DNA of 64,000 bases from a virus, in IMG/VR virus record IMGVR_UViG_3300012642_000011, positions 320,001 to 384,000 of that record; one strand, written 5' to 3'. Made by a program: the position numbers and the translations under genes. Below are positions 1-64,000 of the stretch, piece by piece (positions within the stretch are counted from its first letter, which is position 1; each line of letters begins with the position of its first letter). The notes under the pieces were generated by a model. The model made no database searches and had not been told where the DNA came from. It worked only from the letters and a program-made list of their open reading frames with translations.

Positions 1-187
1 CATCACCGATCTTCTGGGCCAGGTCATTCAGAGCATCCTCGTAGGAGACATGCACATCGTCGCTGAAGTGCTCCTGATCGTCCTCGAACACATCTCGATA
101 CCCCGTCTTGTACTCCCCGTTGGAGATCTTGGCGACGTAGTAGGTCAGGGCCTTGTTCCCCGTGGAGAACTCGTTGATGATCTTCAT
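1..187 (-). CDS. hypothetical protein, partial (extends past the left window edge)
   Basis: Open minus-strand frame starting at the ATG whose complement lies at 185-187 (MKIINEFSTGNKALTYYVAKISNGEYKTGYRDV...). An AGGAAG Shine-Dalgarno sits 6 nt upstream on the minus strand. The plus-strand frames here are closed by stops. Confidence 0.5.
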   Translation of the reverse strand, partial: MKIINEFSTGNKALTYYVAKISNGEYKTGYRDVFEDDQEHFSDDVHVSYEDALNDLAQKIGD

Positions 188-229
188 GATCTTCCTTTTC
201 TGTGAAGGCGGTGTTTAACTCTTGCTCTC

Positions 230-259
230 ATCATAAGCACAGGGACGCTCCAATGTCAA
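230..259 (-). promoter_or_regulatory. sigma70-like promoter read on the minus strand as TTGACA-N18-TATGAT; the spacer carries the conserved motif ATGGAGCGTCC (plus-strand GGACGCTCCA at 243-252)
   Basis: Hexamers read directly from the sequence. The motif abuts the -35 hexamer, and the element lies about 35 nt upstream of the ATG at 187. Confidence 0.4.
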
Positions 260-293
260 CCACGGATCATCACGTCTTCTCTGCTCCCTGTTG

Positions 294-605
294 TCAACCA
301 CGGATCACAGGTGCAGGCGGGTGACCACTACCGCCGCCCTTACAATAGGACTCATGCCAAATGGGCAATGAGCAGTCATCTGCATGCAATCCGAACGTCT
401 CTCCCCATGGTCTCATTCTATACGAAATGCCGAAACACAGATGGCACTGTGAAAGATCCTCATTGGGGCCTTCTGGTCCACGGTGTAACCCACGGGGACA
501 CGGAATCTCACCGCGCCTGATCTTTTCCTGCAACTCCTGATACTCCTGCAACGCTCCGTTAGCGATGCGCTCACGTGCTGCTTTCCTGAATGCATTCTCG
601 CTCAT
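294..605 (-). CDS. hypothetical small protein (103 aa)
   Basis: ORF with a good SD (GAAGGAGA) upstream of the ATG at 603-605. The N-terminal half (MSENAFRKAARERIANGALQEYQELQEKIRR) looks protein-like, but the C-terminal half is low-complexity, so the true stop may lie earlier or the call may be wrong. Confidence 0.35.
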   Translation of the reverse strand: MSENAFRKAARERIANGALQEYQELQEKIRRGEIPCPRGLHRGPEGPNEDLSQCHLCFGISYRMRPWGETFGLHADDCSLPIWHESYCKGGGSGHPPAPVIRG

Positions 606-707
606 GGCATTCTCCTTCGATAGTAGTGCTTTATTTTACCAAGATAGATGCTATGTTGACCATTTGTTACAGCAGGGGGCAAGGGGACACAGAGTGATCT
701 ACTAAGG

Positions 708-750
708 ATAGGCGGTAACACCCAATGTGTTACCGCCTATCTGTTGTGTT
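708..750 (+). terminator. perfect 14-bp stem hairpin (ATAGGCGGTAACAC/GTGTTACCGCCTAT) followed by a T-rich tract; probably a bidirectional terminator
   Basis: Inverted repeat read directly, with CTGTTGTGTTTC downstream on the plus strand. It lies immediately 3' of the minus-strand ORF that ends at 751. Confidence 0.5.
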
Positions 751-1287
751 TCAGAGGGAGTCGTCAGCCACAGCCGAGAGGACGTAATTCTTGGACTCGG
801 GATCAAGAAGCGTGCTCATCACGCCGAGGGTCTTCTTGGTCTTCTCGTACACCTCGCCCACGGTCACGTTGGTGTCCAGACCATTCACGTCCACGGCCAC
901 TGCGAACGGGTTATCACTGCGCCAAACCTCCTCTTCGGTCGTGTGGCGATACACCTCCATGCCGGACAGTTCGGACAGGACAGCAACAGCCTTCTAGCCA
1001 ATCTCATCCTTGACAGTGATCTGGTTCTCATCACCGTCAAGGATCTCGATGACAGCATCCTTCACGCCGTCTGTCTCCAGACGCTCCACGTGACCCCCGT
1101 AGTCGAGGCACTCAACCCAGATCAGGGTAACCGACACGGCTCCCTCGTACTCGGAGTGAGAGAGAGCCAACTGCATGGGCGAAGTGATCCCCTGAAGGAA
1201 GAAAATGGGGAGGTTGTTGTCCTGTGTGCTCATCCACTCGGGGAGTTCAAGCATCGGGGTGTTCAGATCAAACAGATTGGTCATCAT
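751..1287 (-). pseudogene. hypothetical ORF interrupted by a single in-frame TAG (plus-strand complement CTA at 994-996); either a pseudogene or a readthrough candidate
   Basis: ORFs 994..1287 and 751..960 are in the same frame and separated only by the TAG, and the intervening codons are all sense (KAVAVLSELSG). The downstream piece has no SD of its own. The upstream start at 1285-1287 has a promoter containing the conserved motif. Confidence 0.4.
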
Positions 1288-1329
1288 GTCCTTCTTTCAA
1301 AGTAATCGGTCTTGCTCTGTCATGGATGA

Positions 1330-1359
1330 ATCTACCACAGGGGACGCTCCATGCGCAAC
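1330..1359 (-). promoter_or_regulatory. sigma70-like promoter (GTTGCG-N18-GTAGAT on the minus strand) with ATGGAGCGTCC in the spacer (plus 1342-1352)
   Basis: Same architecture as the promoter at 230-259. It lies about 45 nt upstream of the ATG at 1287. Confidence 0.35.
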
Positions 1360-1425
1360 CTGATACTCACATTATTTTTTTGCAGATAGTTCTCAACAAG
1401 ACAGAGGGGACACAGATAACACTAC

Positions 1426-1465
1426 GGGGTGAGCATGGCATCTACCCGAACACCATGCTCACCCC
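1426..1465 (-). terminator. 13-bp stem hairpin (GGGGTGAGCATGG...CCATGCTCACCCC) 3' of the minus-strand gene ending at 1480
   Basis: Perfect inverted repeat read from the sequence. There is no clear U-tract on the minus strand, so it may act as a processing site or a weak terminator rather than a classical one. Confidence 0.35.
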
Positions 1466-1479
1466 GTGAAATCAGCAGT

Positions 1480-1710
1480 TCACTTGGCAAAATCCTCTGT
1501 CGCGTCAAGCGAAATGTCATCCGTGACAGGAACCTCTCCATCGATCTCCTCCCACGGGCAAGGACGTGGACGACGCACGATCCGCCACGCGCCCTCACGT
1601 GCGCCATCCTCTTCGAACTCACGCATGATTGCACTGACGGCATTGAGACCCATTCCCTCATACAAAATCTCGCCCGTTCGCGTTCGCTTGATCGCGTACT
1701 CATACGACAT
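1480..1710 (-). CDS. hypothetical small protein (76 aa)
   Basis: ORF with a strong SD (AAGGAGA) 7 nt upstream of the ATG. Its promoter (TTGACA-N18-TATCCT, plus 1751-1780) contains the conserved motif at 1764-1774. Confidence 0.5.
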   Translation of the reverse strand: MSYEYAIKRTRTGEILYEGMGLNAVSAIMREFEEDGAREGAWRIVRRPRPCPWEEIDGEVPVTDDISLDATEDFAK

Positions 1711-1827
1711 GATGATTCTCCTTCAAACACTGATTTCATTGTCTCTTGTCAGGATACACAGAAGGACGCTCCATTGTCAAGAATACATCAGGTCACGTTT
1801 TCCAGACATGGGGACACAGTGTTGCCA

Positions 1828-2271
1828 TCAAGCACCCAAGCCTACACCTGATTCTTTGGACAACTGTGTGATGAACCTCGTGATCTTCTTTGTTTCCAAG
1901 ATAGCAAGGCTCTGATCATTCACCACACCAAAAGTCTCCCCCACATCGTTGTAGTCCATGCTGTGCCAGACGCCCAAGGGGACGCTCGAAGAAGCAAACT
2001 CCTTGCCGACAACAAGAGAACCATCTCTTTCTGAAACCTTGTAGAGACCAAAAGGAGCGTGCAAATGATCCTCAGGGGAATCGTAGAACTCGAAGACGAA
2101 CTTGCGTGGCTTGCGGGAGAGTTTATCCAGTTCAGCCATGATGGCCTCAGCAACGCTCAGCAAGGAAAGCGTCCTCTGTACTCGATTGTACGCGTTGATT
2201 ACATCTGCATGAGAATTCTGAATTCCTAAACGCAGTTTTCTCACACCTGATGCAGTCACTTTTGTCGCCAT
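1828..2271 (-). CDS. hypothetical protein (147 aa)
   Basis: ORF with protein-like composition. An upstream region at about 2354-2380 carries the conserved motif next to a TATGAT -10 hexamer. Confidence 0.5.
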   Translation of the reverse strand: MATKVTASGVRKLRLGIQNSHADVINAYNRVQRTLSLLSVAEAIMAELDKLSRKPRKFVFEFYDSPEDHLHAPFGLYKVSERDGSLVVGKEFASSSVPLGVWHSMDYNDVGETFGVVNDQSLAILETKKITRFITQLSKESGVGLGA

Positions 2272-2453
2272 GATCTCTCTTCTCTCAGTCAGCAGATTGC
2301 TATATTCATCTTTGCAGATTGTATCAAAACATCCCCACGTCTAAGATTTAAAGATCATAAGAGGACGCTCCATTATTGAAGGTGTTGCACTCTATGCAGG
2401 TTCATGATACTGTGGAAGCAAGTTGATAACTCACACACCACAAGGAGACCGTC

Positions 2454-2768
2454 ATGAAGAAGATGACCGCAGAGCAGATGCAGGACTACCGAGAGAACTT
2501 CGGTGATGTCCCCAATAGCAGAATGGCATACGCCAATGAGTACGAGCGAGGGAAGTTCCTCAAGAAGCATGGGTTCAACGCTGATGCCAACGACGACATC
2601 TTCTCTGATACCAAGTACGTGTACTGTGTCTCTCACATTCGTCCTCACACTGTGGGCTGGTGTACTGTAGGCGCAGCTAACCAGTACCCTCTTGTTGCAC
2701 AGGATGATGTGTCTGCGCTTCAGGAAACGCGCAATCTCAACTTCCCCATCATGGGCGATAAGGACTGA
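2454..2768 (+). CDS. hypothetical protein (104 aa), paralog of the gene at 2864..3199
   Basis: SD ACAAGGAGACC upstream. It shares MQDYRxNFG...DTKYVYCVSHxxPHTVGWCTV with its downstream neighbour. Confidence 0.6.
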   Translation: MKKMTAEQMQDYRENFGDVPNSRMAYANEYERGKFLKKHGFNADANDDIFSDTKYVYCVSHIRPHTVGWCTVGAANQYPLVAQDDVSALQETRNLNFPIMGDKD

Positions 2769-2863
2769 GCACCCTTCACAGGACGCTCCATACTCTTGCA
2801 CGCTGAGCGCTCATGTGATAGGCTAGAAGCACCACTTGAGAAGTAAACCACAAGGAGACCATC

Positions 2864-3199
2864 ATGGATCAGATGACCGTAGAGCAGATGCAGGACTACC
2901 GAGATAACTTCGGTCCTGTCTCCCTCAGCAGCAACGAGGGTGAACACCATCGCTTTAAGTACTTCAAGTCGCGCGATATGGACGTGTCCGCACCTGATAC
3001 GATCTTCCCTGACACCAAGTACGTGTACTGTGTCTCTCACATGAATCCTCACACCGTGGGTTGGTGTACTGTGCGTGTTGCCAATAAGTACCCCCTGCTC
3101 TCCACTGATCGTGAGAAGGCTATCGAGGAATGCCGCGACCTTGACTTCCCGCTGTTCGAGGACGTGGAGAAGATGCGTCGTCTGGCCCAGAAGCCCTGA
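2864..3199 (+). CDS. hypothetical protein (111 aa), paralog of the gene at 2454..2768
   Basis: It has the same SD and the same conserved protein blocks. The duplication extends into the 5' leader, and the GGACGCTCCAT motif sits 84 and 92 nt upstream of the two ATGs. Confidence 0.6.
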   Translation: MDQMTVEQMQDYRDNFGPVSLSSNEGEHHRFKYFKSRDMDVSAPDTIFPDTKYVYCVSHMNPHTVGWCTVRVANKYPLLSTDREKAIEECRDLDFPLFEDVEKMRRLAQKP

Positions 3200-3354
3200 T
3201 AATCAAGCCTGTGATGGCTACACAGCAAGGTCATATCATCCACCGATTCGATGGATTTTAAAAACTGATCACAGTGAGAGTTGCAATGCTTGCAGATGTG
3301 TAGTACACTTTAAATCGTAAGCACGAACCACTCATTGAAATCAAGGAGAATGCC

Positions 3355-3657
3355 ATGAAGATGAACACGAACACCAAGACCGTCAAGCAGACCACGCTCA
3401 TTTTCGAGATTGAGAGCGAGGATGACGTTGCGACCTTCAACGATGAGATCGAGAAGGCGCTTGAGCAGGCGTGGGATGATGATGCAGAGCAGAGCATCTA
3501 TGATGACGAGGTTATTGCGCCTAAGATCGAGCTTAGCCCCAACTGGAACGGAAACGCCGTCATTGGCTACAAGGGGGGCGTTATCGCCACCTTCGATCAC
3601 CTTCCCGTGACCATCGAGGTTCCGGCTCACAACACGTCGGCAACCAACGTCATGTGA
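3355..3657 (+). CDS. hypothetical acidic protein (100 aa), paralog of the gene at 3758..4069
   Basis: SD AAGGAGAA upstream. It shares the N-terminal TTLxFxxxSEE...FND motif and the C-terminal PVTIxxPAHNTSA motif with its paralog. Confidence 0.6.
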   Translation: MKMNTNTKTVKQTTLIFEIESEDDVATFNDEIEKALEQAWDDDAEQSIYDDEVIAPKIELSPNWNGNAVIGYKGGVIATFDHLPVTIEVPAHNTSATNVM

Positions 3658-3670
3658 CCTGAAGAAGAGC

Positions 3671-3716
3671 AGGGGAGAGACCACGAGGCATCATTCGTGG
3701 TCTCTCCCCTTTTTTG
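3671..3716 (+). terminator. rho-independent terminator (16-bp GC-rich stem plus TTTTTT), immediately followed by a GCTATAAT -10-like element
   Basis: Stem AGGGGAGAGACCACGA/TCGTGGTCTCTCCCCT read directly, with the T-run at 3711-3716. Confidence 0.7.
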
Positions 3717-3757
3717 CTATAATAATCGTAAATCACACGTACAAGAAGGGAGATAAA

Positions 3758-4069
3758 ATGGAGATCACAGCAAGCAATGAGAACGTCAAGCACACTACTC
3801 TCACCTTCGTCCTCAACAGCGAGGAAGAGGTTGTCGTCTTCAACGATGTCGTGGAAGAGCATTTGATCGAGGCATGGGAAAACGGAGCGTTCAAGAGCGA
3901 AAACGAGGACGAGAGGCACGTTCCTCAGATCGAGAAGGAAGAGACAGATGATCTCAATGAATACAGTCTCCTGTACCACATTGACGTGCTGGACACCTTC
4001 ACTGGCGAGGACTTCCCGGTGACCATTCAGATTCCGGCTCACAACACGTCAGCAGTCAGCATCCTGTGA
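3758..4069 (+). CDS. hypothetical acidic protein (103 aa), paralog of the gene at 3355..3657
   Basis: SD AAGGGAGA upstream. The C-terminus PVTIQIPAHNTSAVSIL matches the C-terminus of its paralog. Confidence 0.6.
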   Translation: MEITASNENVKHTTLTFVLNSEEEVVVFNDVVEEHLIEAWENGAFKSENEDERHVPQIEKEETDDLNEYSLLYHIDVLDTFTGEDFPVTIQIPAHNTSAVSIL

Positions 4070-4080
4070 CTTGAACAAGA

Positions 4081-4126
4081 AAAGGGGAGACCACGAGGTT
4101 AGCGTGCGTGGTCCCCCTTTCTATTT
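4081..4126 (+). terminator. rho-independent terminator, a near-copy of the one at 3671-3716
   Basis: Stem GGGGAGACCACG...CGTGGTCCCCC followed by TTTCTATTT. Confidence 0.65.
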
Positions 4127-4236
4127 GCCTAGATCACGCAGAAAACGCACGAATAAATGAGGGGACACAAATCTTGTATCCTTTACCTTTTGATAGAATT
4201 ACATTATAGACGTTCCACTTTCTCAAAGGAGTATTC

Positions 4237-5001
4237 ATGGCGACAAAGACTGTCACCCTCTCAAGCAACCCCCTCAGGCATCCAAAAATGCCCAGCATGA
4301 TCCTTGGACCTGTAGCCTCCCGAGGTGGTCAGGCATGCTACGCGCCTGTAGCGTTCCTGCTCAAAGATGGGACGCTCTACACGTCTCTCAAGACAGGTAA
4401 AATCGATGAATGGAGTGATACTGAATGCTCATCATTCCGCTTCCTCAAGTACACTTACACCGATGATTTCACCCGCGAGGGGGATCAGTGGTACATGAAC
4501 GGCGAGCCGCTCTACGACGAAGAGGAATACCCTGTCATCCCCCATAGGGAGGGGCAGACCATTGCAGAGGTCACAGCCTTCATAGACACGCCTCTGACGG
4601 CAGATGAGGACGCTCCTACCACCAGCGCTATTGAAGCCATCTCTACGCCTACAGGAAGCGACGAAGGAGAGCAAGAGGTTGCTCAAGCGTCTCTGGACAC
4701 TACCGATTCCATGAACACAGGAGAGCACTATTTCAAGAACCTTGTGCGTTTACCAGATGGGGCTTGGTTTGGACTGTCCGAAACGTCAGGACGCTTGATG
4801 TGGGTCAGTGATGAGCAGTTGAAATCATTCTCCATTAATAGGGCTGCTAACGATGTCGTCTCCTATGTTAAAGATGGCGGCAAGTGGATACAAAGAGGCA
4901 AAGGCCCCATTGGAAAGCCATTCCCATGGGTTACCGCGCTCATTGTCCTCATGGTGGTAGCAGCGGCAGCATTCGGTTATTGGTGGTTCGTCATGAAGTG
5001 A
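4237..5001 (+). CDS. hypothetical protein with a C-terminal transmembrane anchor (254 aa)
   Basis: SD AAAGGAG upstream. The hydrophobic C-terminus VTALIVLMVVAAAAFGYWWFV suggests a tail anchor. Confidence 0.55.
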   Translation: MATKTVTLSSNPLRHPKMPSMILGPVASRGGQACYAPVAFLLKDGTLYTSLKTGKIDEWSDTECSSFRFLKYTYTDDFTREGDQWYMNGEPLYDEEEYPVIPHREGQTIAEVTAFIDTPLTADEDAPTTSAIEAISTPTGSDEGEQEVAQASLDTTDSMNTGEHYFKNLVRLPDGAWFGLSETSGRLMWVSDEQLKSFSINRAANDVVSYVKDGGKWIQRGKGPIGKPFPWVTALIVLMVVAAAAFGYWWFVMK

Positions 5002-5082
5002 TAGGGACGCTCCATATCTTAATACCATCATCATCTCATATGCAATTGTTAGAGAAAACAGCATCATAGCGAGGTGGTGCAA

Positions 5083-6276
5083 ATGGGAATAGTGATCACA
5101 AAGACGGCCTACGGGAAGTCAAAAACGGATGGCACATGGGAGAGATGCCGCGCAAAGCCTGAGAACAGGGGTAAGGGGCGATGTCCGCACGGAGAGCATC
5201 AAGACCTCACCAAAGACGAGGAGCAAATCATCCATGTGCTCAACGATGAGATACTCATCAAGAAGTACGGCAGTACAGCAAGGTTGTCCAAGAAGGGGGA
5301 CGCTCCTTCCTCAACAGGCAAGAGGACGCAGCAATCAGGGCAAGCATCGTCCAAGCCTAGAAGGAAGCGCAGAGGACAAGGCAGCAGGAGAAACAAGATC
5401 GCCAAGGTGGGAAATAACTCCTTTGCTACCCATGAAGGGGGACGCTCCCTTACAAGAAAAGAATTCGATACATCAAGCCAGAAGGTGGCAGAATCTTTCC
5501 CCCAAGAGGATTGGAAAGCCATCAATAGTTTTTATTCAAAGTTCTCTGAAGTATCTGAAAAGGATGAAGCGAAGAAGAACTTTGATTCTGCGGTGAAGTC
5601 CGTTAAGGAATACATGAAGAGTGATGACCCTGATGCTGTGAAGATGAGGGAATTCTTTGGTGATGATGTGAACGTGGATGACGTGGCAGAGATACTGGTC
5701 TACCAAGTCAACGCTATGCGTTCTCCTATCACGTGGGAAACCAAGAGGCCGGGCACTATCAAGCGTTCTATAGCCACCACGGTGAACAACGACATGAACA
5801 AGGAGAGATACGTTGCCAGCGTCATGTTCTTTGGTGGAAGGTGCTGCTACTGCAATCAGCCCATGTCCAAACGAGAAGGTGACTCCAAGGCTACAGGCGA
5901 GCACATTACACCCGTGAACCCTTCTGGTAACGGAGTGATGGGAGGGACACGCTATGGCAACATGGCTCTTGCTTGTTCAGGGTGCAACAACGAGAGAGGC
6001 AACAAGGAGTTGAATGAGTGGATCAGCGAGACCTCAAGGCTTTCAGAGGAGAATAAGAAGGCTTCTATGGATCGTATTGACCAGTTCAGGAAGTTTGCTC
6101 TCTACAAGGAGTACACGCCGGAGCAGTCGAATGCCATCAGGGCGGCTATCAAGGAGACAGAGAAGTTCATGTATGAGAGAAGGAATCCTAATGGTTCGTA
6201 TGTGGACAATGGGATCAAGGAGATCAGGGATCACTTGAAGATCACGATTCATGATCTGAATGAGATGCTGAGGTGA
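5083..6276 (+). CDS. HNH-family endonuclease with a basic, low-complexity N-terminal region
   Basis: SD GAGGTGG 8 nt upstream of the ATG at 5083. The C-terminal region carries an HNH-like Cys/His/Asn signature (CCYCN...EHITPVN...ALACSGCNNERGN). The GGACGCTCCAT motif sits 70 nt upstream. Confidence 0.6.
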   Translation: MGIVITKTAYGKSKTDGTWERCRAKPENRGKGRCPHGEHQDLTKDEEQIIHVLNDEILIKKYGSTARLSKKGDAPSSTGKRTQQSGQASSKPRRKRRGQGSRRNKIAKVGNNSFATHEGGRSLTRKEFDTSSQKVAESFPQEDWKAINSFYSKFSEVSEKDEAKKNFDSAVKSVKEYMKSDDPDAVKMREFFGDDVNVDDVAEILVYQVNAMRSPITWETKRPGTIKRSIATTVNNDMNKERYVASVMFFGGRCCYCNQPMSKREGDSKATGEHITPVNPSGNGVMGGTRYGNMALACSGCNNERGNKELNEWISETSRLSEENKKASMDRIDQFRKFALYKEYTPEQSNAIRAAIKETEKFMYERRNPNGSYVDNGIKEIRDHLKITIHDLNEMLR

Positions 6277-6308
6277 GGGGACACAGTTCTTAGTCGCCTA
6301 GAAGCAAG

Positions 6309-6345
6309 AAACCCTGTAAGCATTGCTTACAGGGTTTCTGTATTG
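6309..6345 (+). terminator. rho-independent terminator for the HNH gene
   Basis: Perfect palindrome AAACCCTGTAAGCA/TGCTTACAGGGTTT followed by a T-rich tail CTGTATTG. Confidence 0.65.
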
Positions 6346-6410
6346 ATTAACTCGTGGTGGTGCTCACAAGGCTTAAAGAGATGGATGCTGGCGAGGATTT
6401 AGCACCCACG

Positions 6411-6490
6411 TACCCCTAACGGGATTCGAACCCGTATGCCGAAGCGAGAGATTTTAAGTCTCCTGTGTATACCAATTCCACCATAGGGGC
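6411..6490 (-). tRNA. tRNA-Leu (anticodon UAA)
   Basis: Cloverleaf folded by hand: acceptor GCCCCTA/TAGGGGT, anticodon stem GGAGA/TCTCT with loop CTTAAAA, a short extra arm, T-arm ACGGG-TTCGAAT-CCCGT and discriminator A. CCA is not encoded. Confidence 0.7.
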
Positions 6491-6758
6491 AAAAGTGGGA
6501 TGTTGATCCTGCCTTGTACTTCGGCAGAACCAACAGCCCTTGCGGGTTGAGGGTAATGACTCCCCGTACCGCGATGAGCAAGATGGCCCATCAGCAACCT
6601 CCCGACCTTTCTCGGTAGTCCGCACTGTACATTGCTTTGAAAGAGCATGCACGGTCAGTGCCAACCGCCTCCCTGACGTGTGAGGAAACGCCTGCAAGGT
6701 CATTACTCCTTACAGGACATTGGTGAATCGTCATTATCGATTCCAACCAATGCTTTGT

Positions 6759-6830
6759 ACTCCCAACGGGATTCGAACCCGTGTCGTCGCCGTGAAAGGG
6801 CGATGTCCTAGGCCACTAGACGATGGGAGC
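6759..6830 (-). tRNA. tRNA-Glu (anticodon UUC)
   Basis: Acceptor GCTCCCA/TGGGAGT, anticodon stem TCGCC/GGCGA with loop CTTTCAC, and T-arm ACGGG-TTCGAAT-CCCGT. Confidence 0.75.
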
Positions 6831-7056
6831 GTGGCCCCTGACTGCACTATGAACCCCATGTGTTCTCACGGAATCCACCATGCATTCAGGAATACTATCA
6901 GGCAAGTCCCTACCTACCACATCGTCCTGATGACCTTTTTCAAGTCATAGCGGACAGGGAACTCTTTACCAAGTTGATGTTCGGCCCAAAATTCTTTTCA
7001 TTATTCTGTTGTTCTGATTCTAGTGTATCACACTCGGATCAGTTATGCAAGTCCAT

Positions 7057-7113
7057 TATAGTGTTGGTTGCCAGACGGCGGAACCCTTTGCCATCTGGCA
7101 ACCAACACTATAC
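7057..7113. repeat. perfect 19-bp inverted repeat (TATAGTGTTGGTTGCCAGA ... TCTGGCAACCAACACTATA) with a 19-nt loop
   Basis: Read directly from the sequence. It lies in a non-coding spacer between tRNA-Glu and tRNA-Asn and resembles IS200/IS605-end or REP-like hairpins. Confidence 0.6.
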
Positions 7114-7178
7114 CAGAAGGTTTGACTACCAGAGGGCAGTGCTTTGCTCAAAGCCCGTCTGGTGTCCTACCCTCCCAA

Positions 7179-7230
7179 GGTTTGATTACCATGCTGTACC
7201 CTGAGAATAATACCGCATGGTAATCAAAAC
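7179..7230. repeat. 16-bp imperfect hairpin (GGTTTGATTACCATGC...GCATGGTAATCAAAAC) abutting the 3' end of tRNA-Asn, plus a 14-bp direct repeat AAGGTTTGA(C/T)TACC at 7119 and 7177
   Basis: Inverted and direct repeats read from the sequence. Confidence 0.5.
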
Positions 7231-7233
7231 TCG

Positions 7234-7305
7234 CTCCCCCACCTGGATTCGAACCAGGAACCTACGCATTAACAGTGCGGCGCTCTGCCGTTGAGCTATA
7301 GGGGA
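7234..7305 (-). tRNA. tRNA-Asn (anticodon GUU)
   Basis: Acceptor TCCCCTA/TGGGGGA with one G-U pair, D-arm GCTC-AACGGCA-GAGC, anticodon loop CTGTTAA and T-arm CCTGG-TTCGAAT-CCAGG. Confidence 0.7.
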
Positions 7306-7451
7306 ATGTCTGGCTTATACAGTCATTTAACTCACTTGCCCCCGAGTGAGCACCAGAAAATCTCTGTTCAGTTACCAATCTCCAACTTCTTATATGAACT
7401 ACGGCGATGCTAAAGACAACGCCGTTTCTGGCTTCACAGGAATATGCTTAA

Positions 7452-8753
7452 TCAGACCTTATACAGATCATTCTTAAGTCTAACAATCCCTCCACCAGCA
7501 CAACCCTCCGTTCCAGAGGTGACCAAACTCAAGTACCTTTCACCAAGAATAACCATATTCCTCGCAGCATGAGAATCACGATCCTCACTAAAACCACAAG
7601 AAGAACACAAGAAAACACTCATATTAACATCATGCTTCGTCAAGACACCACAAGGAGAACACCACGCAGTAGTAGCCACCCACTTAGGCAGCATTACCGC
7701 ATTCTCATGATTTTTCAAGCGCGCTTTAACACGACCAAGCACACCATGATGGATCTTCTTAGAACCACGTGCTTTCGAATTCTTGTTCTTCCACGATACT
7801 AACATTTCATCTTGGAAGAACACTACACTATCCTTAGTTAACCTGCTTACTAATTGATTAGCAAACTCATTCTTCAAATGATCAGTATTCTGATACTCTC
7901 TCTTGATCTTAGCCAAAGTCTTGCGATAACTGTTGGAGTTCTTTACCTGACGAGACAGTTTTCTCTGCAATCTCGCCATCCTCTCCTGTTTGCCAGTAAT
8001 AATCGCGTTAACAACCTCACCATTATCAAGAGTTAAAGCATTCTTTACACCCATGTCCACACCGATTTTATTCGTAGGTGCAACCTTAACTGCTCGTGGC
8101 TGATAAGTGGTCACTACTAAATGATAACCATCAGCACGATACACTAATTTAGCATTCGCAAACTCAAGACTATCAGCACACAATTGCTCATAACCGCGAA
8201 CACGTAATCTGCCGGGAATGTTCTGAACACGGATTTTAGTCATCATCCCTTTTGAATTAGGAATCAGATCATAAGTCACGCCATATTGTTTGAGATTGAT
8301 AGAATCGACATTGCGAACAAACTTTAGTTTTCCAATCTTGCGACCATTCTTCTTCAATGCAGATAATGATTTGCGATCATTGCTCAATTGAGTTATCACG
8401 CTTTGCTGCATTTGGCTTCCAAGATGTTTGATTGCTCTTTTCTCAGTATCTCCGTTGGGGACTTTTACCTCAACTTCACCTTTGAGTTCTTTGATGTAGT
8501 CAAGATCAAAACGTTCTGCTGCAAGGGCAGCATTGCGAATCCATTTAGCCTCATGGAAAATACTTTTAATAGCCTCTTTTTGCTGTTTATTCATGGAAGA
8601 TTGTACGATTTTTAGGTCATACACTTTGACAATCATGGTTTTTCTGCGTTCACGAGTTGCTTTTCCTGCTTCTTTGATTCTCTTGTTTTTGGCAAGTCTG
8701 GCTTCTTCTGTGAGGGTTTTTGGTGCGCTTGTGCGTTGTGCCATGATTGTCAC
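7452..8753 (-). CDS. tnpB: TnpB (OrfB), IS605-family RuvC-like RNA-guided endonuclease
   Basis: 433 aa with split RuvC motifs (IGVDMGV ... FFQDE ... DRDSHAARN) and a zinc finger (CSPCG-x17-CSSCG) between RuvC-II and RuvC-III. SD AAGGAGG upstream. Confidence 0.85.
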   Translation of the reverse strand: MTIMAQRTSAPKTLTEEARLAKNKRIKEAGKATRERRKTMIVKVYDLKIVQSSMNKQQKEAIKSIFHEAKWIRNAALAAERFDLDYIKELKGEVEVKVPNGDTEKRAIKHLGSQMQQSVITQLSNDRKSLSALKKNGRKIGKLKFVRNVDSINLKQYGVTYDLIPNSKGMMTKIRVQNIPGRLRVRGYEQLCADSLEFANAKLVYRADGYHLVVTTYQPRAVKVAPTNKIGVDMGVKNALTLDNGEVVNAIITGKQERMARLQRKLSRQVKNSNSYRKTLAKIKREYQNTDHLKNEFANQLVSRLTKDSVVFFQDEMLVSWKNKNSKARGSKKIHHGVLGRVKARLKNHENAVMLPKWVATTAWCSPCGVLTKHDVNMSVFLCSSCGFSEDRDSHAARNMVILGERYLSLVTSGTEGCAGGGIVRLKNDLYKV

Positions 8754-8805
8754 CTCCTTGATATAATAGGCTATCTTATCTTATTATATCAAAAGGTTGG
8801 TTGTG

Positions 8806-9198
8806 ATGGGTGCTGTTCAGAATTTGCGTTATCATTTTGTTTTTGCTACGAAGTTTCGTAGGGGGTGTTTTAGTGGTATTGAGGGTGATGTGGTGAGGGC
8901 GATTGAGTATGCTGTGTCGAAGTCTTCATGCAAGTTAGAGCGTGTTGCTGTTGAAGATGGGGATCATGTTCATTTGGTAGTGAGGATGTCTGGGACTTAT
9001 TCTGTTTCTGGTTTAGTGAACCGTTTGAAGTCTTTGAGTTCTCATCATTTGTGGGAGATGCAGGGGGATCATTTGAGAAGATTTTATTGGGGTGGTCGTC
9101 ATTATTTGTGGAGTGGTGGTTATTATGCTGCTACTATTGGCGATGTGAGTGCTGATCATGTTGATAAGTACCTGAAAAAGCAAGGCCACTGGAAATAA
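8806..9198 (+). CDS. tnpA: TnpA, IS200-family Y1 HuH transposase
   Basis: N-terminal YHFVFATKFRR, the HuH motif HVHLVV and the conserved Tyr-containing C-terminal region. The start is probably ATG 8806 (SD AAAAGG), and the ORF track extends to an upstream TTG at 8797. Confidence 0.8.
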   Translation: MGAVQNLRYHFVFATKFRRGCFSGIEGDVVRAIEYAVSKSSCKLERVAVEDGDHVHLVVRMSGTYSVSGLVNRLKSLSSHHLWEMQGDHLRRFYWGGRHYLWSGGYYAATIGDVSADHVDKYLKKQGHWK

Positions 9199-9305
9199 TA
9201 CACTTGCGCTTACATCAGCGAGGCTGAAGACCTCGCCGCTTTACGCGCTTTCGTGTAACGGTATCAATGAAAACATCAAGCGTTTTTGGAATTAACGATC
9301 TCATA

Positions 9306-10052
9306 TTAAGAGATCTCTTCGAGATGGATCAATGGTCTTGAATATCCCTCTACCTTGTGATCCATATCAACACTGATAACCCTGAACTTTGTTCCTCTGG
9401 CAAGGGTAACCTCTTCCTCATAAGATCCATCCTCATTCCACTTCGCTGATTGAGTAGTATCAATCTTCATCAGAACACCAGAGATATAATCAGGAGCATT
9501 CATACCAGAGAACTCATGAGATATGTCTTCAGATGTAGAAGTAGACACGAACTCATTGAAGACAACCTCGTTACCAGCCTCCCCGATATGCTTCTTCACC
9601 CATTCTACAGGATTCATGTCAGTCTTGCGAGGAAGATCGGAATTTGCTGTCTTCACCCCACGAAAAAGAGTATGATTTGATTTTCTACGAGGGCACCTCG
9701 CCAACGCTTTATCCATGTTATCAATCACTTTTCTTTGATCATCAGATAAACTGCCCACATCATCACGTCTCAAAGCATCATTGATCTCACCATGCTCAAA
9801 GGAACCATACGATTCCCAAGCATCCCTCTCATCATCAGAAAGAGAATTTCTCCATGTTGATACAAGAGAAGAATGATTTGTAGAAGACAAGGACGACACA
9901 GAAGAGAATGATCTCTCCAAAACTTCCTCAGAAAAAGAATGTGCCTCCTTCATGTTCTCAAAATGCTGTACTGAACCCAAGGGGCATTCAATCTTATCTG
10001 CCCTGCATCTGTTCATCTCGCCAGTTTTGCTGCTCACGTGATACTTGACCAT
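9306..10052 (-). CDS. mono-ADP-ribosyltransferase, R-S-E class (phage Alt/Mod-like or C3/iota-like ART fold)
   Basis: The catalytic triad motifs appear in the canonical order: LFRGV (Arg), FVSTSTS (STS) and YEEEVTLARGTKFRVISV (ExE followed by hydrophobics). Start taken at Met12, which has a strong GGGGAGGG SD; the ORF track extends to 10085. Confidence 0.65.
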   Translation of the reverse strand: MVKYHVSSKTGEMNRCRADKIECPLGSVQHFENMKEAHSFSEEVLERSFSSVSSLSSTNHSSLVSTWRNSLSDDERDAWESYGSFEHGEINDALRRDDVGSLSDDQRKVIDNMDKALARCPRRKSNHTLFRGVKTANSDLPRKTDMNPVEWVKKHIGEAGNEVVFNEFVSTSTSEDISHEFSGMNAPDYISGVLMKIDTTQSAKWNEDGSYEEEVTLARGTKFRVISVDMDHKVEGYSRPLIHLEEIS

Positions 10053-10189
10053 TATCCCTCCCCATGTTTTCAGATGAACACACATGATGATTCTCTAATC
10101 TCACACACGATCTAAACTATTGATGCCAATCAACCCCGATCCAGCATGGACTAGGAAATCATTTCTGCAAAAGAAGCGAAGTTGTGTAT

Positions 10190-10230
10190 ACGCAAAAGAG
10201 GGTGAGAATTAGATTCTCACCCTCTTTCAC
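10190..10230 (-). terminator. rho-independent terminator 3' of nrdE
   Basis: Hairpin GAGGGTGAGAAT-TAG-ATTCTCACCCTC, followed on the minus strand by TTTTGCG. Confidence 0.65.
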
Positions 10231-10278
10231 CTTATTATTCAATTGTCATCAAGTTTACATCTATCTATTTAAAATAGA

Positions 10279-13200
10279 TCAGACCTGACATGACTCACAG
10301 TAAGAGTTTGCATCCTCAACCTCTGTTCCTGCAAGTGTGGAAGGACGTACACGGACGTAGTAAATCGTCTTGATACCCTTCCTCCATGCATAAATGTATG
10401 CCTTATTGAGATCTCTGGTTGTGGCCTCATCAGTCACAAAGAGAGTCAAAGAAGCACCCTGATCAATGTGAGGTGTAGCAGCAGCATACACATCAATGAT
10501 GGCTTCAGTTCCTACCTTGTATGCATCAGCGTAGTAAGGCAGAGTTTCCTCACTCAAGTATGGCTGTGGGTAGAAGACTCTACCAATCTTTCCTTCCTTC
10601 CTTGCCTCAATGTTCTGAGCAACAGGATGGATAGAAGAAGTAGAATAAGAAATGTAACTGATGCTTCCTGTTGGCGCAACAGCGATCAGGTACGCATTAT
10701 ATAGACCATCTCTCATCACATCTTCCTTCAACTGCTTCCAGTCTTCAGCAGTAGGCACATGCATACTTGTCTTCTTCAGAAGTTCTTTGACCTTCTCAGT
10801 CTTGACTTCTGAGTACTGACCGTTTGTGTACATGTCGAAGAACTCACCTGTAGCATACTTTGACTTCTCAAACTCGAAGAATGTCTTTCCCTTCTCCTTT
10901 GCCATCTTGTTGGATGCCTTCATAGCGTAGTAACGTACTGACATGAAGTACAAGTTGGTGAAGTCTACTGCTTCCTCAGATGCGTAATAGATGTGCTCAC
11001 GTGCAAAGAATCCGTGAAGGTTCATTGCACCCAGACCAATAGCATGACTCAACTGGTTTCCACGCTCAATGGATGGAGCAGATGAGATGTTGGACAGTTC
11101 TGACACTACTGTGAGCGCACGTACTGCTGTTTCCACTGACTGACCAAAATCAGGTGAATCAAACATGTTGGCAACATTGAGAGAGGCGAGGTTACAGGAG
11201 ATGTCTCTTCCAACGTGGTCATAGTTTCCATCTTCATTAAATGTTGACGGAGTTGAGACCTGAAGAATTTCAGAACAGTTTCCTGTGACAATGCCATTGA
11301 AGATAATGGAGTGACCATCTTCTACAGTGACATCATATACATCCTCTACACCGTCAGGAACAATGTCTCTGACAACAGCCTTGTAGCGGTGTGTGCTGTA
11401 TGGTGTTCTGTTCTTATCCCATACCAATGACTTTTCCTGCCATGCTTTCTGCTGCCTGTCTGTCCAGTTCAGAAGTTCATAGAGAGCAACGACTTCAGCC
11501 TGTGCAGATGCCTTCAGATTCCACACTTCTGCTACATCATACTCCTTCTCTCCGCCCTTGCTATCAGGAAGGGTATCCTTACCTGCCTTGCGGGAGAGGT
11601 ACAGCCTAGTGAACACGTTCATGTTCAATAGCATCCTCTGAACTTCAAGGAGAAGTTCCCTATTTGTGGAAGTCAGTTCAATGGTTGCAGACTTTGATGT
11701 TCCTGTAATGCAACCATCTGCCTGATAGAGACCCGAAAGGTAGCCAACCTGTGTTGACCTGTCTCCTCTGAGTACGAAGTCAGGGACAATCTCCTTATTA
11801 TCCTTAGTGAAATCATTGTTTTTAAGGATTTCCGCAAGGATTGTAGAAGAAAGCGTCCATTTATTGTACTTCTCGCTTTCAGTGAAAGTAGGAATACGTG
11901 TGGACTCATCAACGAGACCAATGGCATCATCACTGTAGAAGATGTTCTCCACGATCTTATTGATCTTGCTGATCTCTGACTTATTCTTTGGCTTGATTGT
12001 CAGTCTTGCAGATGGTGAGTACTTAGAGTCCTTGTCCTCTACAAGAGAACCCTCACCTGCAATGAATCCTGCAATGAATGCAAGATCAGGCTTGTGAACG
12101 TGTCCGTATGCACCCTCTGATGGTTGAATGAGAACTTTGTCACCTGGCTTGACCTCACCCAAGGGGATCTTCACAAGGATAGGATCATCATTCTCGTCCT
12201 TACGCTCCACGTAGATCTTATGGTACTCTGTTGCTCTTAACTCATACCCCTCAATAGTGGACATTTTGAACACAGGAGTATTCTCTGCTGTCTTGAACAT
12301 CTTGGTTGATGTAACACTGGCTACTCCGTCTGCATCAAGATCCATAGTACGTGCTCTCTCATCAACGATGACGTTGAAGGAATTTTGTGATTCAAAGAGG
12401 TCTCCTGCACGGACGTTTCCTGAATCTGTAAGCAACTGTGTCTCTGCTGTGACGCAGAGGTTGGAATGTGTAACCTTTCCATCCAACTGTGACTGCGCGT
12501 TTACGTTGTCCTCAAACATGAGGTAGGGGTATCCTGACTCAAACTGTAGCTCAGCAATGGTCTGGAAGAGTGAACGTGCTTTAATCTTTTGCTTACGGAT
12601 CTTGGGGTTATCTACCATATCGTAGTACTCTTCCGTGATATCGATGTCACTGAAAGGCTTACCGTAGAATTTCTCAACATCATAAGGTGAGAACAGATAC
12701 ATGTCATCATTGCGCTTAGCAAGTTCAAAAGTGATGTCAGGAATGACAATACCAATGGAAAGTGTCTTAATCCTGATCTTCTCATCTGCGTTCTCACGCT
12801 TAGTGTCAAGGAATCTCATGATGTCAGGGTGGTGTGCGTTCAAGTACACTGCACCTGCTCCCTGACGTGCTCCCAACTGGTTAGCATAGGAGAATGAATC
12901 CTCAAGAAGTTTCATGACAGGAATGATTCCAGAGGACTGTCCCTCAATGTTCTTAATAGGAGCACCCTGCTCACGAACGTTGGTGAGGTTCAAAGCAACA
13001 CCGCCACCACGCTTAGACAACTGCAAAGCGTTGGTAATGTTTCTTGCAATGGATTCAAGGTTGTCTTCTGTTCTCAAGAGGAAGCAGTTGTGAGCAATGT
13101 ACCCTCTTGCTACATAGGTATGATTGTTCTCTACTTCAAGATTGTAAACAGTAGTAGTTTTTTCTTCGAATGAAGATGCCTTTACTTTATACATTACGTA

Positions 13201-14859
13201 TCCATCAATGATCCTTGCAAATCTAAACTGATCAGAGGCAAGTACACCATCAAATCTATCTGCATTTTTATCAATGTATTTAATGAAGTCAACATTGTTT
13301 TCGCTGATAGCAGGAATCTTCAAGGTGGATGTAGGTGACCCTGAAGCACTGAAGAAGGTTCTCTCATACGGAAGAAGTCCAATCCTCAAAGCAGCAGTTC
13401 TTAATTGAGAAATAATCTCAGGGTTGGACAAAGAGACTTCTGCGCTTCTGTCAAGGACTGTTCCATCCCCTCTGAAGCATCCTACAAGCATACCTTTGAG
13501 GAATTCATCAGAAGCATCAAGTAGAAGAGTGTTCAACCTCTTCTTATTAAATCCAGTTCCGATAAGGGAAACAAAGAATTCTCCCATAATTTGAGACCAA
13601 GCAGCCACATTCGTTGAGCCATCTACGTTTTCTCTCACAGTAGGCGTAAAGCCGAAGATTCTTTCAATCAGATTGACGGTATCCTTGATAAAGATATCTT
13701 CTTTTGATCCGAAAGTGAATCGAATTCCCTTATTTACCCCATTCGTGTAATGAGCATATCCCTCAGAAATGTAGTATCCTACAAGTCGTCCGAAATCTTC
13801 GTTCACAGAGATGGTGTTTTTCAAAGAATATGAGTTCTTTAAAACATTAGACCCCTTCTTTTTATTGTTTTTCTTGTCGATTGATCCAATGTAAACAAGA
13901 TCGTTTTCTACATCAACATCAAGAGTCCTACCCCATGTAGATGGCGTTTTAACGTAATCTGAAATCTTCAGTTCTGAAACAGATTCGGAACTTCTTCTTG
14001 GAACAGACAGAGCAATGAAATCACCAGGAAGAACTTCTCCCGCTGCAATCCACTTTACATTCTCAGTACTTCCATCACCATCAATTAAGGTGTCTTGAGA
14101 TGAGTTTTTTCTGTAAACAAGGACAGGGTGCTCTTTAGTAGAAGAGAACTTTTCTTTTTGTCCAATAACAGTAAGAGAAACTATTCCGTCACTTTCCTCA
14201 CGAGACATAACTCCTGTTACCTTTTGCACGCTGCCATCGTGTGTGTAAACTGAATCCCCCTCAACAATGTTGGAGATTGTAATTTCACCATGGGGTGTAG
14301 AAATTGGTGTATCGCCTTCGAAACACGACACCATCTCACCACGCTGCTTCTTTCCTGCATTCAAGAAGGTTGGAGTGGCAGGCTGGAAACGTCCGCCCAT
14401 CATCTCATCAAGCAAGTGCTCTGCAGCATCCTCGTCACCATCAGCAAGGTAAAGAGCAACAACGACAACCCTATCCTCATAGCGTTCAAGATATCTCTTG
14501 CCGTCGAATGTCTTCAGAGTATAGGATGTGTAGTACTTGAATGCTCCCATGAAGGATGGGAAACGGAACTTGTAAGCGTATGCCTTCTTGTAAAGTGACT
14601 TCACGAAATCGAAGTCATACTTGTCGAAGAGTTCCTTCTCGTAGTAGTCATTCTTGAAGAGGTAATCCAGTTTCTCTTCAAGATCGTGGAAGAACACTGT
14701 GTTCTCATTGACATGGTGGAGGAAGAATGCTCTGGCTGCCTCTTTGTCCTTATGCAACTGAAGTTTTCCATCTTCACCCATCAGTTTCACCTGGGCGTTC
14801 AACTCATGGTAATCCACGTTCTCTTCTTTGTCGTGGGTTGTTCCATTGAATTCAGACAT
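10279..14859 (-). CDS. nrdE: class Ib ribonucleotide reductase alpha subunit NrdE, interrupted by two inteins
   Basis: Extein sequence is collinear with NrdE (FQPATPTFLNAGKKQRGEMVS|CFLLRTEDN ... NQLGARQGAGAVYLNAHHPDIMRFLDTKREN ... SNL|CSEILQV ... C-terminal YCESCQV). The extein is 720 aa, and SD AAGGAGG lies upstream. Confidence 0.9.
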   Translation of the reverse strand: MSEFNGTTHDKEENVDYHELNAQVKLMGEDGKLQLHKDKEAARAFFLHHVNENTVFFHDLEEKLDYLFKNDYYEKELFDKYDFDFVKSLYKKAYAYKFRFPSFMGAFKYYTSYTLKTFDGKRYLERYEDRVVVVALYLADGDEDAAEHLLDEMMGGRFQPATPTFLNAGKKQRGEMVSCFEGDTPISTPHGEITISNIVEGDSVYTHDGSVQKVTGVMSREESDGIVSLTVIGQKEKFSSTKEHPVLVYRKNSSQDTLIDGDGSTENVKWIAAGEVLPGDFIALSVPRRSSESVSELKISDYVKTPSTWGRTLDVDVENDLVYIGSIDKKNNKKKGSNVLKNSYSLKNTISVNEDFGRLVGYYISEGYAHYTNGVNKGIRFTFGSKEDIFIKDTVNLIERIFGFTPTVRENVDGSTNVAAWSQIMGEFFVSLIGTGFNKKRLNTLLLDASDEFLKGMLVGCFRGDGTVLDRSAEVSLSNPEIISQLRTAALRIGLLPYERTFFSASGSPTSTLKIPAISENNVDFIKYIDKNADRFDGVLASDQFRFARIIDGYVMYKVKASSFEEKTTTVYNLEVENNHTYVARGYIAHNCFLLRTEDNLESIARNITNALQLSKRGGGVALNLTNVREQGAPIKNIEGQSSGIIPVMKLLEDSFSYANQLGARQGAGAVYLNAHHPDIMRFLDTKRENADEKIRIKTLSIGIVIPDITFELAKRNDDMYLFSPYDVEKFYGKPFSDIDITEEYYDMVDNPKIRKQKIKARSLFQTIAELQFESGYPYLMFEDNVNAQSQLDGKVTHSNLCVTAETQLLTDSGNVRAGDLFESQNSFNVIVDERARTMDLDADGVASVTSTKMFKTAENTPVFKMSTIEGYELRATEYHKIYVERKDENDDPILVKIPLGEVKPGDKVLIQPSEGAYGHVHKPDLAFIAGFIAGEGSLVEDKDSKYSPSARLTIKPKNKSEISKINKIVENIFYSDDAIGLVDESTRIPTFTESEKYNKWTLSSTILAEILKNNDFTKDNKEIVPDFVLRGDRSTQVGYLSGLYQADGCITGTSKSATIELTSTNRELLLEVQRMLLNMNVFTRLYLSRKAGKDTLPDSKGGEKEYDVAEVWNLKASAQAEVVALYELLNWTDRQQKAWQEKSLVWDKNRTPYSTHRYKAVVRDIVPDGVEDVYDVTVEDGHSIIFNGIVTGNCSEILQVSTPSTFNEDGNYDHVGRDISCNLASLNVANMFDSPDFGQSVETAVRALTVVSELSNISSAPSIERGNQLSHAIGLGAMNLHGFFAREHIYYASEEAVDFTNLYFMSVRYYAMKASNKMAKEKGKTFFEFEKSKYATGEFFDMYTNGQYSEVKTEKVKELLKKTSMHVPTAEDWKQLKEDVMRDGLYNAYLIAVAPTGSISYISYSTSSIHPVAQNIEARKEGKIGRVFYPQPYLSEETLPYYADAYKVGTEAIIDVYAAATPHIDQGASLTLFVTDEATTRDLNKAYIYAWRKGIKTIYYVRVRPSTLAGTEVEDANSYCESCQV
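11278..12456 (-). mobile_element. intein 2 in NrdE (393 aa), inserted immediately before the thiyl-radical active-site Cys of the NLCSEI motif; LAGLIDADG endonuclease domain
   Basis: Begins CVTAETQLLTDSG, ends IIFNGIVTGN, and is followed by the +1 Cys of CSEILQV. Blocks LAFIAGFIAGEGSL and VGYLSGLYQADGCI are present. Confidence 0.8.
13087..14325 (-). mobile_element. intein 1 in NrdE (413 aa, Cys1 to Asn591 of the precursor) with a LAGLIDADG homing-endonuclease domain
   Basis: Begins CFEGDTPIS, ends VENNHTYVARGYIAHN, and is followed by a +1 Cys. LAGLIDADG blocks LVGYYISEGY and LKGMLVGCFRGDG are present. Confidence 0.85.
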
Positions 14860-15169
14860 ACTTGTCCTCCTTGTGTCGTGTTTTAAAGTCTATGGGCATT
14901 GGTAATCAATGCTTGGGGTAAAAAATGACCCACGAAAACAGCACTTACGTAGGTCACACATGAGCATCATCGACATGATGCCGTACTTTTTCTTTTTATT
15001 TTGTTGTCGGAGTATATTCTAACAAGAGTAGTTTAAAAATATTCCTCTCATAACTTCCTATATCACCATTACCTGTTAAGCAACCATTGATTTCATGCTG
15101 TTCTTCCATCATGGATAATTTCGATGTGAGATAATACACATGAATTTTCTCTCAACGAACAATTAAAAT

Positions 15170-16903
15170 TCAGGGTCTGTCTTGATGAAAAGGAAACGTA
15201 AAACGTATCTTACCACAATCATAAACTCTCTGAATCCCATTGATATGAGCCAACTGTGATTCAGTTAAAGATTCATCATAAAAAAGCGAAGGATCATTCT
15301 TAAACCTCTTCTTCCTGAAACCGAACTTATGCTTCCTCTCATTCCTGAAGATGTAGTAATAATCAGGAGGCAATATCTTATCCTGAATCCATCCTGTTTT
15401 CTCATACAAACCACCATCAGAAAAAGATAAATCAGCAAACGTCGTTAGCATAGAATTCGGATGCTCTTTCATGAATGCTTTGACTATTTTAGAATGACCA
15501 CCAATGACATGTTCAGACGTAGAATACCTCTCCAATATGTAACCATTCTTTGCCTTCTTGAAGGATGCAATTGCTACAAGAACGCCTGATCCCTTGTCTT
15601 TCAGACCCCAATGTTCAGAAGCACTCACTGATCCTTGAATGTGATTACTCTCATGGAATGCTGATGCTTCCCACCTGTCCACTATGCTGACATTCGTATT
15701 CCTTGCATAAATTCTTCTCTGATTATTAATTCCCATCACATGCTGAACATGCTTCTTGACAATCTCTTTCTTATTATTCCAATCATCCTCCCACACAGTT
15801 AACAATCTGATCCCTTGATCATGGCATGCCCAATATTTTTCAGAGTGCTTTTTCTTCCCCGAGAATTTTTCCTGATGCCAATAAATACCATTAAATTCAA
15901 TGGCTACATTGATCTCTGGAAGATAGATGTCAAGTTCCTTTCCGTTGAGAACTTTCCTATCATTAGTGATGATTCTGCCATCATAGACATCCATAATGAA
16001 TTCAATGAATTCCTTCTCCCGCTTAGATGTCCCTGCTTCATCACATTTACGACACCCTTCCTTGCCAGCAAAGTGAGCATCAAAGGACTGATAGAATGTG
16101 CCATGATCATCTATTGTGCAGATGATAGGAGAAGATGTTTTAACATTGAAGGAACTCAAGTCAACCTTGGAGTAATCATACCTGCCAGATCCATGAGATT
16201 GTATCTTGTTGTCAAACTTGGCAGTATCATATGGGGCATATTTATTACATTTTCTACAGCCGTTGTTTCCTCTTAAGTGAGAGTTGGCTTCAATCCTATA
16301 GGATTCACGGTGCTCATTACAGATGACAGTGATTTTCTCATGAAGGTTCTTGAATTGCATCACTTTGGAGTAATCAAATCGATCTCCATGTTTCTCTTTT
16401 GCTCTTGTGACATATTCTTGTACAGAGATCACACTTTGCCCATTGCATTCAGAGCAACCGTTCATTCCTCGTAAATGATTTTGAGCATTCTGGGTGAACT
16501 CGCCATGTTCTCTGCAAAGAACAGTGATCTGGTCAGCCATTTTGGTAAATCTCGTCTGGGAGTAATCAAATTTATCCCCATGGATTTCTTTTGCCTTTTG
16601 AATATACTCTTCAGGAGACATTCTTCTTGTTGCCATAGCGCATTCTTTGCACCCTGTACCACCTTTGCTTCCCAAATGTGTGTTAGGGTAAGTAGAGAAT
16701 TCACCATGATCAGGACAGATGATGATCACTTTTTCTTTGAGTTTAGTGTACTGCGTTGGAGAGTAGTCAAACCTGTCCCCATGAATACTTTTTGCTCTTT
16801 GAATGAAGTCCTCTGTATTCCTGATTCTCATTCTATAATGTCTCCTTGAGCAAAAGTAAGATCCTGTGAACATGAGTTGACCATGTTCACAGGATCTTAC
16901 CAA
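15170..16903 (-). CDS. free-standing homing-endonuclease-like protein with 4-5 tandem zinc-ribbon repeats and a C-terminal nuclease-like region, between nrdE and nrdF
   Basis: Repeats of ~45 aa: HGD(R/K)FDYS...(I/V)(I/L)C..HGEF......HL.G.(G/N)GC..C. They are followed by a PD-(D/E)XK / Vsr-like signature LDIYLPEINVAIEFNGIYWH. The position between the RNR subunit genes is a classic homing-endonuclease niche (compare T4 mobE). Confidence 0.5.
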   Translation of the reverse strand: MVRSCEHGQLMFTGSYFCSRRHYRMRIRNTEDFIQRAKSIHGDRFDYSPTQYTKLKEKVIIICPDHGEFSTYPNTHLGSKGGTGCKECAMATRRMSPEEYIQKAKEIHGDKFDYSQTRFTKMADQITVLCREHGEFTQNAQNHLRGMNGCSECNGQSVISVQEYVTRAKEKHGDRFDYSKVMQFKNLHEKITVICNEHRESYRIEANSHLRGNNGCRKCNKYAPYDTAKFDNKIQSHGSGRYDYSKVDLSSFNVKTSSPIICTIDDHGTFYQSFDAHFAGKEGCRKCDEAGTSKREKEFIEFIMDVYDGRIITNDRKVLNGKELDIYLPEINVAIEFNGIYWHQEKFSGKKKHSEKYWACHDQGIRLLTVWEDDWNNKKEIVKKHVQHVMGINNQRRIYARNTNVSIVDRWEASAFHESNHIQGSVSASEHWGLKDKGSGVLVAIASFKKAKNGYILERYSTSEHVIGGHSKIVKAFMKEHPNSMLTTFADLSFSDGGLYEKTGWIQDKILPPDYYYIFRNERKHKFGFRKKRFKNDPSLFYDESLTESQLAHINGIQRVYDCGKIRFTFPFHQDRP

Positions 16904-16913
16904 TTTCTATCAA

Positions 16914-17888
<975 letters not shown>

Positions 17889-18029
17889 CTATCTCCTGTT
17901 ATGCTCAATTTAAAATAAACTCGTATGTTTGCATACATGATTACAATACATACCCTCTCTACTCTCAACGGATTGAAGTATGTATATTATTTCTTTTTCG
18001 TATCTCTAAGAAACAGTTTTATTATCTTA

Positions 18030-18398
18030 TCAAACTGATAGTTTTTTCCTTGTCCTATATGCTGCCACGTACTTCACGATATCGATTGCTGATTCGCTCA
18101 TTGTGATGTTGTCAGGATATCGTCTATTGTTGGAGTGAATGAAAACAAAGTCTTCTTTGTCAAATCCTGATTTTCCATTCTTTAAACAGATCTTTCCTTT
18201 AATGTGTGTATTCCCGTTTGCTTCAATATGAATGCACAAGTATACTGATGTCATCATTGCTAACATTGTTTCTTCTTTGCTTACAGGGATGATCTTGAGG
18301 CATCCTTCTGGTTCTTCAATGTTTTCTGGGTAACAGCATTCGCATAACGTGTCCCCGCACCTTGTATCGGTAGGCATTGATATATCTCTCTTTCTCAA
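18030..18398 (-). CDS. hypothetical Cys-rich small protein
   Basis: ORF only; contains CGDTLCECC. The start position is uncertain. Confidence 0.3.
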   Translation of the reverse strand: MRKRDISMPTDTRCGDTLCECCYPENIEEPEGCLKIIPVSKEETMLAMMTSVYLCIHIEANGNTHIKGKICLKNGKSGFDKEDFVFIHSNNRRYPDNITMSESAIDIVKYVAAYRTRKKLSV

Positions 18399-18787
18399 AA
18401 AGCAACGAGTTTCTTGATCTCTTCGTTGACTTTGGTCGCTTCTTTGTGGGTGAACCTACATTCACTTGGATCATAGTAAGTGAAATTATTATCTTCATCT
18501 GCTACAGTTTCATTACTAAAGCCTGTATAAATCCTATATTCAATCGTGTTGTTTGCTCTGTCTAAGATTTCTGTATGTACTTCATGTGCGTTAGTAATAG
18601 AACTCTTGGTCACCCATGATGATTCAACTTCTTGGGTTTCAGCCAAGTCGAATAATTGCTTCGGGTCAATAGAGGACAGATCATGTCCTCTGCTGGCATT
18701 GATTAGGTGTTCAAAAGTTTCGGTTGTCTCTGCCACAGATGTTGGAAGGATATTGCCGAATGCGTTGATGAGGGATGTTCTTTTCAC
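18395..18787 (-). CDS. hypothetical protein (130 aa)
   Basis: ORF with SD AAGGAGA upstream, overlapping the downstream gene by 4 nt. Confidence 0.5.
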   Translation of the reverse strand: MKRTSLINAFGNILPTSVAETTETFEHLINASRGHDLSSIDPKQLFDLAETQEVESSWVTKSSITNAHEVHTEILDRANNTIEYRIYTGFSNETVADEDNNFTYYDPSECRFTHKEATKVNEEIKKLVAF

Positions 18788-18818
18788 GAGGATTCTCCTT
18801 GTTTTCTTTCTTTCGGAT

Positions 18819-18884
18819 GTAGAAAAGCACCACAGGAGATATTTTCTTCTTATCTCTGTGATGCTTTTCTATTTTGTTTTTTGT
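18819..18884 (+). promoter_or_regulatory. 22-bp imperfect inverted repeat plus T-run in the 5' leader of the minus-strand operon, oriented as a plus-strand terminator
   Basis: TAGAAAAGCACCACAGGAGATA ... TATCTCTGTGATGCTTTTCTA followed by TTTTGTTTTTTG. It sits in the 428-nt divergent intergenic region 18788-19215. Confidence 0.4.
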
Positions 18885-19215
18885 ATTTAATTTTGTTCTT
18901 GTTTTGGCCCATGTTCCCCATGTATTGCTATGCGTGGCTACAATTGTCTTACCAATTTTTTCCAAGCATGGCAATGAGCATGGCATGATGCCAGAATCAA
19001 GGCTTCTAGAAGAGAGCGTCGTCAATGAGAGCAATGTGCTGTTCACTCTTATAAGCATTGCAGACATGACACCCACCTCTTTTCATACACTCATATCGTT
19101 GATGTAATACTTCGTTATTGTATCACGGTAGGATGGGGTTGTCAAATACTATGGTGTTGAGGTTTTCGCCCGATAGGAACAGTTAAAATAGGCATTTGGT
19201 AAAATAGGGAAAATC

Positions 19216-20238
19216 ATGATCATCAGAAAGTCCATAGCCATGGAAACATTGTCAAACTATGTACCATTATTAGCAATTTTAACAGGCAGTTCATTAATAT
19301 GGTTAACATGCATCATACTTCTTGTTATTTGGCTTTTAATGATTTTGAATTTGGTCCTCAAAGGAAAAGTAGCATCTGCTATGCTTTACTTAGTATTATC
19401 CTCGTTTTTAATTTTACCTATTTTCTTTTTTGTACGAAACCTTGAAGATAAACAATCTGCTAACCCTGCTGGGGGCGTCATTGAAACAGACACACAAGAA
19501 CCAGCCACGGCAGTAGAGACAACACCGCCACCAGCAGAATCTATACCTGATCCTGTAGATTGGTCATTCCTTCCATGGTTTGTTGGCATTGCTATTGTAT
19601 TGATTGCAGTTGTTGCTGCCTTCTTTGTGATGGCTCATTATCTTCCTAAGATGATGTCTGCAAGAGACCAGAGGAAACAGATGGAGATCAATCAGAGAAA
19701 TCATAGAAATGATCTCATCGACAGGAGGAATAGAGCAATTGCTTCTATTGAGTCTACCGTCACAGAAAGAGGACGAATTGAACTTGACCCAGTATGGACT
19801 TTTGATTACCCCGAGTTTACTAACATGTCTTCTCCTGTGATCATTGAACTCTCTAGAAAACAAAAGATTGCTGTTTCTAAAGCCGATTTCATCAAAAATG
19901 TCCCAGATGATTCTTTGACTACAGATGACATCAAGGAAGTAGAACATGCTTCCAGCGAGTTCGCTGCACAGTTGGAGACGGCTAAAGAGTACGCGGAGCA
20001 AGTCAAGTGGGGAGTTCTCTCTAGGGAAGAGAAGAAACTTTTGAAAACAGCAAAGCAATTGTTGAACATGGTGTCAGATGAGTCAGCATCTGAAAATGAA
20101 AGGCACGGAGCACTGAAATCATTGGCTAATGTAGTTGACAAGTTGAGGAATGACTATGGGCGTATGTCCTTTAACGTGACAAAGTTCTATACAGCCATTG
20201 AATCCACATCTAAAATGAAGATGTTGACTGCAGTATGA
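19216..20238 (+). CDS. hypothetical membrane protein (340 aa, 3-4 transmembrane segments and a charged C-terminal domain)
   Basis: Hydrophobic segments lie in the first 150 aa. SD AGGGAAA upstream. It is one of the few plus-strand genes in the AT-rich part. Confidence 0.55.
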   Translation: MIIRKSIAMETLSNYVPLLAILTGSSLIWLTCIILLVIWLLMILNLVLKGKVASAMLYLVLSSFLILPIFFFVRNLEDKQSANPAGGVIETDTQEPATAVETTPPPAESIPDPVDWSFLPWFVGIAIVLIAVVAAFFVMAHYLPKMMSARDQRKQMEINQRNHRNDLIDRRNRAIASIESTVTERGRIELDPVWTFDYPEFTNMSSPVIIELSRKQKIAVSKADFIKNVPDDSLTTDDIKEVEHASSEFAAQLETAKEYAEQVKWGVLSREEKKLLKTAKQLLNMVSDESASENERHGALKSLANVVDKLRNDYGRMSFNVTKFYTAIESTSKMKMLTAV

Positions 20239-20266
20239 TGCTGAATTGACAATTGATTGAAACAGA

Positions 20267-20302
20267 GAAGGTGGGATAGAAATCAAATCTATCCCACCTT
20301 CT
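20267..20302. terminator. bidirectional rho-independent terminator between convergent genes
   Basis: Hairpin GAAGGTGGGATAGA-N8-TCTATCCCACCTTC. Confidence 0.65.
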
Positions 20303-20345
20303 TCGTGTTATCTATGAAGTTGTAGTTTTGAACATAGGACAATGA

Positions 20346-20909
20346 TCACTGGTTGTATTCAGTGATGAAGATATCAACTTCACCAGATTTTGAGGTGTAT
20401 CCTCTGATGATATCCTTGTCATCTTTGTACATTGTTCCTGTTGATCCTTGTCCATGTGAGTCAATGTAGTATTCTTTGACCTTGACATCATGGATAGTCT
20501 TCTCTCCAATGTACTCTACGTCAACGTCATCTTTCTTGATGAAGTCTTCTACGCTGTCAAGCGTGGCAAGGGCGAAATCATAATCTCCCTCTTCTTTAGT
20601 CTCATAACTATTGGGGAAGACCAGTTGCTCACCGCTGAGAGCAACCCTACTGCCATCAGATGTAAGATGAACTTGTTCTTTATCCAATGCTGTCTTGACA
20701 AATACTTCCTTGGGAGAGTTCTTAATGTAGGATGCCTCTGTGAACTTATCATGCATGCTCTTAAAGCCTACAGTTCCGCTTGTGGTAGAAGCGTCATTGT
20801 TGTCTATCTCATTCATCAGAGCGTAGGCAGAGGTAGTAGATGCTGCAACGACCATTGCAATACTTGCTCCAAAGACCAATGGCTTGGTGTATTTCTTCAT
20901 GTGTTTCAA
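20346..20909 (-). CDS. secreted protein or lipoprotein candidate (187 aa)
   Basis: N-terminal signal peptide MKHMKKYTKPLVFGASIAMVVAASTTSAYA. Confidence 0.55.
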   Translation of the reverse strand: MKHMKKYTKPLVFGASIAMVVAASTTSAYALMNEIDNNDASTTSGTVGFKSMHDKFTEASYIKNSPKEVFVKTALDKEQVHLTSDGSRVALSGEQLVFPNSYETKEEGDYDFALATLDSVEDFIKKDDVDVEYIGEKTIHDVKVKEYYIDSHGQGSTGTMYKDDKDIIRGYTSKSGEVDIFITEYNQ

Positions 20910-20979
20910 CCTTGTCCAATCATGTTGATGTCTATGTTCACCTCTTATGATAGCAAACGATCATATTTTGGTATGAAAC

Positions 20980-21028
20980 AATAAAGCACACAGGTTTTTA
21001 GTTGACCTGTGTGCTTTATTGTTTTTAA
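20980..21028. terminator. bidirectional terminator hairpin (15-bp stem AATAAAGCACACAGG / CCTGTGTGCTTTATT) flanked by A and T tracts
   Basis: Read directly from the sequence. Confidence 0.6.
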
Positions 21029-21646
21029 TTATCGTTTCTTGTTTTTCCTTCTTGTTCCTCTGTCAGAAAGAGAACTTCTCATTTCATATGTTTTTCTCTT
21101 GTTCTCAATGTCTCGTGGGTCAGGTATTCCATACTTCCTCAAATCCGCTTCTTTGCTTGTCATTCTGATGAATGCTAGGAGGGAAAGGAAGAGGGATGCA
21201 TATAGTGCAGATCTCGCCGTGTAGGCTGCGTCAAACTCGCCACCATAGATCAAGACGATAAGGAACACAGCAGCCACGATTGCAATACGTACACGCCATG
21301 CATAGGACAATCTGAACCTAAAGGGAATCCATTGTGGGTCTCTTGCTTTCATGACATTGCTTAAGAAGATGCTGACATTATAAAACAGACTGAAGAAGAG
21401 AAGAGAACCGGGAATGAGCATGAGGGATCTCAATACCATGAACAATTGCGTAAAGGGAGTAAAGATATCAATGAGTGCAGCGATGACAATGAAGACGACT
21501 AAAGAGATTCCTGTTACGGTGAAGAACTGCTTGAAATTCGTGTTGTACTGTTTTCTTAGCATGACAAGATAAGATATGAAAGGTTTATCTTTGTCAAGCC
21601 AAGCAAACTTGTTTCTCTTTGTTGTTTGTTCTGCTGCTGTGCTCAC
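21029..21646 (-). CDS. hypothetical membrane protein (205 aa)
   Basis: Multiple hydrophobic helices; its start overlaps the stop of the recG-like gene. Confidence 0.5.
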   Translation of the reverse strand: MSTAAEQTTKRNKFAWLDKDKPFISYLVMLRKQYNTNFKQFFTVTGISLVVFIVIAALIDIFTPFTQLFMVLRSLMLIPGSLLFFSLFYNVSIFLSNVMKARDPQWIPFRFRLSYAWRVRIAIVAAVFLIVLIYGGEFDAAYTARSALYASLFLSLLAFIRMTSKEADLRKYGIPDPRDIENKRKTYEMRSSLSDRGTRRKNKKR

Positions 21647-24411
21647 AGTAGTCTCCCCTTTGAAATGAATAGTTGAGATGCATCTTTAAGTGCTTGTTCT
21701 CTGTTCTCTGAATTCAATATCCTCTTTGCAGATTCCACTGTTTCATCAATCAAGTGTTTATGTGTCAGAAGGTCAGCAAAGAGCATTTCGCTGTTTCCTG
21801 ATTGCTCTGTTCCGAAGACAGTTCCTGTTCCACGGTTTTCCATGTCTGCCTGAGCAACATCGAATCCATCTGCGTGATCCACAATGTTCTGTAGTCTCTT
21901 TTGGCTATTCTTAGTGTTTCCAATGGAGACGAGATAGCATTTGGATGGCTTTTGGTTTCTTCCTACACGACCTCTAATTTGGTGCAATGAGGCTGATCCC
22001 AATCTGTCTGCAGAGAGTACAATGACCCTAGTGGCATCAGGGATGTCTACACCAACTTCAACAACAGTGGATGCGACAAGGACATCATATTCCTTGTTGC
22101 GGAACTTGGTCATTGCTTCCATTTGATCATCTGGTTTCATTTTTCCATGGACGTATCCTACATTAATAGAGGACAGCACTCCATTGTTAATGGATTCATA
22201 TGCTTTTTCCACTGATGCTGCATCGATCTTATCTGATTCCTTCACCATTGGGGCAATGATGAAGGTCTGGTTCCCTGTTTTTGCTTCATCTATGATGTCC
22301 TGCCACATGGGGTGATCCTTCTCATTGATAATTTGAGTAGGAGATTCTTGTATCCATTCAGTGACAATGGGGATTCTGCCAGGTGGCTTCTCATCAAGAA
22401 TAATCATATCTACATCGCCAAAGAAACTCTGAGCAATAGAGCGTGGAATAGGCGTTGCTGTCTGCTGGATGAGATCTGGAACACGCTCATCTTCTCTGCT
22501 GGAAAGAAGTCTGCTTCGATCTTCTGCGGAGAATTTCTGTTGTTCGTCAATCACAATCAATCCGAGATTATTGTATTTCATTTTTGTTTTGACGAGTGAC
22601 AGTGTTCCTACCACAATGTCGATCTCTCCATCCGCCACCTTCTTGTAAATAGCATTCTTCTCTTTTACTTTCATGCTTCCTGTGATCAGAGCAATGCTAA
22701 CATCGTCTCCAAGGGGCGCAACAGCCCTCTCAAGACCTGCATACAACTGTCGGGCAAGAACATCTGTTGGGCCAACAATAGCAGACTGGTAGCCCGATTC
22801 TGCTGCTCTCAGGCATGACAGGAAAGCAATGATAGACTTTCCTGAACCTACGTCAGCGTTGACGAGGGTTGATGATGGTTCACTTCCTGCTAGAGAATGA
22901 TTAATTTTCTCTAGTGCTTGAGACTGAGCATTGGTCAACGTAAATGGAAGAGACTCAATTGCTTTCTGTTGTAATGCTGAATCGGATTCTTCCATCTTGA
23001 TTCCTTGATGAGAAACCTGATTCCTTCTTGATTCTTGAAGGACGAGTTGCATATAGACCATCTCATAGAAGGCAAGTGTGTCCATGCATGCTTCATGGTG
23101 CTCTGGGGAAGATGGGAAGTGCAGTTCATTGAACGCTTCTCCTGTAGGCATCTTATTATCTGGTTCAAAGTATTCAGGCATGGAGATATCAGCACCGCTT
23201 CTTGCTATCAACTCTCTGATAGCAGAAAGAATCAGTTTGGTAGTGATTCCCTTGGAGGGTTGCTGTTTGTACACAGGGACAACAGGAAGAAGTTCAGCAT
23301 CTTCCATGTGATCAATGGAGATTCCACTGATTTGGGGCTTTAAATTGAAGTAACCGAATTTTCCTGTAACAATGACTTCATCACCCGTCTTGAAACGTGT
23401 AAGCAACCATCTTTGATTGAAGAAACTGACTCGGAGGTTGTTACCACCTTCAGTTTTGATCATGAAATAGATTCCTGATGCTCTTGTTCTTGGGTTGCCG
23501 AATTCTCCTGAGGAATCAATCTTTCCAACGATTGTCGCTGTTTCTCCTTCTTCAAGGTCTTTTAAGTCCTGTGATTCATTCTTGAAAATATACTTTCGTG
23601 GAATAGTCATAATAAGGTCATGCAGGGTGGCATATCCTGATTCCCTCATCTTCTCAGCGAGAGTTTTCTCTGATTTCCTCAACTGGTCATTGCTTTGTTT
23701 GTTTGCTCTGATGACATTGAGTTCTTCAATGTCAACGAACCTCAATGAATCCAGTGTGCCATCAAATCCTTCAATTGGGTCATTGACTAGTCCGTACACG
23801 TCATCATCTACACGGAATGGGGGAAACCTTTCATCCATGTTCTCACAAAGAGATTGGAAATCAAGAAGTTTTCCTATTTGAAGGGAATAAATGCCTGTTC
23901 TTCTGTAGTAGGCACTAAGTTTTCTCAACACATCAGTATACACCCATACTTGTGGAGCAGAGATTTCAATAGTGGTCTTATCATCACTAATTCTCACATG
24001 CGGATCAACAGCGTTGTCAGCAAGTGTAGCCAATGCTTTCACGTCTTCTTTGGAGGACAATCCACCATGAATAGACTTGATAATATGGCGAAGAATAAAT
24101 GCATTGACAGATGACCTGTTAGCTTCCCAGATGTTTTTGGAAGTTTTGGAGAAACCCTCTAGTTTATTAAGATCTTCATCTGTAGAAAGATCTTCAATGG
24201 AATAGAATTTGATCTTGTTGTTGTCAACATGAATGATGACTCTTTTATAAGTTTTAGTGTATGCCCATTCTGGCTTATTGTCTTCACTAAATAGATTAAA
24301 CTTCTCTTCTTCTAAAGTCTCATTATCTTCTGAAAGTTCATCAACGCCCTCAGGAGGGAGAAGAGGTACAATCTCCTCTCCCTCCCACAAGTCAACTTCA
24401 ACTATTCTCAT
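21643..24411 (-). CDS. RecG-like SF2 ATP-dependent DNA helicase
   Basis: Walker A VGSGKS, motif II IVIDEQQKF, the RecG/Mfd-type motif TATPIPRS, and motif VI HQIRGRVGRN. The extended N-terminal region may carry a wedge/OB domain. Confidence 0.7.
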   Translation of the reverse strand: MRIVEVDLWEGEEIVPLLPPEGVDELSEDNETLEEEKFNLFSEDNKPEWAYTKTYKRVIIHVDNNKIKFYSIEDLSTDEDLNKLEGFSKTSKNIWEANRSSVNAFILRHIIKSIHGGLSSKEDVKALATLADNAVDPHVRISDDKTTIEISAPQVWVYTDVLRKLSAYYRRTGIYSLQIGKLLDFQSLCENMDERFPPFRVDDDVYGLVNDPIEGFDGTLDSLRFVDIEELNVIRANKQSNDQLRKSEKTLAEKMRESGYATLHDLIMTIPRKYIFKNESQDLKDLEEGETATIVGKIDSSGEFGNPRTRASGIYFMIKTEGGNNLRVSFFNQRWLLTRFKTGDEVIVTGKFGYFNLKPQISGISIDHMEDAELLPVVPVYKQQPSKGITTKLILSAIRELIARSGADISMPEYFEPDNKMPTGEAFNELHFPSSPEHHEACMDTLAFYEMVYMQLVLQESRRNQVSHQGIKMEESDSALQQKAIESLPFTLTNAQSQALEKINHSLAGSEPSSTLVNADVGSGKSIIAFLSCLRAAESGYQSAIVGPTDVLARQLYAGLERAVAPLGDDVSIALITGSMKVKEKNAIYKKVADGEIDIVVGTLSLVKTKMKYNNLGLIVIDEQQKFSAEDRSRLLSSREDERVPDLIQQTATPIPRSIAQSFFGDVDMIILDEKPPGRIPIVTEWIQESPTQIINEKDHPMWQDIIDEAKTGNQTFIIAPMVKESDKIDAASVEKAYESINNGVLSSINVGYVHGKMKPDDQMEAMTKFRNKEYDVLVASTVVEVGVDIPDATRVIVLSADRLGSASLHQIRGRVGRNQKPSKCYLVSIGNTKNSQKRLQNIVDHADGFDVAQADMENRGTGTVFGTEQSGNSEMLFADLLTHKHLIDETVESAKRILNSENREQALKDASQLFISKGRLL

Positions 24412-24475
24412 CTTCTACTCTCCATTCGAATCTATTTCAGAGAGGAAGATCGTTGTTACTACTTAGTTGACTGCT

Positions 24476-25792
24476 TCACTTCTGGATACGATCTAAAGAA
24501 TCCTGATCCAACTCTCCGATTGCATAAACTATTCGTCTTGCATACTTTATTTTATCAAAAGGGTCTCCAAGATCAATGTTGGAATACTCTTCAACTTTAG
24601 CGCCAAGGAGCATGAGATTATCATTATCGTAATCGAGTACAGTGAATGCTCTATCCAGTGGGTCTTCAATATTGATGACTGATCGAAGAAGATTCAATCC
24701 TTCATCTTCTTCAGTGATCTTTCCTGTCATCATGTGGTAGACGATGTTTGCATAATTCAATTCGCCTTCTACCTGCTCATGAATCCTCTTCTTCTCATCG
24801 TCTGACATCTTAGAATATTCATTGTAGGTAGCAAAAACATTCTCAACGTCACTAAGAGTAATCTCATATGTTGAATGCTCTTCAGGTGGTGTCACCATCT
24901 GAACAGGTGTGCTATTTGCAACAGGTGTGCTATCTGAAACGTGATGATCACTAACAGAAGACTGATGATCTTCCGTTGTCTCATCTGTAGATGAAACAGT
25001 ATCTTCTTGTGCATCTGTGACTACAGATGTCACATCATCGTTGACATGCTCAACATTTTGTGTTTTATTATCTGTGTTTGCAACAGTTGACTCTTCAGCA
25101 TTGTTTTCATTGAGAGCAATGTTATCGTATCCGAAGGAGTAAGTGATCTCTTCAACCCTGGGTTCAAAGACACTTGAATCAAAGGGCTTTTCAGTATCGC
25201 TTTCATTGGTATTAGTAGAGGGTTCCTCTTCATTGTAGTATGAAGAATAATCCTCTGTTGGTGAGACTGTTTCTGTTTCTCCTTCTTTAGTGTCTTCATA
25301 CTCAATGGTGGTAGAAGATTCCTGAGTGTTATCTTCTGGTGCAGAAGTATATTCAGACGCAACTGGTGAAGAATAATCATCCTGTGTTTCATTCTCAGAA
25401 TAATCCGTGCTGAACATCTCTTCTTGACTCTGGTTAACCATGTCGTTTTGTGGCTCAGGTTCTGCTTTCTTACTGTTTCCGAAAATGCTGATCTTCTTCA
25501 CGTCTTCCTCGTTGTTTGTCTGAGAATAAGATGGAGTTGTAGGTGATTCATCTTCTTCATCGTTGAAGAAGTCATTACCTTCGTCTTCATCATCTGTTAA
25601 GCCACTGCTCCCAAAATAATCAGCACTGCTTGAGAAAGCAGGCTCTCTCGTGAAAATACTTGGGTCGTAGGGGATATCGCCTTCATCAGATTCCTCTGAC
25701 ATGGCTTCAGTAATGAAGTCGTACTCTGACTCTTTGCCCGTATTGAAATCGGACTCTTCTGAATGATAAGATGAACTCATATTTACTCTCAC
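24476..25792 (-). CDS. highly acidic low-complexity protein (438 aa)
   Basis: D/E/S/T-rich; overlaps the upstream gene by 4 nt. Confidence 0.5.
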   Translation of the reverse strand: MRVNMSSSYHSEESDFNTGKESEYDFITEAMSEESDEGDIPYDPSIFTREPAFSSSADYFGSSGLTDDEDEGNDFFNDEEDESPTTPSYSQTNNEEDVKKISIFGNSKKAEPEPQNDMVNQSQEEMFSTDYSENETQDDYSSPVASEYTSAPEDNTQESSTTIEYEDTKEGETETVSPTEDYSSYYNEEEPSTNTNESDTEKPFDSSVFEPRVEEITYSFGYDNIALNENNAEESTVANTDNKTQNVEHVNDDVTSVVTDAQEDTVSSTDETTEDHQSSVSDHHVSDSTPVANSTPVQMVTPPEEHSTYEITLSDVENVFATYNEYSKMSDDEKKRIHEQVEGELNYANIVYHMMTGKITEEDEGLNLLRSVINIEDPLDRAFTVLDYDNDNLMLLGAKVEEYSNIDLGDPFDKIKYARRIVYAIGELDQDSLDRIQK

Positions 25793-27873
25793 TTTGTTTG
25801 AATTGATTCAGTAATTACAATATCCTTATTTTCGTTTACAGAGATGACAATTCCGTGCGAAGAATTATTATCTCTTGTCTCAAGGTATTCAGCAAGAGCA
25901 TGGGAGATGACTTTAGATGTCTCTCGCTTGATTTCTCTTGCGCCATACTTATTGATCTGAGATTTCTCAATGATGATGTCAAGAATGCTGTGATCAAAGT
26001 CCTCAATGTGAACATCAGAATTCCTTTTCATTCTTTCTGACAGAGTATTGATTTCCTTCTGAGCAATAAGGTAACCCGTTTTTTCATCAAGATTATTGAA
26101 GATGATCATTCCGTCAAGTCTGTTGAGGAACTCAGGTTTGAAGTTTTTCTCCATCTCTTTTCTGAAAGCATCCTTGGATTCTTTTTCAGCATTGTCCATG
26201 AAGTTTGACGGCTGGAACCCGGAGATCTTCTTAGCATTCGCAGAAGACTCAACTCCTGTATTGGTTGTGAGGACAATAATAGACTTGGAAAAGTCAACAA
26301 CGTCACCAGAGGATGATGTTGCCTTTCCCTCATCAAGAACGCTCATGAACGCCATCCAAATGTCCTCGTGCGCCTTTTCTACCTCATCAAGAAGGATCAC
26401 TGTACGCGGATTGTCCTTGACAAACTTTGTCAAAATGCCGCCACCGTTCTCATCGAAGCCAGCATAGCCAGGAGGAGCACCGAAGAGTGATGATACCTTG
26501 TGCTTTTCAGTGTATTCAGACATGTTGATGAAAAGGAAACTCATCTTCTCGTCAGCAATGTTCTCAGCAATCTGCTTTGCCGCTTCTGTCTTTCCTGTTC
26601 CTGTAGGTCCAGCGAAGAGGAATGATCTCAAAGGCTTCTGGTCATCAGTGAGGCCATTGGTAGCAATCTTAAGGCTATCGACAATCTGTTTGAGTGCTTC
26701 ATCCTGACCTATAATCTTGTCTGAAAGAATTTTGTACAAGTCAGATGACTTCTTGTAAGAGATGGGGTTCAACTTAACAATGTCACTGACAATCTTTCCA
26801 TCAGCAAAGTGATCTGCTACTTTGACAAGTGAAGGCTTTCCTTCATCGTCGTAAAGATCTTCATTCTGTGCAAGAACATAGTTACCCGCAATTTTCTGTG
26901 TAATGATGATCCAGATGGAAGGCGAGAGCACTGAGAAACCATCATGATATGCAGCACTCTTTCCGACCTTTTCCTCTACAGCATTGATAGCAATCCTGAT
27001 GTCTTCCTTAGTGAAGTCAATCTTGAACTTTTCATTGATGTACTTATTGGTATTGTGGTACAAATAGTCCTCAATGAAGTTCTTCTCAAGCGGGATATCT
27101 GCATCGCTTACTTCCCAATTGTCATCTTCGCTAACGCCCTCATTCAAGAACTCTACAAGGTGTTCTTTCTCACCATAGATGATGATCTTCGCATCGCTCT
27201 TGAGCAATGAGACAGCCTGTGCAACAGTTGGGGAATCTGTCACTACGCAGATAGAGGAATCCTCAATGGCATGGTCATCTGTTACTTTCTCAAAGATGAA
27301 GTTAAAAAGATCGCTCGCATCGATGTCTACACTGTCTTCATCGACAGTGTTAATGTTGAAGTAATCCGAAGGGAACTCATCTTCATCATTCTCTTTGACA
27401 TCATTCTTTTTGAATCGAGAAATAAGTCCCTTAATATGCTTTGCAGCCTTGGAGTATGATTCTTCCTCGTGTGTGAGATTTTCCTCTCTCACATCATCGT
27501 CATCATTGGAATCCTCATCTGTGGATTCATCATTGTTTACAGAGGAAGCAAAGGCGCGAGAGAAAATCTGCAAGTTCTCATCGTCAATATGAACAAATCT
27601 CATATCTGAATCTTCATCGATCCTCGTGGAATAGCGAGAGAAGTCAGAAACGAACTGATGGGTAAGGAAACGGGAAGATAGTTTATCATCTGCAAGTACA
27701 CAGATTCTGCCGGATTCATAGAATCCGACAGCCATCTCGTCTATTTCTTCTTTATAATTTTTAGGAAGTTGCGAGATCTCCATAGGTGAAAATCCATTAT
27801 CTTTCATCGTGACATCCAGTGTTACTACGGAAGTGTTTTCTGTTGTTTCATTGGCGAAGTTTGTCACTCGCAA
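25789..27873 (-). CDS. Clp/Hsp100-like AAA+ ATPase (single D2-type module) with a ~380-aa acidic N-terminal region of unknown function
   Basis: Walker A FAGPTGTGKTE, Walker B VILLDEVEKAH, sensor 1 IVLTTN and the ClpB/ClpC-type FKPEFLNRLD segment. No recognisable Clp N-domain or ClpP-binding loop is visible. Confidence 0.7.
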   Translation of the reverse strand: MRVTNFANETTENTSVVTLDVTMKDNGFSPMEISQLPKNYKEEIDEMAVGFYESGRICVLADDKLSSRFLTHQFVSDFSRYSTRIDEDSDMRFVHIDDENLQIFSRAFASSVNNDESTDEDSNDDDDVREENLTHEEESYSKAAKHIKGLISRFKKNDVKENDEDEFPSDYFNINTVDEDSVDIDASDLFNFIFEKVTDDHAIEDSSICVVTDSPTVAQAVSLLKSDAKIIIYGEKEHLVEFLNEGVSEDDNWEVSDADIPLEKNFIEDYLYHNTNKYINEKFKIDFTKEDIRIAINAVEEKVGKSAAYHDGFSVLSPSIWIIITQKIAGNYVLAQNEDLYDDEGKPSLVKVADHFADGKIVSDIVKLNPISYKKSSDLYKILSDKIIGQDEALKQIVDSLKIATNGLTDDQKPLRSFLFAGPTGTGKTEAAKQIAENIADEKMSFLFINMSEYTEKHKVSSLFGAPPGYAGFDENGGGILTKFVKDNPRTVILLDEVEKAHEDIWMAFMSVLDEGKATSSSGDVVDFSKSIIVLTTNTGVESSANAKKISGFQPSNFMDNAEKESKDAFRKEMEKNFKPEFLNRLDGMIIFNNLDEKTGYLIAQKEINTLSERMKRNSDVHIEDFDHSILDIIIEKSQINKYGAREIKRETSKVISHALAEYLETRDNNSSHGIVISVNENKDIVITESIQTK

Positions 27874-27930
27874 CCTCTTTCTTCTGTCTTATGTGCTTAT
27901 GTTCAGCATTGTATCAAAAACAGTAGAAGA

Positions 27931-28872
27931 TCACTCACTCTCCCTGTACTTTCTCTCTTCAAGGAGAGTAGCAAGCCTGTTGACGTACTCCTGAAGGCTA
28001 GTGATCTGATCGTACATCTGGTCAAGTGAAGAGCCAGGAACAGCGTCAACAATCACTTCAGGATCAGGGAAGGTCTCGGAGGAGATAGCCATGTTGGAGA
28101 GGTTGCTCAGCACATACATTACTTCTGGTGAAACTCCACCTTCGCCCTTGATTTGAACATCAATGAACTCACCATCTGCAGATGAAGTGATGTTGTCAGG
28201 AGCGTCTGGTGTGAACCCTTCACTGTCCTTATTGGTTTCCTTTCCATCATGCTCTTCAAGGAAAGCATCTGCAGCCATTTCAAGGCCCTTACTGATGCCG
28301 TCAGCCTCCGCTTCAGCCAATGACTTCTCCTTGGCCTCAATAGCCTTCTTGTCTTCTTTCTGCTGCTCTTTCTTTTTCTTCATCATCTCTTCAAGGAAGT
28401 CTTCTGCCTCTTCTGCAGTCTTACCTTCTGTGGCTTCTCTCACCTCATCAGTGATGCGAGGAAGTTCCTTCTTGATAGCGATAGCCTGAGCTTGTGTCAA
28501 CTTTACCTTTGTTCCTTCAGGTGTTGCTTGCTCAAGTTCACGGATGACTCTTGACATGTCAAGAAGTCTATAACTGGTTTGTGGAGAGATTTCGAACTCT
28601 GTCTGCACATACTCTTTCCACGTATTGTAGCCAAGAATTCTGTATGCCTTGCCATCGTGTGCTCTAGCAAGAAGAATATAAAGAGCATCTGAAGTTGATC
28701 TGATTGCTGTAGTGAGGTCTTCTGCTTCCTCACGACTCATGGTTGCAGAACTTTCAATGATGTCATTGACATCTGAGATCATTGAATCATCTACTTCAAT
28801 TACTTCACCGGAAAAGTCCTCTTCTTGATCTTCAAGTTCAAGGTCTTCAATACTGTCGAGAATGTCATCCAT
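27931..28872 (-). CDS. hypothetical acidic protein with coiled-coil character
   Basis: ORF with SD AAAGGAGAA upstream. Confidence 0.5.
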   Translation of the reverse strand: MDDILDSIEDLELEDQEEDFSGEVIEVDDSMISDVNDIIESSATMSREEAEDLTTAIRSTSDALYILLARAHDGKAYRILGYNTWKEYVQTEFEISPQTSYRLLDMSRVIRELEQATPEGTKVKLTQAQAIAIKKELPRITDEVREATEGKTAEEAEDFLEEMMKKKKEQQKEDKKAIEAKEKSLAEAEADGISKGLEMAADAFLEEHDGKETNKDSEGFTPDAPDNITSSADGEFIDVQIKGEGGVSPEVMYVLSNLSNMAISSETFPDPEVIVDAVPGSSLDQMYDQITSLQEYVNRLATLLEERKYRESE

Positions 28873-28905
28873 GGGTTTTCTCCTTTGTCATAAAACTTTC
28901 CCCTA

Positions 28906-29571
28906 TCATAGCAAAACTGTTTTTAATACTATGATCAATGCAGGCCAGATAAAAATGGGCACCATGGGGAATGAAATTTTAGTAGTCAATATCTTTACCT
29001 CTTTATTCCTGATTTTAAAAATCAATGTATAACCAATGAGGAAAAAGAGGAATAAGTAGAGGTAGTAATTCAAACCTTGCACACCTGCAATGGGAACAAT
29101 GGAAGCACAGACAAGGATCATTGCTCTGGTATCAGACATTCCAATACCTTTGAAGAGGATTCCCAGTCCTACAATAATAAGAACAAGCAGGTAGAACATG
29201 AATGAGGACATCATATCGTTTGCCGCGTAATCCCATAAGGCGCAAGCAATCACAGAAACATAACCCATGATAAGTGTCCATCTGTATGCTCTTCTCACCT
29301 TGAAGTCAGTGACTGTTTGTACTGATGTGTACACAAGAGAAGAGGTTACAGCAGCAAGCAAAGCACTCAATGATGTAGAATTATTAATGTGATCTGCTAT
29401 AAAAAAGGACAAGCCAAAATTTGCAAGTAATGTGACACTAAGTGCAACAAGGTTGAGTTTCTTCCAATCAAATGGGTGCATTTTTTCACTCTTCATCCAT
29501 TTTTCTTGAGTCTTAAAACTGATGAAGAAAAGGAGAAGAGAAAAAATAACTGATAAACTAAGAAACAACAT
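28906..29571 (-). CDS. polytopic membrane protein (6-7 transmembrane segments), weakly prepilin-peptidase-like
   Basis: Hydrophobicity pattern across the protein. The motif GIGMSDTRAMIL resembles the A24 peptidase GxGDxK region only loosely. Confidence 0.45.
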   Translation of the reverse strand: MLFLSLSVIFSLLLFFISFKTQEKWMKSEKMHPFDWKKLNLVALSVTLLANFGLSFFIADHINNSTSLSALLAAVTSSLVYTSVQTVTDFKVRRAYRWTLIMGYVSVIACALWDYAANDMMSSFMFYLLVLIIVGLGILFKGIGMSDTRAMILVCASIVPIAGVQGLNYYLYLFLFFLIGYTLIFKIRNKEVKILTTKISFPMVPIFIWPALIIVLKTVLL

Positions 29572-29623
29572 GTGTCCGCCTTTAAATAACTATGGTATCG
29601 AATAAAAATATCAGATGTTTACA

Positions 29624-29662
29624 GCAAAATAGCACTGAGAAGAAAATCTCAGTGCTATTTTG
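29624..29662 (-). terminator. rho-independent terminator 3' of dnaN
   Basis: Hairpin AAAATAGCACTGAGA-N6-TCTCAGTGCTATTTT followed by a U-tract on the minus strand. Confidence 0.65.
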
Positions 29663-29674
29663 ATCAATGATCAA

Positions 29675-30838
29675 TCAGAGCGCGACAATACACACAGTGA
29701 AGATCTCTTCAATGTCATTTCCATCATTGTCTACACAGACAACCTGCATGACCTTTGATTGCTCCACCCACTTGATTTTCATGTTGGCGGTAGTGACAGG
29801 CAACATAGCCTTTCTCACAGCATCTCTGAGAACAGTGATCTCAATGTCTTCTTCAATCTCTGAATCAATGAGGTCAATATTAATGCTGTTATTGTCATCA
29901 ATGTCACTCATGCTCATCTTAGAATTCTTGATGACAACCTTTAGATTCTTGGTGTTAGAATCCAAAGAAAGGTTGGAAATAGCGTTCAATGCTTTCTCAA
30001 AATCCTTCTTGCTGAATGTAGCAGACTGATTCGTTTTTTCAGCAGCCGCCTTCATCTGTTCGGAAGGCTTCATCATAACTTCATCAGAGTTGGTTGAGAA
30101 AAGGACGATTCTACCGTCACCGAAGGAATAACCGAATCCCATATTGGTAGATGTAATCAATGCAACAGGAGACCCTACTGTCTTAGTGGAGTTGGCGATA
30201 GTAGCCTTGGAAGCAGGAAGAGCATATGTCAACTGCTGTTTTTTCTTTCCACCTGCTGTCTTTGCTGGCACGAAGGGAACTCTGACTTCACTGAATGCGA
30301 ACTTGTCTGTCGCAATAGCAATAACCTGTTCAGATCCTGTTTTCTCCATATCGAAAACAAACCCAACAGAGTTGACAAGTGTCAGCGTACTGGATGGATC
30401 GGAAATCTTGGACACTCTTGAAATGATTTCAAAGAACTCTGCTTCATCAACTTCACCAATAGTGATAATCTCTGGCTCTGATGGTGAGACTTGATCCAGA
30501 AGAGGAATATGGAACTTGTTTCCCCCTTGCGTTTTCACAAGAAGTTGGCTCTTCTGCTCTTCGATCTGCATTTCACCAGGAAAATCCTTGATGACTTTGG
30601 CAAGGTTCTTCACAAACTTGGCGTCCATGAGAATTTTTGTTTCCTCAAAATCACCATTGAAGTTGCTGATGTCAAGATTATCCTTTGCATATTGTGTACC
30701 ATCAAAGAAGTACACATGCGCTGAATCCTCTGAATCCAATGCCAAAATGACGGGATGTGTTTCCTTTAACGCTGCTCCCTGTGTAACCCAAGAAATTGCA
30801 TTGGAAAAATCTTCGGAATTTATTTTAAACTTCATCAA
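29675..30838 (-). CDS. dnaN: DNA polymerase III beta subunit (sliding clamp)
   Basis: 387 aa. The N-terminus MKFKINSEDFSNAISWVTQGAA...HPVILALDSED and the three-domain length match DnaN. Confidence 0.65.
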   Translation of the reverse strand: MMKFKINSEDFSNAISWVTQGAALKETHPVILALDSEDSAHVYFFDGTQYAKDNLDISNFNGDFEETKILMDAKFVKNLAKVIKDFPGEMQIEEQKSQLLVKTQGGNKFHIPLLDQVSPSEPEIITIGEVDEAEFFEIISRVSKISDPSSTLTLVNSVGFVFDMEKTGSEQVIAIATDKFAFSEVRVPFVPAKTAGGKKKQQLTYALPASKATIANSTKTVGSPVALITSTNMGFGYSFGDGRIVLFSTNSDEVMMKPSEQMKAAAEKTNQSATFSKKDFEKALNAISNLSLDSNTKNLKVVIKNSKMSMSDIDDNNSINIDLIDSEIEEDIEITVLRDAVRKAMLPVTTANMKIKWVEQSKVMQVVCVDNDGNDIEEIFTVCIVAL

Positions 30839-30883
30839 TGATACACTCCCTTTAAAATGGTCTAAACTTTACTTTATTATAGC

Positions 30884-30924
30884 GAAAGAGCAAGCCAATG
30901 AATGACTTGCTCTTTCGTTTTTTC
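30884..30924. terminator. hairpin plus T-run; on the minus strand it is followed by a GCTATAAT -10-like element ahead of dnaN
   Basis: Stem GAAAGAGCAAG...CTTGCTCTTTC followed by GTTTTTTC. Confidence 0.5.
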
Positions 30925-30931
30925 AAAATTG

Positions 30932-33421
30932 TCAATTGACCATCTTGAGAACAATCTCCTTCTGCGTTCCCACAGCAAGTTTCTCCCCAGCAGGAATTGA
31001 CTGTTCACCGATCACACCGGATGGGAGACCATTCTGAGAAGCAATCTTCTCCTTGCTTACATTGGACTTGACGCCAGTTGACCTCAACGTATCCAATGCC
31101 TGCTCAGGAGACATACCCACTACGGAAGGAACTGTAAAGAAATCCTTTCGCTCAACAGGGACATTGACACGATCAGTGCTGGTGTTGTTGAAGTCAAGAG
31201 GAACAGGTGTAGTTCCCTTGAGTACATCCTTCATCACAGATGATCCAGCAATCACAGCAGTGCTTGTACCTGCACGGCCACCACGGAACCAGAAGTTTCC
31301 ATTCACACCACGAGTCATCTTATCCATGTCAGTGATGTTGATGAAGAGAGAATAATTCTTGGAAACCTGACCCCATGTGTAGTTGTAGTTCTGGTTAGTA
31401 CCAGACTTTCCTACAGCATCATAACCGGGAACGTTACCCATCAAACCGAAGGCATTGTCAACATGACCAGGTACAGTGTTTGCTCGCATAGCACGAAGAA
31501 CAGTGGACGCTGTTCTAGGACTCATAGCCGCACGGCAACTAGTGTCTTCAGGGTTATAACTCTCAGGAACAACGGGTGAAGTTCCATCAGAGTATTCATA
31601 ACTCTTCACTGATGTAGGAGGACAGTACACACCTTCATTAGCGAAGGCGGCATAGGCAGCAGCCATATCAATAGTAGAGTTTCCTGTAGCACCAAGGACA
31701 TAGGACATTGACCTGTTAGTGACGTTCTCAGGAGTATGCAGACCGAGTGAATCTGTCATTTTAAAGACAGGCTCAAGACCAACAAACTCTCCATTGGGAT
31801 AAGCAATCTTCTCAGCAAGGGCAGTGAACCATGTGTTTGATGAGTAAGCAGTAGCCTGCTCAAAGTTCAAATTCTGTGACTGAAGTTTGCTACAACCAAG
31901 GCTGTTACTGAATCCGCCACTAGGCTCATCGAAGTCACTGAAATAAAGAGGACATGGTGTGGAGAATTCCAACTGCTGTGGAGACATGCCATTTTCAAGA
32001 GCAGCAGCAAGTGTGAACATCTTGTAAGCAGAACCTGTACCTGTCCTGACAGAAGGAACATCGATAGTGGTCTTTCCGTCACCATCTCCGTATTCTCTGT
32101 TCACATCAGCGGCAAGGATTCCACCTGTTCCGGGCTGGACGATAGCAGTAGGGGCAACGACACGATTCTCATAACCAAAGTCACTCTTCAGTCGATTGGT
32201 TACCTTGTCCTGAACCTTAGGATCAAGATAAGTATGAATATGCAATCCGCCCTTATCAATGACAATAGCACGCTCTTCCTCAGTCTCTCCAAGACGAGGT
32301 GAATTGCTCAATTCTTTAAGGACACGCTCACAATAAGACTCATACTCGGATGAGGTACAGTTTCCTGTAGAAGACTTCTTGTAGACAAGGTTCAACGGAG
32401 TCGCATAAAACTCCTCAACCTTATCCTTGTCAATATGGCCCTCATCGGCCATTCTTGACAAGACCTCATTCTGACGTTCTTTAATCTTGATTGTTGTCTT
32501 CTTCTGAGCCTCATCAATGTTTCCCTTCTCGATCTCCTTGTCGAGATACATTCTTGCCTGCTTAGAAGACTTTTCTACATAGATCTTAGAGTACTCGTTG
32601 AAAACATCCTTGTTGACCTTGTTGAGATTTAGGCTAACTGGATTCTGCACAGTACCTACAAGGACTGCGGCTTCAGCCACATCAAGATCCTTGGCAGACT
32701 TTCCAAAGAAGTACTTGGATGCTCCTTCAATGGAGTAAGTAGAGGGAGAGCCGAATGAAACAAGGTTCAAGTAGTTGAGAAGAATCTCATCCTTTGAGTG
32801 GTTCTTCTCATAATCAAGAGAAAACTTCAACTCCTGAATCTTACGACTTAAAGTTGCCTCAATAGCCTTTTCCTTGTTTTTTCCAGCCATGTCATAGAAC
32901 TGATAGTTCTTGATCAACTGCTGAGTAATACCAGATCCACCACCAGAACCACTAATGGCAGCACGTGCAGTTCCCACAGGGTCAAAACCACTGTGCTCAT
33001 AGAATCTCTTGTCCTCAGTGGAGATCAAAGCATTCTTTACGTTGTCACTCACCTTGTCGAGAGAATCAAGTACCACTCGATCCTGAGAATAGATTTCAGC
33101 GAAAGGCTCACCATTGATGTCATACATCACACTTCTCTGAGCAATGGTTGCATCAGGGAGACTTTCAGGAAGATTCTTATAACTCTCAACGCTCGGAGCA
33201 GCAATAGCCAAGGCAGGTGCCATCACGACAGATCCTGCTCCAAGTGCGGCAGTTCCAAAAACAAGACCTGCTGCGCCAAGAGTCAGCCATGTCTTCTTAG
33301 GAACACGCTTGTTAGCCACGGAATTGGGATCATACTCATCAGAGGGAAGACCCTTCTCCCCGAGCAATCCTGAGAGGTTAGTATCCTCTTCCTCTACTTT
33401 CCTGTCCTTGAAAAAACTCAC
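30932..33421 (-). CDS. class A penicillin-binding protein (glycosyltransferase GT51 plus transpeptidase) with a C-terminal PASTA domain
   Basis: N-terminal transmembrane anchor. GT51 motifs EDKRFYEHSGFD and GGSGITQQL. Transpeptidase motifs GSAYK (SxxK), SSN and KSGT. The C-terminal ~70 aa is PASTA-like. Confidence 0.8.
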   Translation of the reverse strand: MSFFKDRKVEEEDTNLSGLLGEKGLPSDEYDPNSVANKRVPKKTWLTLGAAGLVFGTAALGAGSVVMAPALAIAAPSVESYKNLPESLPDATIAQRSVMYDINGEPFAEIYSQDRVVLDSLDKVSDNVKNALISTEDKRFYEHSGFDPVGTARAAISGSGGGSGITQQLIKNYQFYDMAGKNKEKAIEATLSRKIQELKFSLDYEKNHSKDEILLNYLNLVSFGSPSTYSIEGASKYFFGKSAKDLDVAEAAVLVGTVQNPVSLNLNKVNKDVFNEYSKIYVEKSSKQARMYLDKEIEKGNIDEAQKKTTIKIKERQNEVLSRMADEGHIDKDKVEEFYATPLNLVYKKSSTGNCTSSEYESYCERVLKELSNSPRLGETEEERAIVIDKGGLHIHTYLDPKVQDKVTNRLKSDFGYENRVVAPTAIVQPGTGGILAADVNREYGDGDGKTTIDVPSVRTGTGSAYKMFTLAAALENGMSPQQLEFSTPCPLYFSDFDEPSGGFSNSLGCSKLQSQNLNFEQATAYSSNTWFTALAEKIAYPNGEFVGLEPVFKMTDSLGLHTPENVTNRSMSYVLGATGNSTIDMAAAYAAFANEGVYCPPTSVKSYEYSDGTSPVVPESYNPEDTSCRAAMSPRTASTVLRAMRANTVPGHVDNAFGLMGNVPGYDAVGKSGTNQNYNYTWGQVSKNYSLFINITDMDKMTRGVNGNFWFRGGRAGTSTAVIAGSSVMKDVLKGTTPVPLDFNNTSTDRVNVPVERKDFFTVPSVVGMSPEQALDTLRSTGVKSNVSKEKIASQNGLPSGVIGEQSIPAGEKLAVGTQKEIVLKMVN

Positions 33422-33494
33422 TATTTCTTCCTAACTCTACGGTCTGGTTTGTACCTATGATAGCAAAGAGATCAGAAGAACACAAGTTGAATCA

Positions 33495-34211
33495 TTAGTC
33501 TTTGCTGAACATGTCTAACAAATCAGAGTCCTTCTTGTCTTCCAACACGATTACTGAATCCTTGAAAATCTCCTGAAGAATATCCTCTGCCCCTTCAATG
33601 TTTCCACAGAACTCATGGAAATCAATAGAAGATGAAACAATCAGGAATAATTCATTACTATAGATATGTTCAATCAATCTCTTCATAAAAGAAAGTTCTC
33701 TTGGATCGTAATGATCTCTAATCACGCCTGTAAGGACGTAGACTCTTTTATTCTTTGCGAAAAGTTTATCAACTTCTTTCTTACCCTCAAAACCTGATTT
33801 GGACAGGGCAGAAAGAGACTCTTCGTTAACAAAAGCAAAGTTCTCAAACCTCGCTCTGCCACCACTGACAAATCTTCTCCCGAGAGCATAACATATATCC
33901 ATCATCTCTGTTGTTGACCCATGACAGATGTAGACAGATGACACGCCTTTTTCATCTATGAGATCTTTGATCCTTTGCGCATTCTCTTCAGGTAGATTAT
34001 TGACTGTTACTTTTGACCATCTTTGTGGCACGCTTCGCACCCACTCCATCAAAGACTCTTTTCGTCTCTGTTTCTCAATGTCCCTGTTGACCTTGCCAAC
34101 ACCGCGCCTGATAGACTCTTTGACCTCTTTGAAAGACTCATAATCAGTCTCATTGTGGTTTACTGCCATCCTTCTTTCAGATACTCTGATTTCTGAGAGA
34201 TCCTTTGTCAT
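33495..34211 (-). CDS. hypothetical protein (238 aa), possibly a degenerate helicase-loader-like protein
   Basis: ORF located 3' of dnaB. The weak P-loop-like segment ICHGSTTE is not convincing. Confidence 0.4.
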   Translation of the reverse strand: MTKDLSEIRVSERRMAVNHNETDYESFKEVKESIRRGVGKVNRDIEKQRRKESLMEWVRSVPQRWSKVTVNNLPEENAQRIKDLIDEKGVSSVYICHGSTTEMMDICYALGRRFVSGGRARFENFAFVNEESLSALSKSGFEGKKEVDKLFAKNKRVYVLTGVIRDHYDPRELSFMKRLIEHIYSNELFLIVSSSIDFHEFCGNIEGAEDILQEIFKDSVIVLEDKKDSDLLDMFSKD

Positions 34212-34675
34212 GACGCCTTCCTCCTTCTATTGCGCGGGGATGCAGAATGTGATTCAGGAGACACTCCTGAAGTTGATCTTTTCTTAACATTTCTTGTTCG
34301 CTGAGTTGGCTTTTTATTCCTACTCCTCATTTGATCTAAAGATGATAGTGTATACTGATTGATGTCTCTCCTGTGATCAACAGCAAGATCAATCATCTCC
34401 ACTAACTTCCTCTCACTCCAATCCCCATTAAGCACCATAATCCTATACGTGTTCTTTACATCTGCCATGAATCGAGCAATCTCAGATTGAGACTTTTTAC
34501 TGAAGAGTTTCCTATACTTCTTAGCCGGTTCTTCGTTCTGGATATAAGTAAGAAATAAAGATAAGAAAGCATTCACCTTGTCTTCTGTTTCAGACTTCTT
34601 GAGAGCAGAAGCAATCTTATCATCTTCATCCAGACGCATAACATCTAGTAATCCATTAAAATCTGTCTGTGTCAT
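34208..34675 (-). CDS. hypothetical protein with a basic C-terminus (155 aa)
   Basis: ORF overlapping both neighbours by 4 nt. Confidence 0.45.
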   Translation of the reverse strand: MTQTDFNGLLDVMRLDEDDKIASALKKSETEDKVNAFLSLFLTYIQNEEPAKKYRKLFSKKSQSEIARFMADVKNTYRIMVLNGDWSERKLVEMIDLAVDHRRDINQYTLSSLDQMRSRNKKPTQRTRNVKKRSTSGVSPESHSASPRNRRRKAS

Positions 34676-36147
34676 AGGAAATCACTCACATCGTCATCAT
34701 CGAAATCGAAATCTTCAAAATCACTGCCCTCATCTCCTGCACTTTCTTCAATCTCTTCATCAATGTTATCAATCGAATCCTCTGTTTTAATCTCATCAAA
34801 TCGAGAATATTGGAGATTGGAATGACAATGGATGAATTTCTGCGATTCACCATCTCTGTTCTTTGCAAGGATGACTGTTGTCTTTGGTGTTGACCCATCC
34901 TTTGAAGGCTCTCTATGGAGAAGAATAACGATATCAGAATCCTGTCCCAAAGATCCAGACTCACGAATGTCATCAATCTTTGGCAGTTTATCCTCTTCTT
35001 CACTTTCGTTGCCGCTTGATCTCTTCAACTGAGCGAGCACCATCACAGGAACGCCAAGACTCTTTGCAATCAACTTCATATCTCTAGAGATTTCAGCAAC
35101 CTGTTCCTGACGGCTTCCATGTTTGCCTTTAGGTGTGATCAACTGAAGATAATCAATGATCACCATGTCTAATCCTGCCTCAGACTGTGCTTGACGATCA
35201 CAACGCGCACGAATGGAATCAGTAGTCAACTTCTCATCCGTATCAATTTTAATCTTCATGTCTTTAAATCGCTCAAGAGCAACGTCCAAGTTCTCTTGAT
35301 CTTCCTCATCAATATTTCCACTCTTCAAATTGTTCAAGGAAACGTTTGAAAGGCAAGAAACAATCCTGTCAACAATGGACGCATGTCCCATCTCCAATGA
35401 GAAGAAGAGAACAGATTTTCCTGCCGATGCAGCGCTCACGGCAGACATGACAGCAAAAACGGACTTACCAACACCAGTACGAGCACCCACTGTAATCAAC
35501 TGGCTATCTTGCCAGCCTCGCGTGTACTTGTCTAAAGTGTCTAACCACGAGGGGATTCCTTGCAACCCATTGGCAAGTTCCTTGTTCTCCTCTGCCTTGA
35601 TCTTCCTATCCTCAAGTATTTCATTGTAATTCTCAAGATACTCAGACAAGTCGGTTGTTGTAGCATTATCAGAAAGACTGATCAATTCCGTGTTGAAACT
35701 GCTCATCATACCAGAGATGGTCTCAGATGCTGTCACTCCTGAATCAAGCGAAAGGAAATCTTTGTTTTCCTCAAGTACCTTTTTGATTCTATTCTTTGTG
35801 GCGAACTCACTGACGACAGAAGAAAGTCTTTCTATTGTTGACTTTGTAGCGTACTCTTCGCCCTCGCTAGTCAATGAGTAAATTGCTGAAATACCACCAA
35901 TGGTTTCAAGATTGTTGGATCTTGCAAGTTCTTGGCTAACAGTATACTGGTTGATGTCACTGTCTGTTCTGGACAACTGGAAAATAGCATAGAAAATACT
36001 CTCCATGACTGGATCTTCGAAGTCTTCATAACTGACAATCTCAAGAGCTCTTTTAGATTCACTGCTATCATAGAGTAAAGACGCAACCAACTGTCTCTGC
36101 GCCAAATCATACAACTCTTTAGATTTGTCAGTCATCTCCAAAACCAC
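34672..36147 (-). CDS. dnaB: replicative DNA helicase DnaB
   Basis: Walker A GARTGVGKS and motifs FSLEM, IIDYLQL, QLKRS and ESGSLGQDSD. The acidic C-terminal tail ends DDDDVSDFL. Confidence 0.85.
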   Translation of the reverse strand: MVLEMTDKSKELYDLAQRQLVASLLYDSSESKRALEIVSYEDFEDPVMESIFYAIFQLSRTDSDINQYTVSQELARSNNLETIGGISAIYSLTSEGEEYATKSTIERLSSVVSEFATKNRIKKVLEENKDFLSLDSGVTASETISGMMSSFNTELISLSDNATTTDLSEYLENYNEILEDRKIKAEENKELANGLQGIPSWLDTLDKYTRGWQDSQLITVGARTGVGKSVFAVMSAVSAASAGKSVLFFSLEMGHASIVDRIVSCLSNVSLNNLKSGNIDEEDQENLDVALERFKDMKIKIDTDEKLTTDSIRARCDRQAQSEAGLDMVIIDYLQLITPKGKHGSRQEQVAEISRDMKLIAKSLGVPVMVLAQLKRSSGNESEEEDKLPKIDDIRESGSLGQDSDIVILLHREPSKDGSTPKTTVILAKNRDGESQKFIHCHSNLQYSRFDEIKTEDSIDNIDEEIEESAGDEGSDFEDFDFDDDDVSDFL

Positions 36148-36209
36148 CCCTATAAAAATTCTTCCGATTGAGATTCTATCAAAATCGCCGTCTGATCAGT
36201 TACTGTCTT

Positions 36210-37601
36210 TTAATCCTTGATGCTCTTGTTAGCGCTCTCACGCGCCTTATATGAAGCACCATGAACACCCTGATACAATCTTGTGATGCTCATCATCTGG
36301 TTGTTGAAGAACTCTTTCATCTTTTCTCTAATCTCATCTTCTCTGATACTAGAAATAGCCCGCTTCTGACTATCCATGAGTTTCATCACGTAAGGTGCAG
36401 CCTCTGATGACCTGTCTGCTCTTGCCAAGAATGTCAATACTTTGGCAAAATTATTGATTGACTTTGGATCAACTGAATTCTGTTCAGCATAGCGAAGAAC
36501 ATCATTGACCTCACTATGTGACAATGTTCCCCAACCATCAAAGGATTGGGGATCTGCAAATATTTCGGAGACGTTGATCCTTGACTCAAGATTATTTCTT
36601 TTCAGCCATCCCCTAAAGACACTAGCAGCCTTGATTCCAATAAGCCCCACAGCAGCATTATCCTCAATCATGGGGTCTGTTGTCTGCATAGAGGAAAGCA
36701 CTTTAATCAGATTATCCCAACTTCTTCTTGACGGCCATGCATACTGCATCACAGTCATAGATACATCGTCATTTATATCCCCCATCCCCATCATTGCAGC
36801 CATGCCGTCAATACTGGAATTGGACACTTGACGTGAGTTACCTTTCATCCTATCATTTAATGTTGAACCACTTACCGATTTACCATCATCTATAGTCCCA
36901 TCCATATTGTGTAGCCATCCAGGATTCTCCTTAATGAAGTCGTGAACAATCTGCCTCCATCTTTTCTCTTCATCAGAAAGTTGATCACCCTTTCCCCAAT
37001 TATCAATCATTCCCGATAACCATGATTCCACTGTTGGCTTCCACGCAATGAACATCATTCTGTTCACTGTTGCCTTATCCATCTCATAACCATCTGCTGC
37101 TGAAGACGTTGGGTTCATTGCCCCTACTAAAATCGTCTCCTCAGGAAGATAATCACCATTGGGAAATTGCCTGTCTTGGAAGAAGGAAAGCAATGATGCA
37201 CGCACTGATGGCGGTGTGTTGGAGAATTCATCAACGAAAACCATGACTCTCTTTTTCTCCATCACTATCCACTGCCAATATTGTGGAGCATATGCAGTCA
37301 TGATTCCTATTTTTTCGCCACTCTCATTGATAACGTCTTCTTTCGTAGGGAAACCAGAGATATCCTGTGGCTCCATTCTTGACGGCACAATAATGATCAA
37401 AAAATACCCTAAACGTTCTGCCAGTGCTTTAACCATAGCCGTCTTTGATGTTGCAGGATCGCCCACAAGCATAGGCATGATTCGGGCGCGCATGGCCGCT
37501 TCCATAGTGTGATAGGCTACAAAGTCTGTTTCTTTTAATGATACCATTGTCTTCCTTAAAATAAATAACTCTCCCAGAGTTATATCTGGGAGAGTTATCA
37601 A
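36210..37601 (-). CDS. MoxR-like AAA_5 family ATPase
   Basis: Walker A GDPATSKT, Walker B VMVFVDEF and sensor 1 LVGAMNPT, with a long C-terminal extension. Confidence 0.6.
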   Translation of the reverse strand: MITLPDITLGELFILRKTMVSLKETDFVAYHTMEAAMRARIMPMLVGDPATSKTAMVKALAERLGYFLIIIVPSRMEPQDISGFPTKEDVINESGEKIGIMTAYAPQYWQWIVMEKKRVMVFVDEFSNTPPSVRASLLSFFQDRQFPNGDYLPEETILVGAMNPTSSAADGYEMDKATVNRMMFIAWKPTVESWLSGMIDNWGKGDQLSDEEKRWRQIVHDFIKENPGWLHNMDGTIDDGKSVSGSTLNDRMKGNSRQVSNSSIDGMAAMMGMGDINDDVSMTVMQYAWPSRRSWDNLIKVLSSMQTTDPMIEDNAAVGLIGIKAASVFRGWLKRNNLESRINVSEIFADPQSFDGWGTLSHSEVNDVLRYAEQNSVDPKSINNFAKVLTFLARADRSSEAAPYVMKLMDSQKRAISSIREDEIREKMKEFFNNQMMSITRLYQGVHGASYKARESANKSIKD

Positions 37602-37619
37602 TTGGATGTTAGAAGATCA

Positions 37620-38783
37620 TCACTTCTTTGACTCAGGAGCCTTGATGGAAACAGTTTCCGTTTCCTCAACGGCAGCAAGATCCTCATCGATATCATCATT
37701 CAAATCAACTTCAAGGTTCTGAGAATCAAAACCACCTTCCTTCATGTTTTCACGAGCAGTTCTCATCATCCTATCAATGACATCGGGGTTTTCTGAGAGG
37801 AATGTCTCAGCCTCTGCCCTTGACTTACCGATGATTTCACCTGTCTCAGCGTCAATATAAGTCCTATTGTTCGGTCTCTGAATAACTCCGAACTTATCCC
37901 CAACTGTAAGAAGTTCTGCTACTCTATCCAGTCCTGACCCGAACCTGATAACTGTAGAACCCTTGGCACCGGGAGGTGCAATCTTGTTCTTCTTGACCTC
38001 GAACGTCAACTTTGATGCAGATGCTGCAGATTCATTGTTTCCTGAACGCTCTTCAATCTTCGACCTCTTAATTTCAATTCTCTGTGAAGCATAGAACTTC
38101 GTTGCCTTACCACCGGGAGTCGTCTGTGGTGTACCATAAGGAGAGAATCCACCAATCTGATCACGAGTCTGGTTGATCAAAATAAAAGTTGTTCCTGTCT
38201 GACTGGCGAGACCAATCAACTTTCTCAATCCCGCAGAGAGTTTACGAGCAAGAAGCCCAACAGTGATATCTTCTGCACCGCCTTCAAGTTCAGCAAGTGG
38301 AACCATAGCAGCAATAGAGTCCAAGACAACAAGTTTAAGCATGCCGTCTTCAGCAAGTTGACACATGAGATCAATTGCCTTTTCAGCATAAGAAGGCTGT
38401 GCATAAACCAATTTATCCATATCTACGCCCAATTTCGCAGCATAACTGGGATCAAGGGCATATTCCATGTCAATGAAACCCGCATAACCACCATTCTTAT
38501 GGACTTCAGCAATGGATGTCAAAGCGAACGTCGTCTTACCTGAGGATTCTGGCCCAAAGATCTCAATAACTCTGCCTACAGGGATTCCACCGCCCAAAGC
38601 ATTGTCCAGAACCATTGATCCTGTGCTTATAGTGGGAACATTCTTAGGCTTATCGCTCATAAGCATGATGCCAGAACTTTTGAAAACGCTCTTATCGTTG
38701 CTAAACGATTGTACATAATCCTGAATATTCTTTTCAATTTCACTTTTTGCTACCATTTGACATTCTCCTTTTATTTCTGGCAT
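37620..38783 (-). CDS. recA: RecA recombinase
   Basis: GPESSGKTT P-loop and RecA-collinear core (LDSIAAMVP ... FINQTRDQIG), plus a ~60-aa acidic C-terminal extension. Confidence 0.85.
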   Translation of the reverse strand: MPEIKGECQMVAKSEIEKNIQDYVQSFSNDKSVFKSSGIMLMSDKPKNVPTISTGSMVLDNALGGGIPVGRVIEIFGPESSGKTTFALTSIAEVHKNGGYAGFIDMEYALDPSYAAKLGVDMDKLVYAQPSYAEKAIDLMCQLAEDGMLKLVVLDSIAAMVPLAELEGGAEDITVGLLARKLSAGLRKLIGLASQTGTTFILINQTRDQIGGFSPYGTPQTTPGGKATKFYASQRIEIKRSKIEERSGNNESAASASKLTFEVKKNKIAPPGAKGSTVIRFGSGLDRVAELLTVGDKFGVIQRPNNRTYIDAETGEIIGKSRAEAETFLSENPDVIDRMMRTARENMKEGGFDSQNLEVDLNDDIDEDLAAVEETETVSIKAPESKK

Positions 38784-38853
38784 CTATACGTTAAAGTATT
38801 TCTTATCTCTTCGGACTCTGCCGACACAAGTCTATTTTAACTAAAGGCTGTTT

Positions 38854-40449
38854 CTAAAACTCAGAGAGTTGCAAAATTTTTATCAATCCTTTAATTCCTT
38901 CGGGAACAAGGTTGTCTTTTTCAGATATGACAAGCATTACATAAACGATTTGAGGGTTAGCGCTTACTATGTCAGCGATCTTCTGCCAATCATCTCCCCC
39001 GAGTTCGGCATCTGTGGCAAGTACGAAAACATCAGGCTGATCTTTACGAGGCAGTTCTGTCACATACCTATACCCTACAGACATCGTGGTGCCACCACCG
39101 ATACTCAAGTCAAGTTCTTTAAACGACCTTACTTTTCTGATCTGAGAAACAGAAGTTGATACCGCGAAAAAACTCATGTTCCTTCTTGTCTTGAAAGCCT
39201 TTGCAACAATTCCTTCTGCCTCAGATACAGCGGCCTCAATTTTCTCTGTCCCCATGGAACCAGAGATATCAGTTGCAAACATCAAAGTAGGCTCATAGGA
39301 GATTCTACCTGGCATGATGAAATCACCCTGTGACCTTCTGTTCACTCTCTTGTAAGAAAGGTGCTCATGACCTGATTTTGCTTCTGTGTAAGCCTGACTG
39401 ATCAGACGAGCAAACTCTTTTGTCCAATCCATCTTCGGCGCTGTGATATTAGCCACCATTGCCGCCAAAGCATCACTGACATTCTCGCTATATCCAGAAG
39501 AAGATTTGATTTCCTCTTCAATCCTTTGTATTGCAGATGAAATTGCATTAATCTGCTCTACTGATCCTGCCTTTTCAATACCTGCTTCATCAGCATGATG
39601 CTTTCTTTCATCATTCAGTTGGTCGCATTCATATCCTGCTTCAGAAGACTCTGCATAGCCTTCTGAAGCGTTAGAACCACTTGACCCTGACTCTGATCCT
39701 TCACCGTCTCCACTGCTCTCAGAATCGCTCTCAGCGCCCTCTCCGGCCCCTTCTCCTTCTTGGTTACCATCTCCCTCTTGGCTTTCATCACCATCACTAG
39801 AACTGTCCTCAGAGGAACTTCCCTCATCACCATCTTCCTCTATTTTGTTCTCTGTCTCATAGTAATCTTCTGAGTCAGACTCGCCCTCATTGACAGTTGC
39901 ATTTTCTTCCTCTTCTATCTCCTGATCTTCATCCTGTTCTTGTTCATCATAGTCATGAGGTTCATCTGTGATCTCAATGTCGTCAGGATTTCTTTTCTTC
40001 TTCGCATTTAATTTCTTTAAATAATATTCCATAGACTTTCGGGGAGCAAGTCCATATCTTTTGGGCGTTAAGATTCCTTGAGGTGCCTTTATCACAGTAA
40101 GTTTCATGGAATCCAACAATGTGGTGTTGATTTCAAGGTCTGCACTAATTTGAGCATCATCCAATTCGTACTCTTGGGTTCTAATCACATGGGCATTAAG
40201 CACATGCAATGCTTCATGTGTGACAACAAACGCTCTTTCTGCTGGCGTGGTTTTAGTGAAAAACCAATCGCTCAATCCCACTCTGATGTCAGCATCCACA
40301 TAGGCTGTTTTAGCAGTAGAGTCATAGAAAGGACGCATGGAAAGGAATATATCAATCAGGTGAGGCATCTCTGACTGTGCAAGGACGATAGCCCCATAGA
40401 AGGTCTCTTTCTCTTCTGGTGTCAAGTGTCTAATAAAATTCTTCTTCAT
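38854..40449 (-). CDS. DUF2201-type putative metallopeptidase (HExxH) fused to a VWA domain with a MIDAS motif; candidate partner of the AAA_5 ATPase
   Basis: N-terminal HEALHVLNAH, C-terminal FATDISGSMG (DxSxS), and a long acidic Ser/Gly/Glu-rich linker between them. Confidence 0.6.
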   Translation of the reverse strand: MKKNFIRHLTPEEKETFYGAIVLAQSEMPHLIDIFLSMRPFYDSTAKTAYVDADIRVGLSDWFFTKTTPAERAFVVTHEALHVLNAHVIRTQEYELDDAQISADLEINTTLLDSMKLTVIKAPQGILTPKRYGLAPRKSMEYYLKKLNAKKKRNPDDIEITDEPHDYDEQEQDEDQEIEEEENATVNEGESDSEDYYETENKIEEDGDEGSSSEDSSSDGDESQEGDGNQEGEGAGEGAESDSESSGDGEGSESGSSGSNASEGYAESSEAGYECDQLNDERKHHADEAGIEKAGSVEQINAISSAIQRIEEEIKSSSGYSENVSDALAAMVANITAPKMDWTKEFARLISQAYTEAKSGHEHLSYKRVNRRSQGDFIMPGRISYEPTLMFATDISGSMGTEKIEAAVSEAEGIVAKAFKTRRNMSFFAVSTSVSQIRKVRSFKELDLSIGGGTTMSVGYRYVTELPRKDQPDVFVLATDAELGGDDWQKIADIVSANPQIVYVMLVISEKDNLVPEGIKGLIKILQLSEF

Positions 40450-40459
40450 ACCTTATAAT

Positions 40460-40518
40460 AACAGAAAACAAATGTGGCCGTTGCTAACAATCAGATTGAT
40501 TATCAGCAACGGCCACAT
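40460..40518 (-). terminator. rho-independent terminator 3' of the HNH gene
   Basis: 14-bp stem ATGTGGCCGTTGCT/AGCAACGGCCACAT, followed on the minus strand by TTGTTTTCTGTT. Confidence 0.65.
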
Positions 40519-40528
40519 GATTCATGGA

Positions 40529-41143
40529 TTACATTGAGGCTGCACTGCCCTCCATGATAGCAGTGTAGATCAACTCTTCAAGACCGTCAACACTGGAAGG
40601 AGATGTCTCTACGTATCCTGGTGTGATGACAGGAGACTTGAATCCAACTTCCTCAGGAGTCTTGTCAGACTTCTTAGAGTTGCAAGCCTTGCAAGCGATC
40701 ACAAGGTTTCCCCAAGTGTTTGGGTTCTTTCCCTGCTTGATCAACTTGGACTTAGGCACAACGTGGTCAAGGGTGTCACCATAACCATTGCAGTACCTAC
40801 ACACCTTACCGTCCCTCTTCAAGATCTCATTCTTGTTAGAAGGAGAATCAAGTTCCCTCTTCTTCTTGTTTGAGTGATTTGGGCGAGAATAACGTGTCTG
40901 GCATACCACGAGAGGCCATGAGAACTCAAGATGAGCACTACGAATCAGGCTGTTATCTTCACGTGGCAGGATGACATATGCTTCATTTCTGCTTAGCAGT
41001 GTCGCTACATCCTTCCATGACTTCTTCTCAATCACCTGAAATGAGGGATTGACGATAACAGCAATGTCCTTAGTGATTCTCTTGTTTAACTCAATTAAGC
41101 TCTCCATCGGTATCTTCCTTGTGTTCATTGAAAGCACATACAA
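40529..41143 (-). CDS. HNH endonuclease with an unknown N-terminal domain
   Basis: CRYCNGYGDTLDHVVPKS ... NLVIACKACNSKKSDK. Confidence 0.7.
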   Translation of the reverse strand: MYVLSMNTRKIPMESLIELNKRITKDIAVIVNPSFQVIEKKSWKDVATLLSRNEAYVILPREDNSLIRSAHLEFSWPLVVCQTRYSRPNHSNKKKRELDSPSNKNEILKRDGKVCRYCNGYGDTLDHVVPKSKLIKQGKNPNTWGNLVIACKACNSKKSDKTPEEVGFKSPVITPGYVETSPSSVDGLEELIYTAIMEGSAASM

Positions 41144-41190
41144 GGTGCCTGTGGGTTCTTCTGTGACCCCACCGAGGTAAAGTATACCAC

Positions 41191-42654
41191 TTATCCATCC
41201 AAGATGTCAAGTCCGACCTTTCTAGCCGCTATAGTGATGAATCTTTTTCCATCCGCTTGCTTCAGATCCTCTTTGGATAAGCCGTGAAGAGACATCGCTG
41301 TTGACTTTGCTTCCTTGCTTGCATCAAGTTTCTGAATCTGCATTACTGCGTCCTTCTTCTCCTTGATGTGACTGAACTGTTGAGCGATCTCATAGCCTTT
41401 CAACTGCTCTGACAAGCCTTCAGTGAATGCCTTGTTCAGCATCTTCTTCCTCCTCTCAATCTCTTCAGCGTCATCCTTGGGATCAAGACCATTGGTTATA
41501 GTGTGGTTTGACTTCATCCATGATGAATCACCCTTCTTCAACGCTTCAAAGACTTCATACTGACTTGGATTCTCTTCACGCATAGCATTTCTGATGTCAA
41601 CGGGGGAGAAGTTTGTTCTCACCTTGTGCAAAGCAAGATAATCTTCCTGTTTGATCTTGATTTGCTTCTGTGTAGTAGGGTCATCAGTGATGATTCTGAC
41701 AATGATTCCTTCTGCGTTCTGCCTTGGAGGCAAAGCAAGAGCCTCATTGAGAGTGTTTGCCTTCATTGGAGACGTTCTGTTAAGACCTTTGTCTGCACTC
41801 CACACATCATTATAATCATCAAGAGGAACATACAATCCACTCTTCTTCTGGGTGATGCCGATAAGTCTTATATCTCGCTTATCGTATTTCAAAACAATCC
41901 TATTAGTAGGGCTGACGCCTTCGAAAATAAATGTGTTCTGAGAATGATTGTCAAGAAGATCGTTCATCGTATTGTACATGTTCTCATTCTCTTGAATATG
42001 CTTATTAAACTCTTTAGGCATGTCAAAGGAACCCTTGGTTGCCACTGCTGGCTGACCATCAGGGTCTCTGTAGAGAACAAGCATGGAACCATCAAGTTTA
42101 TCTGTGACTTCAGCCTTAGCATTGAAATCAATAGTGCCCAACTGATCGTCATCGACAGACTCTGTGCCTTCTTCATCATCTCCCAAATGCCAACCCGACT
42201 CCATCTGACTCAATGTATAGAACTTTTCCCATGGCCTCTGGACGACAACTGCGTCAGCAAAGTCATCTCTTGAAGACTGAACTATCAATCCTCTAGCCTG
42301 CCTAGTGATGTTGTTCCACTTGCCTTCCATCTGTGCTCGGGGTGCATAGCAGAGAATCCTCAAAGTATCATCCTTGGGGTGCTGCGGTGAACGGAGATAC
42401 TTATTCTTGATCAAAGGCTGAATCTGGGTAATATCCATGATGGAATCAAGTGAAACTTTCTTATCAGATTTCTTCAATGGTGTGCTCAAAGTCTGATTCA
42501 TTTCCTCATAAGCGGCTCTTGCTTCTGACTCATTACTGAAATGTTCTGAGTCCTTCTGATGTGGGCATGAGCCTACACTTGCAGTACACAATGTGACTTC
42601 ACCTGTTTTCACATTCAATGCATATTTTTTATTTGATGCCATTTTGCAATCCAC
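41191..42654 (-). CDS. ATP-dependent polynucleotide (RNA) ligase, phage Rnl-like
   Basis: Nucleotidyltransferase motif I KLDGS, motif IV EGIIVR and motif V IKIKQ. Confidence 0.55.
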   Translation of the reverse strand: MDCKMASNKKYALNVKTGEVTLCTASVGSCPHQKDSEHFSNESEARAAYEEMNQTLSTPLKKSDKKVSLDSIMDITQIQPLIKNKYLRSPQHPKDDTLRILCYAPRAQMEGKWNNITRQARGLIVQSSRDDFADAVVVQRPWEKFYTLSQMESGWHLGDDEEGTESVDDDQLGTIDFNAKAEVTDKLDGSMLVLYRDPDGQPAVATKGSFDMPKEFNKHIQENENMYNTMNDLLDNHSQNTFIFEGVSPTNRIVLKYDKRDIRLIGITQKKSGLYVPLDDYNDVWSADKGLNRTSPMKANTLNEALALPPRQNAEGIIVRIITDDPTTQKQIKIKQEDYLALHKVRTNFSPVDIRNAMREENPSQYEVFEALKKGDSSWMKSNHTITNGLDPKDDAEEIERRKKMLNKAFTEGLSEQLKGYEIAQQFSHIKEKKDAVMQIQKLDASKEAKSTAMSLHGLSKEDLKQADGKRFITIAARKVGLDILDG

Positions 42655-42735
42655 TCCCTTGAAATAGGTTAAATGATATCTTCTTCTCTAAAGAGGCAAT
42701 TCTATCACAGAGCATGCCATTTTGCAAAGAATGTC

Positions 42736-42772
42736 CACAAAGAAAACAGGCCAGAACGTATGCTCTGGCCTG
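42736..42772 (-). terminator. rho-independent terminator 3' of the BI-1-family gene
   Basis: Hairpin CAGGCCAGA-N8-TCTGGCCTG with an adjacent U-tract on the minus strand. Confidence 0.55.
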
Positions 42773-42799
42773 TAACGTGAACTGAATCAATTAGTCTTA

Positions 42800-43501
42800 T
42801 CAGTCTTTGGAAAGGAACCCCAAGATTTGCAGTAGACTGATGAAGATGTTGTAAATGTCAAGGAATATGTTCAAAGCGTAGATAGATGCCTTGTCTCCAA
42901 ATGCCCTTGTCTTCACAGCCTGCAAATCATATATGATGTAAAGGGAAAAGATGATCAAGACTCCAATGGAGATGACAAAGGAGATCATTGCTGACTTCAG
43001 AAGGAAGATATTCAGCAAGGAGAAAGCGATCAATCCAAGTACGATGGCAAAGAGATACTTGCCCATGGACATGAAGTTCTTCTTACTGGTCCATCCAATA
43101 GCAGCCATAATGCAGAAGATCATAGCAGTTCCAAGAAGAGCATTGATGACGACTGAACCCATACCTGCGCTAGTATACTGCGCTACTACAGCATAGATCA
43201 CAGGACCGAGTGCAGCAGGAACCACGATAGCGAAGAAATCAGCAAATTTGTATAAAAGGTTCCTTACAAATGAGGCAACCAGCAAGCCTACAAGCACAGC
43301 AATAGAGATGGGGAGCACCATTGCAGGTGGGACGAGTGGGCCAATGAAAAGGGCAGAAAGACCACAGATCACCAAAGTGGCCGCTGTCCATGTCAGGACA
43401 CTACGATAGAATTTCTGATTATTGTCAACTTCAGTGTCAGGATATCCCTGACTCATCTGATAGCCGTTCAAGGAAGATCCCTGATAAGTTTTTTGGTCCA
43501 T
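42800..43501 (-). CDS. Bax-inhibitor-1 / YccA (TMBIM) family membrane protein
   Basis: Seven predicted transmembrane helices, with the family-typical C-terminal region YALNIFLDIYNIFISLLQILG. Confidence 0.65.
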   Translation of the reverse strand: MDQKTYQGSSLNGYQMSQGYPDTEVDNNQKFYRSVLTWTAATLVICGLSALFIGPLVPPAMVLPISIAVLVGLLVASFVRNLLYKFADFFAIVVPAALGPVIYAVVAQYTSAGMGSVVINALLGTAMIFCIMAAIGWTSKKNFMSMGKYLFAIVLGLIAFSLLNIFLLKSAMISFVISIGVLIIFSLYIIYDLQAVKTRAFGDKASIYALNIFLDIYNIFISLLQILGFLSKD

Positions 43502-43568
43502 GTGTTATTCCTCCGTTAGAAGTTTTCTTAACTATATTATCACAATAAGCAACGCAACTGATCATGCT

Positions 43569-44231
43569 TCAACTTGTGATCGAAGGGGGATTTGGTATGG
43601 AAATTTCAGAGTATTCCATTTCTTCAAACATCTGGTCTGCTGTGATCACTCTGCCTATAATGACAGGTATATTTTTGTCTTTCTTGTCTCTAGGGGATAA
43701 CGCCAGAATCTGTTGAAAAAATTCCCTTTTATCATACTTTTGAATAGAATTATTATCTTGTACTACTTCATCATCATAGAGGTCACGGACACTATAGTTG
43801 TCTTCTGCCACTGGTCCGATAGATGCAGCAATTCTTTGTAGAACGTTAATGACTGCTTGATCATTTTGGGCATCCATAAAAGATACTACTTCATGAAGAG
43901 ATACATCGTGGTCTCCTGTTTGATGAGTGTTGACGTAATCCCTGATGTCAGACATTTTATTATTATCATATTTTTTCAGGGTTTTCTTATCATTCTTCAC
44001 TCTAGTCGGATGGTAACTTGTATCAATAGAGGATTCCACATACATTAAATGATTTCCTGACACTTTTAGAGTATCCCCATTATCATTTTCTATCTCATAC
44101 ATTTTCTCTGGAATGTGATGATCGTATCCTTTCACCACTGTTACCAATTCACCATTAGGTCCGGGGATTTTATCCCCTTCTCTCAATTCACCTAAAGTTA
44201 CTTCTTCAAATCTTCCCATTATATACCTCAT
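43569..44231 (-). CDS. hypothetical protein (220 aa)
   Basis: ORF overlapping its upstream neighbour by 4 nt. Confidence 0.45.
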   Translation of the reverse strand: MRYIMGRFEEVTLGELREGDKIPGPNGELVTVVKGYDHHIPEKMYEIENDNGDTLKVSGNHLMYVESSIDTSYHPTRVKNDKKTLKKYDNNKMSDIRDYVNTHQTGDHDVSLHEVVSFMDAQNDQAVINVLQRIAASIGPVAEDNYSVRDLYDDEVVQDNNSIQKYDKREFFQQILALSPRDKKDKNIPVIIGRVITADQMFEEMEYSEISIPNPPSITS

Positions 44232-46096
44232 TCCATTTCTATGATCATATCATCCAGAGTGGTCAAATACTTCTTATATGCCTCAAGTTTTTTCTTTTTC
44301 AGGTTGTTGACTTCCATGCCATATTCATTGATTTCTCGTGTGTTTGTCGAATGCAGAATCACATTGTGTTTTTTACTCTTAGAGTAACCTACACCTATCC
44401 AATCTTTTTTAGGCGTTCCAGATTCCACATATCTTTGAGGATAGAGAGAAGACATGGCATATGTGTTGGTATCACCTATGGCAGCAAACATATCGAATTT
44501 TTTAATGAGATCGTCTGGCATAGCAGTCACATCTTCAATAGCAAAGAATGGGTACACGTTCTTGTTGGGAGAAGTGATCAACACATGAATGGCTTTTGAT
44601 TCTGATGATGTCAACTTTCTATCCGCCAAAATAAAGAAAGGGATATAGAATCTCCTTGTAGAATCATAATAACCATAATTGGATTCATGAATTCTCTGTC
44701 TGTACTTTTGTATTCTTGTGACTTCTTTTTCAACACTGTGGGCATACTTGAAATTGATTGCTTTGCTATGTTCTCTGATGTTGTTCTTGAACTCATCTTT
44801 CTTGTTTTCAGAGAAATCAATGATTTCAAAGTACATGGAGTCTTGATGTGTCCTAGAATGATTTTTCACTCTTTGTAGAATATGATCAATTTCATCTTGG
44901 GTGTTGTATCCTATGAGCACACTTCTAGCATCCGTGGGTGACCACCTGAATGGACTCATCCTTGACCTATATAGAGTGAACTTCACGTCAGAGTGATTGA
45001 AATAGAAACCATTCTCAAACGCTTCATCTAACGGATCGTTTTCTACTTTTGACTTACCACGGTAACGTGCCATAGACTGTTTCTCTCAATCTTCGACATA
45101 TCTCAAGACTTTGGTGTTGATGTCCTCTGCCTTGCCACCACCAGTACCACCTGCAATGAGTACCATGGGTGCTACAACGATTTCTCCACCTAATTTAACA
45201 CCATGTTTCTTGGCAAGGGAGACTTGCTCTCCTGCAAGATCAAATCCAAGAACATTCTCCTTTTCCCCTGTCTCTGGATCAACGAGTTCTACACCATTTT
45301 CAACGCCAAGAGCAATAGGGAAAAAGCTCCATGCAATTCTTTCATCCAGCACATACTTCTCACTCCATGGTGCTTTCATAGGCAATGGTGGCACAGCCTT
45401 GATAGTGTACTCTCCATTCTCTCCATCCCAACCAGGATTACCATTATCTTGAGTATTGTGCGTCACAAATGTGGTTTCTGATCCAAACACTTGATTGAAT
45501 TGTCTCAAGAACCCATCTTCAGCATTTTGGTCAAGTGTAGGTGGGATATAAAACTTTACTTCTTGGGGGTAAACAAGATCTCTCCATTCTTTTACTTCAA
45601 CAACAGCATTGGGGTTTTCAGCATACTCTCTTGAGATGCTCAATTTGGCAGCAGCAATTTCAAACATCTTCCCAATCTTATTGCTCCTAACATCAACTAC
45701 GCTCTTGGCACGATTCATAGCGTAGAATACCGCTATGAGAAACACACAGAATGCTGCTACGTATCCAAGAGCTTGATTCATAATTTCGCTTGAGAATGTT
45801 GAGTAAACCATCAGGATCATTCCTAGTATGTAGATTATTAAAGCGATCTGTCTATTTTGAAGTGATCCTAAAGTTGACTTACCAAAAGTGGCTACTCTCT
45901 TATCTTTGAAGGCAAAGGAAAGCCTTGGTCCCCATTTATTAGACCAGATAGGTTTAGGGATCTTTTTAGCCTTATTCTTCCTTGCCTTCTCCATAGCAGG
46001 CTTCACTCTCATTTCAGTATGCAATACAGCCATCAATCTAAAAAGAATAGGGTATACAAACAAGTATACGCATATCACTATAATTGCATTCGTCAT
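44228..46096 (-). pseudogene. FtsK/SpoIIIE/VirD4-like membrane-anchored P-loop NTPase split by an in-frame TGA (plus-strand complement TCA at 45086-45088) into ORFs 45086..46096 and 44228..45073
   Basis: The N-terminal ORF has 2-3 transmembrane helices and ends 18 aa after an FtsK-type Walker A (VVAPMVLIAGGTGGGKAEDINTKVL). The downstream ORF is in the same frame after 4 sense codons (EKQS), has only a weak SD, and contains KAIHVLITSPN, which resembles the FtsK GIHLVLATQRP segment. The functional assignment is tentative. Confidence 0.4.
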
Positions 46097-46111
46097 TTTT
46101 ACTCCTTATAA

Positions 46112-46837
46112 TCAATTCAATGATGAAGCCAAATCCTTGACAAAATCTACACTACTGTTCTTTGGTGTAAGGATCAGGAATCCAGATGAATTCTTTTCTC
46201 CCGTTGCTACCACAGTTCTGTTTTCACCTTTAAACGAAATATCACTTAAAGCCACGATTCTTCCCTTAACACCCTCAACCTGCTTGAATGCAGAAGGAGA
46301 ATTGAAGAAAAGAGAACCGGCAATGTCCTTGAAATAGTATACATCAATCTTTTCTCCCTTAAATTCCCCTTGTGCAACTAAACAGAAACTTTGGGGATCT
46401 GCAATTTGGCATGTATCGCTTTGAGCAGATGTAAGAGAAGCGTTCTTGAGAGCAAGACTGTTACCGTCTGATGCTGAAATAGTATTTTTGGATACTTTGA
46501 TGTTAACATGACCATATTTAACAGGATCAGGTTTCCCCATAGCCTCAAACATAGGCATGGAAAAGCTTTTATCATTTGATGATTTATTATTCAACGATAC
46601 CGGAGAAAGAAAAGAAAGAAGCACCAGATATGTCAGAATGGACACTGCCGCCAATGATGCCACGATAGCAACTGTGATCTTGAACCATTTTTGATGTGTC
46701 AATCTGTTCTGCTCAATATAGTTCTTGTTGTACACACTGACATCATATTCAATCTTTTCATCTCCATCCAAGAAGAATACGCTCTCGTTGTCTTTACCTT
46801 CTTCCTCTATGGCATCATTATCATATGTTGAACTCAT
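46112..46837 (-). CDS. membrane-anchored hypothetical protein (N-terminal transmembrane segment, extracellular domain)
   Basis: One hydrophobic segment (ITVAIVASLAAVSILTYLVLL). SD AAAGAGGA upstream. Confidence 0.5.
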   Translation of the reverse strand: MSSTYDNDAIEEEGKDNESVFFLDGDEKIEYDVSVYNKNYIEQNRLTHQKWFKITVAIVASLAAVSILTYLVLLSFLSPVSLNNKSSNDKSFSMPMFEAMGKPDPVKYGHVNIKVSKNTISASDGNSLALKNASLTSAQSDTCQIADPQSFCLVAQGEFKGEKIDVYYFKDIAGSLFFNSPSAFKQVEGVKGRIVALSDISFKGENRTVVATGEKNSSGFLILTPKNSSVDFVKDLASSLN

Positions 46838-46965
46838 AACGTCCTCTTTTTAAAGTCTGCAGTATAATGGATCATCAATATGATCCCGAGAATGATCACG
46901 AACACAGTTGTGCCCTGATGATAACTCACTATCTTTTATATCAGACGTATAAATATACACATTGA

Positions 46966-46994
46966 AAGAGGGCCTGCCTTATTGGCAGACCCTC
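46966..46994 (-). terminator. hairpin terminator 3' of the putative ssb gene
   Basis: Stem GAGGGCCTGCC-TTATT-GGCAGACCCTC. Confidence 0.5.
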
Positions 46995-47028
46995 AAGGGA
47001 GTGATCAGAATGAAATTACTTTTTAATC

Positions 47029-47595
47029 TCAGAAGTCACTGAATTCATCATCATCAAAATCGTCAATATCATCGACAGGTTCTGACTTCTTAGCAGAAGT
47101 CGTCTTCTTTGAAGATGACGTTGAGGAAGATGAAGAACTTCTAGAACTAGAACCGCTATCGCCCCTCTTCTTCAGCATCTTCTCAAGACTCTCTTCTGCC
47201 TTAGTGCGCTTCTCCTCATCAGAGTACTGCATAGCATCCCACATGATATCAGGTCCACCATTAAGAACTGTGTATCGCTCGTAAACAGTCTCAGGACGGT
47301 CATTGGAATCAAGGATAACCTCGCCGTTCTTATCCTTCTTAGGCTCCAAATCTCTGCTCAATGAGAAGTATACCTTCATGCCTGGAACAAGTGTCTTTTC
47401 AAGAGCCTCAGCACGACTTCTCCATGCTGTACAGTTGTAGAACTTAGTGGCTTTAACATTCCACTCATTCTCTCCAACCTTCTCCCTATACTCTTCAACT
47501 ACGAGGAAGTTAAGAACGCTCTGGTTGTCCTTTCCAACCTTACGCATTTCCTCGATCTTGATAACGCTTCCCTCAACGTGAACTGGATCTTTCAT
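47029..47595 (-). CDS. putative single-stranded DNA-binding protein
   Basis: ~110-aa N-terminal beta-rich domain, a Ser-rich linker and an SSB-like acidic tip DDIDDFDDDEFSDF. Sequence similarity to canonical SSB is weak. Confidence 0.45.
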   Translation of the reverse strand: MKDPVHVEGSVIKIEEMRKVGKDNQSVLNFLVVEEYREKVGENEWNVKATKFYNCTAWRSRAEALEKTLVPGMKVYFSLSRDLEPKKDKNGEVILDSNDRPETVYERYTVLNGGPDIMWDAMQYSDEEKRTKAEESLEKMLKKRGDSGSSSRSSSSSSTSSSKKTTSAKKSEPVDDIDDFDDDEFSDF

Positions 47596-47739
47596 GATTA
47601 TACCATCCTTTTTGTTACTCGCCTATTCGGCTATTTATGCGGGCTTCAGTTTACGAAGTCTGCCTCCTCACCCCTGTGGTGTGGACTATTTATATTCTAA
47701 CAAACACACTTCTATAAAACTCATCCTTGAAAAGAAACT

Positions 47740-47794
47740 TTAAAAACTTATATTTACAAAGAGAATTGGGGAAGGCAGTTCACCTTCCCCAATT
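47740..47794 (-). terminator. rho-independent terminator
   Basis: 12-bp stem AATTGGGGAAGG/CCTTCCCCAATT, followed by a U-rich tract on the minus strand. Confidence 0.65.
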
Positions 47795-47807
47795 CAGCAA
47801 ACAATGA

Positions 47808-49514
47808 TCACTGATTTTCTTTGATTACATCATCCACACTTCTCCAAGATTCAGGAATTGTCACATCGCTTGGAATGCTAGGTGCCTTAGGCTCCTTTGG
47901 ACGAGACTGTGTGAGGATACTTGGCTTCTCAGGAAGTTCTGTGCAGTCCTCTGGCCTGTCAGGAATGTCCTCAGCAATGATCTTCTTCTGTTCATCACTC
48001 AACTTATCAGGATCAAAGACTCTCTCTTTCCTTGTCTCCCCATCTTCCTCGATTTCCTTTTCCACAGTGGCAGAATTAATGATAGCATCCTGCTGAGCAT
48101 ACTTCTCGCCCCACTTTTCCTCCCACTCTGAAACCTTATCCTGCTGATCAACACACTTCTTCAATGCGGCGTCATAGCGATCAGATGCTGCCGCCTGCCT
48201 GTCATCAAAAGTGAACCAGTCCTCGTATCTGGAAATATACTCATTCCACGCGCCTTCAATCTTAGCGCGCTCAGTATTCAGATAATTCCACTTATCGTGA
48301 ACATTGTTGACCTTAGTAGAATATGTATTCCATGAATTAATAGCAGGTGTTAACTGCTCAATCTTATCTCTCCACGCCTTCTGATCATCTACATACTTCT
48401 GTGCAGTACGATCAACTTCAGACTGAACCTTTTGCTTCTCAGCATCAGCCTTCTGAGAGAGGGCAGGACGATCATAATTCAAAGCGTGCTGAGCACTCCA
48501 CTCCCAACCACAACCGGGACCATTGTCATCAGGAATCTCAAAGGAAGCGTACTGATCAAAGTCATCTGCCTTCTGGACAGGAATAGCAGCAGGAACCTCA
48601 GGCTTCTTCACTTCCTTATCAGGCATCTTTGGATAACTTGAAGGGATAGGAGACTCAGGCTGAGAAATATCCTTATCCTTAATCGATGTCAACTTGACTT
48701 CCTTGGGCTTAGGAACATCATTCACAGGAACGCTTGTAGACATCCTAGCCTTATCAAAGAGACCCTTATACTTGTCCTCTCCATAGAACGGAGAACGCGA
48801 ACTTGCTCCCTGAACCACGCTAAGATCACGACACTGAGTATCCTTCAAAGTAGAGAACATCTTCTCTTCATAGAACTTTACAGCACCGTCTCTTACCTTG
48901 CTGTCCTTGAACCCAAAGCCACCTACCATACCATCACCCATTGTGATGAGGAACCCATCGTCAAAAATAATAGCCTTACCATTACTGGTCTTGACTTCCT
49001 TGACATTGGAGCACGATTCAAGCATATTCTTATAAGCGTAGAACTGATCTGCAGCCTGACCGGCACCATATGCCTGCACATGAACGCTCATGGAATCACT
49101 GCCCGCTTTAAACGTTGAAGTCACAGTGGCAGGAACTTCCTTCATCTCAGAACATATAGAGGGATCAATAGGATGCTGAGGGGAGGAATTATCCTGAACA
49201 TTCCACTTATCATCCTTGGGTATGACAGATGGCCTCTGATTAGCAAGTGATCTAGCCCAATCCTTTGAAATGGAACTTACTTGAGAAACCTCAATATAAG
49301 GAGATTCCTTCTTCACAGGAGAAACAATGCTGTTGTAATTGTTAACATTCATGACAACACTGCCGCCGATTGCCAACGCGCCTGCAGCAGCAAGGGCCAC
49401 AAGACTGCCTGCTACAGCAGTATCAGAAATAGGATACTTCTTTCTTGTCCTTTTCTGTCCTGATGCAGCCTTGTTATCGGGATGGTTGTCATTCATCTGC
49501 TCTGGTGACGCCAT
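47808..49514 (-). CDS. membrane-anchored extracytoplasmic protein (568 aa)
   Basis: N-terminal transmembrane segment (VAGSLVALAAAGALAIGGSVVM), followed by a hydrophilic Lys/Glu/Pro-rich region. Confidence 0.5.
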   Translation of the reverse strand: MASPEQMNDNHPDNKAASGQKRTRKKYPISDTAVAGSLVALAAAGALAIGGSVVMNVNNYNSIVSPVKKESPYIEVSQVSSISKDWARSLANQRPSVIPKDDKWNVQDNSSPQHPIDPSICSEMKEVPATVTSTFKAGSDSMSVHVQAYGAGQAADQFYAYKNMLESCSNVKEVKTSNGKAIIFDDGFLITMGDGMVGGFGFKDSKVRDGAVKFYEEKMFSTLKDTQCRDLSVVQGASSRSPFYGEDKYKGLFDKARMSTSVPVNDVPKPKEVKLTSIKDKDISQPESPIPSSYPKMPDKEVKKPEVPAAIPVQKADDFDQYASFEIPDDNGPGCGWEWSAQHALNYDRPALSQKADAEKQKVQSEVDRTAQKYVDDQKAWRDKIEQLTPAINSWNTYSTKVNNVHDKWNYLNTERAKIEGAWNEYISRYEDWFTFDDRQAAASDRYDAALKKCVDQQDKVSEWEEKWGEKYAQQDAIINSATVEKEIEEDGETRKERVFDPDKLSDEQKKIIAEDIPDRPEDCTELPEKPSILTQSRPKEPKAPSIPSDVTIPESWRSVDDVIKENQ

Positions 49515-49589
49515 GTTGTCCTCTCGATTCCTTCAGATCTATAGCTATATCGATCATTCTGTAACAATCATACCAAAATTTCAACCCAA

Positions 49590-49628
49590 AGACAAATGGG
49601 CCGGATGTTTAACACCCAGCCCATTTTA
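49590..49628 (-). terminator. hairpin terminator
   Basis: Stem AAATGGGC...GCCCATTT with a U-rich flank on the minus strand. Confidence 0.5.
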
Positions 49629-49643
49629 TCAGAGAACATCAGA

Positions 49644-51839
49644 TCACTCTGCTGTTGCCCTCACAAAGTCAATGACAATGTTGTAAGGGTTATTGTAAAT
49701 TCTTTCATCACCTTCAGTTTTATAAGCAAACGGATTATTGAAACCAGTTGAAGTTCCACTTCCTGTGTTTGCATTCAAGTACTCACTACCAAGATCCTCA
49801 GCGTTAGAGTTAAACATAGCAAAGCATCTACCCTCAATAGGTGCTTCCACTGTGCCAACGTTTTTCATGACAGGTGTAGAAACATTCTTAGATACTCCCA
49901 CCGTAGTTGGAATATCCGCTTTACCTGTCACATCATATTCCCATGCAGCATTCAATACTTGAGGATTACCCTTTTCTGAAGGCCAATTTGCTCTTACATT
50001 GAACACATTGTGAGATCCATCAAGAACGGAAACATTGGGGGATTTGAATGTCGCTTTATCCCAACCCTTTTGCTCTGCTACGGAATCAGATCCAAAAACA
50101 GAGTTCTTTTTACTATCGGTCATGACAAATTCTCCTGCAGAACCATCAGCACCAGGTGTGCCGTTGGGATCTTTGAAGACTGTTGTTGTCTTTGGTGTAG
50201 CCTTGGGAGCAATCTCAGGTCTCCAAAGGTTAATCGTAATCGTTCTTTTTGGATCGTTATCTCTGAAGATTGCCAAATTCTTTCCATCAAACTTACTATC
50301 ATCAGAAATCTTCACACCAGTTCCACCATCCTTGCCTGGAGAATAAGCAGGAAGTTCGTTGGGTTGAATCCTTCCATCATCGCCACCACTTACCCTTGAT
50401 GTAGGTGGAGCATAGCACTGAAGACCACATTCTTTATCATAGAAACCATTTTGTGCAGTTCTACGCAATACTCCATCAGTCTGACTTGGATTTCCAAGTT
50501 TCTTCTGAGTGGTATCATTATACATAATAGTCTTGATAACGCCAGCAGTTCCTGTTCCCTGATTAATTATCTCAGAAGAAAGTACTTCATTTTTCTGTTC
50601 ACCATTTTTCTGAACAGCATTTTCCAGAGTACTCTTGACCTTGTTAAATTCTTCAGGATTACACTGAACAACAAGGATCTGCCAGAAACCTACGTTCTCC
50701 TGTGTTGTATTTGTAGTGCTGACAGTGGAGCCAACCCCTACTTTCTCTTCACCCCATCCACTACAGGTTGTGCTTGGTACCCATTCTTCATTTTTCAATT
50801 CATACTTCTTTTCACATGTTCTCTTCTCAATCACTGTCTCAGTTTCTCGAACAGTAATTGTTCCTGGCTGATTGAACTGATTAATGGACATAACTCCACC
50901 TTCAGCAATAGCCTCCTTGTTTTGGTCATTTAAGTCCATCTCGTAAGAAGCGGCCTTGTCTTTAGACATAGCGCTTTCAACCAATGTATTTACATCTTCA
51001 ATGGATTTTCCATTAAGATCTTCTGCTTGAGCCTGTTTCCACAGGTTTCCAAACTGAGTTACATTTGCTTTTGACTGGCTCTGCAAAGCGATTTTTCCTG
51101 GGTCAAAATCTGGCTTTGCAATCAAGTTCACATTGATAGGATTGGTCCAGCTTTTCACCTTTCCTGTAGCCCTTGTCTTTTCAAGAGCATCATTCCTGTC
51201 TCTTGTGGCCTTACCATCTTTATCTTTGTACTCTGTCCACTTATTTCCCTGAGGCTGGGCACCAACAAGAGAGCCAGAGCAGACAAGCGTCCATGGCTGG
51301 GAGTTCAACTTAGCCGTACCATACTCCTTGATCATGGCATCAATCTGTTTCTGAGTTGGTTTGACTCCATATGTCAAAGCAGGGTTCAATACTGTTCCAT
51401 TGACACCAATTGCCTTGTGGTCAGCAGTGCTGGCAAGTTTACCATCCTTAGTCAAGATAGTTCTCTTATCTGTACCATTGATAGTGTTTACCCAATAATA
51501 ACTTCCATTATTATTATTTACCGTGTACCAAATAGTATTTGATTTTTCGCAGACTTCTCTATCAAAGTTTTTCAACTCATTAAGTTCACCATCAAGATAC
51601 TTTGGCTCAAGACCACTGAACTTTCGGAAGTTTTCCCAAGCAGTATTTCCATTTCTAGCAGATACGGAGAACCAGTTGACAGAATCAGAACTCAAGTTTT
51701 CTGTACTTGATCCGCCATCATTTCCCCAGATACCGAAATTAATACCCTGAGCAACAGCAGGAGCAGCCGTTGCTAGAGCAGTTCCGCCAGCAATGACGGA
51801 CAATGCCAACATGTTGACCTTTCGTGTTTGCTTTTTCAT
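49644..51839 (-). CDS. secreted surface protein (731 aa) with an N-terminal signal peptide
   Basis: Signal peptide MLALSVIAGGTALATAAPAVAQG, Asn/Thr/Gly-rich and probably beta-rich. Confidence 0.55.
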   Translation of the reverse strand: MKKQTRKVNMLALSVIAGGTALATAAPAVAQGINFGIWGNDGGSSTENLSSDSVNWFSVSARNGNTAWENFRKFSGLEPKYLDGELNELKNFDREVCEKSNTIWYTVNNNNGSYYWVNTINGTDKRTILTKDGKLASTADHKAIGVNGTVLNPALTYGVKPTQKQIDAMIKEYGTAKLNSQPWTLVCSGSLVGAQPQGNKWTEYKDKDGKATRDRNDALEKTRATGKVKSWTNPINVNLIAKPDFDPGKIALQSQSKANVTQFGNLWKQAQAEDLNGKSIEDVNTLVESAMSKDKAASYEMDLNDQNKEAIAEGGVMSINQFNQPGTITVRETETVIEKRTCEKKYELKNEEWVPSTTCSGWGEEKVGVGSTVSTTNTTQENVGFWQILVVQCNPEEFNKVKSTLENAVQKNGEQKNEVLSSEIINQGTGTAGVIKTIMYNDTTQKKLGNPSQTDGVLRRTAQNGFYDKECGLQCYAPPTSRVSGGDDGRIQPNELPAYSPGKDGGTGVKISDDSKFDGKNLAIFRDNDPKRTITINLWRPEIAPKATPKTTTVFKDPNGTPGADGSAGEFVMTDSKKNSVFGSDSVAEQKGWDKATFKSPNVSVLDGSHNVFNVRANWPSEKGNPQVLNAAWEYDVTGKADIPTTVGVSKNVSTPVMKNVGTVEAPIEGRCFAMFNSNAEDLGSEYLNANTGSGTSTGFNNPFAYKTEGDERIYNNPYNIVIDFVRATAE

Positions 51840-52873
51840 TATTCCTCCATAGTCAAAGAAGCATTATTAACTAATATCTTCCTTGAACTTTCAACGTTTT
51901 CCTTCTGACCAGAAATGAGATCCAAGACTAGTGTTCCTTGTTTCTCTATAGAGCCACCATTCTTTAAAAGAGCACGATAGGTGACATCAGCAGTCAATGT
52001 GACATCATATGCCGAAGAAGAATCATCATACTTCATCTGCGTTTTAATTCCATTGACCTCTCCATACCATCTATAGCCGAATTCAGGGAACTGACCAGCC
52101 ATACCATATTCATTGTTCCCCCAATCAAGAGGAAGACCAATATTGGTTTGCTTTGCGCCATCATTATCAATCTTTTCCTTAAGACTTGAACTCAAAACAG
52201 GATTCAATGATGTTGCTTTAAAGTTCTTTGCAGGATCAGATCCAGGCAACTCATACTCTCCCCACTCGCCAACATCAGGATTGGTGAACATTTCCAGAAT
52301 CATATTGGTATCAAAAACAAATTGCTCTTGAGTCCAGTAACTGTACATAGGGTTAGGGAATCCAGTTTCATCTACAGCCTTGGAATCATCAGAGGTGAAA
52401 CCTGCCTCTTCAGAAGGAAGCATGTTTGAAGCAGCGTAGAGATCGCTTTCCTGAGTGTTTACACTAGCAATCACAGCATCAACCATCTCTTTGTCCGCTT
52501 GAGTAGCCCATGTAGTACCATCAAAACTGATAGGAGAAGATTTTTCTGTGAACTTTTCCAGCCATTCAGGCTTATCATCAATGTCATTGCTATCAGCAAG
52601 GCTGAGGTCTTGAGCAATGTTTGCTTCTGTGTTTGTGTTCCCAGAATTAGGGTCACCCTTCTTCATATAATTGCTATCTGAAGAAGATGAATCGTCTTTA
52701 GGAGTATCATCCTTATCGTTATTGAGAAGAAGTAAAGTACCACCAGTCAGAGCGCCCACGACAGCCAGACTTGCTACGCCGCCGATGATGAGTTTCTTCC
52801 TCTCAGCCTCCTGTTTATCACGACCTTCATTGAGGTATTCCTCAAATGGATCATCATATTTCTTTTTAGCCAT
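51839..52873 (-). CDS. membrane-anchored extracytoplasmic protein (344 aa)
   Basis: N-terminal transmembrane segment (LIIGGVASLAVVGALTGGTLLLL). Confidence 0.5.
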   Translation of the reverse strand: MAKKKYDDPFEEYLNEGRDKQEAERKKLIIGGVASLAVVGALTGGTLLLLNNDKDDTPKDDSSSSDSNYMKKGDPNSGNTNTEANIAQDLSLADSNDIDDKPEWLEKFTEKSSPISFDGTTWATQADKEMVDAVIASVNTQESDLYAASNMLPSEEAGFTSDDSKAVDETGFPNPMYSYWTQEQFVFDTNMILEMFTNPDVGEWGEYELPGSDPAKNFKATSLNPVLSSSLKEKIDNDGAKQTNIGLPLDWGNNEYGMAGQFPEFGYRWYGEVNGIKTQMKYDDSSSAYDVTLTADVTYRALLKNGGSIEKQGTLVLDLISGQKENVESSRKILVNNASLTMEE

Positions 52874-52942
52874 GAATTGTCACTTTCCTGATCAGAGTTG
52901 CCAATGGTATCGTAATATGTATATCGAAAAAATTGATCTATT

Positions 52943-53485
52943 TTACAGCATTGTAGTAATAATAGTGGTCACTGCTGTCACCATTGCTGCTAACATCGCA
53001 GGGGAAATGAAGTGAATCCCACCAATCATCTTATTCCACTTGTCTTCTCCTACCTCTAACATGATACTTGCAGGAGTTCCTCCGGTGACTCCCCATTCTT
53101 TCTTTGCTTTGGAAAAACTTCTATATGTAGCAATTCCTATGAAAGCAATGAGCAAGACAACAAACATTGCAGACGGCCAGAATCCAATATACCATGGGAA
53201 CATAGACATGATGACAAGGAACACTTTGTAATCCTCAGCCCCTGCTTTCTGCCCAAACAGACCTGCCATTAAGAACAGTGCGGCCAATGACACGGCAAGA
53301 ACAATAAGCGGAGAGAATATGAGAATTGTCCCCAAAAGGAAGTAAGAAGCAACAATCTTCAAACCAGTCAGAAAAATCATCAGGAAGATGAATCTAACCA
53401 TATCCAACTTTGTCACTATCAATAATACGAAAGCAAGAAATAGCGGGATAAAATGCACCAAATAGGTCAATACGAATTCATTCAT
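52943..53485 (-). CDS. polytopic small membrane protein (180 aa)
   Basis: Five or six hydrophobic helices. Confidence 0.5.
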   Translation of the reverse strand: MNEFVLTYLVHFIPLFLAFVLLIVTKLDMVRFIFLMIFLTGLKIVASYFLLGTILIFSPLIVLAVSLAALFLMAGLFGQKAGAEDYKVFLVIMSMFPWYIGFWPSAMFVVLLIAFIGIATYRSFSKAKKEWGVTGGTPASIMLEVGEDKWNKMIGGIHFISPAMLAAMVTAVTTIITTML

Positions 53486-54687
53486 TTATCCCATCCTCCC
53501 TCGATGTCAAATTCATCATCTTCATCGATAAAGAAATCAGTATTAATTGTTTTCTGCTGCTTCACATTGTAATTTGATGAATCGTCATCATCTACATCAG
53601 GAAGATCAAAGTCATCATCGTGAACAACTCTTCTTTCATCAGAAGATAAAATTTCATCTTCTCTCTTCTCTTCTTGATAATTGAGTTCGTTTTGAAGTTC
53701 ATGGTTTGATTTTTCAATCTCTTCAAGTTGTGACAACAAGAGGGAATAATTATCTTCAAGAATTTTATACTTCTTATTGAGATCAGAGTATTTCTTCTGA
53801 ATTTCGCTATCACTCTGTGTAGCAATCATTTTCTCGATCTGTGCATTCTTTTCCTTTTTCAACTTGGCATTTTCGGCAAATAACAAGTTAACTTTAGTCT
53901 GAAGTTCATCGTTGGATTCGCCTGCCATAACACTCACGCTATTGTTTTTTGACACCATTTCATAATCGTATCTCATGTTATGCAAGTCAATGGTCTGTCT
54001 GTCAATAATGTTAGCAAGCACAACAATATGCTTGTTTCTCTCCTTGAGTTTATCTTGAAGAAATCCTACAGACGCTTTTACCCTTGAGACGAAACTGTTC
54101 ACTTGTGCAATGTCGTAGCCTTTGGGAACTTGGAAATCAAGCTCAAGGTCATCGAGATCTTCTCTTAAGAAAACATCATTGGGGATTTCAAATGTCTCAG
54201 GGATACTAAAGCCTTCAAGTATGTCACTTGCCCTCTTCTTCTTGCCCTCTTCAGTATTGAATTCAATGCCTTCAAAGGCATCATGATTATCTTCTACAAA
54301 AAATTCTGTTTCTTCTTCCTTTTCTTTCACTTTAGGTGTAGGTAAAGATGATTTGAGAGCATTGATCTTCTCCCCAAAGTTTACCTTCTTTCTTTCCTTC
54401 TTTGGCTTTTCTGGTTTAGCAACAGGATCAGGGTCTTCCTCTTCGTACTCTTCATCATCAAAGGAATCTTCTTCCTCATCATAATCATGAACGTCAGAGT
54501 CATCATAGTCTACATAGTTTTGATCGTCATCGTCGTCATCATACTGATCAAAATCATTCTCAATGGTCTCTTCTTCGTCATTATATTCATTTCTGGGGTC
54601 ATTCCAATCTACACGACGGATAGTTTCTTCCCCAAACCCCTCGCTATAAGCCTGAATTTTACTCTTTGCCTTATCCAAAAGTCCCAT
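53482..54687 (-). CDS. acidic coiled-coil protein (401 aa)
   Basis: Poly-D/E N-terminus and heptad-like central region. Confidence 0.5.
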   Translation of the reverse strand: MGLLDKAKSKIQAYSEGFGEETIRRVDWNDPRNEYNDEEETIENDFDQYDDDDDDQNYVDYDDSDVHDYDEEEDSFDDEEYEEEDPDPVAKPEKPKKERKKVNFGEKINALKSSLPTPKVKEKEEETEFFVEDNHDAFEGIEFNTEEGKKKRASDILEGFSIPETFEIPNDVFLREDLDDLELDFQVPKGYDIAQVNSFVSRVKASVGFLQDKLKERNKHIVVLANIIDRQTIDLHNMRYDYEMVSKNNSVSVMAGESNDELQTKVNLLFAENAKLKKEKNAQIEKMIATQSDSEIQKKYSDLNKKYKILEDNYSLLLSQLEEIEKSNHELQNELNYQEEKREDEILSSDERRVVHDDDFDLPDVDDDDSSNYNVKQQKTINTDFFIDEDDEFDIEGGWDK

Positions 54688-54740
54688 TGTTATTCCTTTG
54701 ATTAGTTAGTGGATGAATTGTGCAATGAATATCACTGTCA

Positions 54741-55097
54741 TCACAGGTCTTCTTGTGTTTCTTCTAAATCTTGTTCGTCATATTTCTCTGATCTACGATA
54801 AATCTCTGAAGGAGTCATTGTGATGTCTACACCCAAATTCCCCTCATACAGTCTGATCCATCCTTGAATGAACTCAAGTGTCAGCCCATCATAATCAGAC
54901 TCATCCCACATTCTCGTAGATTCTCTTAAGTCAATATAATTGATAATTTCTGATGGATACCAGTCATCCATCTCTGAGAGGTCAAAACCTTGCTGTACTA
55001 ATTGCATATGCATATTAAACACTGGTTTCAATGCAGCTACTTTGGCAATGATTTCCCATGTAACAATATTGCTTTCTTCATCCATATTATGTCTCAC
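54741..55097 (-). CDS. hypothetical small protein (118 aa)
   Basis: ORF overlapping the upstream gene by 4 nt. Confidence 0.4.
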   Translation of the reverse strand: MRHNMDEESNIVTWEIIAKVAALKPVFNMHMQLVQQGFDLSEMDDWYPSEIINYIDLRESTRMWDESDYDGLTLEFIQGWIRLYEGNLGVDITMTPSEIYRRSEKYDEQDLEETQEDL

Positions 55098-58000
55098 CTC
55101 TCTGTTTCAATTTTCTTCTCGTAAAGAGACAACAGGAACTCGTCATTGATAACGTTCTCGTTGAATTGATCTCTGAATCGATCAGCATAAGCAGTGATGT
55201 ACATGGATCGCACAGCATTGTAGTTTCCAAGTACCCAATGTTTATTGTACTCCTGCTCATCAATATAAGGCTTGATTTCCTCAGGAAGCGTTGGGATCAA
55301 ACTATCCTTGTTTTCATCTCCGCTTTCCCTATGCTCTACAATCCTTCTGTCAACCTCATTGATCTTGCGCTCAAAAGTATTTCTTACCTTCTCTTCAATG
55401 TATGGTCTCCTCTTGTCTGTAGCATCATTGATCATCTGTTGATACTTAGCGTAGAAATTATCTTCTTTCAAAGATTCAGTCTTGACGTGCTTAGCCCTGT
55501 TGTTGGCATCATTCATGGCAGCATAGATTCTTTCTGCTTGCTCACGTGTCAACTTTCCTCTACTGTTGACCTTATTCTGGTTCTTTGCAGTCTTCCTTTG
55601 ATGCTTTTGTTGCTTATGTAGCATCTTCTTCTCTATTCGTGCTGTTTCCCTTGCATCCTTAACAACCCTTTCAGGAGTCAAAACTTCCTCATGGTACTTG
55701 ACTTCTGAACCTTCATACTCTGCAATCTTAGATCTTCCATCGACGCCTTCAACAGTACTGTCCATCTCATCAAAGAAGCAGCGTCTGCAATAAAGGTTTC
55801 CAGCAGCATCCTTGCCGCCCTTGAAGTTAAAGGTTCCACTGTCAGGAGAGAGGTCTTGTCCACATCTGTTGCAGTGGTATTCTTTCTTACCTACCTTTGC
55901 TGTAACGGGGGAGAGAAGACCTGCTGTGTCCTCTTCAAGACAGGTGTTGCAGAAGTACTTTCCAGATGCATCTCTACCTCCATAGAACACCCCTGAACCG
56001 TCTCGATCAAGTGGTTCACCACAACCTCCACATGTATGTTGACCAATTGATGCATGGCCCATGTTCTGTTTTGAGATTTCGTACTGAGTAATAATGTTTC
56101 TCAAGTGCTTATTACGATAAGTGATGTTCGTCATCTCATTCTTGAAACCATAAGCGAGACCATTCAATGTGCTTCCACCATTTGCTCTTGCTGCTGCAGC
56201 ACCACCAGCGACAGATCCAATCATTCTTCCTGTTGCCACTGTTGGATCAACAGTTGTCTTGCTTACAGTTTTCTTCATTCCTGCAGATACTCTCTGAGCA
56301 GAACGCGTCATGCTGTATCCTGCAAAGCTGAAGGATGACATTGTTCTGAAGACCATTTCTCTTCCCTTGATCAATGCCAACATGGAAACAATGAGAAGAA
56401 GGATTCCCTGTATCCATCCAATATCTTCCATCATCTTCAATGCTGCTGATGTGAAGGCAATAGCAAGGACAAGAAGAATTCCTGCAGCAATACGCTTACC
56501 AGTTGCTTGCACTATCAAGGTGATCCAACTCTTAAAGATCTCCCAACCCTGACCTGGGAAACAACCGACCAAGAGGACTACAGGGGCAAACGCAATCATC
56601 AATGTCACACCGATAGCATAAATTGCTGAAAGAGATGCAAAAATGATGATACCAGAAGATCCGACTGCTGCAATGATGACAGCGCTACCTGCCACCCAAA
56701 TCCTCTCCATAGTGTTTCCACCAGTCCATGTGTCCCAATAAGGAGAAACGTTGATGTCATCAGCGATCACTTTGTATTCATCTGTAGGCTCGCCTGGTTC
56801 ACCAGAAGGAGGAACACTCTTCTCGTAGTATCCACTCAAGACATCCGCAACTCTCCACCAATCATTTGCAAGTCCAGTAGTCTTTTTGGCAACATCTCCC
56901 TCGTGACCGATAGGAGCGTGGACATTGGTCTGTGTGCTGATTTGGAACAATGCCCAGTTATGGATGAATGTTCCATCACCCATAGGAACAGCAGCATCTC
57001 CTACCATTTCAGCGTTTTCATCTCTGTTTTCCAGATCTGTTGCGCCATTAGGTGCCCAATCAGGAATTTCTCCTCTTGCCCAAAGATTATTCCAATCTGT
57101 GCCATACTGTGCCTGTGCCCATGGCTTGAGAAGAAGCATTTGCCACATTTGGCACCCTACAGATGACCTGATGGTGGTAGATGCTTGATCAATGATGCTC
57201 ATAGTCTTTTCTGGATTGTCAATTGCATAGTCAACATCAATGGATGAACTAAGAATCTTTCCTTCAAAGCTTCCAATGTCTGTAGCACACATTCCGCCAC
57301 CACCAGAAAGACTATTATTCATAGCGCTAAGAGTGACAGCCTGAATGATCATAGAGAGGTTATTGGGAAGCGTGATAACCCATCCTGGAGAGAACGAAAT
57401 GAAGATGGCGAGGAAGAACAGCACAATGGATCTAATCGTCTCTGAGAGGGCCTGTCTCGTCTTGCCACTGGCTCCTGCACGGATGATGCTAATACCAACA
57501 AACACAAAGACAAGGACAATGAACGGCATGAACACGCTATTGAAGAGAGCAGTGATGAAACCACCTGATGATCCCAATAGTGTGTCAAGACCGATCAAAG
57601 TGATGATGTCACTGAAGGCAATGCCAACAAGAGCAACCGTCAAAACTACAATAATCTTTGCCAGCGTGAAAATCCAGTTAGCAACAATGTTCATGAACGC
57701 TACGCCCACAGGAGGATAACCCTTATTGAAGATCTTTGTTCTAGGATCTTTACTGTCGTTGATGTCAGCCCACACGCTTCGTGGTTCTAGCCTGTCCTCA
57801 TAGAACAATCCCGCTTTAGGATCAGATGGTTCAGTATTTTGAGCACATGCATCAATGACCACATGCCTCCATTCACCCATGTAACCACTGAAAGTAAGTC
57901 CAGCAACACCGAACCTATCGAATGGGTTGATATGCGCGCCCTTATTGAACCTTTCCTCTGGATCAAGTTCCATGTCCACAGGGTATTTCATCTCAGTGAG

Positions 58001-58411
58001 TTCTGTCACATTATAGCCAAGAATATGGCTATTAAGTTCATTGATGTTGGTAACAGAAGTGAGATTTAATATACCGTTCAAAAAAGAATCTACTTTGTCT
58101 GCACCAGAAGTCATAGCACTCTTCGACCTGAAAGCAAACTGAAGATCAGTGGTAGAAGCATACTGATAGATTCTATCTGCAGGCTCAGGGAACACCTCAC
58201 ACATCATGAACTTATTCCATTCCAGTGCAGATGCTGAACTTACTGTAGGTTCATTCTTGTTGCCGAAAGTTGTCAAAGAAGTCATAGTAGGAAGCAAAGC
58301 AACAACAATGAAAAATCCTGCCATGAAGAAGGAGAATATTGATTTGAATGATGCAGGTTTCGTCTTCTTAAATGAAGATGCATCCATATACACTGCATTA
58401 TTCTTCATCAT
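55094..58411 (-). CDS. giant polytopic membrane protein (1105 aa) with two cytoplasmic CxxC-CxxC zinc-ribbon motifs; paralog of the gene at 58408..62601
   Basis: More than 10 transmembrane helices interleaved with a Trp-rich extracytoplasmic loop (CQMWQMLLLKPWAQAQYGTDWNNLWARG ... NWALFQISTQT) that aligns with a segment of the 1397-aa neighbour. Zinc ribbons CGGCGEPLD...CNTC and CNRCGQDL...CRRC are present. Confidence 0.6.
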   Translation of the reverse strand: MMKNNAVYMDASSFKKTKPASFKSIFSFFMAGFFIVVALLPTMTSLTTFGNKNEPTVSSASALEWNKFMMCEVFPEPADRIYQYASTTDLQFAFRSKSAMTSGADKVDSFLNGILNLTSVTNINELNSHILGYNVTELTEMKYPVDMELDPEERFNKGAHINPFDRFGVAGLTFSGYMGEWRHVVIDACAQNTEPSDPKAGLFYEDRLEPRSVWADINDSKDPRTKIFNKGYPPVGVAFMNIVANWIFTLAKIIVVLTVALVGIAFSDIITLIGLDTLLGSSGGFITALFNSVFMPFIVLVFVFVGISIIRAGASGKTRQALSETIRSIVLFFLAIFISFSPGWVITLPNNLSMIIQAVTLSAMNNSLSGGGGMCATDIGSFEGKILSSSIDVDYAIDNPEKTMSIIDQASTTIRSSVGCQMWQMLLLKPWAQAQYGTDWNNLWARGEIPDWAPNGATDLENRDENAEMVGDAAVPMGDGTFIHNWALFQISTQTNVHAPIGHEGDVAKKTTGLANDWWRVADVLSGYYEKSVPPSGEPGEPTDEYKVIADDINVSPYWDTWTGGNTMERIWVAGSAVIIAAVGSSGIIIFASLSAIYAIGVTLMIAFAPVVLLVGCFPGQGWEIFKSWITLIVQATGKRIAAGILLVLAIAFTSAALKMMEDIGWIQGILLLIVSMLALIKGREMVFRTMSSFSFAGYSMTRSAQRVSAGMKKTVSKTTVDPTVATGRMIGSVAGGAAAARANGGSTLNGLAYGFKNEMTNITYRNKHLRNIITQYEISKQNMGHASIGQHTCGGCGEPLDRDGSGVFYGGRDASGKYFCNTCLEEDTAGLLSPVTAKVGKKEYHCNRCGQDLSPDSGTFNFKGGKDAAGNLYCRRCFFDEMDSTVEGVDGRSKIAEYEGSEVKYHEEVLTPERVVKDARETARIEKKMLHKQQKHQRKTAKNQNKVNSRGKLTREQAERIYAAMNDANNRAKHVKTESLKEDNFYAKYQQMINDATDKRRPYIEEKVRNTFERKINEVDRRIVEHRESGDENKDSLIPTLPEEIKPYIDEQEYNKHWVLGNYNAVRSMYITAYADRFRDQFNENVINDEFLLSLYEKKIETER

Positions 58412-61400
58412 TGATCCCCTCCCTCATCTTTCTTATTGTTCTCATACTCTTTTGCTTCTTGAAGGATTCTGATCTCTTTCTCTTTCTCCCCCAAGATAAG
58501 ATCAGACAATGCGTAATTGAAGTCCTGACTTGCCCTGAACTTCTTAATTGCGTCTTCCATCTTTTCTGTAGATGTCCTTCTCTTCTTGATGATCCTTAGA
58601 CGACGCACCTTCACCTTTCCAGTAATCTCTACGTCTGGTGTTGAAACAGGGGATGTTGTTTCATCCTGCTCTGGCTGATGTTGATTGTTCATCTGTTCAC
58701 CGGATGTAGATGTATCATCCTGCTGCTGATCACCTTGATCTGCGTTGGCTTTGTTATAGGCAGCCCTTGCTTCAGAAACTGATGAGAAATCTGTTGAGTA
58801 AGAGTCATCTTCTGCAATCTTATCTATTTCCTCATCCCTCTTTTTAGCCCTAGCATCCATGTACTTTCTAGCAGCCCTTGCTTCAGAAGCAGAGTTGATG
58901 TCAATCTTAGGGTTAGATGGCTTGTAAATCCTTGAACTCTCTGGAATTCCAGCAAGTCCTCGTGTAAAGTCAATGTCATCCTCATTAGCTGGGTTGACTT
59001 TGAACTTCTTGCCATTTTCATCAACTCTCTCCTTGGTAGAGAGGTCATTGTATGCAGAGAGATTCTTTCCATAGTCGTACATACTCATAGTTGAATTTCT
59101 CTTATTCTCATCACCCTTCTGCTCCTCGAAGTCTTTCTTTGTTCCGTAAAGTTCATCTACTGCGCCATTCTCTCTCATCTCGTTTTCAAGATCGTTTCTA
59201 ATCTTATTACTTGTAGAAGAATATGCAGTTCCGAAGGACTCAAGTGCAGAGAATCCACGCCTCCTCTGGTTCTTGTGAACCTTTCCTGTCTCGTAATCGT
59301 AGCCAGCCTTTGCCCCTGCAAGAGCGCCCTTGAGGTCTCTGCTTCCAGACATGTAAGAACCAATTCCACCTGAAACCACGCCCTTGGCCGCAGCCTTAGT
59401 GTGCTCTGCACGATTAGAGATGAACCTGTTTTGACCAAGAACATTAATTGTAGACTTGATAGGCTCATTTGCAATTCCGGCAGCCACATGCCTTCCTATG
59501 CCATTGGTGATGTTAAACGCCCCTTCTAATGCTTCCTTCTTGAGTGAATAGAAGATTACTGCTCCAATACATACAAGGACAAGAGAAATCAGCGGGCTAC
59601 CGCCGAAGTTGGCGAACCCAATCAAAACTTTGAACATAAGAGACATGAGAACAACCAAAACAACACGCTGAATCATCAAGCCCAGAATGGTTGCAGCATA
59701 GCCTCTAAGCATCCTTCTACCTGGTCCGGGGAGGATTCCAACAAGCAGAACAAAAGGAAGCATGATCAGCATTATTGTTGTGATGATAGAAATCTGTATC
59801 TTGACTACAGAATAGGAAATGATCACCACAGATGACACTACAGATGTCACAGCACCAGAGAGACCACTTGTTATCCTGCTGCCATAGTCTTGACCTGTCC
59901 ATGCGCTGAAGTATCGTCCATCTGTTCCAGCACCGTTGTTTGGACCTGCCTGCATGTCAACAATTCTGTAGAAATCGGGATCAATAGAACCATTGGGTTC
60001 TGTCAGATCCTTCTCATAGGCAGTTCCGCTGGTTATTGTGCTCAAATGGTACAAAGCCCAGTTGTTCACAGTTTTTCCGCCGCCCATTTCTACAGGAGCA
60101 GATCCTACAAGTTGCTCATTGGAATTCTGCATGGTTCCCTTGACGCCTTCAGTTCCATTGGCATAAAGTTCGTCGTAGGAAGTTCCCCACTGGCCTACAA
60201 CCCATGGTGTGAATGAGAATGCTCTCCAACTTTCACACATCAAGAATCTCACGTTACCCTGAACACTGTTTCCTGTTGCTTCTCCATCAAATCCAACAGT
60301 GCTATCAGACATGGATTCACCTGTGACAGAACACAAGACATCCTGTGATTTTCCAAAATTAAAGATAGTTCCCATAACCCATGACTCAAAGTTGGTAGGA
60401 ATGGTCTCTACTGCTTTGATGGTTTCTGCTGGCCTAGTTAACAGCGCAACTCCTGCAATCATAGTGAGCATAGCAAGCAAAGCGTTGAGGAACTGCTCTC
60501 TGAAGTTTCTCTTGATAATAACTTGGAAAATCATGATCACGCCGACTGCTGCACCTATGATGACGCTGATAGGGAAGAAGATGCCATCTCTATATGATTC
60601 CATTAGGCTGACAACAATCTTATTGATTCCCAACTCTTCTCCAATAGGCATGAAGGAAAGATTGATGACAGTGTTGGCAATTCTGTTGAAGAAAATAGCA
60701 ATGTCGAGACCAGATTTGGCAATACTGCTGAAAATGAGGTCGATAGGGAAAATAACCTCAAACATACTCTTTTGTGACAATGTGTTTCTTGTATCTACGT
60801 CAGGCTTTGACTGCCCATCAACATATCCGTTTCCGAAGAAGCCATTTTGAATAGGAGGACGTGGAGCACCTCCCCCACACTGGTCATTCAAAGACCCGTC
60901 TGGGTTAAATACCTTAACATTGTGACCATTTATCCTGAGGTCTTTTCCTGAGGAATCAAGGCAAACAAACCTGTTCCATGGAGCATTAAAGTTTCTAGCG
61001 GGATCTTCTTGAATCCATTTAAGGAACTTTTGGCTACTGATAGCATCTTTAGTCCACTCTTTAGTGACTTCTTTTTCAGACTTAATCAGCGCTTCATCTC
61101 TGGCCTTGTTCCATTCCTCTGACCAGCAATTGACAACCTTGGCAACTTCTGCAGCCACAGCCTCTTCGTCTTTTACGTCCAGATTAGGCTTACATGCCAT
61201 GTTATACTTCTCACCGATGGAGAACGCCTTGTCTCTAGCAACCCATTCTTTCAATGACTCTGCTTTTTGGGTTCCATCTTCTGACCATGTATACTTTGCA
61301 TCGTCAACGTCAACAGCACCTTGAGCATCTTTTGCTCTGGACGCACATGCTTCCTCACTGATGCCAGGTGCTCTAGAGGGTTTGACCTTGACTACTTTCC

Positions 61401-62601
61401 CATTACGATCAGCATATTCACAGTAAGAGATGCCTTCTTTTGGACCCTGTGGTGGACTGGAGATGGACAGAAGATCAGCGGGAACTTTTGCCTCTTCTGG
61501 AGTTGTACCCATGACCATAGCAACAAGTTGTTTTACAGCCTCACGGGAGATTTCTTCATTGGAGAGTTCTCTGGCGTTATAGAGCGTGGAACCATAATTG
61601 TCCCTAAACCATGCGTAGTTTGCGACAACATTATAATCTGATGTGTCCAGAACAGTATTCACAGAATCTGTGACAGATCCAATGACAAATCCAGAGTAGA
61701 GACCGCCGATAGCGCCAATGATGTCGCCCTTTTTCATTCCACTGATGAATTCTTCACCGGCTATTCCTAAACCTTTATGTACGCCGGAAAATGCTGCTTT
61801 TCCTGACATACCAATCATGTCCATCATACCGAAGTTAGAAAGCATTCTTGCTGATGTAGCAACTCTAATCTGGTCCCATTCACCGTAGTAGTTGGTGTAT
61901 CTTAGGTTGTATCCGAAGAGTTCAAGACCAGAGTACTTGTAGTATCTTTTGCTTGGATCTGAAGAGGGTTCCATAGCCTTAGTAATTGCACTAGGCATTC
62001 CGAATGCAGGAGTGTCAATTTTAGAAGAGGTCACGTTTGCACCCTTGGGGCCTGTGAATCCAATGAAGGAGATAAGATCTTGAAGCATCTCTGTAGGAAC
62101 GTTAGGGATGTCACAGTTGTGATAGAGAGGCGTTCCTGCCCACTTGTCGTCAACATTACACATGAAGTTTTTATTGACTGTTGTGGGAGTGTCTTTACTG
62201 GTATATGCTAGGGGAGCTTGGTTTAGGTACTTTCCTGCACCTGCAACTCTAGCCAAGGCACCACCAATAGTGTTTCTTTCCTGAGTCGGGTCTACATAAT
62301 CAAATATTGGCTTTTCGCCTTCTTGGTCAGGGTCTTTGAATTCCTTGAAATAATTGTTGAAAGCCTCTCTGACTTTGTTTTGTAGTTCTCTTTCTTGTTT
62401 GTCTGATTCAGAACTTTGTGCGGATGCTGTAGTGGCTTGCATACTGGATGACAATCCTACAAAAGCGAAGGAGATAACCGCTAAAAGGGAAAAGAGCATA
62501 AAAAAGAAAGGTCTGATGATAGAAGTTTTTTCTATCACAGATTTTTCAAGATATACTGATCCCTTGTTCTTAGACATAGATATATTAATCTCCTGTAGCA
62601 C
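58408..62601 (-). CDS. giant membrane protein (1397 aa): N-terminal transmembrane/signal segment, ~550-aa extracytoplasmic domain, multi-transmembrane core and a large cytoplasmic tail
   Basis: SD AGGAGA upstream. Its paralogous block (MCESWRAFSFTPWVVGQWGTSYDELYANG ... NWALYHLSTIT) aligns with the 1105-aa protein. The topology is reminiscent of EsaA/YueB/Pip-like or VirB6/TcpH-like proteins, but there is no sequence-level proof. Confidence 0.6.
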   Translation of the reverse strand: MLQEINISMSKNKGSVYLEKSVIEKTSIIRPFFFMLFSLLAVISFAFVGLSSSMQATTASAQSSESDKQERELQNKVREAFNNYFKEFKDPDQEGEKPIFDYVDPTQERNTIGGALARVAGAGKYLNQAPLAYTSKDTPTTVNKNFMCNVDDKWAGTPLYHNCDIPNVPTEMLQDLISFIGFTGPKGANVTSSKIDTPAFGMPSAITKAMEPSSDPSKRYYKYSGLELFGYNLRYTNYYGEWDQIRVATSARMLSNFGMMDMIGMSGKAAFSGVHKGLGIAGEEFISGMKKGDIIGAIGGLYSGFVIGSVTDSVNTVLDTSDYNVVANYAWFRDNYGSTLYNARELSNEEISREAVKQLVAMVMGTTPEEAKVPADLLSISSPPQGPKEGISYCEYADRNGKVVKVKPSRAPGISEEACASRAKDAQGAVDVDDAKYTWSEDGTQKAESLKEWVARDKAFSIGEKYNMACKPNLDVKDEEAVAAEVAKVVNCWSEEWNKARDEALIKSEKEVTKEWTKDAISSQKFLKWIQEDPARNFNAPWNRFVCLDSSGKDLRINGHNVKVFNPDGSLNDQCGGGAPRPPIQNGFFGNGYVDGQSKPDVDTRNTLSQKSMFEVIFPIDLIFSSIAKSGLDIAIFFNRIANTVINLSFMPIGEELGINKIVVSLMESYRDGIFFPISVIIGAAVGVIMIFQVIIKRNFREQFLNALLAMLTMIAGVALLTRPAETIKAVETIPTNFESWVMGTIFNFGKSQDVLCSVTGESMSDSTVGFDGEATGNSVQGNVRFLMCESWRAFSFTPWVVGQWGTSYDELYANGTEGVKGTMQNSNEQLVGSAPVEMGGGKTVNNWALYHLSTITSGTAYEKDLTEPNGSIDPDFYRIVDMQAGPNNGAGTDGRYFSAWTGQDYGSRITSGLSGAVTSVVSSVVIISYSVVKIQISIITTIMLIMLPFVLLVGILPGPGRRMLRGYAATILGLMIQRVVLVVLMSLMFKVLIGFANFGGSPLISLVLVCIGAVIFYSLKKEALEGAFNITNGIGRHVAAGIANEPIKSTINVLGQNRFISNRAEHTKAAAKGVVSGGIGSYMSGSRDLKGALAGAKAGYDYETGKVHKNQRRRGFSALESFGTAYSSTSNKIRNDLENEMRENGAVDELYGTKKDFEEQKGDENKRNSTMSMYDYGKNLSAYNDLSTKERVDENGKKFKVNPANEDDIDFTRGLAGIPESSRIYKPSNPKIDINSASEARAARKYMDARAKKRDEEIDKIAEDDSYSTDFSSVSEARAAYNKANADQGDQQQDDTSTSGEQMNNQHQPEQDETTSPVSTPDVEITGKVKVRRLRIIKKRRTSTEKMEDAIKKFRASQDFNYALSDLILGEKEKEIRILQEAKEYENNKKDEGGDQ

Positions 62602-62643
62602 CCATTATTTATATCAATTTTCTAATGGGATGATGTTTTATGA

Positions 62644-63195
62644 TCATTCAGATGAATCATCGTCAATGACGTAAGTGATCCCCTTGCATGTATCAGGCCA
62701 GTTGCCACAGAAGCGACATTCATATCCCCATCTCTTTGAATTCTCAGCAAAGTATCCATCTTGAATTTTCACTCTTCTGAAACCAAGCGTTTGTAGCACT
62801 TGTTGGTTCCCGATTAAGGGTACGCCTGGTTCACCATCCCTGTCCTCAACTCTTGGTGTCTTAAGAATAAGTTCTACTCTGCTTGCACCATAACTTGCAA
62901 TCTTCCTTAGCACACTGAAAGTGATCAGAGTCCCAAATCCATCTTTTCTGTAAGGTGTCGATACGCAAACACAGTCAATGACTCCTACTGTTTTGGTTCC
63001 TTTTCCAGGAATCCTTACATTTTTAAAATGGTAAAGTCCAAAACCCACAAATTCCCCGTTGGAAATCTTAATGACCATATGGTATGTATGAGCATAGCTG
63101 CCAAACATTGACTTGAGCACACCTGCACCCAAGGACTCGTTGGCTATCGCTTTGATCTCTGGTGGAAGAGAATTATATGTGAGTTTTGCCGTCAT
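62644..63195 (-). CDS. GNAT-family N-acetyltransferase with a C-terminal Cys cluster
   Basis: The acetyl-CoA binding motif A region VCVSTPYRKDGFGTLI and a C-terminal CRFCGNWPDTC cluster. Confidence 0.55.
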   Translation of the reverse strand: MTAKLTYNSLPPEIKAIANESLGAGVLKSMFGSYAHTYHMVIKISNGEFVGFGLYHFKNVRIPGKGTKTVGVIDCVCVSTPYRKDGFGTLITFSVLRKIASYGASRVELILKTPRVEDRDGEPGVPLIGNQQVLQTLGFRRVKIQDGYFAENSKRWGYECRFCGNWPDTCKGITYVIDDDSSE

Positions 63196-63265
63196 TTCTT
63201 CTCTCTTTTCTGTGTTATCCTAATCATATTGTTGAATATCATAGATGGGTGTGCTCTTTTATTGA

Positions 63266-63619
63266 TCATTTTTGCTTCGTATTAGGAATAACATGATCTA
63301 ATGCTAATTGTCTCCACGTGTCCTTTGTTGGCTTATCAATCTTTCCATTGTTCATGAGTTTCCACAGTTGTCTGATCTTCCAACTCAAACTTGTTTTCAG
63401 CCTTTTGGACTTCCCATATGTTGACTTATTATGCTCATAACTCGTGATCTCAATGAATCCTGGTATCTTTAATTCTCCATTATTCATGATTTCATCAACA
63501 ATGATATCAATGGTCCCATCGATCACATCATGGACAATATCCGGCCTGATTCCAACATGAGTTGAGACTTTTCTTGCAAGTTCTCTTGTGTTTCCTGTTG
63601 CTTTCCTTGGCTCAGGCAT
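63266..63619 (-). CDS. HU/IHF-like DNA-binding protein
   Basis: HU-fold pattern (ARKVSTHVGIRPDIVHDVIDGTIDIIVDEIMNNGELKIPGFIEI) with the arm region following it. Confidence 0.5.
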   Translation of the reverse strand: MPEPRKATGNTRELARKVSTHVGIRPDIVHDVIDGTIDIIVDEIMNNGELKIPGFIEITSYEHNKSTYGKSKRLKTSLSWKIRQLWKLMNNGKIDKPTKDTWRQLALDHVIPNTKQK

Positions 63620-63974
63620 ATGATCCTACTCCATACATGATTGCTGTTCTCAAGAACTTATCTAGCATAGTCATAATCTCTGATTGCAATTCATTCAATG
63701 GGATTGATCCCTTGTTGTTCTCATAGTCAAAGGACCATTTCTTGCTCTCTCGTAGAACGCTTTTGTTCATATGAGAACCGAGATCTTCTGGAATGTCTAT
63801 TTCTATGTCTTCGTAATGATCAACTCTGATAGACACTTTCTTTTGGCCTATTTCCCAGTCAGTTCTTGCAATTTCTTTAACTTTGAATTCCAATTGTTTG
63901 AATGAATGATAGAAAATGTTGTCTTTTTCCTCAGAAGTCAAATTGAGTTTATATTTTGTTGACGCAGTTCTCAT
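63612..63974 (-). CDS. hypothetical protein (120 aa)
   Basis: ORF overlapping the HU-like gene by 8 nt. Confidence 0.4.
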   Translation of the reverse strand: MRTASTKYKLNLTSEEKDNIFYHSFKQLEFKVKEIARTDWEIGQKKVSIRVDHYEDIEIDIPEDLGSHMNKSVLRESKKWSFDYENNKGSIPLNELQSEIMTMLDKFLRTAIMYGVGSYA

Positions 63975-64000
63975 TTCTTCGTATGCAGCAAGTTTGAGAT

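Follow-up and report, generated by a model that had tools for sequence, protein, structure and literature searches.

Genomic context of the motif-bearing block

The window analysed here is a 64-kb stretch from an uncultured phage with a genome of roughly 330 kb. Its left end is occupied by part of a block of small ORFan cassettes (Table 1) which, judging by loci of this phage and of two relatives, runs on for ~18 kb to the left of the window, for a total length of at least about 24 kb. The block is presumed to be an early or host-takeover region. Two thirds of its genes point leftward, and in the adjacent 57 kb all ORFs of at least 200 aa are leftward except one (19216-20238, +). Besides the promoters and hairpins listed in Table 1, the block has ribosome-binding sites of the AGGAG type. 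Among ~30 block proteins scanned with Pfam and PHROG, the only matches were to Lsr2 DNA-binding domains and to a single HNH endonuclease; no helix-turn-helix (HTH) or repressor family was found among these proteins with Pfam, PHROG and NCBIfam, and none of them emerged as a candidate binding protein for the two motifs described below.

Table 1. Features of the block and copies of the motifs M1 and M2 in the 64-kb window.
Feature	Coordinates	Strand	Context
GC-rich (0.50-0.52) block of small ORFan cassettes, part in window	1-6339		Each cassette with own promoter and terminator
HNH endonuclease gene, 397 aa	5083-6276	+	Right edge of block, flanked by M1 and M2
Promoters	259..230, 662..633, 1780..1751
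Hairpins	706-742, 1424-1467, 3671-3710, 6307-6339
M1 GGACGCTCC	243-251	+	Spacer of leftward promoter TTGACA-18-TATGAT (259..230)
M1	1342-1350	+	Spacer of leftward promoter TTGCGC-18-TAGATT (1358..1329)
M1	1764-1772	+	Spacer of leftward promoter TTGACA-18-TATCCT (1780..1751)
M1	2363-2371	+	Divergent gap between genes 1828-2271 (-) and 2454-2768 (+); outside any promoter
M1	2781-2789	+	Between two rightward genes; TTGCAC -35 element 5 nt downstream; no leftward promoter
M1 variant GGACGCTCT	4370-4378	+	In gene of 254-aa protein
M1	4608-4616	+	In gene; acidic linker of 254-aa protein
M1	5005-5013	+	4 nt past stop of gene 4237-5001; upstream of HNH gene
M1	5298-5306	+	In HNH gene; start at codon phase 3
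M1	5440-5448	+	In HNH gene; start at codon phase 1
M2 variant GGGGACACGG	494-503	+	Inside leftward gene 294-605
M2 GGGGACACAG	683-692	+	Between promoter of gene 294-605 (-) and terminator hairpin 706-742
M2 GGGGACACAG	1406-1415	+	Between M1 promoter 1329-1358 and hairpin 1424-1467
M2 GGGGACACAG	1810-1819	+	Between M1 promoter 1751-1780 and stop of gene 1828-2271 (-)
M2 GGGGACACAA	4161-4170	+	After hairpin 4084-4117; upstream of rightward gene 4237-5001
M2 core GGGACAC	5944-5950	+	Inside HNH gene
M2 GGGGACACAG	6277-6286	+	Convergent gap; abuts HNH stop TGA (6274-6276), followed by bidirectional hairpin 6307-6339

Two related asymmetric motifs

Two short words recur in the block. M1 is present in the window in nine exact copies, all on the plus strand, and M2 (GGGGACACAR) in six plus-strand copies, all between 494 and 6286, with no further plus-strand copy in the remaining 57 kb. 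The first-pass annotation had listed five M2 copies, all of which were found on the plus strand, four of them (683, 1810, 4161 and 6277) exactly where reported and one displaced by a single nucleotide (given as 1407-1416); the sixth, at 494, had been overlooked. The recurrence is nonrandom: GGGGACAC, expected 0.85 times, is observed seven times in the window, and none of 100 shuffles yielded as many. Six of the seven lie on the plus strand within the first 6.3 kb and the remaining one on the minus strand at 18349; one-mismatch matches on the minus strand elsewhere in the window number three, which is the chance level. Apart from 7-mers at chance level, positions 7-64 kb of the window contain no M1 or M2 sites.

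The consensus sequences, gGGGACGCTCCAT for M1 (30 copies) and aGGGGACACAGaAT for M2 (25 copies), are 12-14 nt long, asymmetric and non-palindromic, and have the common skeleton GGGAC-R-C-N3-AT. Given this common core, a single recognition skeleton is plausible, M2 (GGGGACACAR(AT)) and M1 (GGGACGCTCCAT) representing two versions of one 12-nt asymmetric site. One strain carries a hybrid site, GGGACACTCCA, in place of GGGACGCTCCA. The core previously proposed to be common to M2 and M1 is borne out by the distribution of GGGAC[AG]C, with plus:minus counts of 33:0 in the 16-kb block and 1:2 across the other 57 kb.

Strand lock within and beyond the window

The strand invariance noticed earlier across oppositely oriented genes reaches beyond the window. 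Within 16 kb of locus L001, 39 sites share one strand and the opposite strand has none; the ratios are 30:0 in a 97% relative (L029) and, in a 93% relative of mosaic make-up (L035), 19:0. The composite of the three loci, roughly 24 kb, holds at least 60 sites. In the mosaic relative, site sequence and strand are kept although one neighbouring protein shows no more than 64% identity. The cores are invariant in M1 (0 mismatches at 120 positions versus 59 at 600 in the flanks, 20 nt on each side) and in M2 (0/98 versus 26/560). The motif is thus present and strand-locked in both relatives rather than missing from them, and the remaining 57 kb of the window shows no balanced occurrence on the two strands, the two outcomes that the first-pass annotation had named as speaking against it.

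Since the word lies on one strand whatever the gene direction, it is probably a docking site for a protein acting one way. Three functions had been suggested previously. A link to replication or packaging polarity is not supported, because the sites are missing from the adjacent 57 kb; nor is a plus-strand transcript, given that no conserved -10-like element was found downstream and there was no Rfam match. The best fit is the third, a protein that binds or processes DNA at specific sites.

Placement relative to genes, promoters and terminators

At L001, 29 of the 39 sites are intergenic, though only 30% of the block is, and 24 of the 28 gaps are occupied, including all four convergent and all four divergent ones. 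The ten in-gene sites are all on the plus strand and spread over the three codon phases; the difference in phase between the copies at 5298 and 5440 in the HNH gene indicates that M1 encodes no shared peptide motif. Despite their smaller coding length, rightward genes contain seven of the in-gene sites and leftward genes three; the higher density in rightward genes is only a weak trend. Together with three sites located between rightward genes, these seven have the same absolute orientation as the sites in leftward units.

Ahead of leftward genes, a unit recurs that comprises a hairpin, M2 and then a sigma-A promoter with M1. M1 occupies a fixed register within the promoter (TTGnnn-A-TGGAGCGTCCCC-nn-TGG-TAgAnT) in at least ten leftward promoters from three strains, including one that heads a tRNA array in L001. 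A 700-bp non-coding stretch contains three phased M1 copies, none of them in a promoter. The placement of M2 between a hairpin and the next promoter, originally described for five copies, holds at 683, 1406 and 4161, but not at 1810, which lacks a hairpin and lies 9 nt from the stop of gene 1828-2271, or at 6277, which faces a convergent tRNA without a promoter. A leftward polymerase would meet M2 directly past the hairpin at 683 and 1406, in the convergent gap at 6277 and in three gaps of L001 (9916, 9193 and 10996); at 4161 the usual layout is reversed, with M2 met first and the hairpin second.

Cassette turnover at the sites

Several differences between close relatives map to the motifs. 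For instance, a cassette encoding a 148-aa protein is polymorphic for presence or absence, being present in L029 (11774-12332, compared with L030 and L031), and its junction falls within the -35/M1 repeat, with M1 at L029 positions 11757 and 12342. A gene for a 154-aa protein has undergone allelic replacement bounded by an M1-type site and M2, and a block that diverges between L001 and L029 extends from M2 at 14412 to M1 at 13885. Among large divergent blocks, three of four edges are no more than 31 nt away from a site, compared with a chance expectation of 29% within 40 nt (p ~0.08); the junction evidence amounts to three or four events, and this systematic edge test is suggestive only. One tandem duplication carries its own M1 along, at a spacing of about 410-418 bp.

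Possible functions of the motifs

Our best, albeit tentative, explanation is that M1 and M2 may be asymmetric operator and roadblock sites, akin to mycobacteriophage stoperators and oriented against leftward transcription. We infer that a protein binds at M1 and M2 and assume, by analogy with L5 gp71, that it would block transcription one way. A sequence-specific, probably monomeric protein would act on these sites as in the operator/stoperator systems of cluster A mycobacteriophages: bound to M1 between the -35 and -10 elements of leftward sigma-A-type promoters, it would block initiation, and bound to M2 just beyond the terminator hairpins of leftward genes, or to in-gene sites, it would form a one-way roadblock, leaving rightward genes exempt and shielded from antisense read-through. 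The uniform orientation would follow from the target being RNA polymerase moving leftward. As conserved direct-orientation islands at cassette edges, the cores may also serve as exchange points at which cassettes would be swapped, gained or lost. This reading is favoured by the asymmetric consensus of both forms, the gap occupancy, the fixed register of M1 in leftward promoters, the position of M2 past hairpins, the conserved cores, which are kept in the mosaic relative, the restriction of the sites to the block, with its host-type promoters, and their absence from the adjoining 57 kb, and weakly by the denser in-gene sites of rightward genes.

As a precedent, repressors of the L5 type recognise asymmetric 13-mers, of which more than 20 are located in promoters and in short spaces between genes, and flipping such a site abolishes its function (PMC9283540). 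The sites described here resemble the cluster A stoperators (L5 gp71, TipsytheTRex repressor) in being asymmetric, in copy number (dozens of 12-13-bp sites, more than 20 per genome in cluster A), in their positions in promoters and short intergenic spaces, in a nonrandom, locked orientation and in having one degenerate consensus position. However, stoperator orientation tracks the local gene direction, whereas here it is absolute, a discrepancy that would disappear only if leftward is the sole direction blocked. Furthermore, cluster A stoperators are distributed genome-wide rather than confined to one block, and no homologue of their monomeric repressor, which has HTH and stoperator domains, was found among the ~30 block proteins with Pfam, PHROG and NCBIfam. 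The ten sites in or between rightward genes, which ignore local gene direction, the reversed order of M2 and hairpin at 4161, and the three phased non-promoter M1 copies, which have no obvious transcriptional role, also speak against the stoperator reading, and the strand lock is accounted for equally well by known one-strand nick motifs.

Placed second, and on balance unlikely, is the possibility that the motifs are strand-specific nick sites, at which a phage nickase, possibly the adjacent HNH protein, would cut the plus strand at GGGAC-R-C in virion or replicating DNA, the nicks also seeding recombination at cassette edges. Phage tf carries 14 copies of TACTRTGMC; every one is on the top strand, although they span two convergent transcription units, and 11 fall in one genome half (PMC3517423). 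The motifs at the nicks, or localized single-strand interruptions, of T5/BF23, phiKMV-like and tf/LUZ24-like phages are, like the sites here, short, asymmetric, restricted to one strand whatever the gene orientation, skewed to one part of the genome and tolerant of one or two variable positions. The 39:0 lock, which includes the ten in-gene copies, matches this pattern; the degenerate R position resembles the R and M positions of tf, and one strain has a hybrid form; divergent blocks, like the junctions of cassettes, adjoin sites; and the HNH gene, the sole nuclease candidate close to them, has M1 on one side and M2 on the other at the block edge. Its connection to the sites is nevertheless one of position only, and HNH genes are many in large phages. 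Nor does nicking predict the fixed register of M1 within promoter spacers, and, with a site every 430 bp or so across no less than 24 kb, the density far exceeds the 4-14 sites per genome of known systems (about 10-100 times the density of T5, phiKMV and tf nick motifs, with at least 60 sites instead of a handful to ~14). Unlike those nicks, the sites here are systematically intergenic, embedded in promoters and present in two extended forms. A stronger version, a 'cassette code' in which a phage enzyme, such as the flanking HNH protein acting as a nickase, would cut a single strand at the GGGAC-R-C-N3-AT of each cassette edge, appears doubtful. If true, the early region of this giant phage would be an integron-like array trading promoter-equipped cassettes between co-infecting genomes without inversions, a novel type of programmed gene shuffling.

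Improbable as well is that recombination is the primary function, with the motifs as directional joints at which cassettes would be exchanged by a system that recognises them site-specifically or through short homology. Direct orientation would then lead to insertion, deletion or replacement but never inversion, and joining inside a promoter spacer would restore a working promoter. All three mapped events (the 148-aa cassette junction, the 154-aa gene replacement and the L001/L029 divergent block) accord with this proposal, as does the occupancy of every type of gap, even promoterless convergent ones. On the other hand, these events are few and their edge test marginal, cassette edges are intergenic in any case, no recombinase was identified, and a core of 9-12 nt is short for homology-driven exchange; evolvability alone, moreover, is a weak selective force.

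It is quite improbable that the motifs were passively inherited as conserved parts of a duplicating promoter-terminator unit resembling promoter-early stem-loop (PeSL) cassettes, without a separate function, their orientation handed down and rightward genes dropped into the scaffold later. The recurring unit ahead of leftward genes and the tandem duplication that took its M1 along would fit, and PeSLs do spread as promoter-terminator units in T4-like phages (PMC4122927), where they occupy hyperplastic regions. As with PeSLs, small ORFans in a plastic part of a large phage genome are separated by a stem-loop, sigma-70-like promoter and Shine-Dalgarno sequence, and junctions of indels and replacements between close relatives fall at the elements (three events here). 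By contrast, PeSL orientation follows the gene served and PeSLs have no extra core, whereas here a 12-nt core is retained, always on one strand, where no promoter exists, within genes and in convergent gaps. Passive descent is further disfavoured by the non-promoter copies (2781, 5005 and the three phased ones), which keep the core intact without -35/-10 elements, by the ten plus-strand in-gene copies in three codon phases, and by cores conserved amid hypervariable flanks with orientation held in four of four convergent gaps.

We regard as very improbable a polarity signal for a DNA-tracking machine, either Chi-like (RecBCD, AddAB, AdnAB), protecting first-entering DNA, or KOPS/SRS-like, guiding a translocase in ejection or packaging. 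The absolute orientation, the G-rich cores of ~8 nt and the clustering of sites where the genome may be first expressed and first injected are in keeping with such a signal, but replicon-wide over-representation is not seen, the adjacent 57 kb being devoid of sites; there are two distinct extended 12-mers, placed precisely in promoter spacers and beside hairpins, and their density is far above that of Chi or KOPS. Least probable of all is a host transcription factor, namely a WhiA/WhiB-type activator or a sigma-region-4-like domain, brought to early promoters. The WhiA consensus GACAC works at variable spacing from the -35 element and on either strand (PMC10243135). M2 holds this asymmetric box and M1 holds GACGC, the variable spacing matches the variable position of M2, and the Lsr2-domain genes hint at an actinobacterial host; however, the absolute strand lock, the convergent-gap sites, the 12-nt conservation beyond GACAC and the location of M1 inside spacers are left unexplained.

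In phage T7, EcoP15I sites are all in one orientation, which avoids Type III restriction, and here, too, an asymmetric word lies in one orientation. Such avoidance explains missing inverted copies, not the enrichment seen here, and was rejected, as the sub-words GGGAC, GGACAC, GGACGC and GGACGCT are found on both strands, with plus:minus counts in the block of 42:8 for GGGAC, 20:4 for GGACAC and 27:5 for GGACGC, and occurrences on both strands in the rest of the window as well.

Strand-locked sites in a block of ORFan genes

Over its first 6.3 kb, the window consists of small ORFans in both orientations, with a GC content of 0.50-0.52 compared with 0.39-0.45 in the remainder. Each ORFan of this block has a near-consensus sigma-70/sigma-A-type promoter and an AGGAG ribosome-binding site, usually also a hairpin, and we infer from promoter type and gene content that the block is an early region. 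The sole family match in these 6.3 kb is an HNH endonuclease (5083-6276). Two short sites, M2 (GGGGACACAR-type) and its partner M1 (with a GGACGC core), recur here on the plus strand. The five M2 positions of the first-pass annotation hold, except that the second copy, placed at 1407, was off by one, and a sixth copy had been overlooked. The order that it had described, hairpin, then site, then next promoter, applies to three of those five sites and fails for the other two.

Sites in the window
Site	Sequence	Position	Strand	Remark
M2	GGGGACACAG	683-692	+	
M2	GGGGACACAG	1406-1415	+	
M2	GGGGACACAG	1810-1819	+	
M2	GGGGACACAA	4161-4170	+	
M2	GGGGACACAG	6277-6286	+	
M2	GGGGACACGG	494-503	+	within a gene; sixth copy
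M2 core	GGGACAC	5944	+	within the HNH endonuclease gene
M1	GGACGCTCC	all within 243-5448	+	nine exact copies
In-gene copy		4370		codon position 2
In-gene copy		5298		codon position 3
In-gene copy		5440		codon position 1

Across the window, GGGGACAC is found in seven copies against 0.85 expected, a number that none of 100 shuffles reached, and six of the seven lie on the plus strand in the first 6.3 kb. In L001, a locus of the same phage that reaches 9.7 kb further to the left, the plus:minus counts over 16 kb of the block are 22:0 for the M1 word GGACGCTC and 17:0 for GGGACAC, or 39:0 in one genome (p ~2e-12 under free orientation). The corresponding counts are 16:0 and 14:0 in L029, from a ~97% identical strain, and 10:0 (M1 counted with the 7-mer GGACGCT) and 9:0 in L035, from a mosaic 93% relative. 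Together, the latter two loci extend ~8 kb beyond L001, and the sites persist up to the leftmost base of the available sequence, giving a block of at least ~24 kb; this census covers ~24 kb of the block and 64 kb of the 332 kb genome, and the relatives compared are all close (at least 93% identity). For GGGAC[AG]C, the remaining 57 kb of the window give 1:2. The shuffles and the 39:0 strand count rule out a chance origin of the sites; an artefact of a protein motif is likewise ruled out, because the in-gene copies begin at all three codon positions, in unrelated proteins.

Anatomy and placement of the sites

Aligned copies yield the consensus aGGGGACACAGaAT for M2 and gGGGACGCTCCAT for M1, with GGGAC-R-C-N3-AT as the common skeleton. 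Where a cassette has been replaced, one strain carries at its edge a hybrid site, GGGACACTCCA (L031 ~4362), in place of the GGGACGCTCCA of a relative (L035 ~3897); a single base change at the R position therefore converts M1 and M2 into each other.

In L001, 29 of the 39 sites are intergenic, in a block of which intergenic DNA makes up 30%. At least one site is present in 24 of the 28 gaps, including 13 of 15 leftward tandem and three of five rightward tandem gaps as well as all four divergent and all four convergent ones. M1 sits at a single spacer register, TTGnnn-A-TGGAGCGTCCCC-nn-TGG-TAgAnT, in at least ten leftward (minus-strand) promoters, one of which stands at the head of the L001 tRNA array. 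Further M1 copies, none of which has -35 or -10 elements, are located shortly upstream of rightward promoters at variable distance, right behind stop codons, or in a phased triplet with a spacing of exactly 81 bp (L001 11204, 11285 and 11366). This triplet lies ~0.6-0.8 kb to the left of the window start, within a 700 bp non-coding stretch, and its cores are invariant between strains whereas the surrounding DNA is hypervariable. M2 typically follows a leftward gene's terminator hairpin by 10-28 nt and precedes the next -35 element by 12-65 nt. The ten in-gene sites of L001 occupy all three codon phases, mostly in low-complexity linkers, and seven of them are in rightward genes.

Conservation and cassette junctions

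Between strains, the M1 8-mer core shows 0/120 mismatches compared to 59/600 in the 20 nt to either side, and the M2 7-mer core 0/98 compared to 26/560. A stricter count, which includes one site replaced wholesale, gives 7/205 versus 43/574 (p = 0.046). M1 has hypervariable flanks (8.3% on the 5' side, 11.3% on the 3' side), so that no clear polarity of mutation next to the sites, as a signature of nick translation, is apparent.

In three cases, cassette-level differences between strains coincide with sites. A cassette with a 148 aa gene is present in L029 but not in two further loci, L030 and L031, and its junction falls within the -35/M1 repeat; a 154 aa gene lying between an M1-type site and an M2 has been swapped for an allele that is highly divergent; and a divergent block is bounded by the M2 at L001 14412 and the M1 at 13885. 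A systematic test of block edges against sites was suggestive only, because events are few.

Possible functions of the sites

What the data require is a protein that recognizes an asymmetric 12-mer and whose action has a single, fixed polarity. We tentatively place first a stoperator-like reading, in which M1 within promoter spacers would be an operator, and M2 and the in-gene sites would be one-way roadblocks to polymerases moving leftward. Two thirds of the block genes run leftward, as do all larger ORFs but one in the adjoining 57 kb. The effect of the L5-type site is lost when it is flipped (PMC9283540); assuming the same one-way polarity here, the stoperator-like reading would therefore explain a global lock against a single direction, as well as the sites in promoter-less convergent gaps and the additional ones within rightward genes. 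Its weaknesses are that this polarity is carried over by analogy and that Pfam, PHROG and NCBIfam scans of ~30 block proteins found no repressor.

One-strand nick sites come second and appear rather unlikely: the nick motifs of phages tf, T5 and phiKMV are likewise exclusive to one strand and regionally biased (PMC3517423), but the density and the promoter register seen here are without precedent for nick sites. Recombination joints as the primary role are less likely still. Passive descent of the PeSL kind (PMC4122927) is improbable, and translocase or Chi-type signals are minor options, as is recruitment through a WhiA box (PMC10243135). More than one of these readings may hold at once: whatever the sites first did, conserved direct repeats at the edges of cassettes will act as points of exchange.

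Several other candidates were rejected. A plus-strand promoter, either ECF-like or for a phage RNA polymerase, is contradicted by the lack of any conserved element within 30 nt downstream of M1 or M2, and no known RNA family other than tRNAs was found in the block. The sites are not mere relics of leftward promoters, as the core is kept, without -35/-10 elements, at 2781, at 5005 and throughout the phased triplet. Avoidance of Type III or Type ISP restriction does not hold, given that 5-7 nt sub-words are present on both strands, and the pattern is not that of Chi, KOPS or another polarity word spread over a whole replicon.

M1 and M2, whose function is putative, are best grouped with stoperators, nick motifs and PeSLs. 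A full-text literature search with the motif strings returned no relevant match, and we found no described system combining an absolute strand lock, two interconvertible 12-mers, near-full gap occupancy and confinement to a single block of a giant phage. Should the sites be one-way silencers, they would take stoperator-type polar silencing beyond temperate mycobacteriophages, into a giant uncultured phage, and the switching of a block of early genes of mixed orientation would follow a simple rule, with one strand standing for one blocked direction. Should they instead be nicks or recombination joints, they would account for the fast shuffling of hyperplastic ORFan regions, which likely contain anti-defence and host-takeover genes. 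Under either reading, the 12-mer offers a handle for pulling down the binding protein, delimiting early regions in related metagenomic phages and testing polarity.

Genomic context and other features of the region

Window 1-7529 is 99.97% identical to part of a 332 kb metagenomic contig (ena:ERZ27289831:k141_11150). DNA and protein searches of phage GenBank records for a close isolated phage, motif pattern scans of viral_contigs and metagenome_contigs, and HNH and Lsr2 protein scans of viral_contigs yielded chance matches only.

The GC step is sharp (0.50-0.52 over window 1-6300 versus ~0.41 over 8000-64000), and two proteins of the GC-rich block carry one and three Lsr2 DNA-binding domains (L001 11636-11983 and 12776-13435). 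One idea suggested by this is that, in an actinobacterial host, the early block evades AT-directed xenogeneic silencing or works against it.

To the right of the HNH gene are three tRNAs, an IS605-type element and 57 kb with nearly all genes on the minus strand, encoding a RecG-like helicase, DnaB, RecA, an RNA ligase and an intein-bearing ribonucleotide reductase, whose 1526 aa large subunit (10279-14859) has inserts matching intein and HNH-like families, suggesting at least one intein. The IS200/IS605-type element (~7527-9202; TnpB, 7452-8753, minus; Y1-transposase-like ORF, 8797-9198, plus) is inserted beside the tRNA genes at a point corresponding to L001 ~3066-3080, past which the window lacks 13 of the 16 L001 tRNAs and the M1-type promoter heading the array (L001:45).

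Unusual cargo of the minus-strand region includes a class A penicillin-binding protein with a PASTA domain (30932-33421), a candidate Alt/Mod-like ADP-ribosyltransferase (9306-10085) and a Bax1-inhibitor-like membrane protein (42800-43501), which points to a Gram-positive host. The best matches of the penicillin-binding protein, from Firmicutes MAGs, are 29% identical, and the host is not inferable from them.

Gene 751-1287 (minus) is split by an in-frame TAG at 994-996, the sole mismatch over 7.5 kb; in all other assemblies of the strain the gene is intact (177-178 aa), so that the TAG probably stems from a nonsense variant or an error in sequencing and not from recoding. Finally, paralogous small genes form two tandem pairs with a unit length of ~404-412 bp: in one (2454-2768 and 2864-3199), the M1 site was duplicated along with the gene, and in the other (3355-3657 and 3758-4069), no site lies between the members.

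Follow-up and report, generated by a model that had tools for sequence, protein, structure and literature searches.

The 64,000-nucleotide stretch of DNA analysed here (the window) encodes, at positions 30932..33421 of the minus strand, an 829-aa class A (bifunctional) penicillin-binding protein (PBP) that very likely is functional and belongs to the core gene set of a family of giant, non-chromosomal elements with actinobacterial affinity. This previously unnamed family is widespread, and its members measure about 330-730 kb. The original prediction had treated the PBP as an odd gene embedded in a foreign setting; synteny and co-divergence with neighbouring genes establish instead that the family passes it on vertically as one of its core genes. 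Its conservation in that role suggests that the elements remodel the cell walls of their hosts and are more than passengers.

The open reading frame starts with GTG, 6 nt downstream of a Shine-Dalgarno sequence, AGGAAG, read directly from the DNA (33427..33432); like all other features of the window described below, both lie on the minus strand. In the translation, a basic cytoplasmic tail (KRVPKKTW) precedes the only hydrophobic segment found in a hydropathy scan (aa ~46-75; 33197..33286), the N-terminal membrane anchor, which appears as a low-confidence helix in the structural model. There follow a GT51 peptidoglycan glycosyltransferase domain (aa 104-273; 32603..33112; Pfam PF00912, E 5.9e-43), a transpeptidase (penicillin-binding) domain (aa 427-694; 31340..32143; PF00905, E 4.8e-20) and a single C-terminal PASTA domain (aa 763-820; 30962..31135; PF03793, E 3.8e-10). 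All three matches exceed the curated Pfam cut-offs. The top NCBIfam match is to the PBP_1a family, and a PASTA match is present in 120/120 PBP homologues among the precomputed matches listed.

An alignment of 17 family members (mean column identity 59%) shows every catalytic motif to be invariant. The five GT51 motifs are E136 in TEDKRFYEH, GGSGITQQ (160-168), R193-K194-x-x-E197, K210..N219 (K..ILL.Y.N) and R316-Q317..V320 (RQ..VL), with E136 and E197 as the catalytic glutamates; those of the transpeptidase domain are S464-x-x-K467, S527-S-N529 and K672-S-G-T675. The claim of a full-length class A PBP with PASTA and intact active-site motifs in both domains is borne out, and the substitutions of catalytic Ser or Glu that were to mark a pseudo-enzyme are absent. 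The protein is apparently an intact, full-length class A PBP that is predicted to be active rather than a pseudo-enzyme. Lipid II polymerisation, D,D-transpeptidation and covalent beta-lactam binding are its predicted properties, and the dN/dS ratios of 0.02-0.14 in the family lend them indirect support.

The AlphaFold model of the protein is confident (pLDDT 79 overall, with the transpeptidase and PASTA regions mostly above 80 and the transpeptidase domain itself at 85-97), and the PASTA domain adopts an alpha+beta topology in it. The closest folds in the PDB are full-length class A PBPs (3DWK/2OLV/PBP1b). Full-length S. aureus PBP2 and E. coli PBP1b (E 1e-29 to 1e-24) are among the model's matches, as is A. 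baumannii PBP1a, and the model's transpeptidase domain superposes on that of M. tuberculosis PonA1 (TMt 0.74). Family alignment and model together delimit a 45-aa insertion in the linker between the two catalytic domains (aa ~271-326; 32444..32611) that is confined to the window's clade. It is predicted to form helices (H271-283, H286-298 and H304-326; pLDDT about 87-94), and since these are confidently folded, the insertion does not appear to disrupt the protein. Two cysteine pairs, C355/C364 and C600/C629, recur outside the family only in actinobacterial PBPs, and a further one, C490/C510, is an additional pair in the PBPs of the giant elements.

Across the family, the PBP gene occupies a fixed position between the genes for the replicative helicase and the beta clamp. 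Directly downstream of it in the window is a divergent DnaN-like sliding clamp (29675..30838), detected through the N-terminal domain of Pfam DNA_pol3_beta (E 2e-4) and through phmmer matches to beta clamps in the PDB, with 5ah2 at the top (E 2e-6). Its top matches, 5ah2, 3rb9 and 5agu, are mycobacterial clamps. Homologues are found in 24 of 30 related loci, and to judge from these matches the product is a weak yet genuine beta-clamp homologue. Beyond the clamp, a conserved block (21029..29571; annotated with Pfam and conserved in 12-27 related loci) contains a 6-TM protein (28906-29571), the ORFan p313 (27931-28872), a ClpB-like AAA+ protein (25789-27873), a 438-aa ORFan, a RecG-like helicase (21643-24411) and a 3-TM protein (21029-21646), in an order identical on the 727-kb and 681-kb contigs of relatives. 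The block upstream of the PBP (33495..40449), the order of which is likewise kept in relatives, comprises ORFans of 238 and 155 aa followed by the Pfam-annotated DnaB (34672-36147), a MoxR-type AAA protein (36210-37601), RecA (37620-38783) and a DUF2201 metallopeptidase/VWA protein (38854-40449). The arrangement in relatives, RecG...clamp-PBP-x-x-DnaB-MoxR-RecA, recurs on contigs of 727,572 bp, 681,645 bp and ~96 kb and in 22-27 of the 30 related loci. Pfam and PHROG searches confirm the DnaN, DnaB, RecA and ribonucleotide reductase (RNR) neighbours named in the original prediction, DnaN weakly.

The PBPs encoded in this same block on other contigs are 39-97% identical to that of the window, and they have evolved under strong purifying selection: dN/dS lies at 0.018-0.14 in every pair with unsaturated dS. 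The mean amino-acid distance is smaller for the PBP (0.48) than for the RecG-like helicase (0.54), DnaB (0.55) or the clamp (0.66), and PBP distances correlate with those of its neighbours (r=0.91 for the RecG-like helicase, 0.88 for p313 and 0.82 for DnaB). In neighbour-joining trees, the PBPs of the element family are monophyletic in 200/200 bootstraps, and they group with actinobacterial PBPs in 200/200. The phylogenetic placement that had been proposed as a check puts the family as a clade inside the actinobacterial PBPs, with those of Arthrobacter megaplasmids as its nearest clade; the nearest chromosomal actinobacterial PBPs that were found are about 30-33% identical to the window's protein. 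PBP homologues also occur on 601 plasmid records in PLSDB, some of them on Arthrobacter-group megaplasmids and with an identical PBP+PASTA architecture. Given these records and the Inocles discussed below (PMC12340149), to call bifunctional PBPs normally chromosomal makes the present case look rarer than it is.

The replicon that carries the gene is not chromosomal. The exact PBP protein is encoded on a 332,269-bp metagenomic contig in ENA, relatives' contigs recur at sizes of about 344, 394-424, 495-540 and 670-727 kb, and 26 family contigs are listed in IMG/VR. Among 185,579 species-representative genomes, a close relative turned up on a single 5.2-kb contig, binned in an Actinomyces metagenome-assembled genome (MAG). 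That contig, the placement in the PBP tree, the cysteine pairs, the clamp's top PDB matches, NucS and an LGFP-M23 protein on one relative, and a TnpB relative from Varibaculum (family Actinomycetaceae) all point to actinobacteria. Our preferred reading, to which we give about even credence, is that the window belongs to a giant (at least 332 kb) extrachromosomal, plasmid-like element residing in an actinobacterial host, whose core genes include the PBP, functional and passed on vertically. As giant plasmid-like elements that keep a bifunctional PBP and carry tRNAs and IS, the Inocles (PMC12340149) set a precedent for this reading. A plasmid or megaplasmid had been raised as an alternative to a virus, and it now seems at least as likely as a phage.

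That the element is instead a tailed phage of huge size (330-730 kb) infecting actinobacteria, with the PBP as a conserved auxiliary gene, is a less probable but substantial alternative. Under such a scheme, the PBP and the hydrolases would keep the wall of an enlarging infected cell intact, delay lysis or block superinfection. Huge phages of up to 735 kb have been reported (Al-Shayeb et al. 2020, PMC7162821), a range that accommodates the family, and in oral samples a phageome preprint (10.1101/2020.07.06.186817) reports circular “jumbo phages” (more than 300 kb) and “megaphages” (more than 500 kb). The 26 IMG/VR relatives are catalogued as viral. Like huge phages, the element and its family also encode replication and nucleotide-metabolism functions of their own and carry tRNA arrays (24-37 tRNAs, with a predicted possible suppressor), inteins (in NrdE and SNF2, and probably in DnaB), a T4 Rnl1-type RNA ligase, an Alt-like ADP-ribosyltransferase, thymidine kinase and multi-copy homing endonucleases of an HNH/DUF723 family common to genuine jumbo myoviruses; a ~100-kb relative adds DUF3310 and an S24 peptidase.

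Against this reading stands the gene content of the parts surveyed. In the search for structural and packaging genes that had been suggested to settle the matter, no Pfam or PHROG match to capsid, portal, terminase, sheath or baseplate was obtained in ~100 kb assigned to the element, nor in ~150 kb of relatives, a survey that covers about a third of a genome-equivalent, such that a virion module of 50-70 kb could have escaped it. (The loci L220/L230 are counted with the window's element by inference, from an identical IS copy, a tetranucleotide correlation of r=0.96 and shared samples.) When two genuine jumbo myoviruses were sampled in the same manner as controls, gp13, gp25 and sheath were encountered within 20 kb, whereas the only “tail” matches of the element and its relatives are restricted to NlpC/P60 domains. 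Without a structural or packaging gene among the matches, “phage-like” rests on replication, nucleotide-metabolism and homing-endonuclease content. Membrane proteins account for 34-54% of genes in the element and its relatives as against 7-10% in the jumbo-phage controls, and this envelope-centred cargo, which includes a DsbA-like protein, a kinase and phosphatase, Hsp20 and a Bax-inhibitor protein, suits long-term residence. Neither the huge-phage survey (PMC7162821) nor the oral jumbo-phage preprint (10.1101/2020.07.06.186817) describes a class A PBP, and the only “isolated phage” match that spans both PBP domains, MaAM05, resembles a bacterial chromosome. As for plasmid-type signals, the surveyed parts (about 30% of the element is visible) yielded only a T2SSE/VirB11-type ATPase about 3.5 kb past the window end (T2SSE, E 4e-25) and a weak ParB_N on one relative (L217); ParA, Rep, relaxase, VirB4, VirD4 and InoC were not among the matches.

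A much less probable identity for the element is membership of the Inocles, giant (245-395 kb) plasmid-like elements of oral Streptococcus with a GC content of 24-32% (PMC12340149). A “bifunctional transglycosylase”, to which the PBP would then correspond, is conserved in every Inocle taxon (Kiguchi et al. 2025, Nat Commun, PMC12340149) and has been proposed to boost or modify host peptidoglycan synthesis (PMC12340149). Inocles also are depleted in virus-particle fractions relative to cell pellets, and they carry the marker InoC (Replic_Relax, PF13814), VirB4/VirD4 and sortase A with LPXTG proteins (PMC12340149). The element at hand resembles them in its size of about 330 kb, its tRNAs, DNA-repair and replication genes, many membrane and cell-wall proteins, an anchored protein with transglycosylase and transpeptidase domains, IS elements that break short-read assemblies and, on one relative, an S24/S26-type peptidase. 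But its GC content is 42% (34-61% in relatives), its affinities are actinobacterial rather than streptococcal, and some relatives reach 500-727 kb. A PASTA domain, present here, is not mentioned for the Inocle protein. PF13814 had no match in any Pfam scan or precomputed list (with about 30% of the element visible), VirB4, VirD4 and sortase were not found in the surveyed parts, and the window holds neither an LPXTG motif nor additional P-loop ORFans.

We tentatively raise, as a possibility short of a favoured one, that the contigs belong to a deep, so far undescribed lineage of giant replicons (0.1 to 0.73 Mb) associated with actinobacteria, either huge phages or a new Inocle-like class outside Streptococcus, with a core PBP wedged between helicase and clamp. 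If true, this position would imply that replication or segregation of the element is functionally coupled to wall synthesis in the host. In that case the PBP would form part of a self-contained envelope programme together with a GPGCGW protein described below, a PASTA x3 protein, the hydrolases, the DsbA-like protein, the kinase and phosphatase, and the giant membrane proteins.

The closest comparison from a cultured host is the 375-kb plasmid NZ_CP099467.1 of Arthrobacter caoxuetaonis, which has no annotated virion genes. Its PBP (WP_227897425.1) has the same TM-GT51-TP-PASTA architecture and shares two Cys pairs with the window's protein, and similar PBPs are found on megaplasmids of Arthrobacter, Paenarthrobacter and Pseudarthrobacter. 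This plasmid, too, is of giant size and encodes replication and nucleotide-metabolism functions of its own; it carries 37 tRNAs and has in common with the window's element MoxR, VWA/DUF2201, DsbA-like, M50, RNA ligase and NrdEF proteins, with identities of 61% for NrdE and 71% for NrdF. On the other hand, the two PBPs are only about 30% identical, the plasmid's PBP lacks the helicase and clamp flanks, and the two elements do not have the replication core (DnaB, clamp, RecA, RecG-like) in common. The plasmid's GC content is 64.5%, and in the window's element we saw no counterpart of its genes for ParA, a T4 coupling protein, FtsK, SecYEG and type IV pili.

That the element acquired the PBP only recently as a passenger (moron), or that the protein is a pseudo-enzyme in decay, in either case without a conserved role for the element, is very improbable in our estimate and largely refuted: PBP genes are mobile, as the 601 plasmid records attest, and the 45-aa insertion is lineage-specific, but the family's monophyly, the conserved position, the co-variation of PBP distances with those of replication genes, the low dN/dS, the invariance of all catalytic residues and the confidently folded helices of the insertion speak against it. 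Least probable of all is an ordinary housekeeping gene on a small or unusual chromosome, such as the 0.7-Mb genome of an ultra-small, reduced lineage, for although some family contigs have the size of a small bacterial genome (670-727 kb) and the block and element carry such chromosome-typical functions as DnaB, clamp, RecA, RecG, SSB, RNR, HU, SMC/SbcC-like proteins and near-complete tRNA sets, no surveyed locus contains a ribosomal protein, rRNA, RNA polymerase or aminoacyl-tRNA synthetase, no DnaA-box cluster was found, most genes are ORFans (with a clamp barely recognisable by Pfam), homing endonucleases, inteins and IS are dense, syntenic members span 34-61% GC, and the search of species-representative genomes returned one contig only.

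Returning to a plasmid-like resident of an actinobacterial host, a plausible role for the PBP can be outlined. The gene would be expressed together with the replication block, and its product would enter the host membrane through its N-terminal anchor, leaving the catalytic domains on the outer side. The element's DsbA-like protein would probably help to form three stabilising disulfides, of which two are of the actinobacterial type. The GT51 domain (E136, E197) would polymerise lipid II and the transpeptidase domain (S464) would cross-link the strands, while the C-terminal PASTA domain may be an accessory or localisation module like that of M. tuberculosis PonA2 (Rv3682). PonA2, an actinobacterial class A PBP, likewise ends in one PASTA domain, and it is among the class A PBPs of actinobacteria that the family nests; PonA2 differs in being encoded by a chromosomal gene rather than on giant non-chromosomal contigs, and the window family has the extra pair C490/C510 and the window clade the helical linker insertion. 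The PASTA domain of PonA2 has been tied to dormancy adaptation (PMC6151718), a link that fits a role in stress tolerance for the window's PBP. In NMR titrations, that domain bound neither muropeptides nor beta-lactams (PMC6151718), which makes the part played by the PASTA domain here uncertain.

Likely partners of the PBP are found in the envelope toolkit of the element and its relatives, which consists of wall hydrolases (M23-LysM, NlpC/P60-G5 and lytic-transglycosylase-like), the PASTA x3 protein, the DsbA-like protein, a site-2 protease, a Ser/Thr kinase paired with a PP2C phosphatase, and membrane proteins of very large size. Additional genes of the element encode Hsp20, a Bax-inhibitor protein and an adhesin-like repeat protein. 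Combined, this toolkit could provide the element with its own peptidoglycan synthesis and repair, by which it would maintain or reshape the wall of its host under stress and in the surroundings of its own envelope machinery, to the probable benefit of the host. Of the functions first suggested for the PBP, remodelling of the host cell wall is the best reading; nothing points to sporulation.

Several of the candidate partners lie in the window. A cluster of membrane proteins (45086..62601), defined by hydropathy and by synteny in relatives, gave no match in Pfam and PHROG searches; it includes two giant polytopic proteins, one of 1105 aa with ~9 TM segments (55094-58411) and another of 1397 aa with ~7 (58408-62601), both recognised from hydropathy. 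Also here is a core gene (47808..49514) whose 568-aa product is anchored in the membrane, contains Cys and has a GPGCGW motif that is invariant in the alignment; Pfam, PHROG and PDB searches gave no match for it. It has 36% identical homologues in family contigs, and tblastn/HMM searches locate a homologue (296,149-297,798) directly downstream of the PBP on the Arthrobacter megaplasmid.

Elsewhere in the window, a class Ib-type RNR region annotated with Pfam and PHROG (10279..17888) comprises NrdE, the large subunit, with two inteins (10279-14859), an HNH/DUF723 homing endonuclease (15170-16903) and NrdF, the small subunit (16914-17888). ARAGORN and Rfam identify tRNA-Leu(UAA), tRNA-Glu(UUC) and tRNA-Asn(GUU) in a region (6410..8753) that also holds a TnpB/IS605-family gene (7452-8753; Pfam OrfB_IS605 and Cas12f1-like_TNB) and that sits at a switch of both strand and GC content; a second IS copy lies at a contig end or break. 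The module had been called AT-rich, which is only moderately true: GC content is 41.7% over positions 8-64 kb (42.8% for the window as a whole) and about 50% over 1-7 kb. We observe in passing, as a point against the preferred reading, that a GC content of 42% is low compared with most Actinobacteria.

By the evidence of its sequence, the product of the gene at 30932-33421 of the window is an intact, selected, membrane-anchored, bifunctional penicillin-binding protein (PBP) synthase, and the gene belongs to the core of a giant non-chromosomal element with actinobacterial affinities. The open reading frame lies on the minus strand and comprises 829 codons, with a GTG start and AGGAAG 6 nt upstream of it. 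Pfam matches above the curated thresholds place a Transgly domain at residues 104-273 (E 5.9e-43), a Transpeptidase domain at 427-694 (E 4.8e-20) and a PASTA domain at 763-820 (E 3.8e-10); the best NCBIfam model is that of the PBP1A family. A single hydrophobic anchor at about residues 46-75 is preceded by a basic tail. Across 17 aligned homologues (mean column identity 59%), the GT51 motifs E136 (TEDKRFYEH), GGSGITQQ, RK..E197, K..ILL.Y.N and RQ..VL are invariant, as are the transpeptidase motifs S464xxK467, S527-S-N529 and K672-S-G-T. An AlphaFold2 model made from this alignment has a mean pLDDT of 79, with the transpeptidase and PASTA domains mostly above 80. Its closest folds in the PDB are the full-length bifunctional S. 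aureus PBP2 (3DWK, 2OLV), E. coli PBP1b and A. baumannii PBP1a, and its transpeptidase domain superposes on M. tuberculosis PonA1 with a TMt of 0.74. Domain matches, motifs and model thus agree with the original prediction of a full-length class A PBP with both sets of active-site motifs intact and a PASTA domain. A pseudo-enzyme, with the catalytic Ser or Glu substituted, is ruled out at the sequence level because the catalytic motifs are all invariant.

The PBP is also the product of strong constraint. Every pair with unsaturated dS gave a Nei-Gojobori dN/dS of 0.018-0.14. Among non-redundant members of the family, PBP distances track those of adjacent genes (r=0.91 for the RecG-like helicase, 0.88 for p313, an ORFan at 27931-28872, and 0.82 for DnaB). 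Its mean distance of 0.48, against 0.54 for the RecG-like protein, 0.55 for DnaB and 0.66 for the DnaN-like clamp (29675-30838), makes it the most conserved of the four. On these comparisons, the PBP is a core, constrained and vertically inherited gene of the family.

Phylogenetic placement, which had been proposed as a check, sets the PBP family apart as its own clade among actinobacterial proteins. A neighbour-joining tree that included cellular homologues recovered the family as monophyletic (200/200) and grouped it with actinobacterial PBPs (200/200), those of Arthrobacter being closest. Two cysteine pairs, C355/C364 and C600/C629, are otherwise found only in actinobacterial sequences; a third invariant pair, C490/C510, is specific to the family. 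The best PLSDB matches are to Arthrobacter, Paenarthrobacter and Pseudarthrobacter plasmids of 375-440 kb, with coverage extending through PASTA. The nearest Arthrobacter PBPs reside on megaplasmids, and an A. terrae scaffold labelled genomic is collinear with the A. caoxuetaonis plasmid. Other genes have similar affinities. The closest solved relatives of the clamp are 5ah2, 3rb9 and 5agu, which we take to be mycobacterial clamps. A family relative encodes NucS and an M23 peptidase with LGFP repeats, both typically actinobacterial, and phage matches to the NlpC/P60 domain of the family are mostly to actinophages. Judged by its genes, the element is actinobacterial in its affinities. The window's GC content of 42% is low for Actinomycetota. 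The codons read by its three tRNAs end in A or U, as might suit an element shifted towards AT whose host is richer in GC.

A 332,269-bp ENA contig encodes the exact protein, and the window represents approximately 262-326 kb of that contig. Among 5.8 billion proteins, we found one relative at 97% identity, two at about 62% and hundreds at 42-53%; all share the three domains, and very large contigs carry many of them. Contigs of cluster members recur in size classes of about 344 kb (343,299; 344,889; 344,924; 347,407 bp), 410 kb (394-424 kb), 520 kb (495-540 kb) and 700 kb (670-727 kb), and such discrete sizes are the expectation for complete replicons. The order DUF2201, RecA, MoxR, DnaB, x, x, PBP, (x), clamp, x, x, Clp-like, x, RecG-like (x being any other gene) is retained on contigs of 727,572 and 681,645 bp, and the gene order of the block is present in 22-27 of 30 related loci. 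A reduced block occurs on contigs of about 100 kb, with a PBP identity of 42%. Synteny of the window with IMG/VR contigs spans more than 70 kb, and GC content in the family ranges over 34-61%.

One genome from each of 185,579 bacterial and archaeal species was scanned, and the family appeared solely on a 5.2-kb contig binned to an "uncultured Actinomyces" MAG; the next best matches were about 30-33% identical. No genes for rRNA, ribosomal proteins, RNA polymerase or aminoacyl-tRNA synthetases are present in any surveyed locus, and DnaA boxes are neither enriched nor clustered. Because the family is nearly absent from these genomes, and translation genes and a DnaA-box cluster were not seen, the replicon is extrachromosomal; the chromosomal contig that would have refuted the original prediction is not what we found. 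A megablast of the 24 kb around the PBP against phage and plasmid collections returned no match.

Two additional contigs, L220 and L230, probably belong to the same element. Their IS copy matches, at 100% identity, that which ends the window's contig; they have a tetranucleotide correlation of 0.96 and derive from the same sample series. No repeated DNA motif was usable for retrieving other parts. TnpB/IS605-family copies are located at 7452-8753 of the window, at L113:1-750 (a contig past the window end), and at L220:10001-11305 and 17445-18749; a TnpB relative 44% identical is annotated from Varibaculum cambriense (family Actinomycetaceae), a further signal of actinobacterial affinity. One copy sits exactly at the end of short-read contigs, and IS copies therefore probably break the assemblies, as likewise reported for the Inocles, a family of giant plasmid-like elements of oral Streptococcus (PMC12340149).

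From 7.4 to 64 kb of the window, the minus strand holds almost every gene, and cumulative GC skew declines monotonically. Given this orientation, and promoter and terminator scans around the PBP that remained at chance level, the gene lies within a long co-directional array and would be co-transcribed with its neighbours. In window order, genes for tRNA-Leu-UAA, tRNA-Glu-UUC and tRNA-Asn-GUU come first, followed by the TnpB/IS605 gene, an ADP-ribosyltransferase-like gene (9306-10085; PHROG Alt-like/exoenzyme matches) and, at 10279-17888, nrdE with two inteins, an HNH/DUF723 homing endonuclease gene (577 aa) and nrdF. One NrdE intein has a Hint domain near residue 179; the other has Intein_splicing and LAGLIDADG domains at about residues 813-1193. 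A RecG-like helicase, a ClpB-like AAA+ protein and the divergent beta clamp precede the PBP; two ORFans, DnaB, a MoxR AAA protein, RecA and a DUF2201/VWA protein come after it. Beyond these lie genes for an HNH protein, a T4 Rnl1-type RNA ligase (41191-42654), Bax-inhibitor-1 and SSB, and a run of membrane proteins closing with two giant polytopic proteins of 1105 and 1397 aa (55094-62601). Near-identical contigs continue past the window end with HU-like proteins, a T2SSE/VirB11-type ATPase, an SbcC/Rad50-like ATPase and a second TnpB at the contig break.

Much of the remaining gene content is directed at the cell envelope. A 568-aa protein (47808-49514), which may be a partner of the PBP, is anchored, has an invariant GPGCGW motif and five conserved cysteines, and is encoded by a family core gene; on an Arthrobacter megaplasmid, a homologue directly follows the PBP gene. 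The 568-aa protein matched nothing in Pfam, PHROG or the PDB sequences, and a PDB sequence search with p313 found nothing either. The family or element also encodes a membrane protein with three PASTA domains, an NlpC/P60+G5 endopeptidase, a lytic-transglycosylase-like protein, M23 peptidases with LGFP or LysM repeats (the LysM case by motif inspection), DsbA-like thioredoxins (one with CPHC), an M50/PDZ site-2 protease and a Ser/Thr kinase adjoining a PP2C-like phosphatase. On L220/L230 there is a giant CshA/Big_9-repeat surface protein. These contigs also hold seven tandem paralogous genes of about 210-240 aa between two TnpB copies, two DNA methyltransferases, an HD-domain RelA/SpoT-like hydrolase and Hsp20; their DsbA-like CPHC protein is a lipoprotein, and the M50/PDZ protease and the kinase with its PP2C-like neighbour are likewise encoded on them. 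In the family member L217 (1682-5890), inserted genes of RmlA-like (NTP_transferase) and RmlB-like (dehydratase/epimerase) type separate the PBP from the two small ORFs, with RmlC-like and more epimerase genes close by; they could serve wall polysaccharide synthesis or the sugar chemistry of DNA modification.

The 1105- and 1397-aa ORFans are adjacent and polytopic, with large Cys-containing ectodomains and long charged C-terminal tails, and homologues about 28% identical lie beside the PBP block in the IMG/VR locus L031. Pfam and PHROG scans of the window's ORFans, these two included, gave no match, nor did tblastn of the 1397-aa protein against phages; an IMG/VR scan with the T2SSE ATPase as a single protein found nothing. 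We considered RNA polymerase beta-prime for the pair and rejected it, as the motifs are absent and both are polytopic membrane proteins. Together with the nearby T2SSE/VirB11-type ATPase, they may form a novel trans-envelope apparatus.

An important question is whether the element is a plasmid or a virus, which the original prediction proposed to settle by structural and packaging genes. The survey took in the 64-kb window, 7 kb past it and about 30 kb of L220/L230, together about one third of the genome, and about 150 kb of relatives. No capsid, portal, terminase, sheath or baseplate match was found in this approximately 100 kb of the element and 150 kb of relatives, and no plasmid hallmarks were seen in the same third. 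The check leaves us leaning modestly towards a plasmid-like element. A huge phage is a doubtful but serious competitor: IMG/VR lists 26 relatives, the homing endonuclease encoded between nrdE and nrdF is of an HNH family that is multi-copy in relatives and common to the genuine jumbo myoviruses L214 and L215, and there are inteins, an Rnl1-type ligase, an Alt-like ADP-ribosyltransferase and, in relatives, arrays of 24-37 tRNAs with a predicted suppressor. Against it, L214 and L215, sampled alike, yielded gp13, gp25 and sheath within 20 kb, whereas the surveyed parts of our element lack virion-gene matches; moreover, predicted membrane proteins make up 34-54% of genes here versus 7-10% in these two controls. 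That the element is neither plasmid-like nor a huge phage seems improbable. Records of this kind that IMG/VR lists as "viral genomes" may be something other than viruses.

Several apparent leads were set aside. PHROG "minor tail", "tail" and "virion structural protein" matches in relatives are not virion evidence because they align solely to the NlpC/P60 domain (about residues 225-375). L214, L215, L219 and 105-119-kb IMG/VR contigs found via the HNH gene are not family members, and the first two served only as controls. Microcystis phage MaAM05 (GenBank MW495066.1) was rejected as a precedent for a phage-borne class A PBP: its PBP-like "mtgA" region encodes glyS, secF, engB, fabI and gatD, a neighbourhood that looks chromosomal, and at least that part of the record may be bacterial rather than phage DNA. 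Alt-like ADP-ribosyltransferases and Rnl1-type ligases are functions typical of phage takeover and tRNA repair; here they are carried by an element without detected virion genes. The tRNA arrays comprise 37 genes at L133:13779-21763, with a suppressor predicted from its UUA anticodon to read UAA, and 24 genes at L136:15034-21302, adjoining a TROVE/Ro60-like gene; the window has only three.

The closest described system is the Inocle family, in which a protein with transmembrane, transglycosylase and transpeptidase parts is one of only two cell-wall/membrane genes conserved in all four taxa (PMC12340149). The likeness is in working; Inocles have 24-32% GC and streptococcal affinities, whereas our element has 42% GC and actinobacterial ones. 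InoC (the Inocle marker gene), VirB4, VirD4 and sortase were not found in the surveyed third of the element, the Inocles being compared by description. Two IMG/VR contigs, L166 (348,222 bp) and L177 (330,208 bp), resemble the published Inocle-delta in size and GC (23-24%) and carry several copies of the HNH family that the window has between nrdE and nrdF. PBPs receive no mention in a huge-phage survey (PMC7162821) or an oral jumbo-phage preprint (10.1101/2020.07.06.186817), and literature searches for PBPs in huge phages or in giant elements of actinobacteria yielded only the Inocle paper as relevant. By sequence, the closest relatives of the PBP are those on the Arthrobacter megaplasmids, which have the genes for the 568-aa protein, MoxR/VWA, DsbA-like, M50, RNA ligase and NrdEF in common with our element, but not the replication core. 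One of them, the 375-kb A. caoxuetaonis plasmid NZ_CP099467.1, from a cultured organism, encodes 37 tRNAs, SecY/SecE/SecG, DnaE, NrdEFI, two sigma factors, type IV pilus genes, ClpX, thymidylate synthase, DHFR, RtcB, RNA and DNA ligases, ParA and a T4 coupling protein. This type of giant element has attracted little notice and merits comparison with Inocles and huge phages.

Enzymes that polymerise peptidoglycan are classic housekeeping proteins and targets of antibiotics. The original prediction held a PBP on a mobile element to be unusual; a class A PBP on mobile DNA has precedent, and what is new is its fixation, under strong constraint, as a core gene among the replication genes of a large family of 0.1-0.73-Mb elements that is linked to actinobacteria and apparently undescribed. 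We propose that the PBP would be made along with the replication genes, insert with its catalytic domains outside, fold oxidatively, and polymerise and cross-link lipid II in the host wall. It could work alongside hydrolases and regulators of the element to maintain, repair or reshape peptidoglycan. A benefit might arise under stress (compare PonA2 and dormancy, PMC6151718), in wall upkeep where the element's own machinery crosses the envelope or, should the element be a phage, over a long infection. The PASTA domain of PonA2 bound neither muropeptides nor beta-lactams (PMC6151718). No support was found for the sporulation role first suggested. A core PBP accompanied by wall hydrolases, PASTA sensors, signalling genes and machinery for disulfides and proteolysis suggests that these elements may actively reprogramme the host envelope, with possible effects on growth, stress, surface properties and perhaps beta-lactam tolerance; additional PBP copies on mobile DNA bear on antibiotic susceptibility. 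The observation made in Inocles is thereby widened past Streptococcus to elements of actinobacterial affinity of up to 0.7 Mb, for which the PASTA-bearing PBP clade is a handy marker gene.

The first 6300 nt of the window have about 50% GC, compared with about 42% elsewhere, and plus-strand genes; they may be a hypervariable or newly acquired island at a switch of strand and GC skew. Tandem units of about 410 bp at 2435-4090, each opening AAGGAGA-N5-ATG, suggest an array of three to four small paralogous genes, and the longest six-frame ORFs of the region, on the minus strand, are probably spurious. A look-up of the protein from ORF 727-1305 matched no record. Near-perfect long hairpins with 20-23-nt arms, which may be terminators or regulatory sites, occupy intergenic positions 7057-7112 and 7178-7231, flanking the tRNA cluster, 20976-21024, after the gene at 21029-21646, and 40472-40518, between the HNH and DUF2201 genes.
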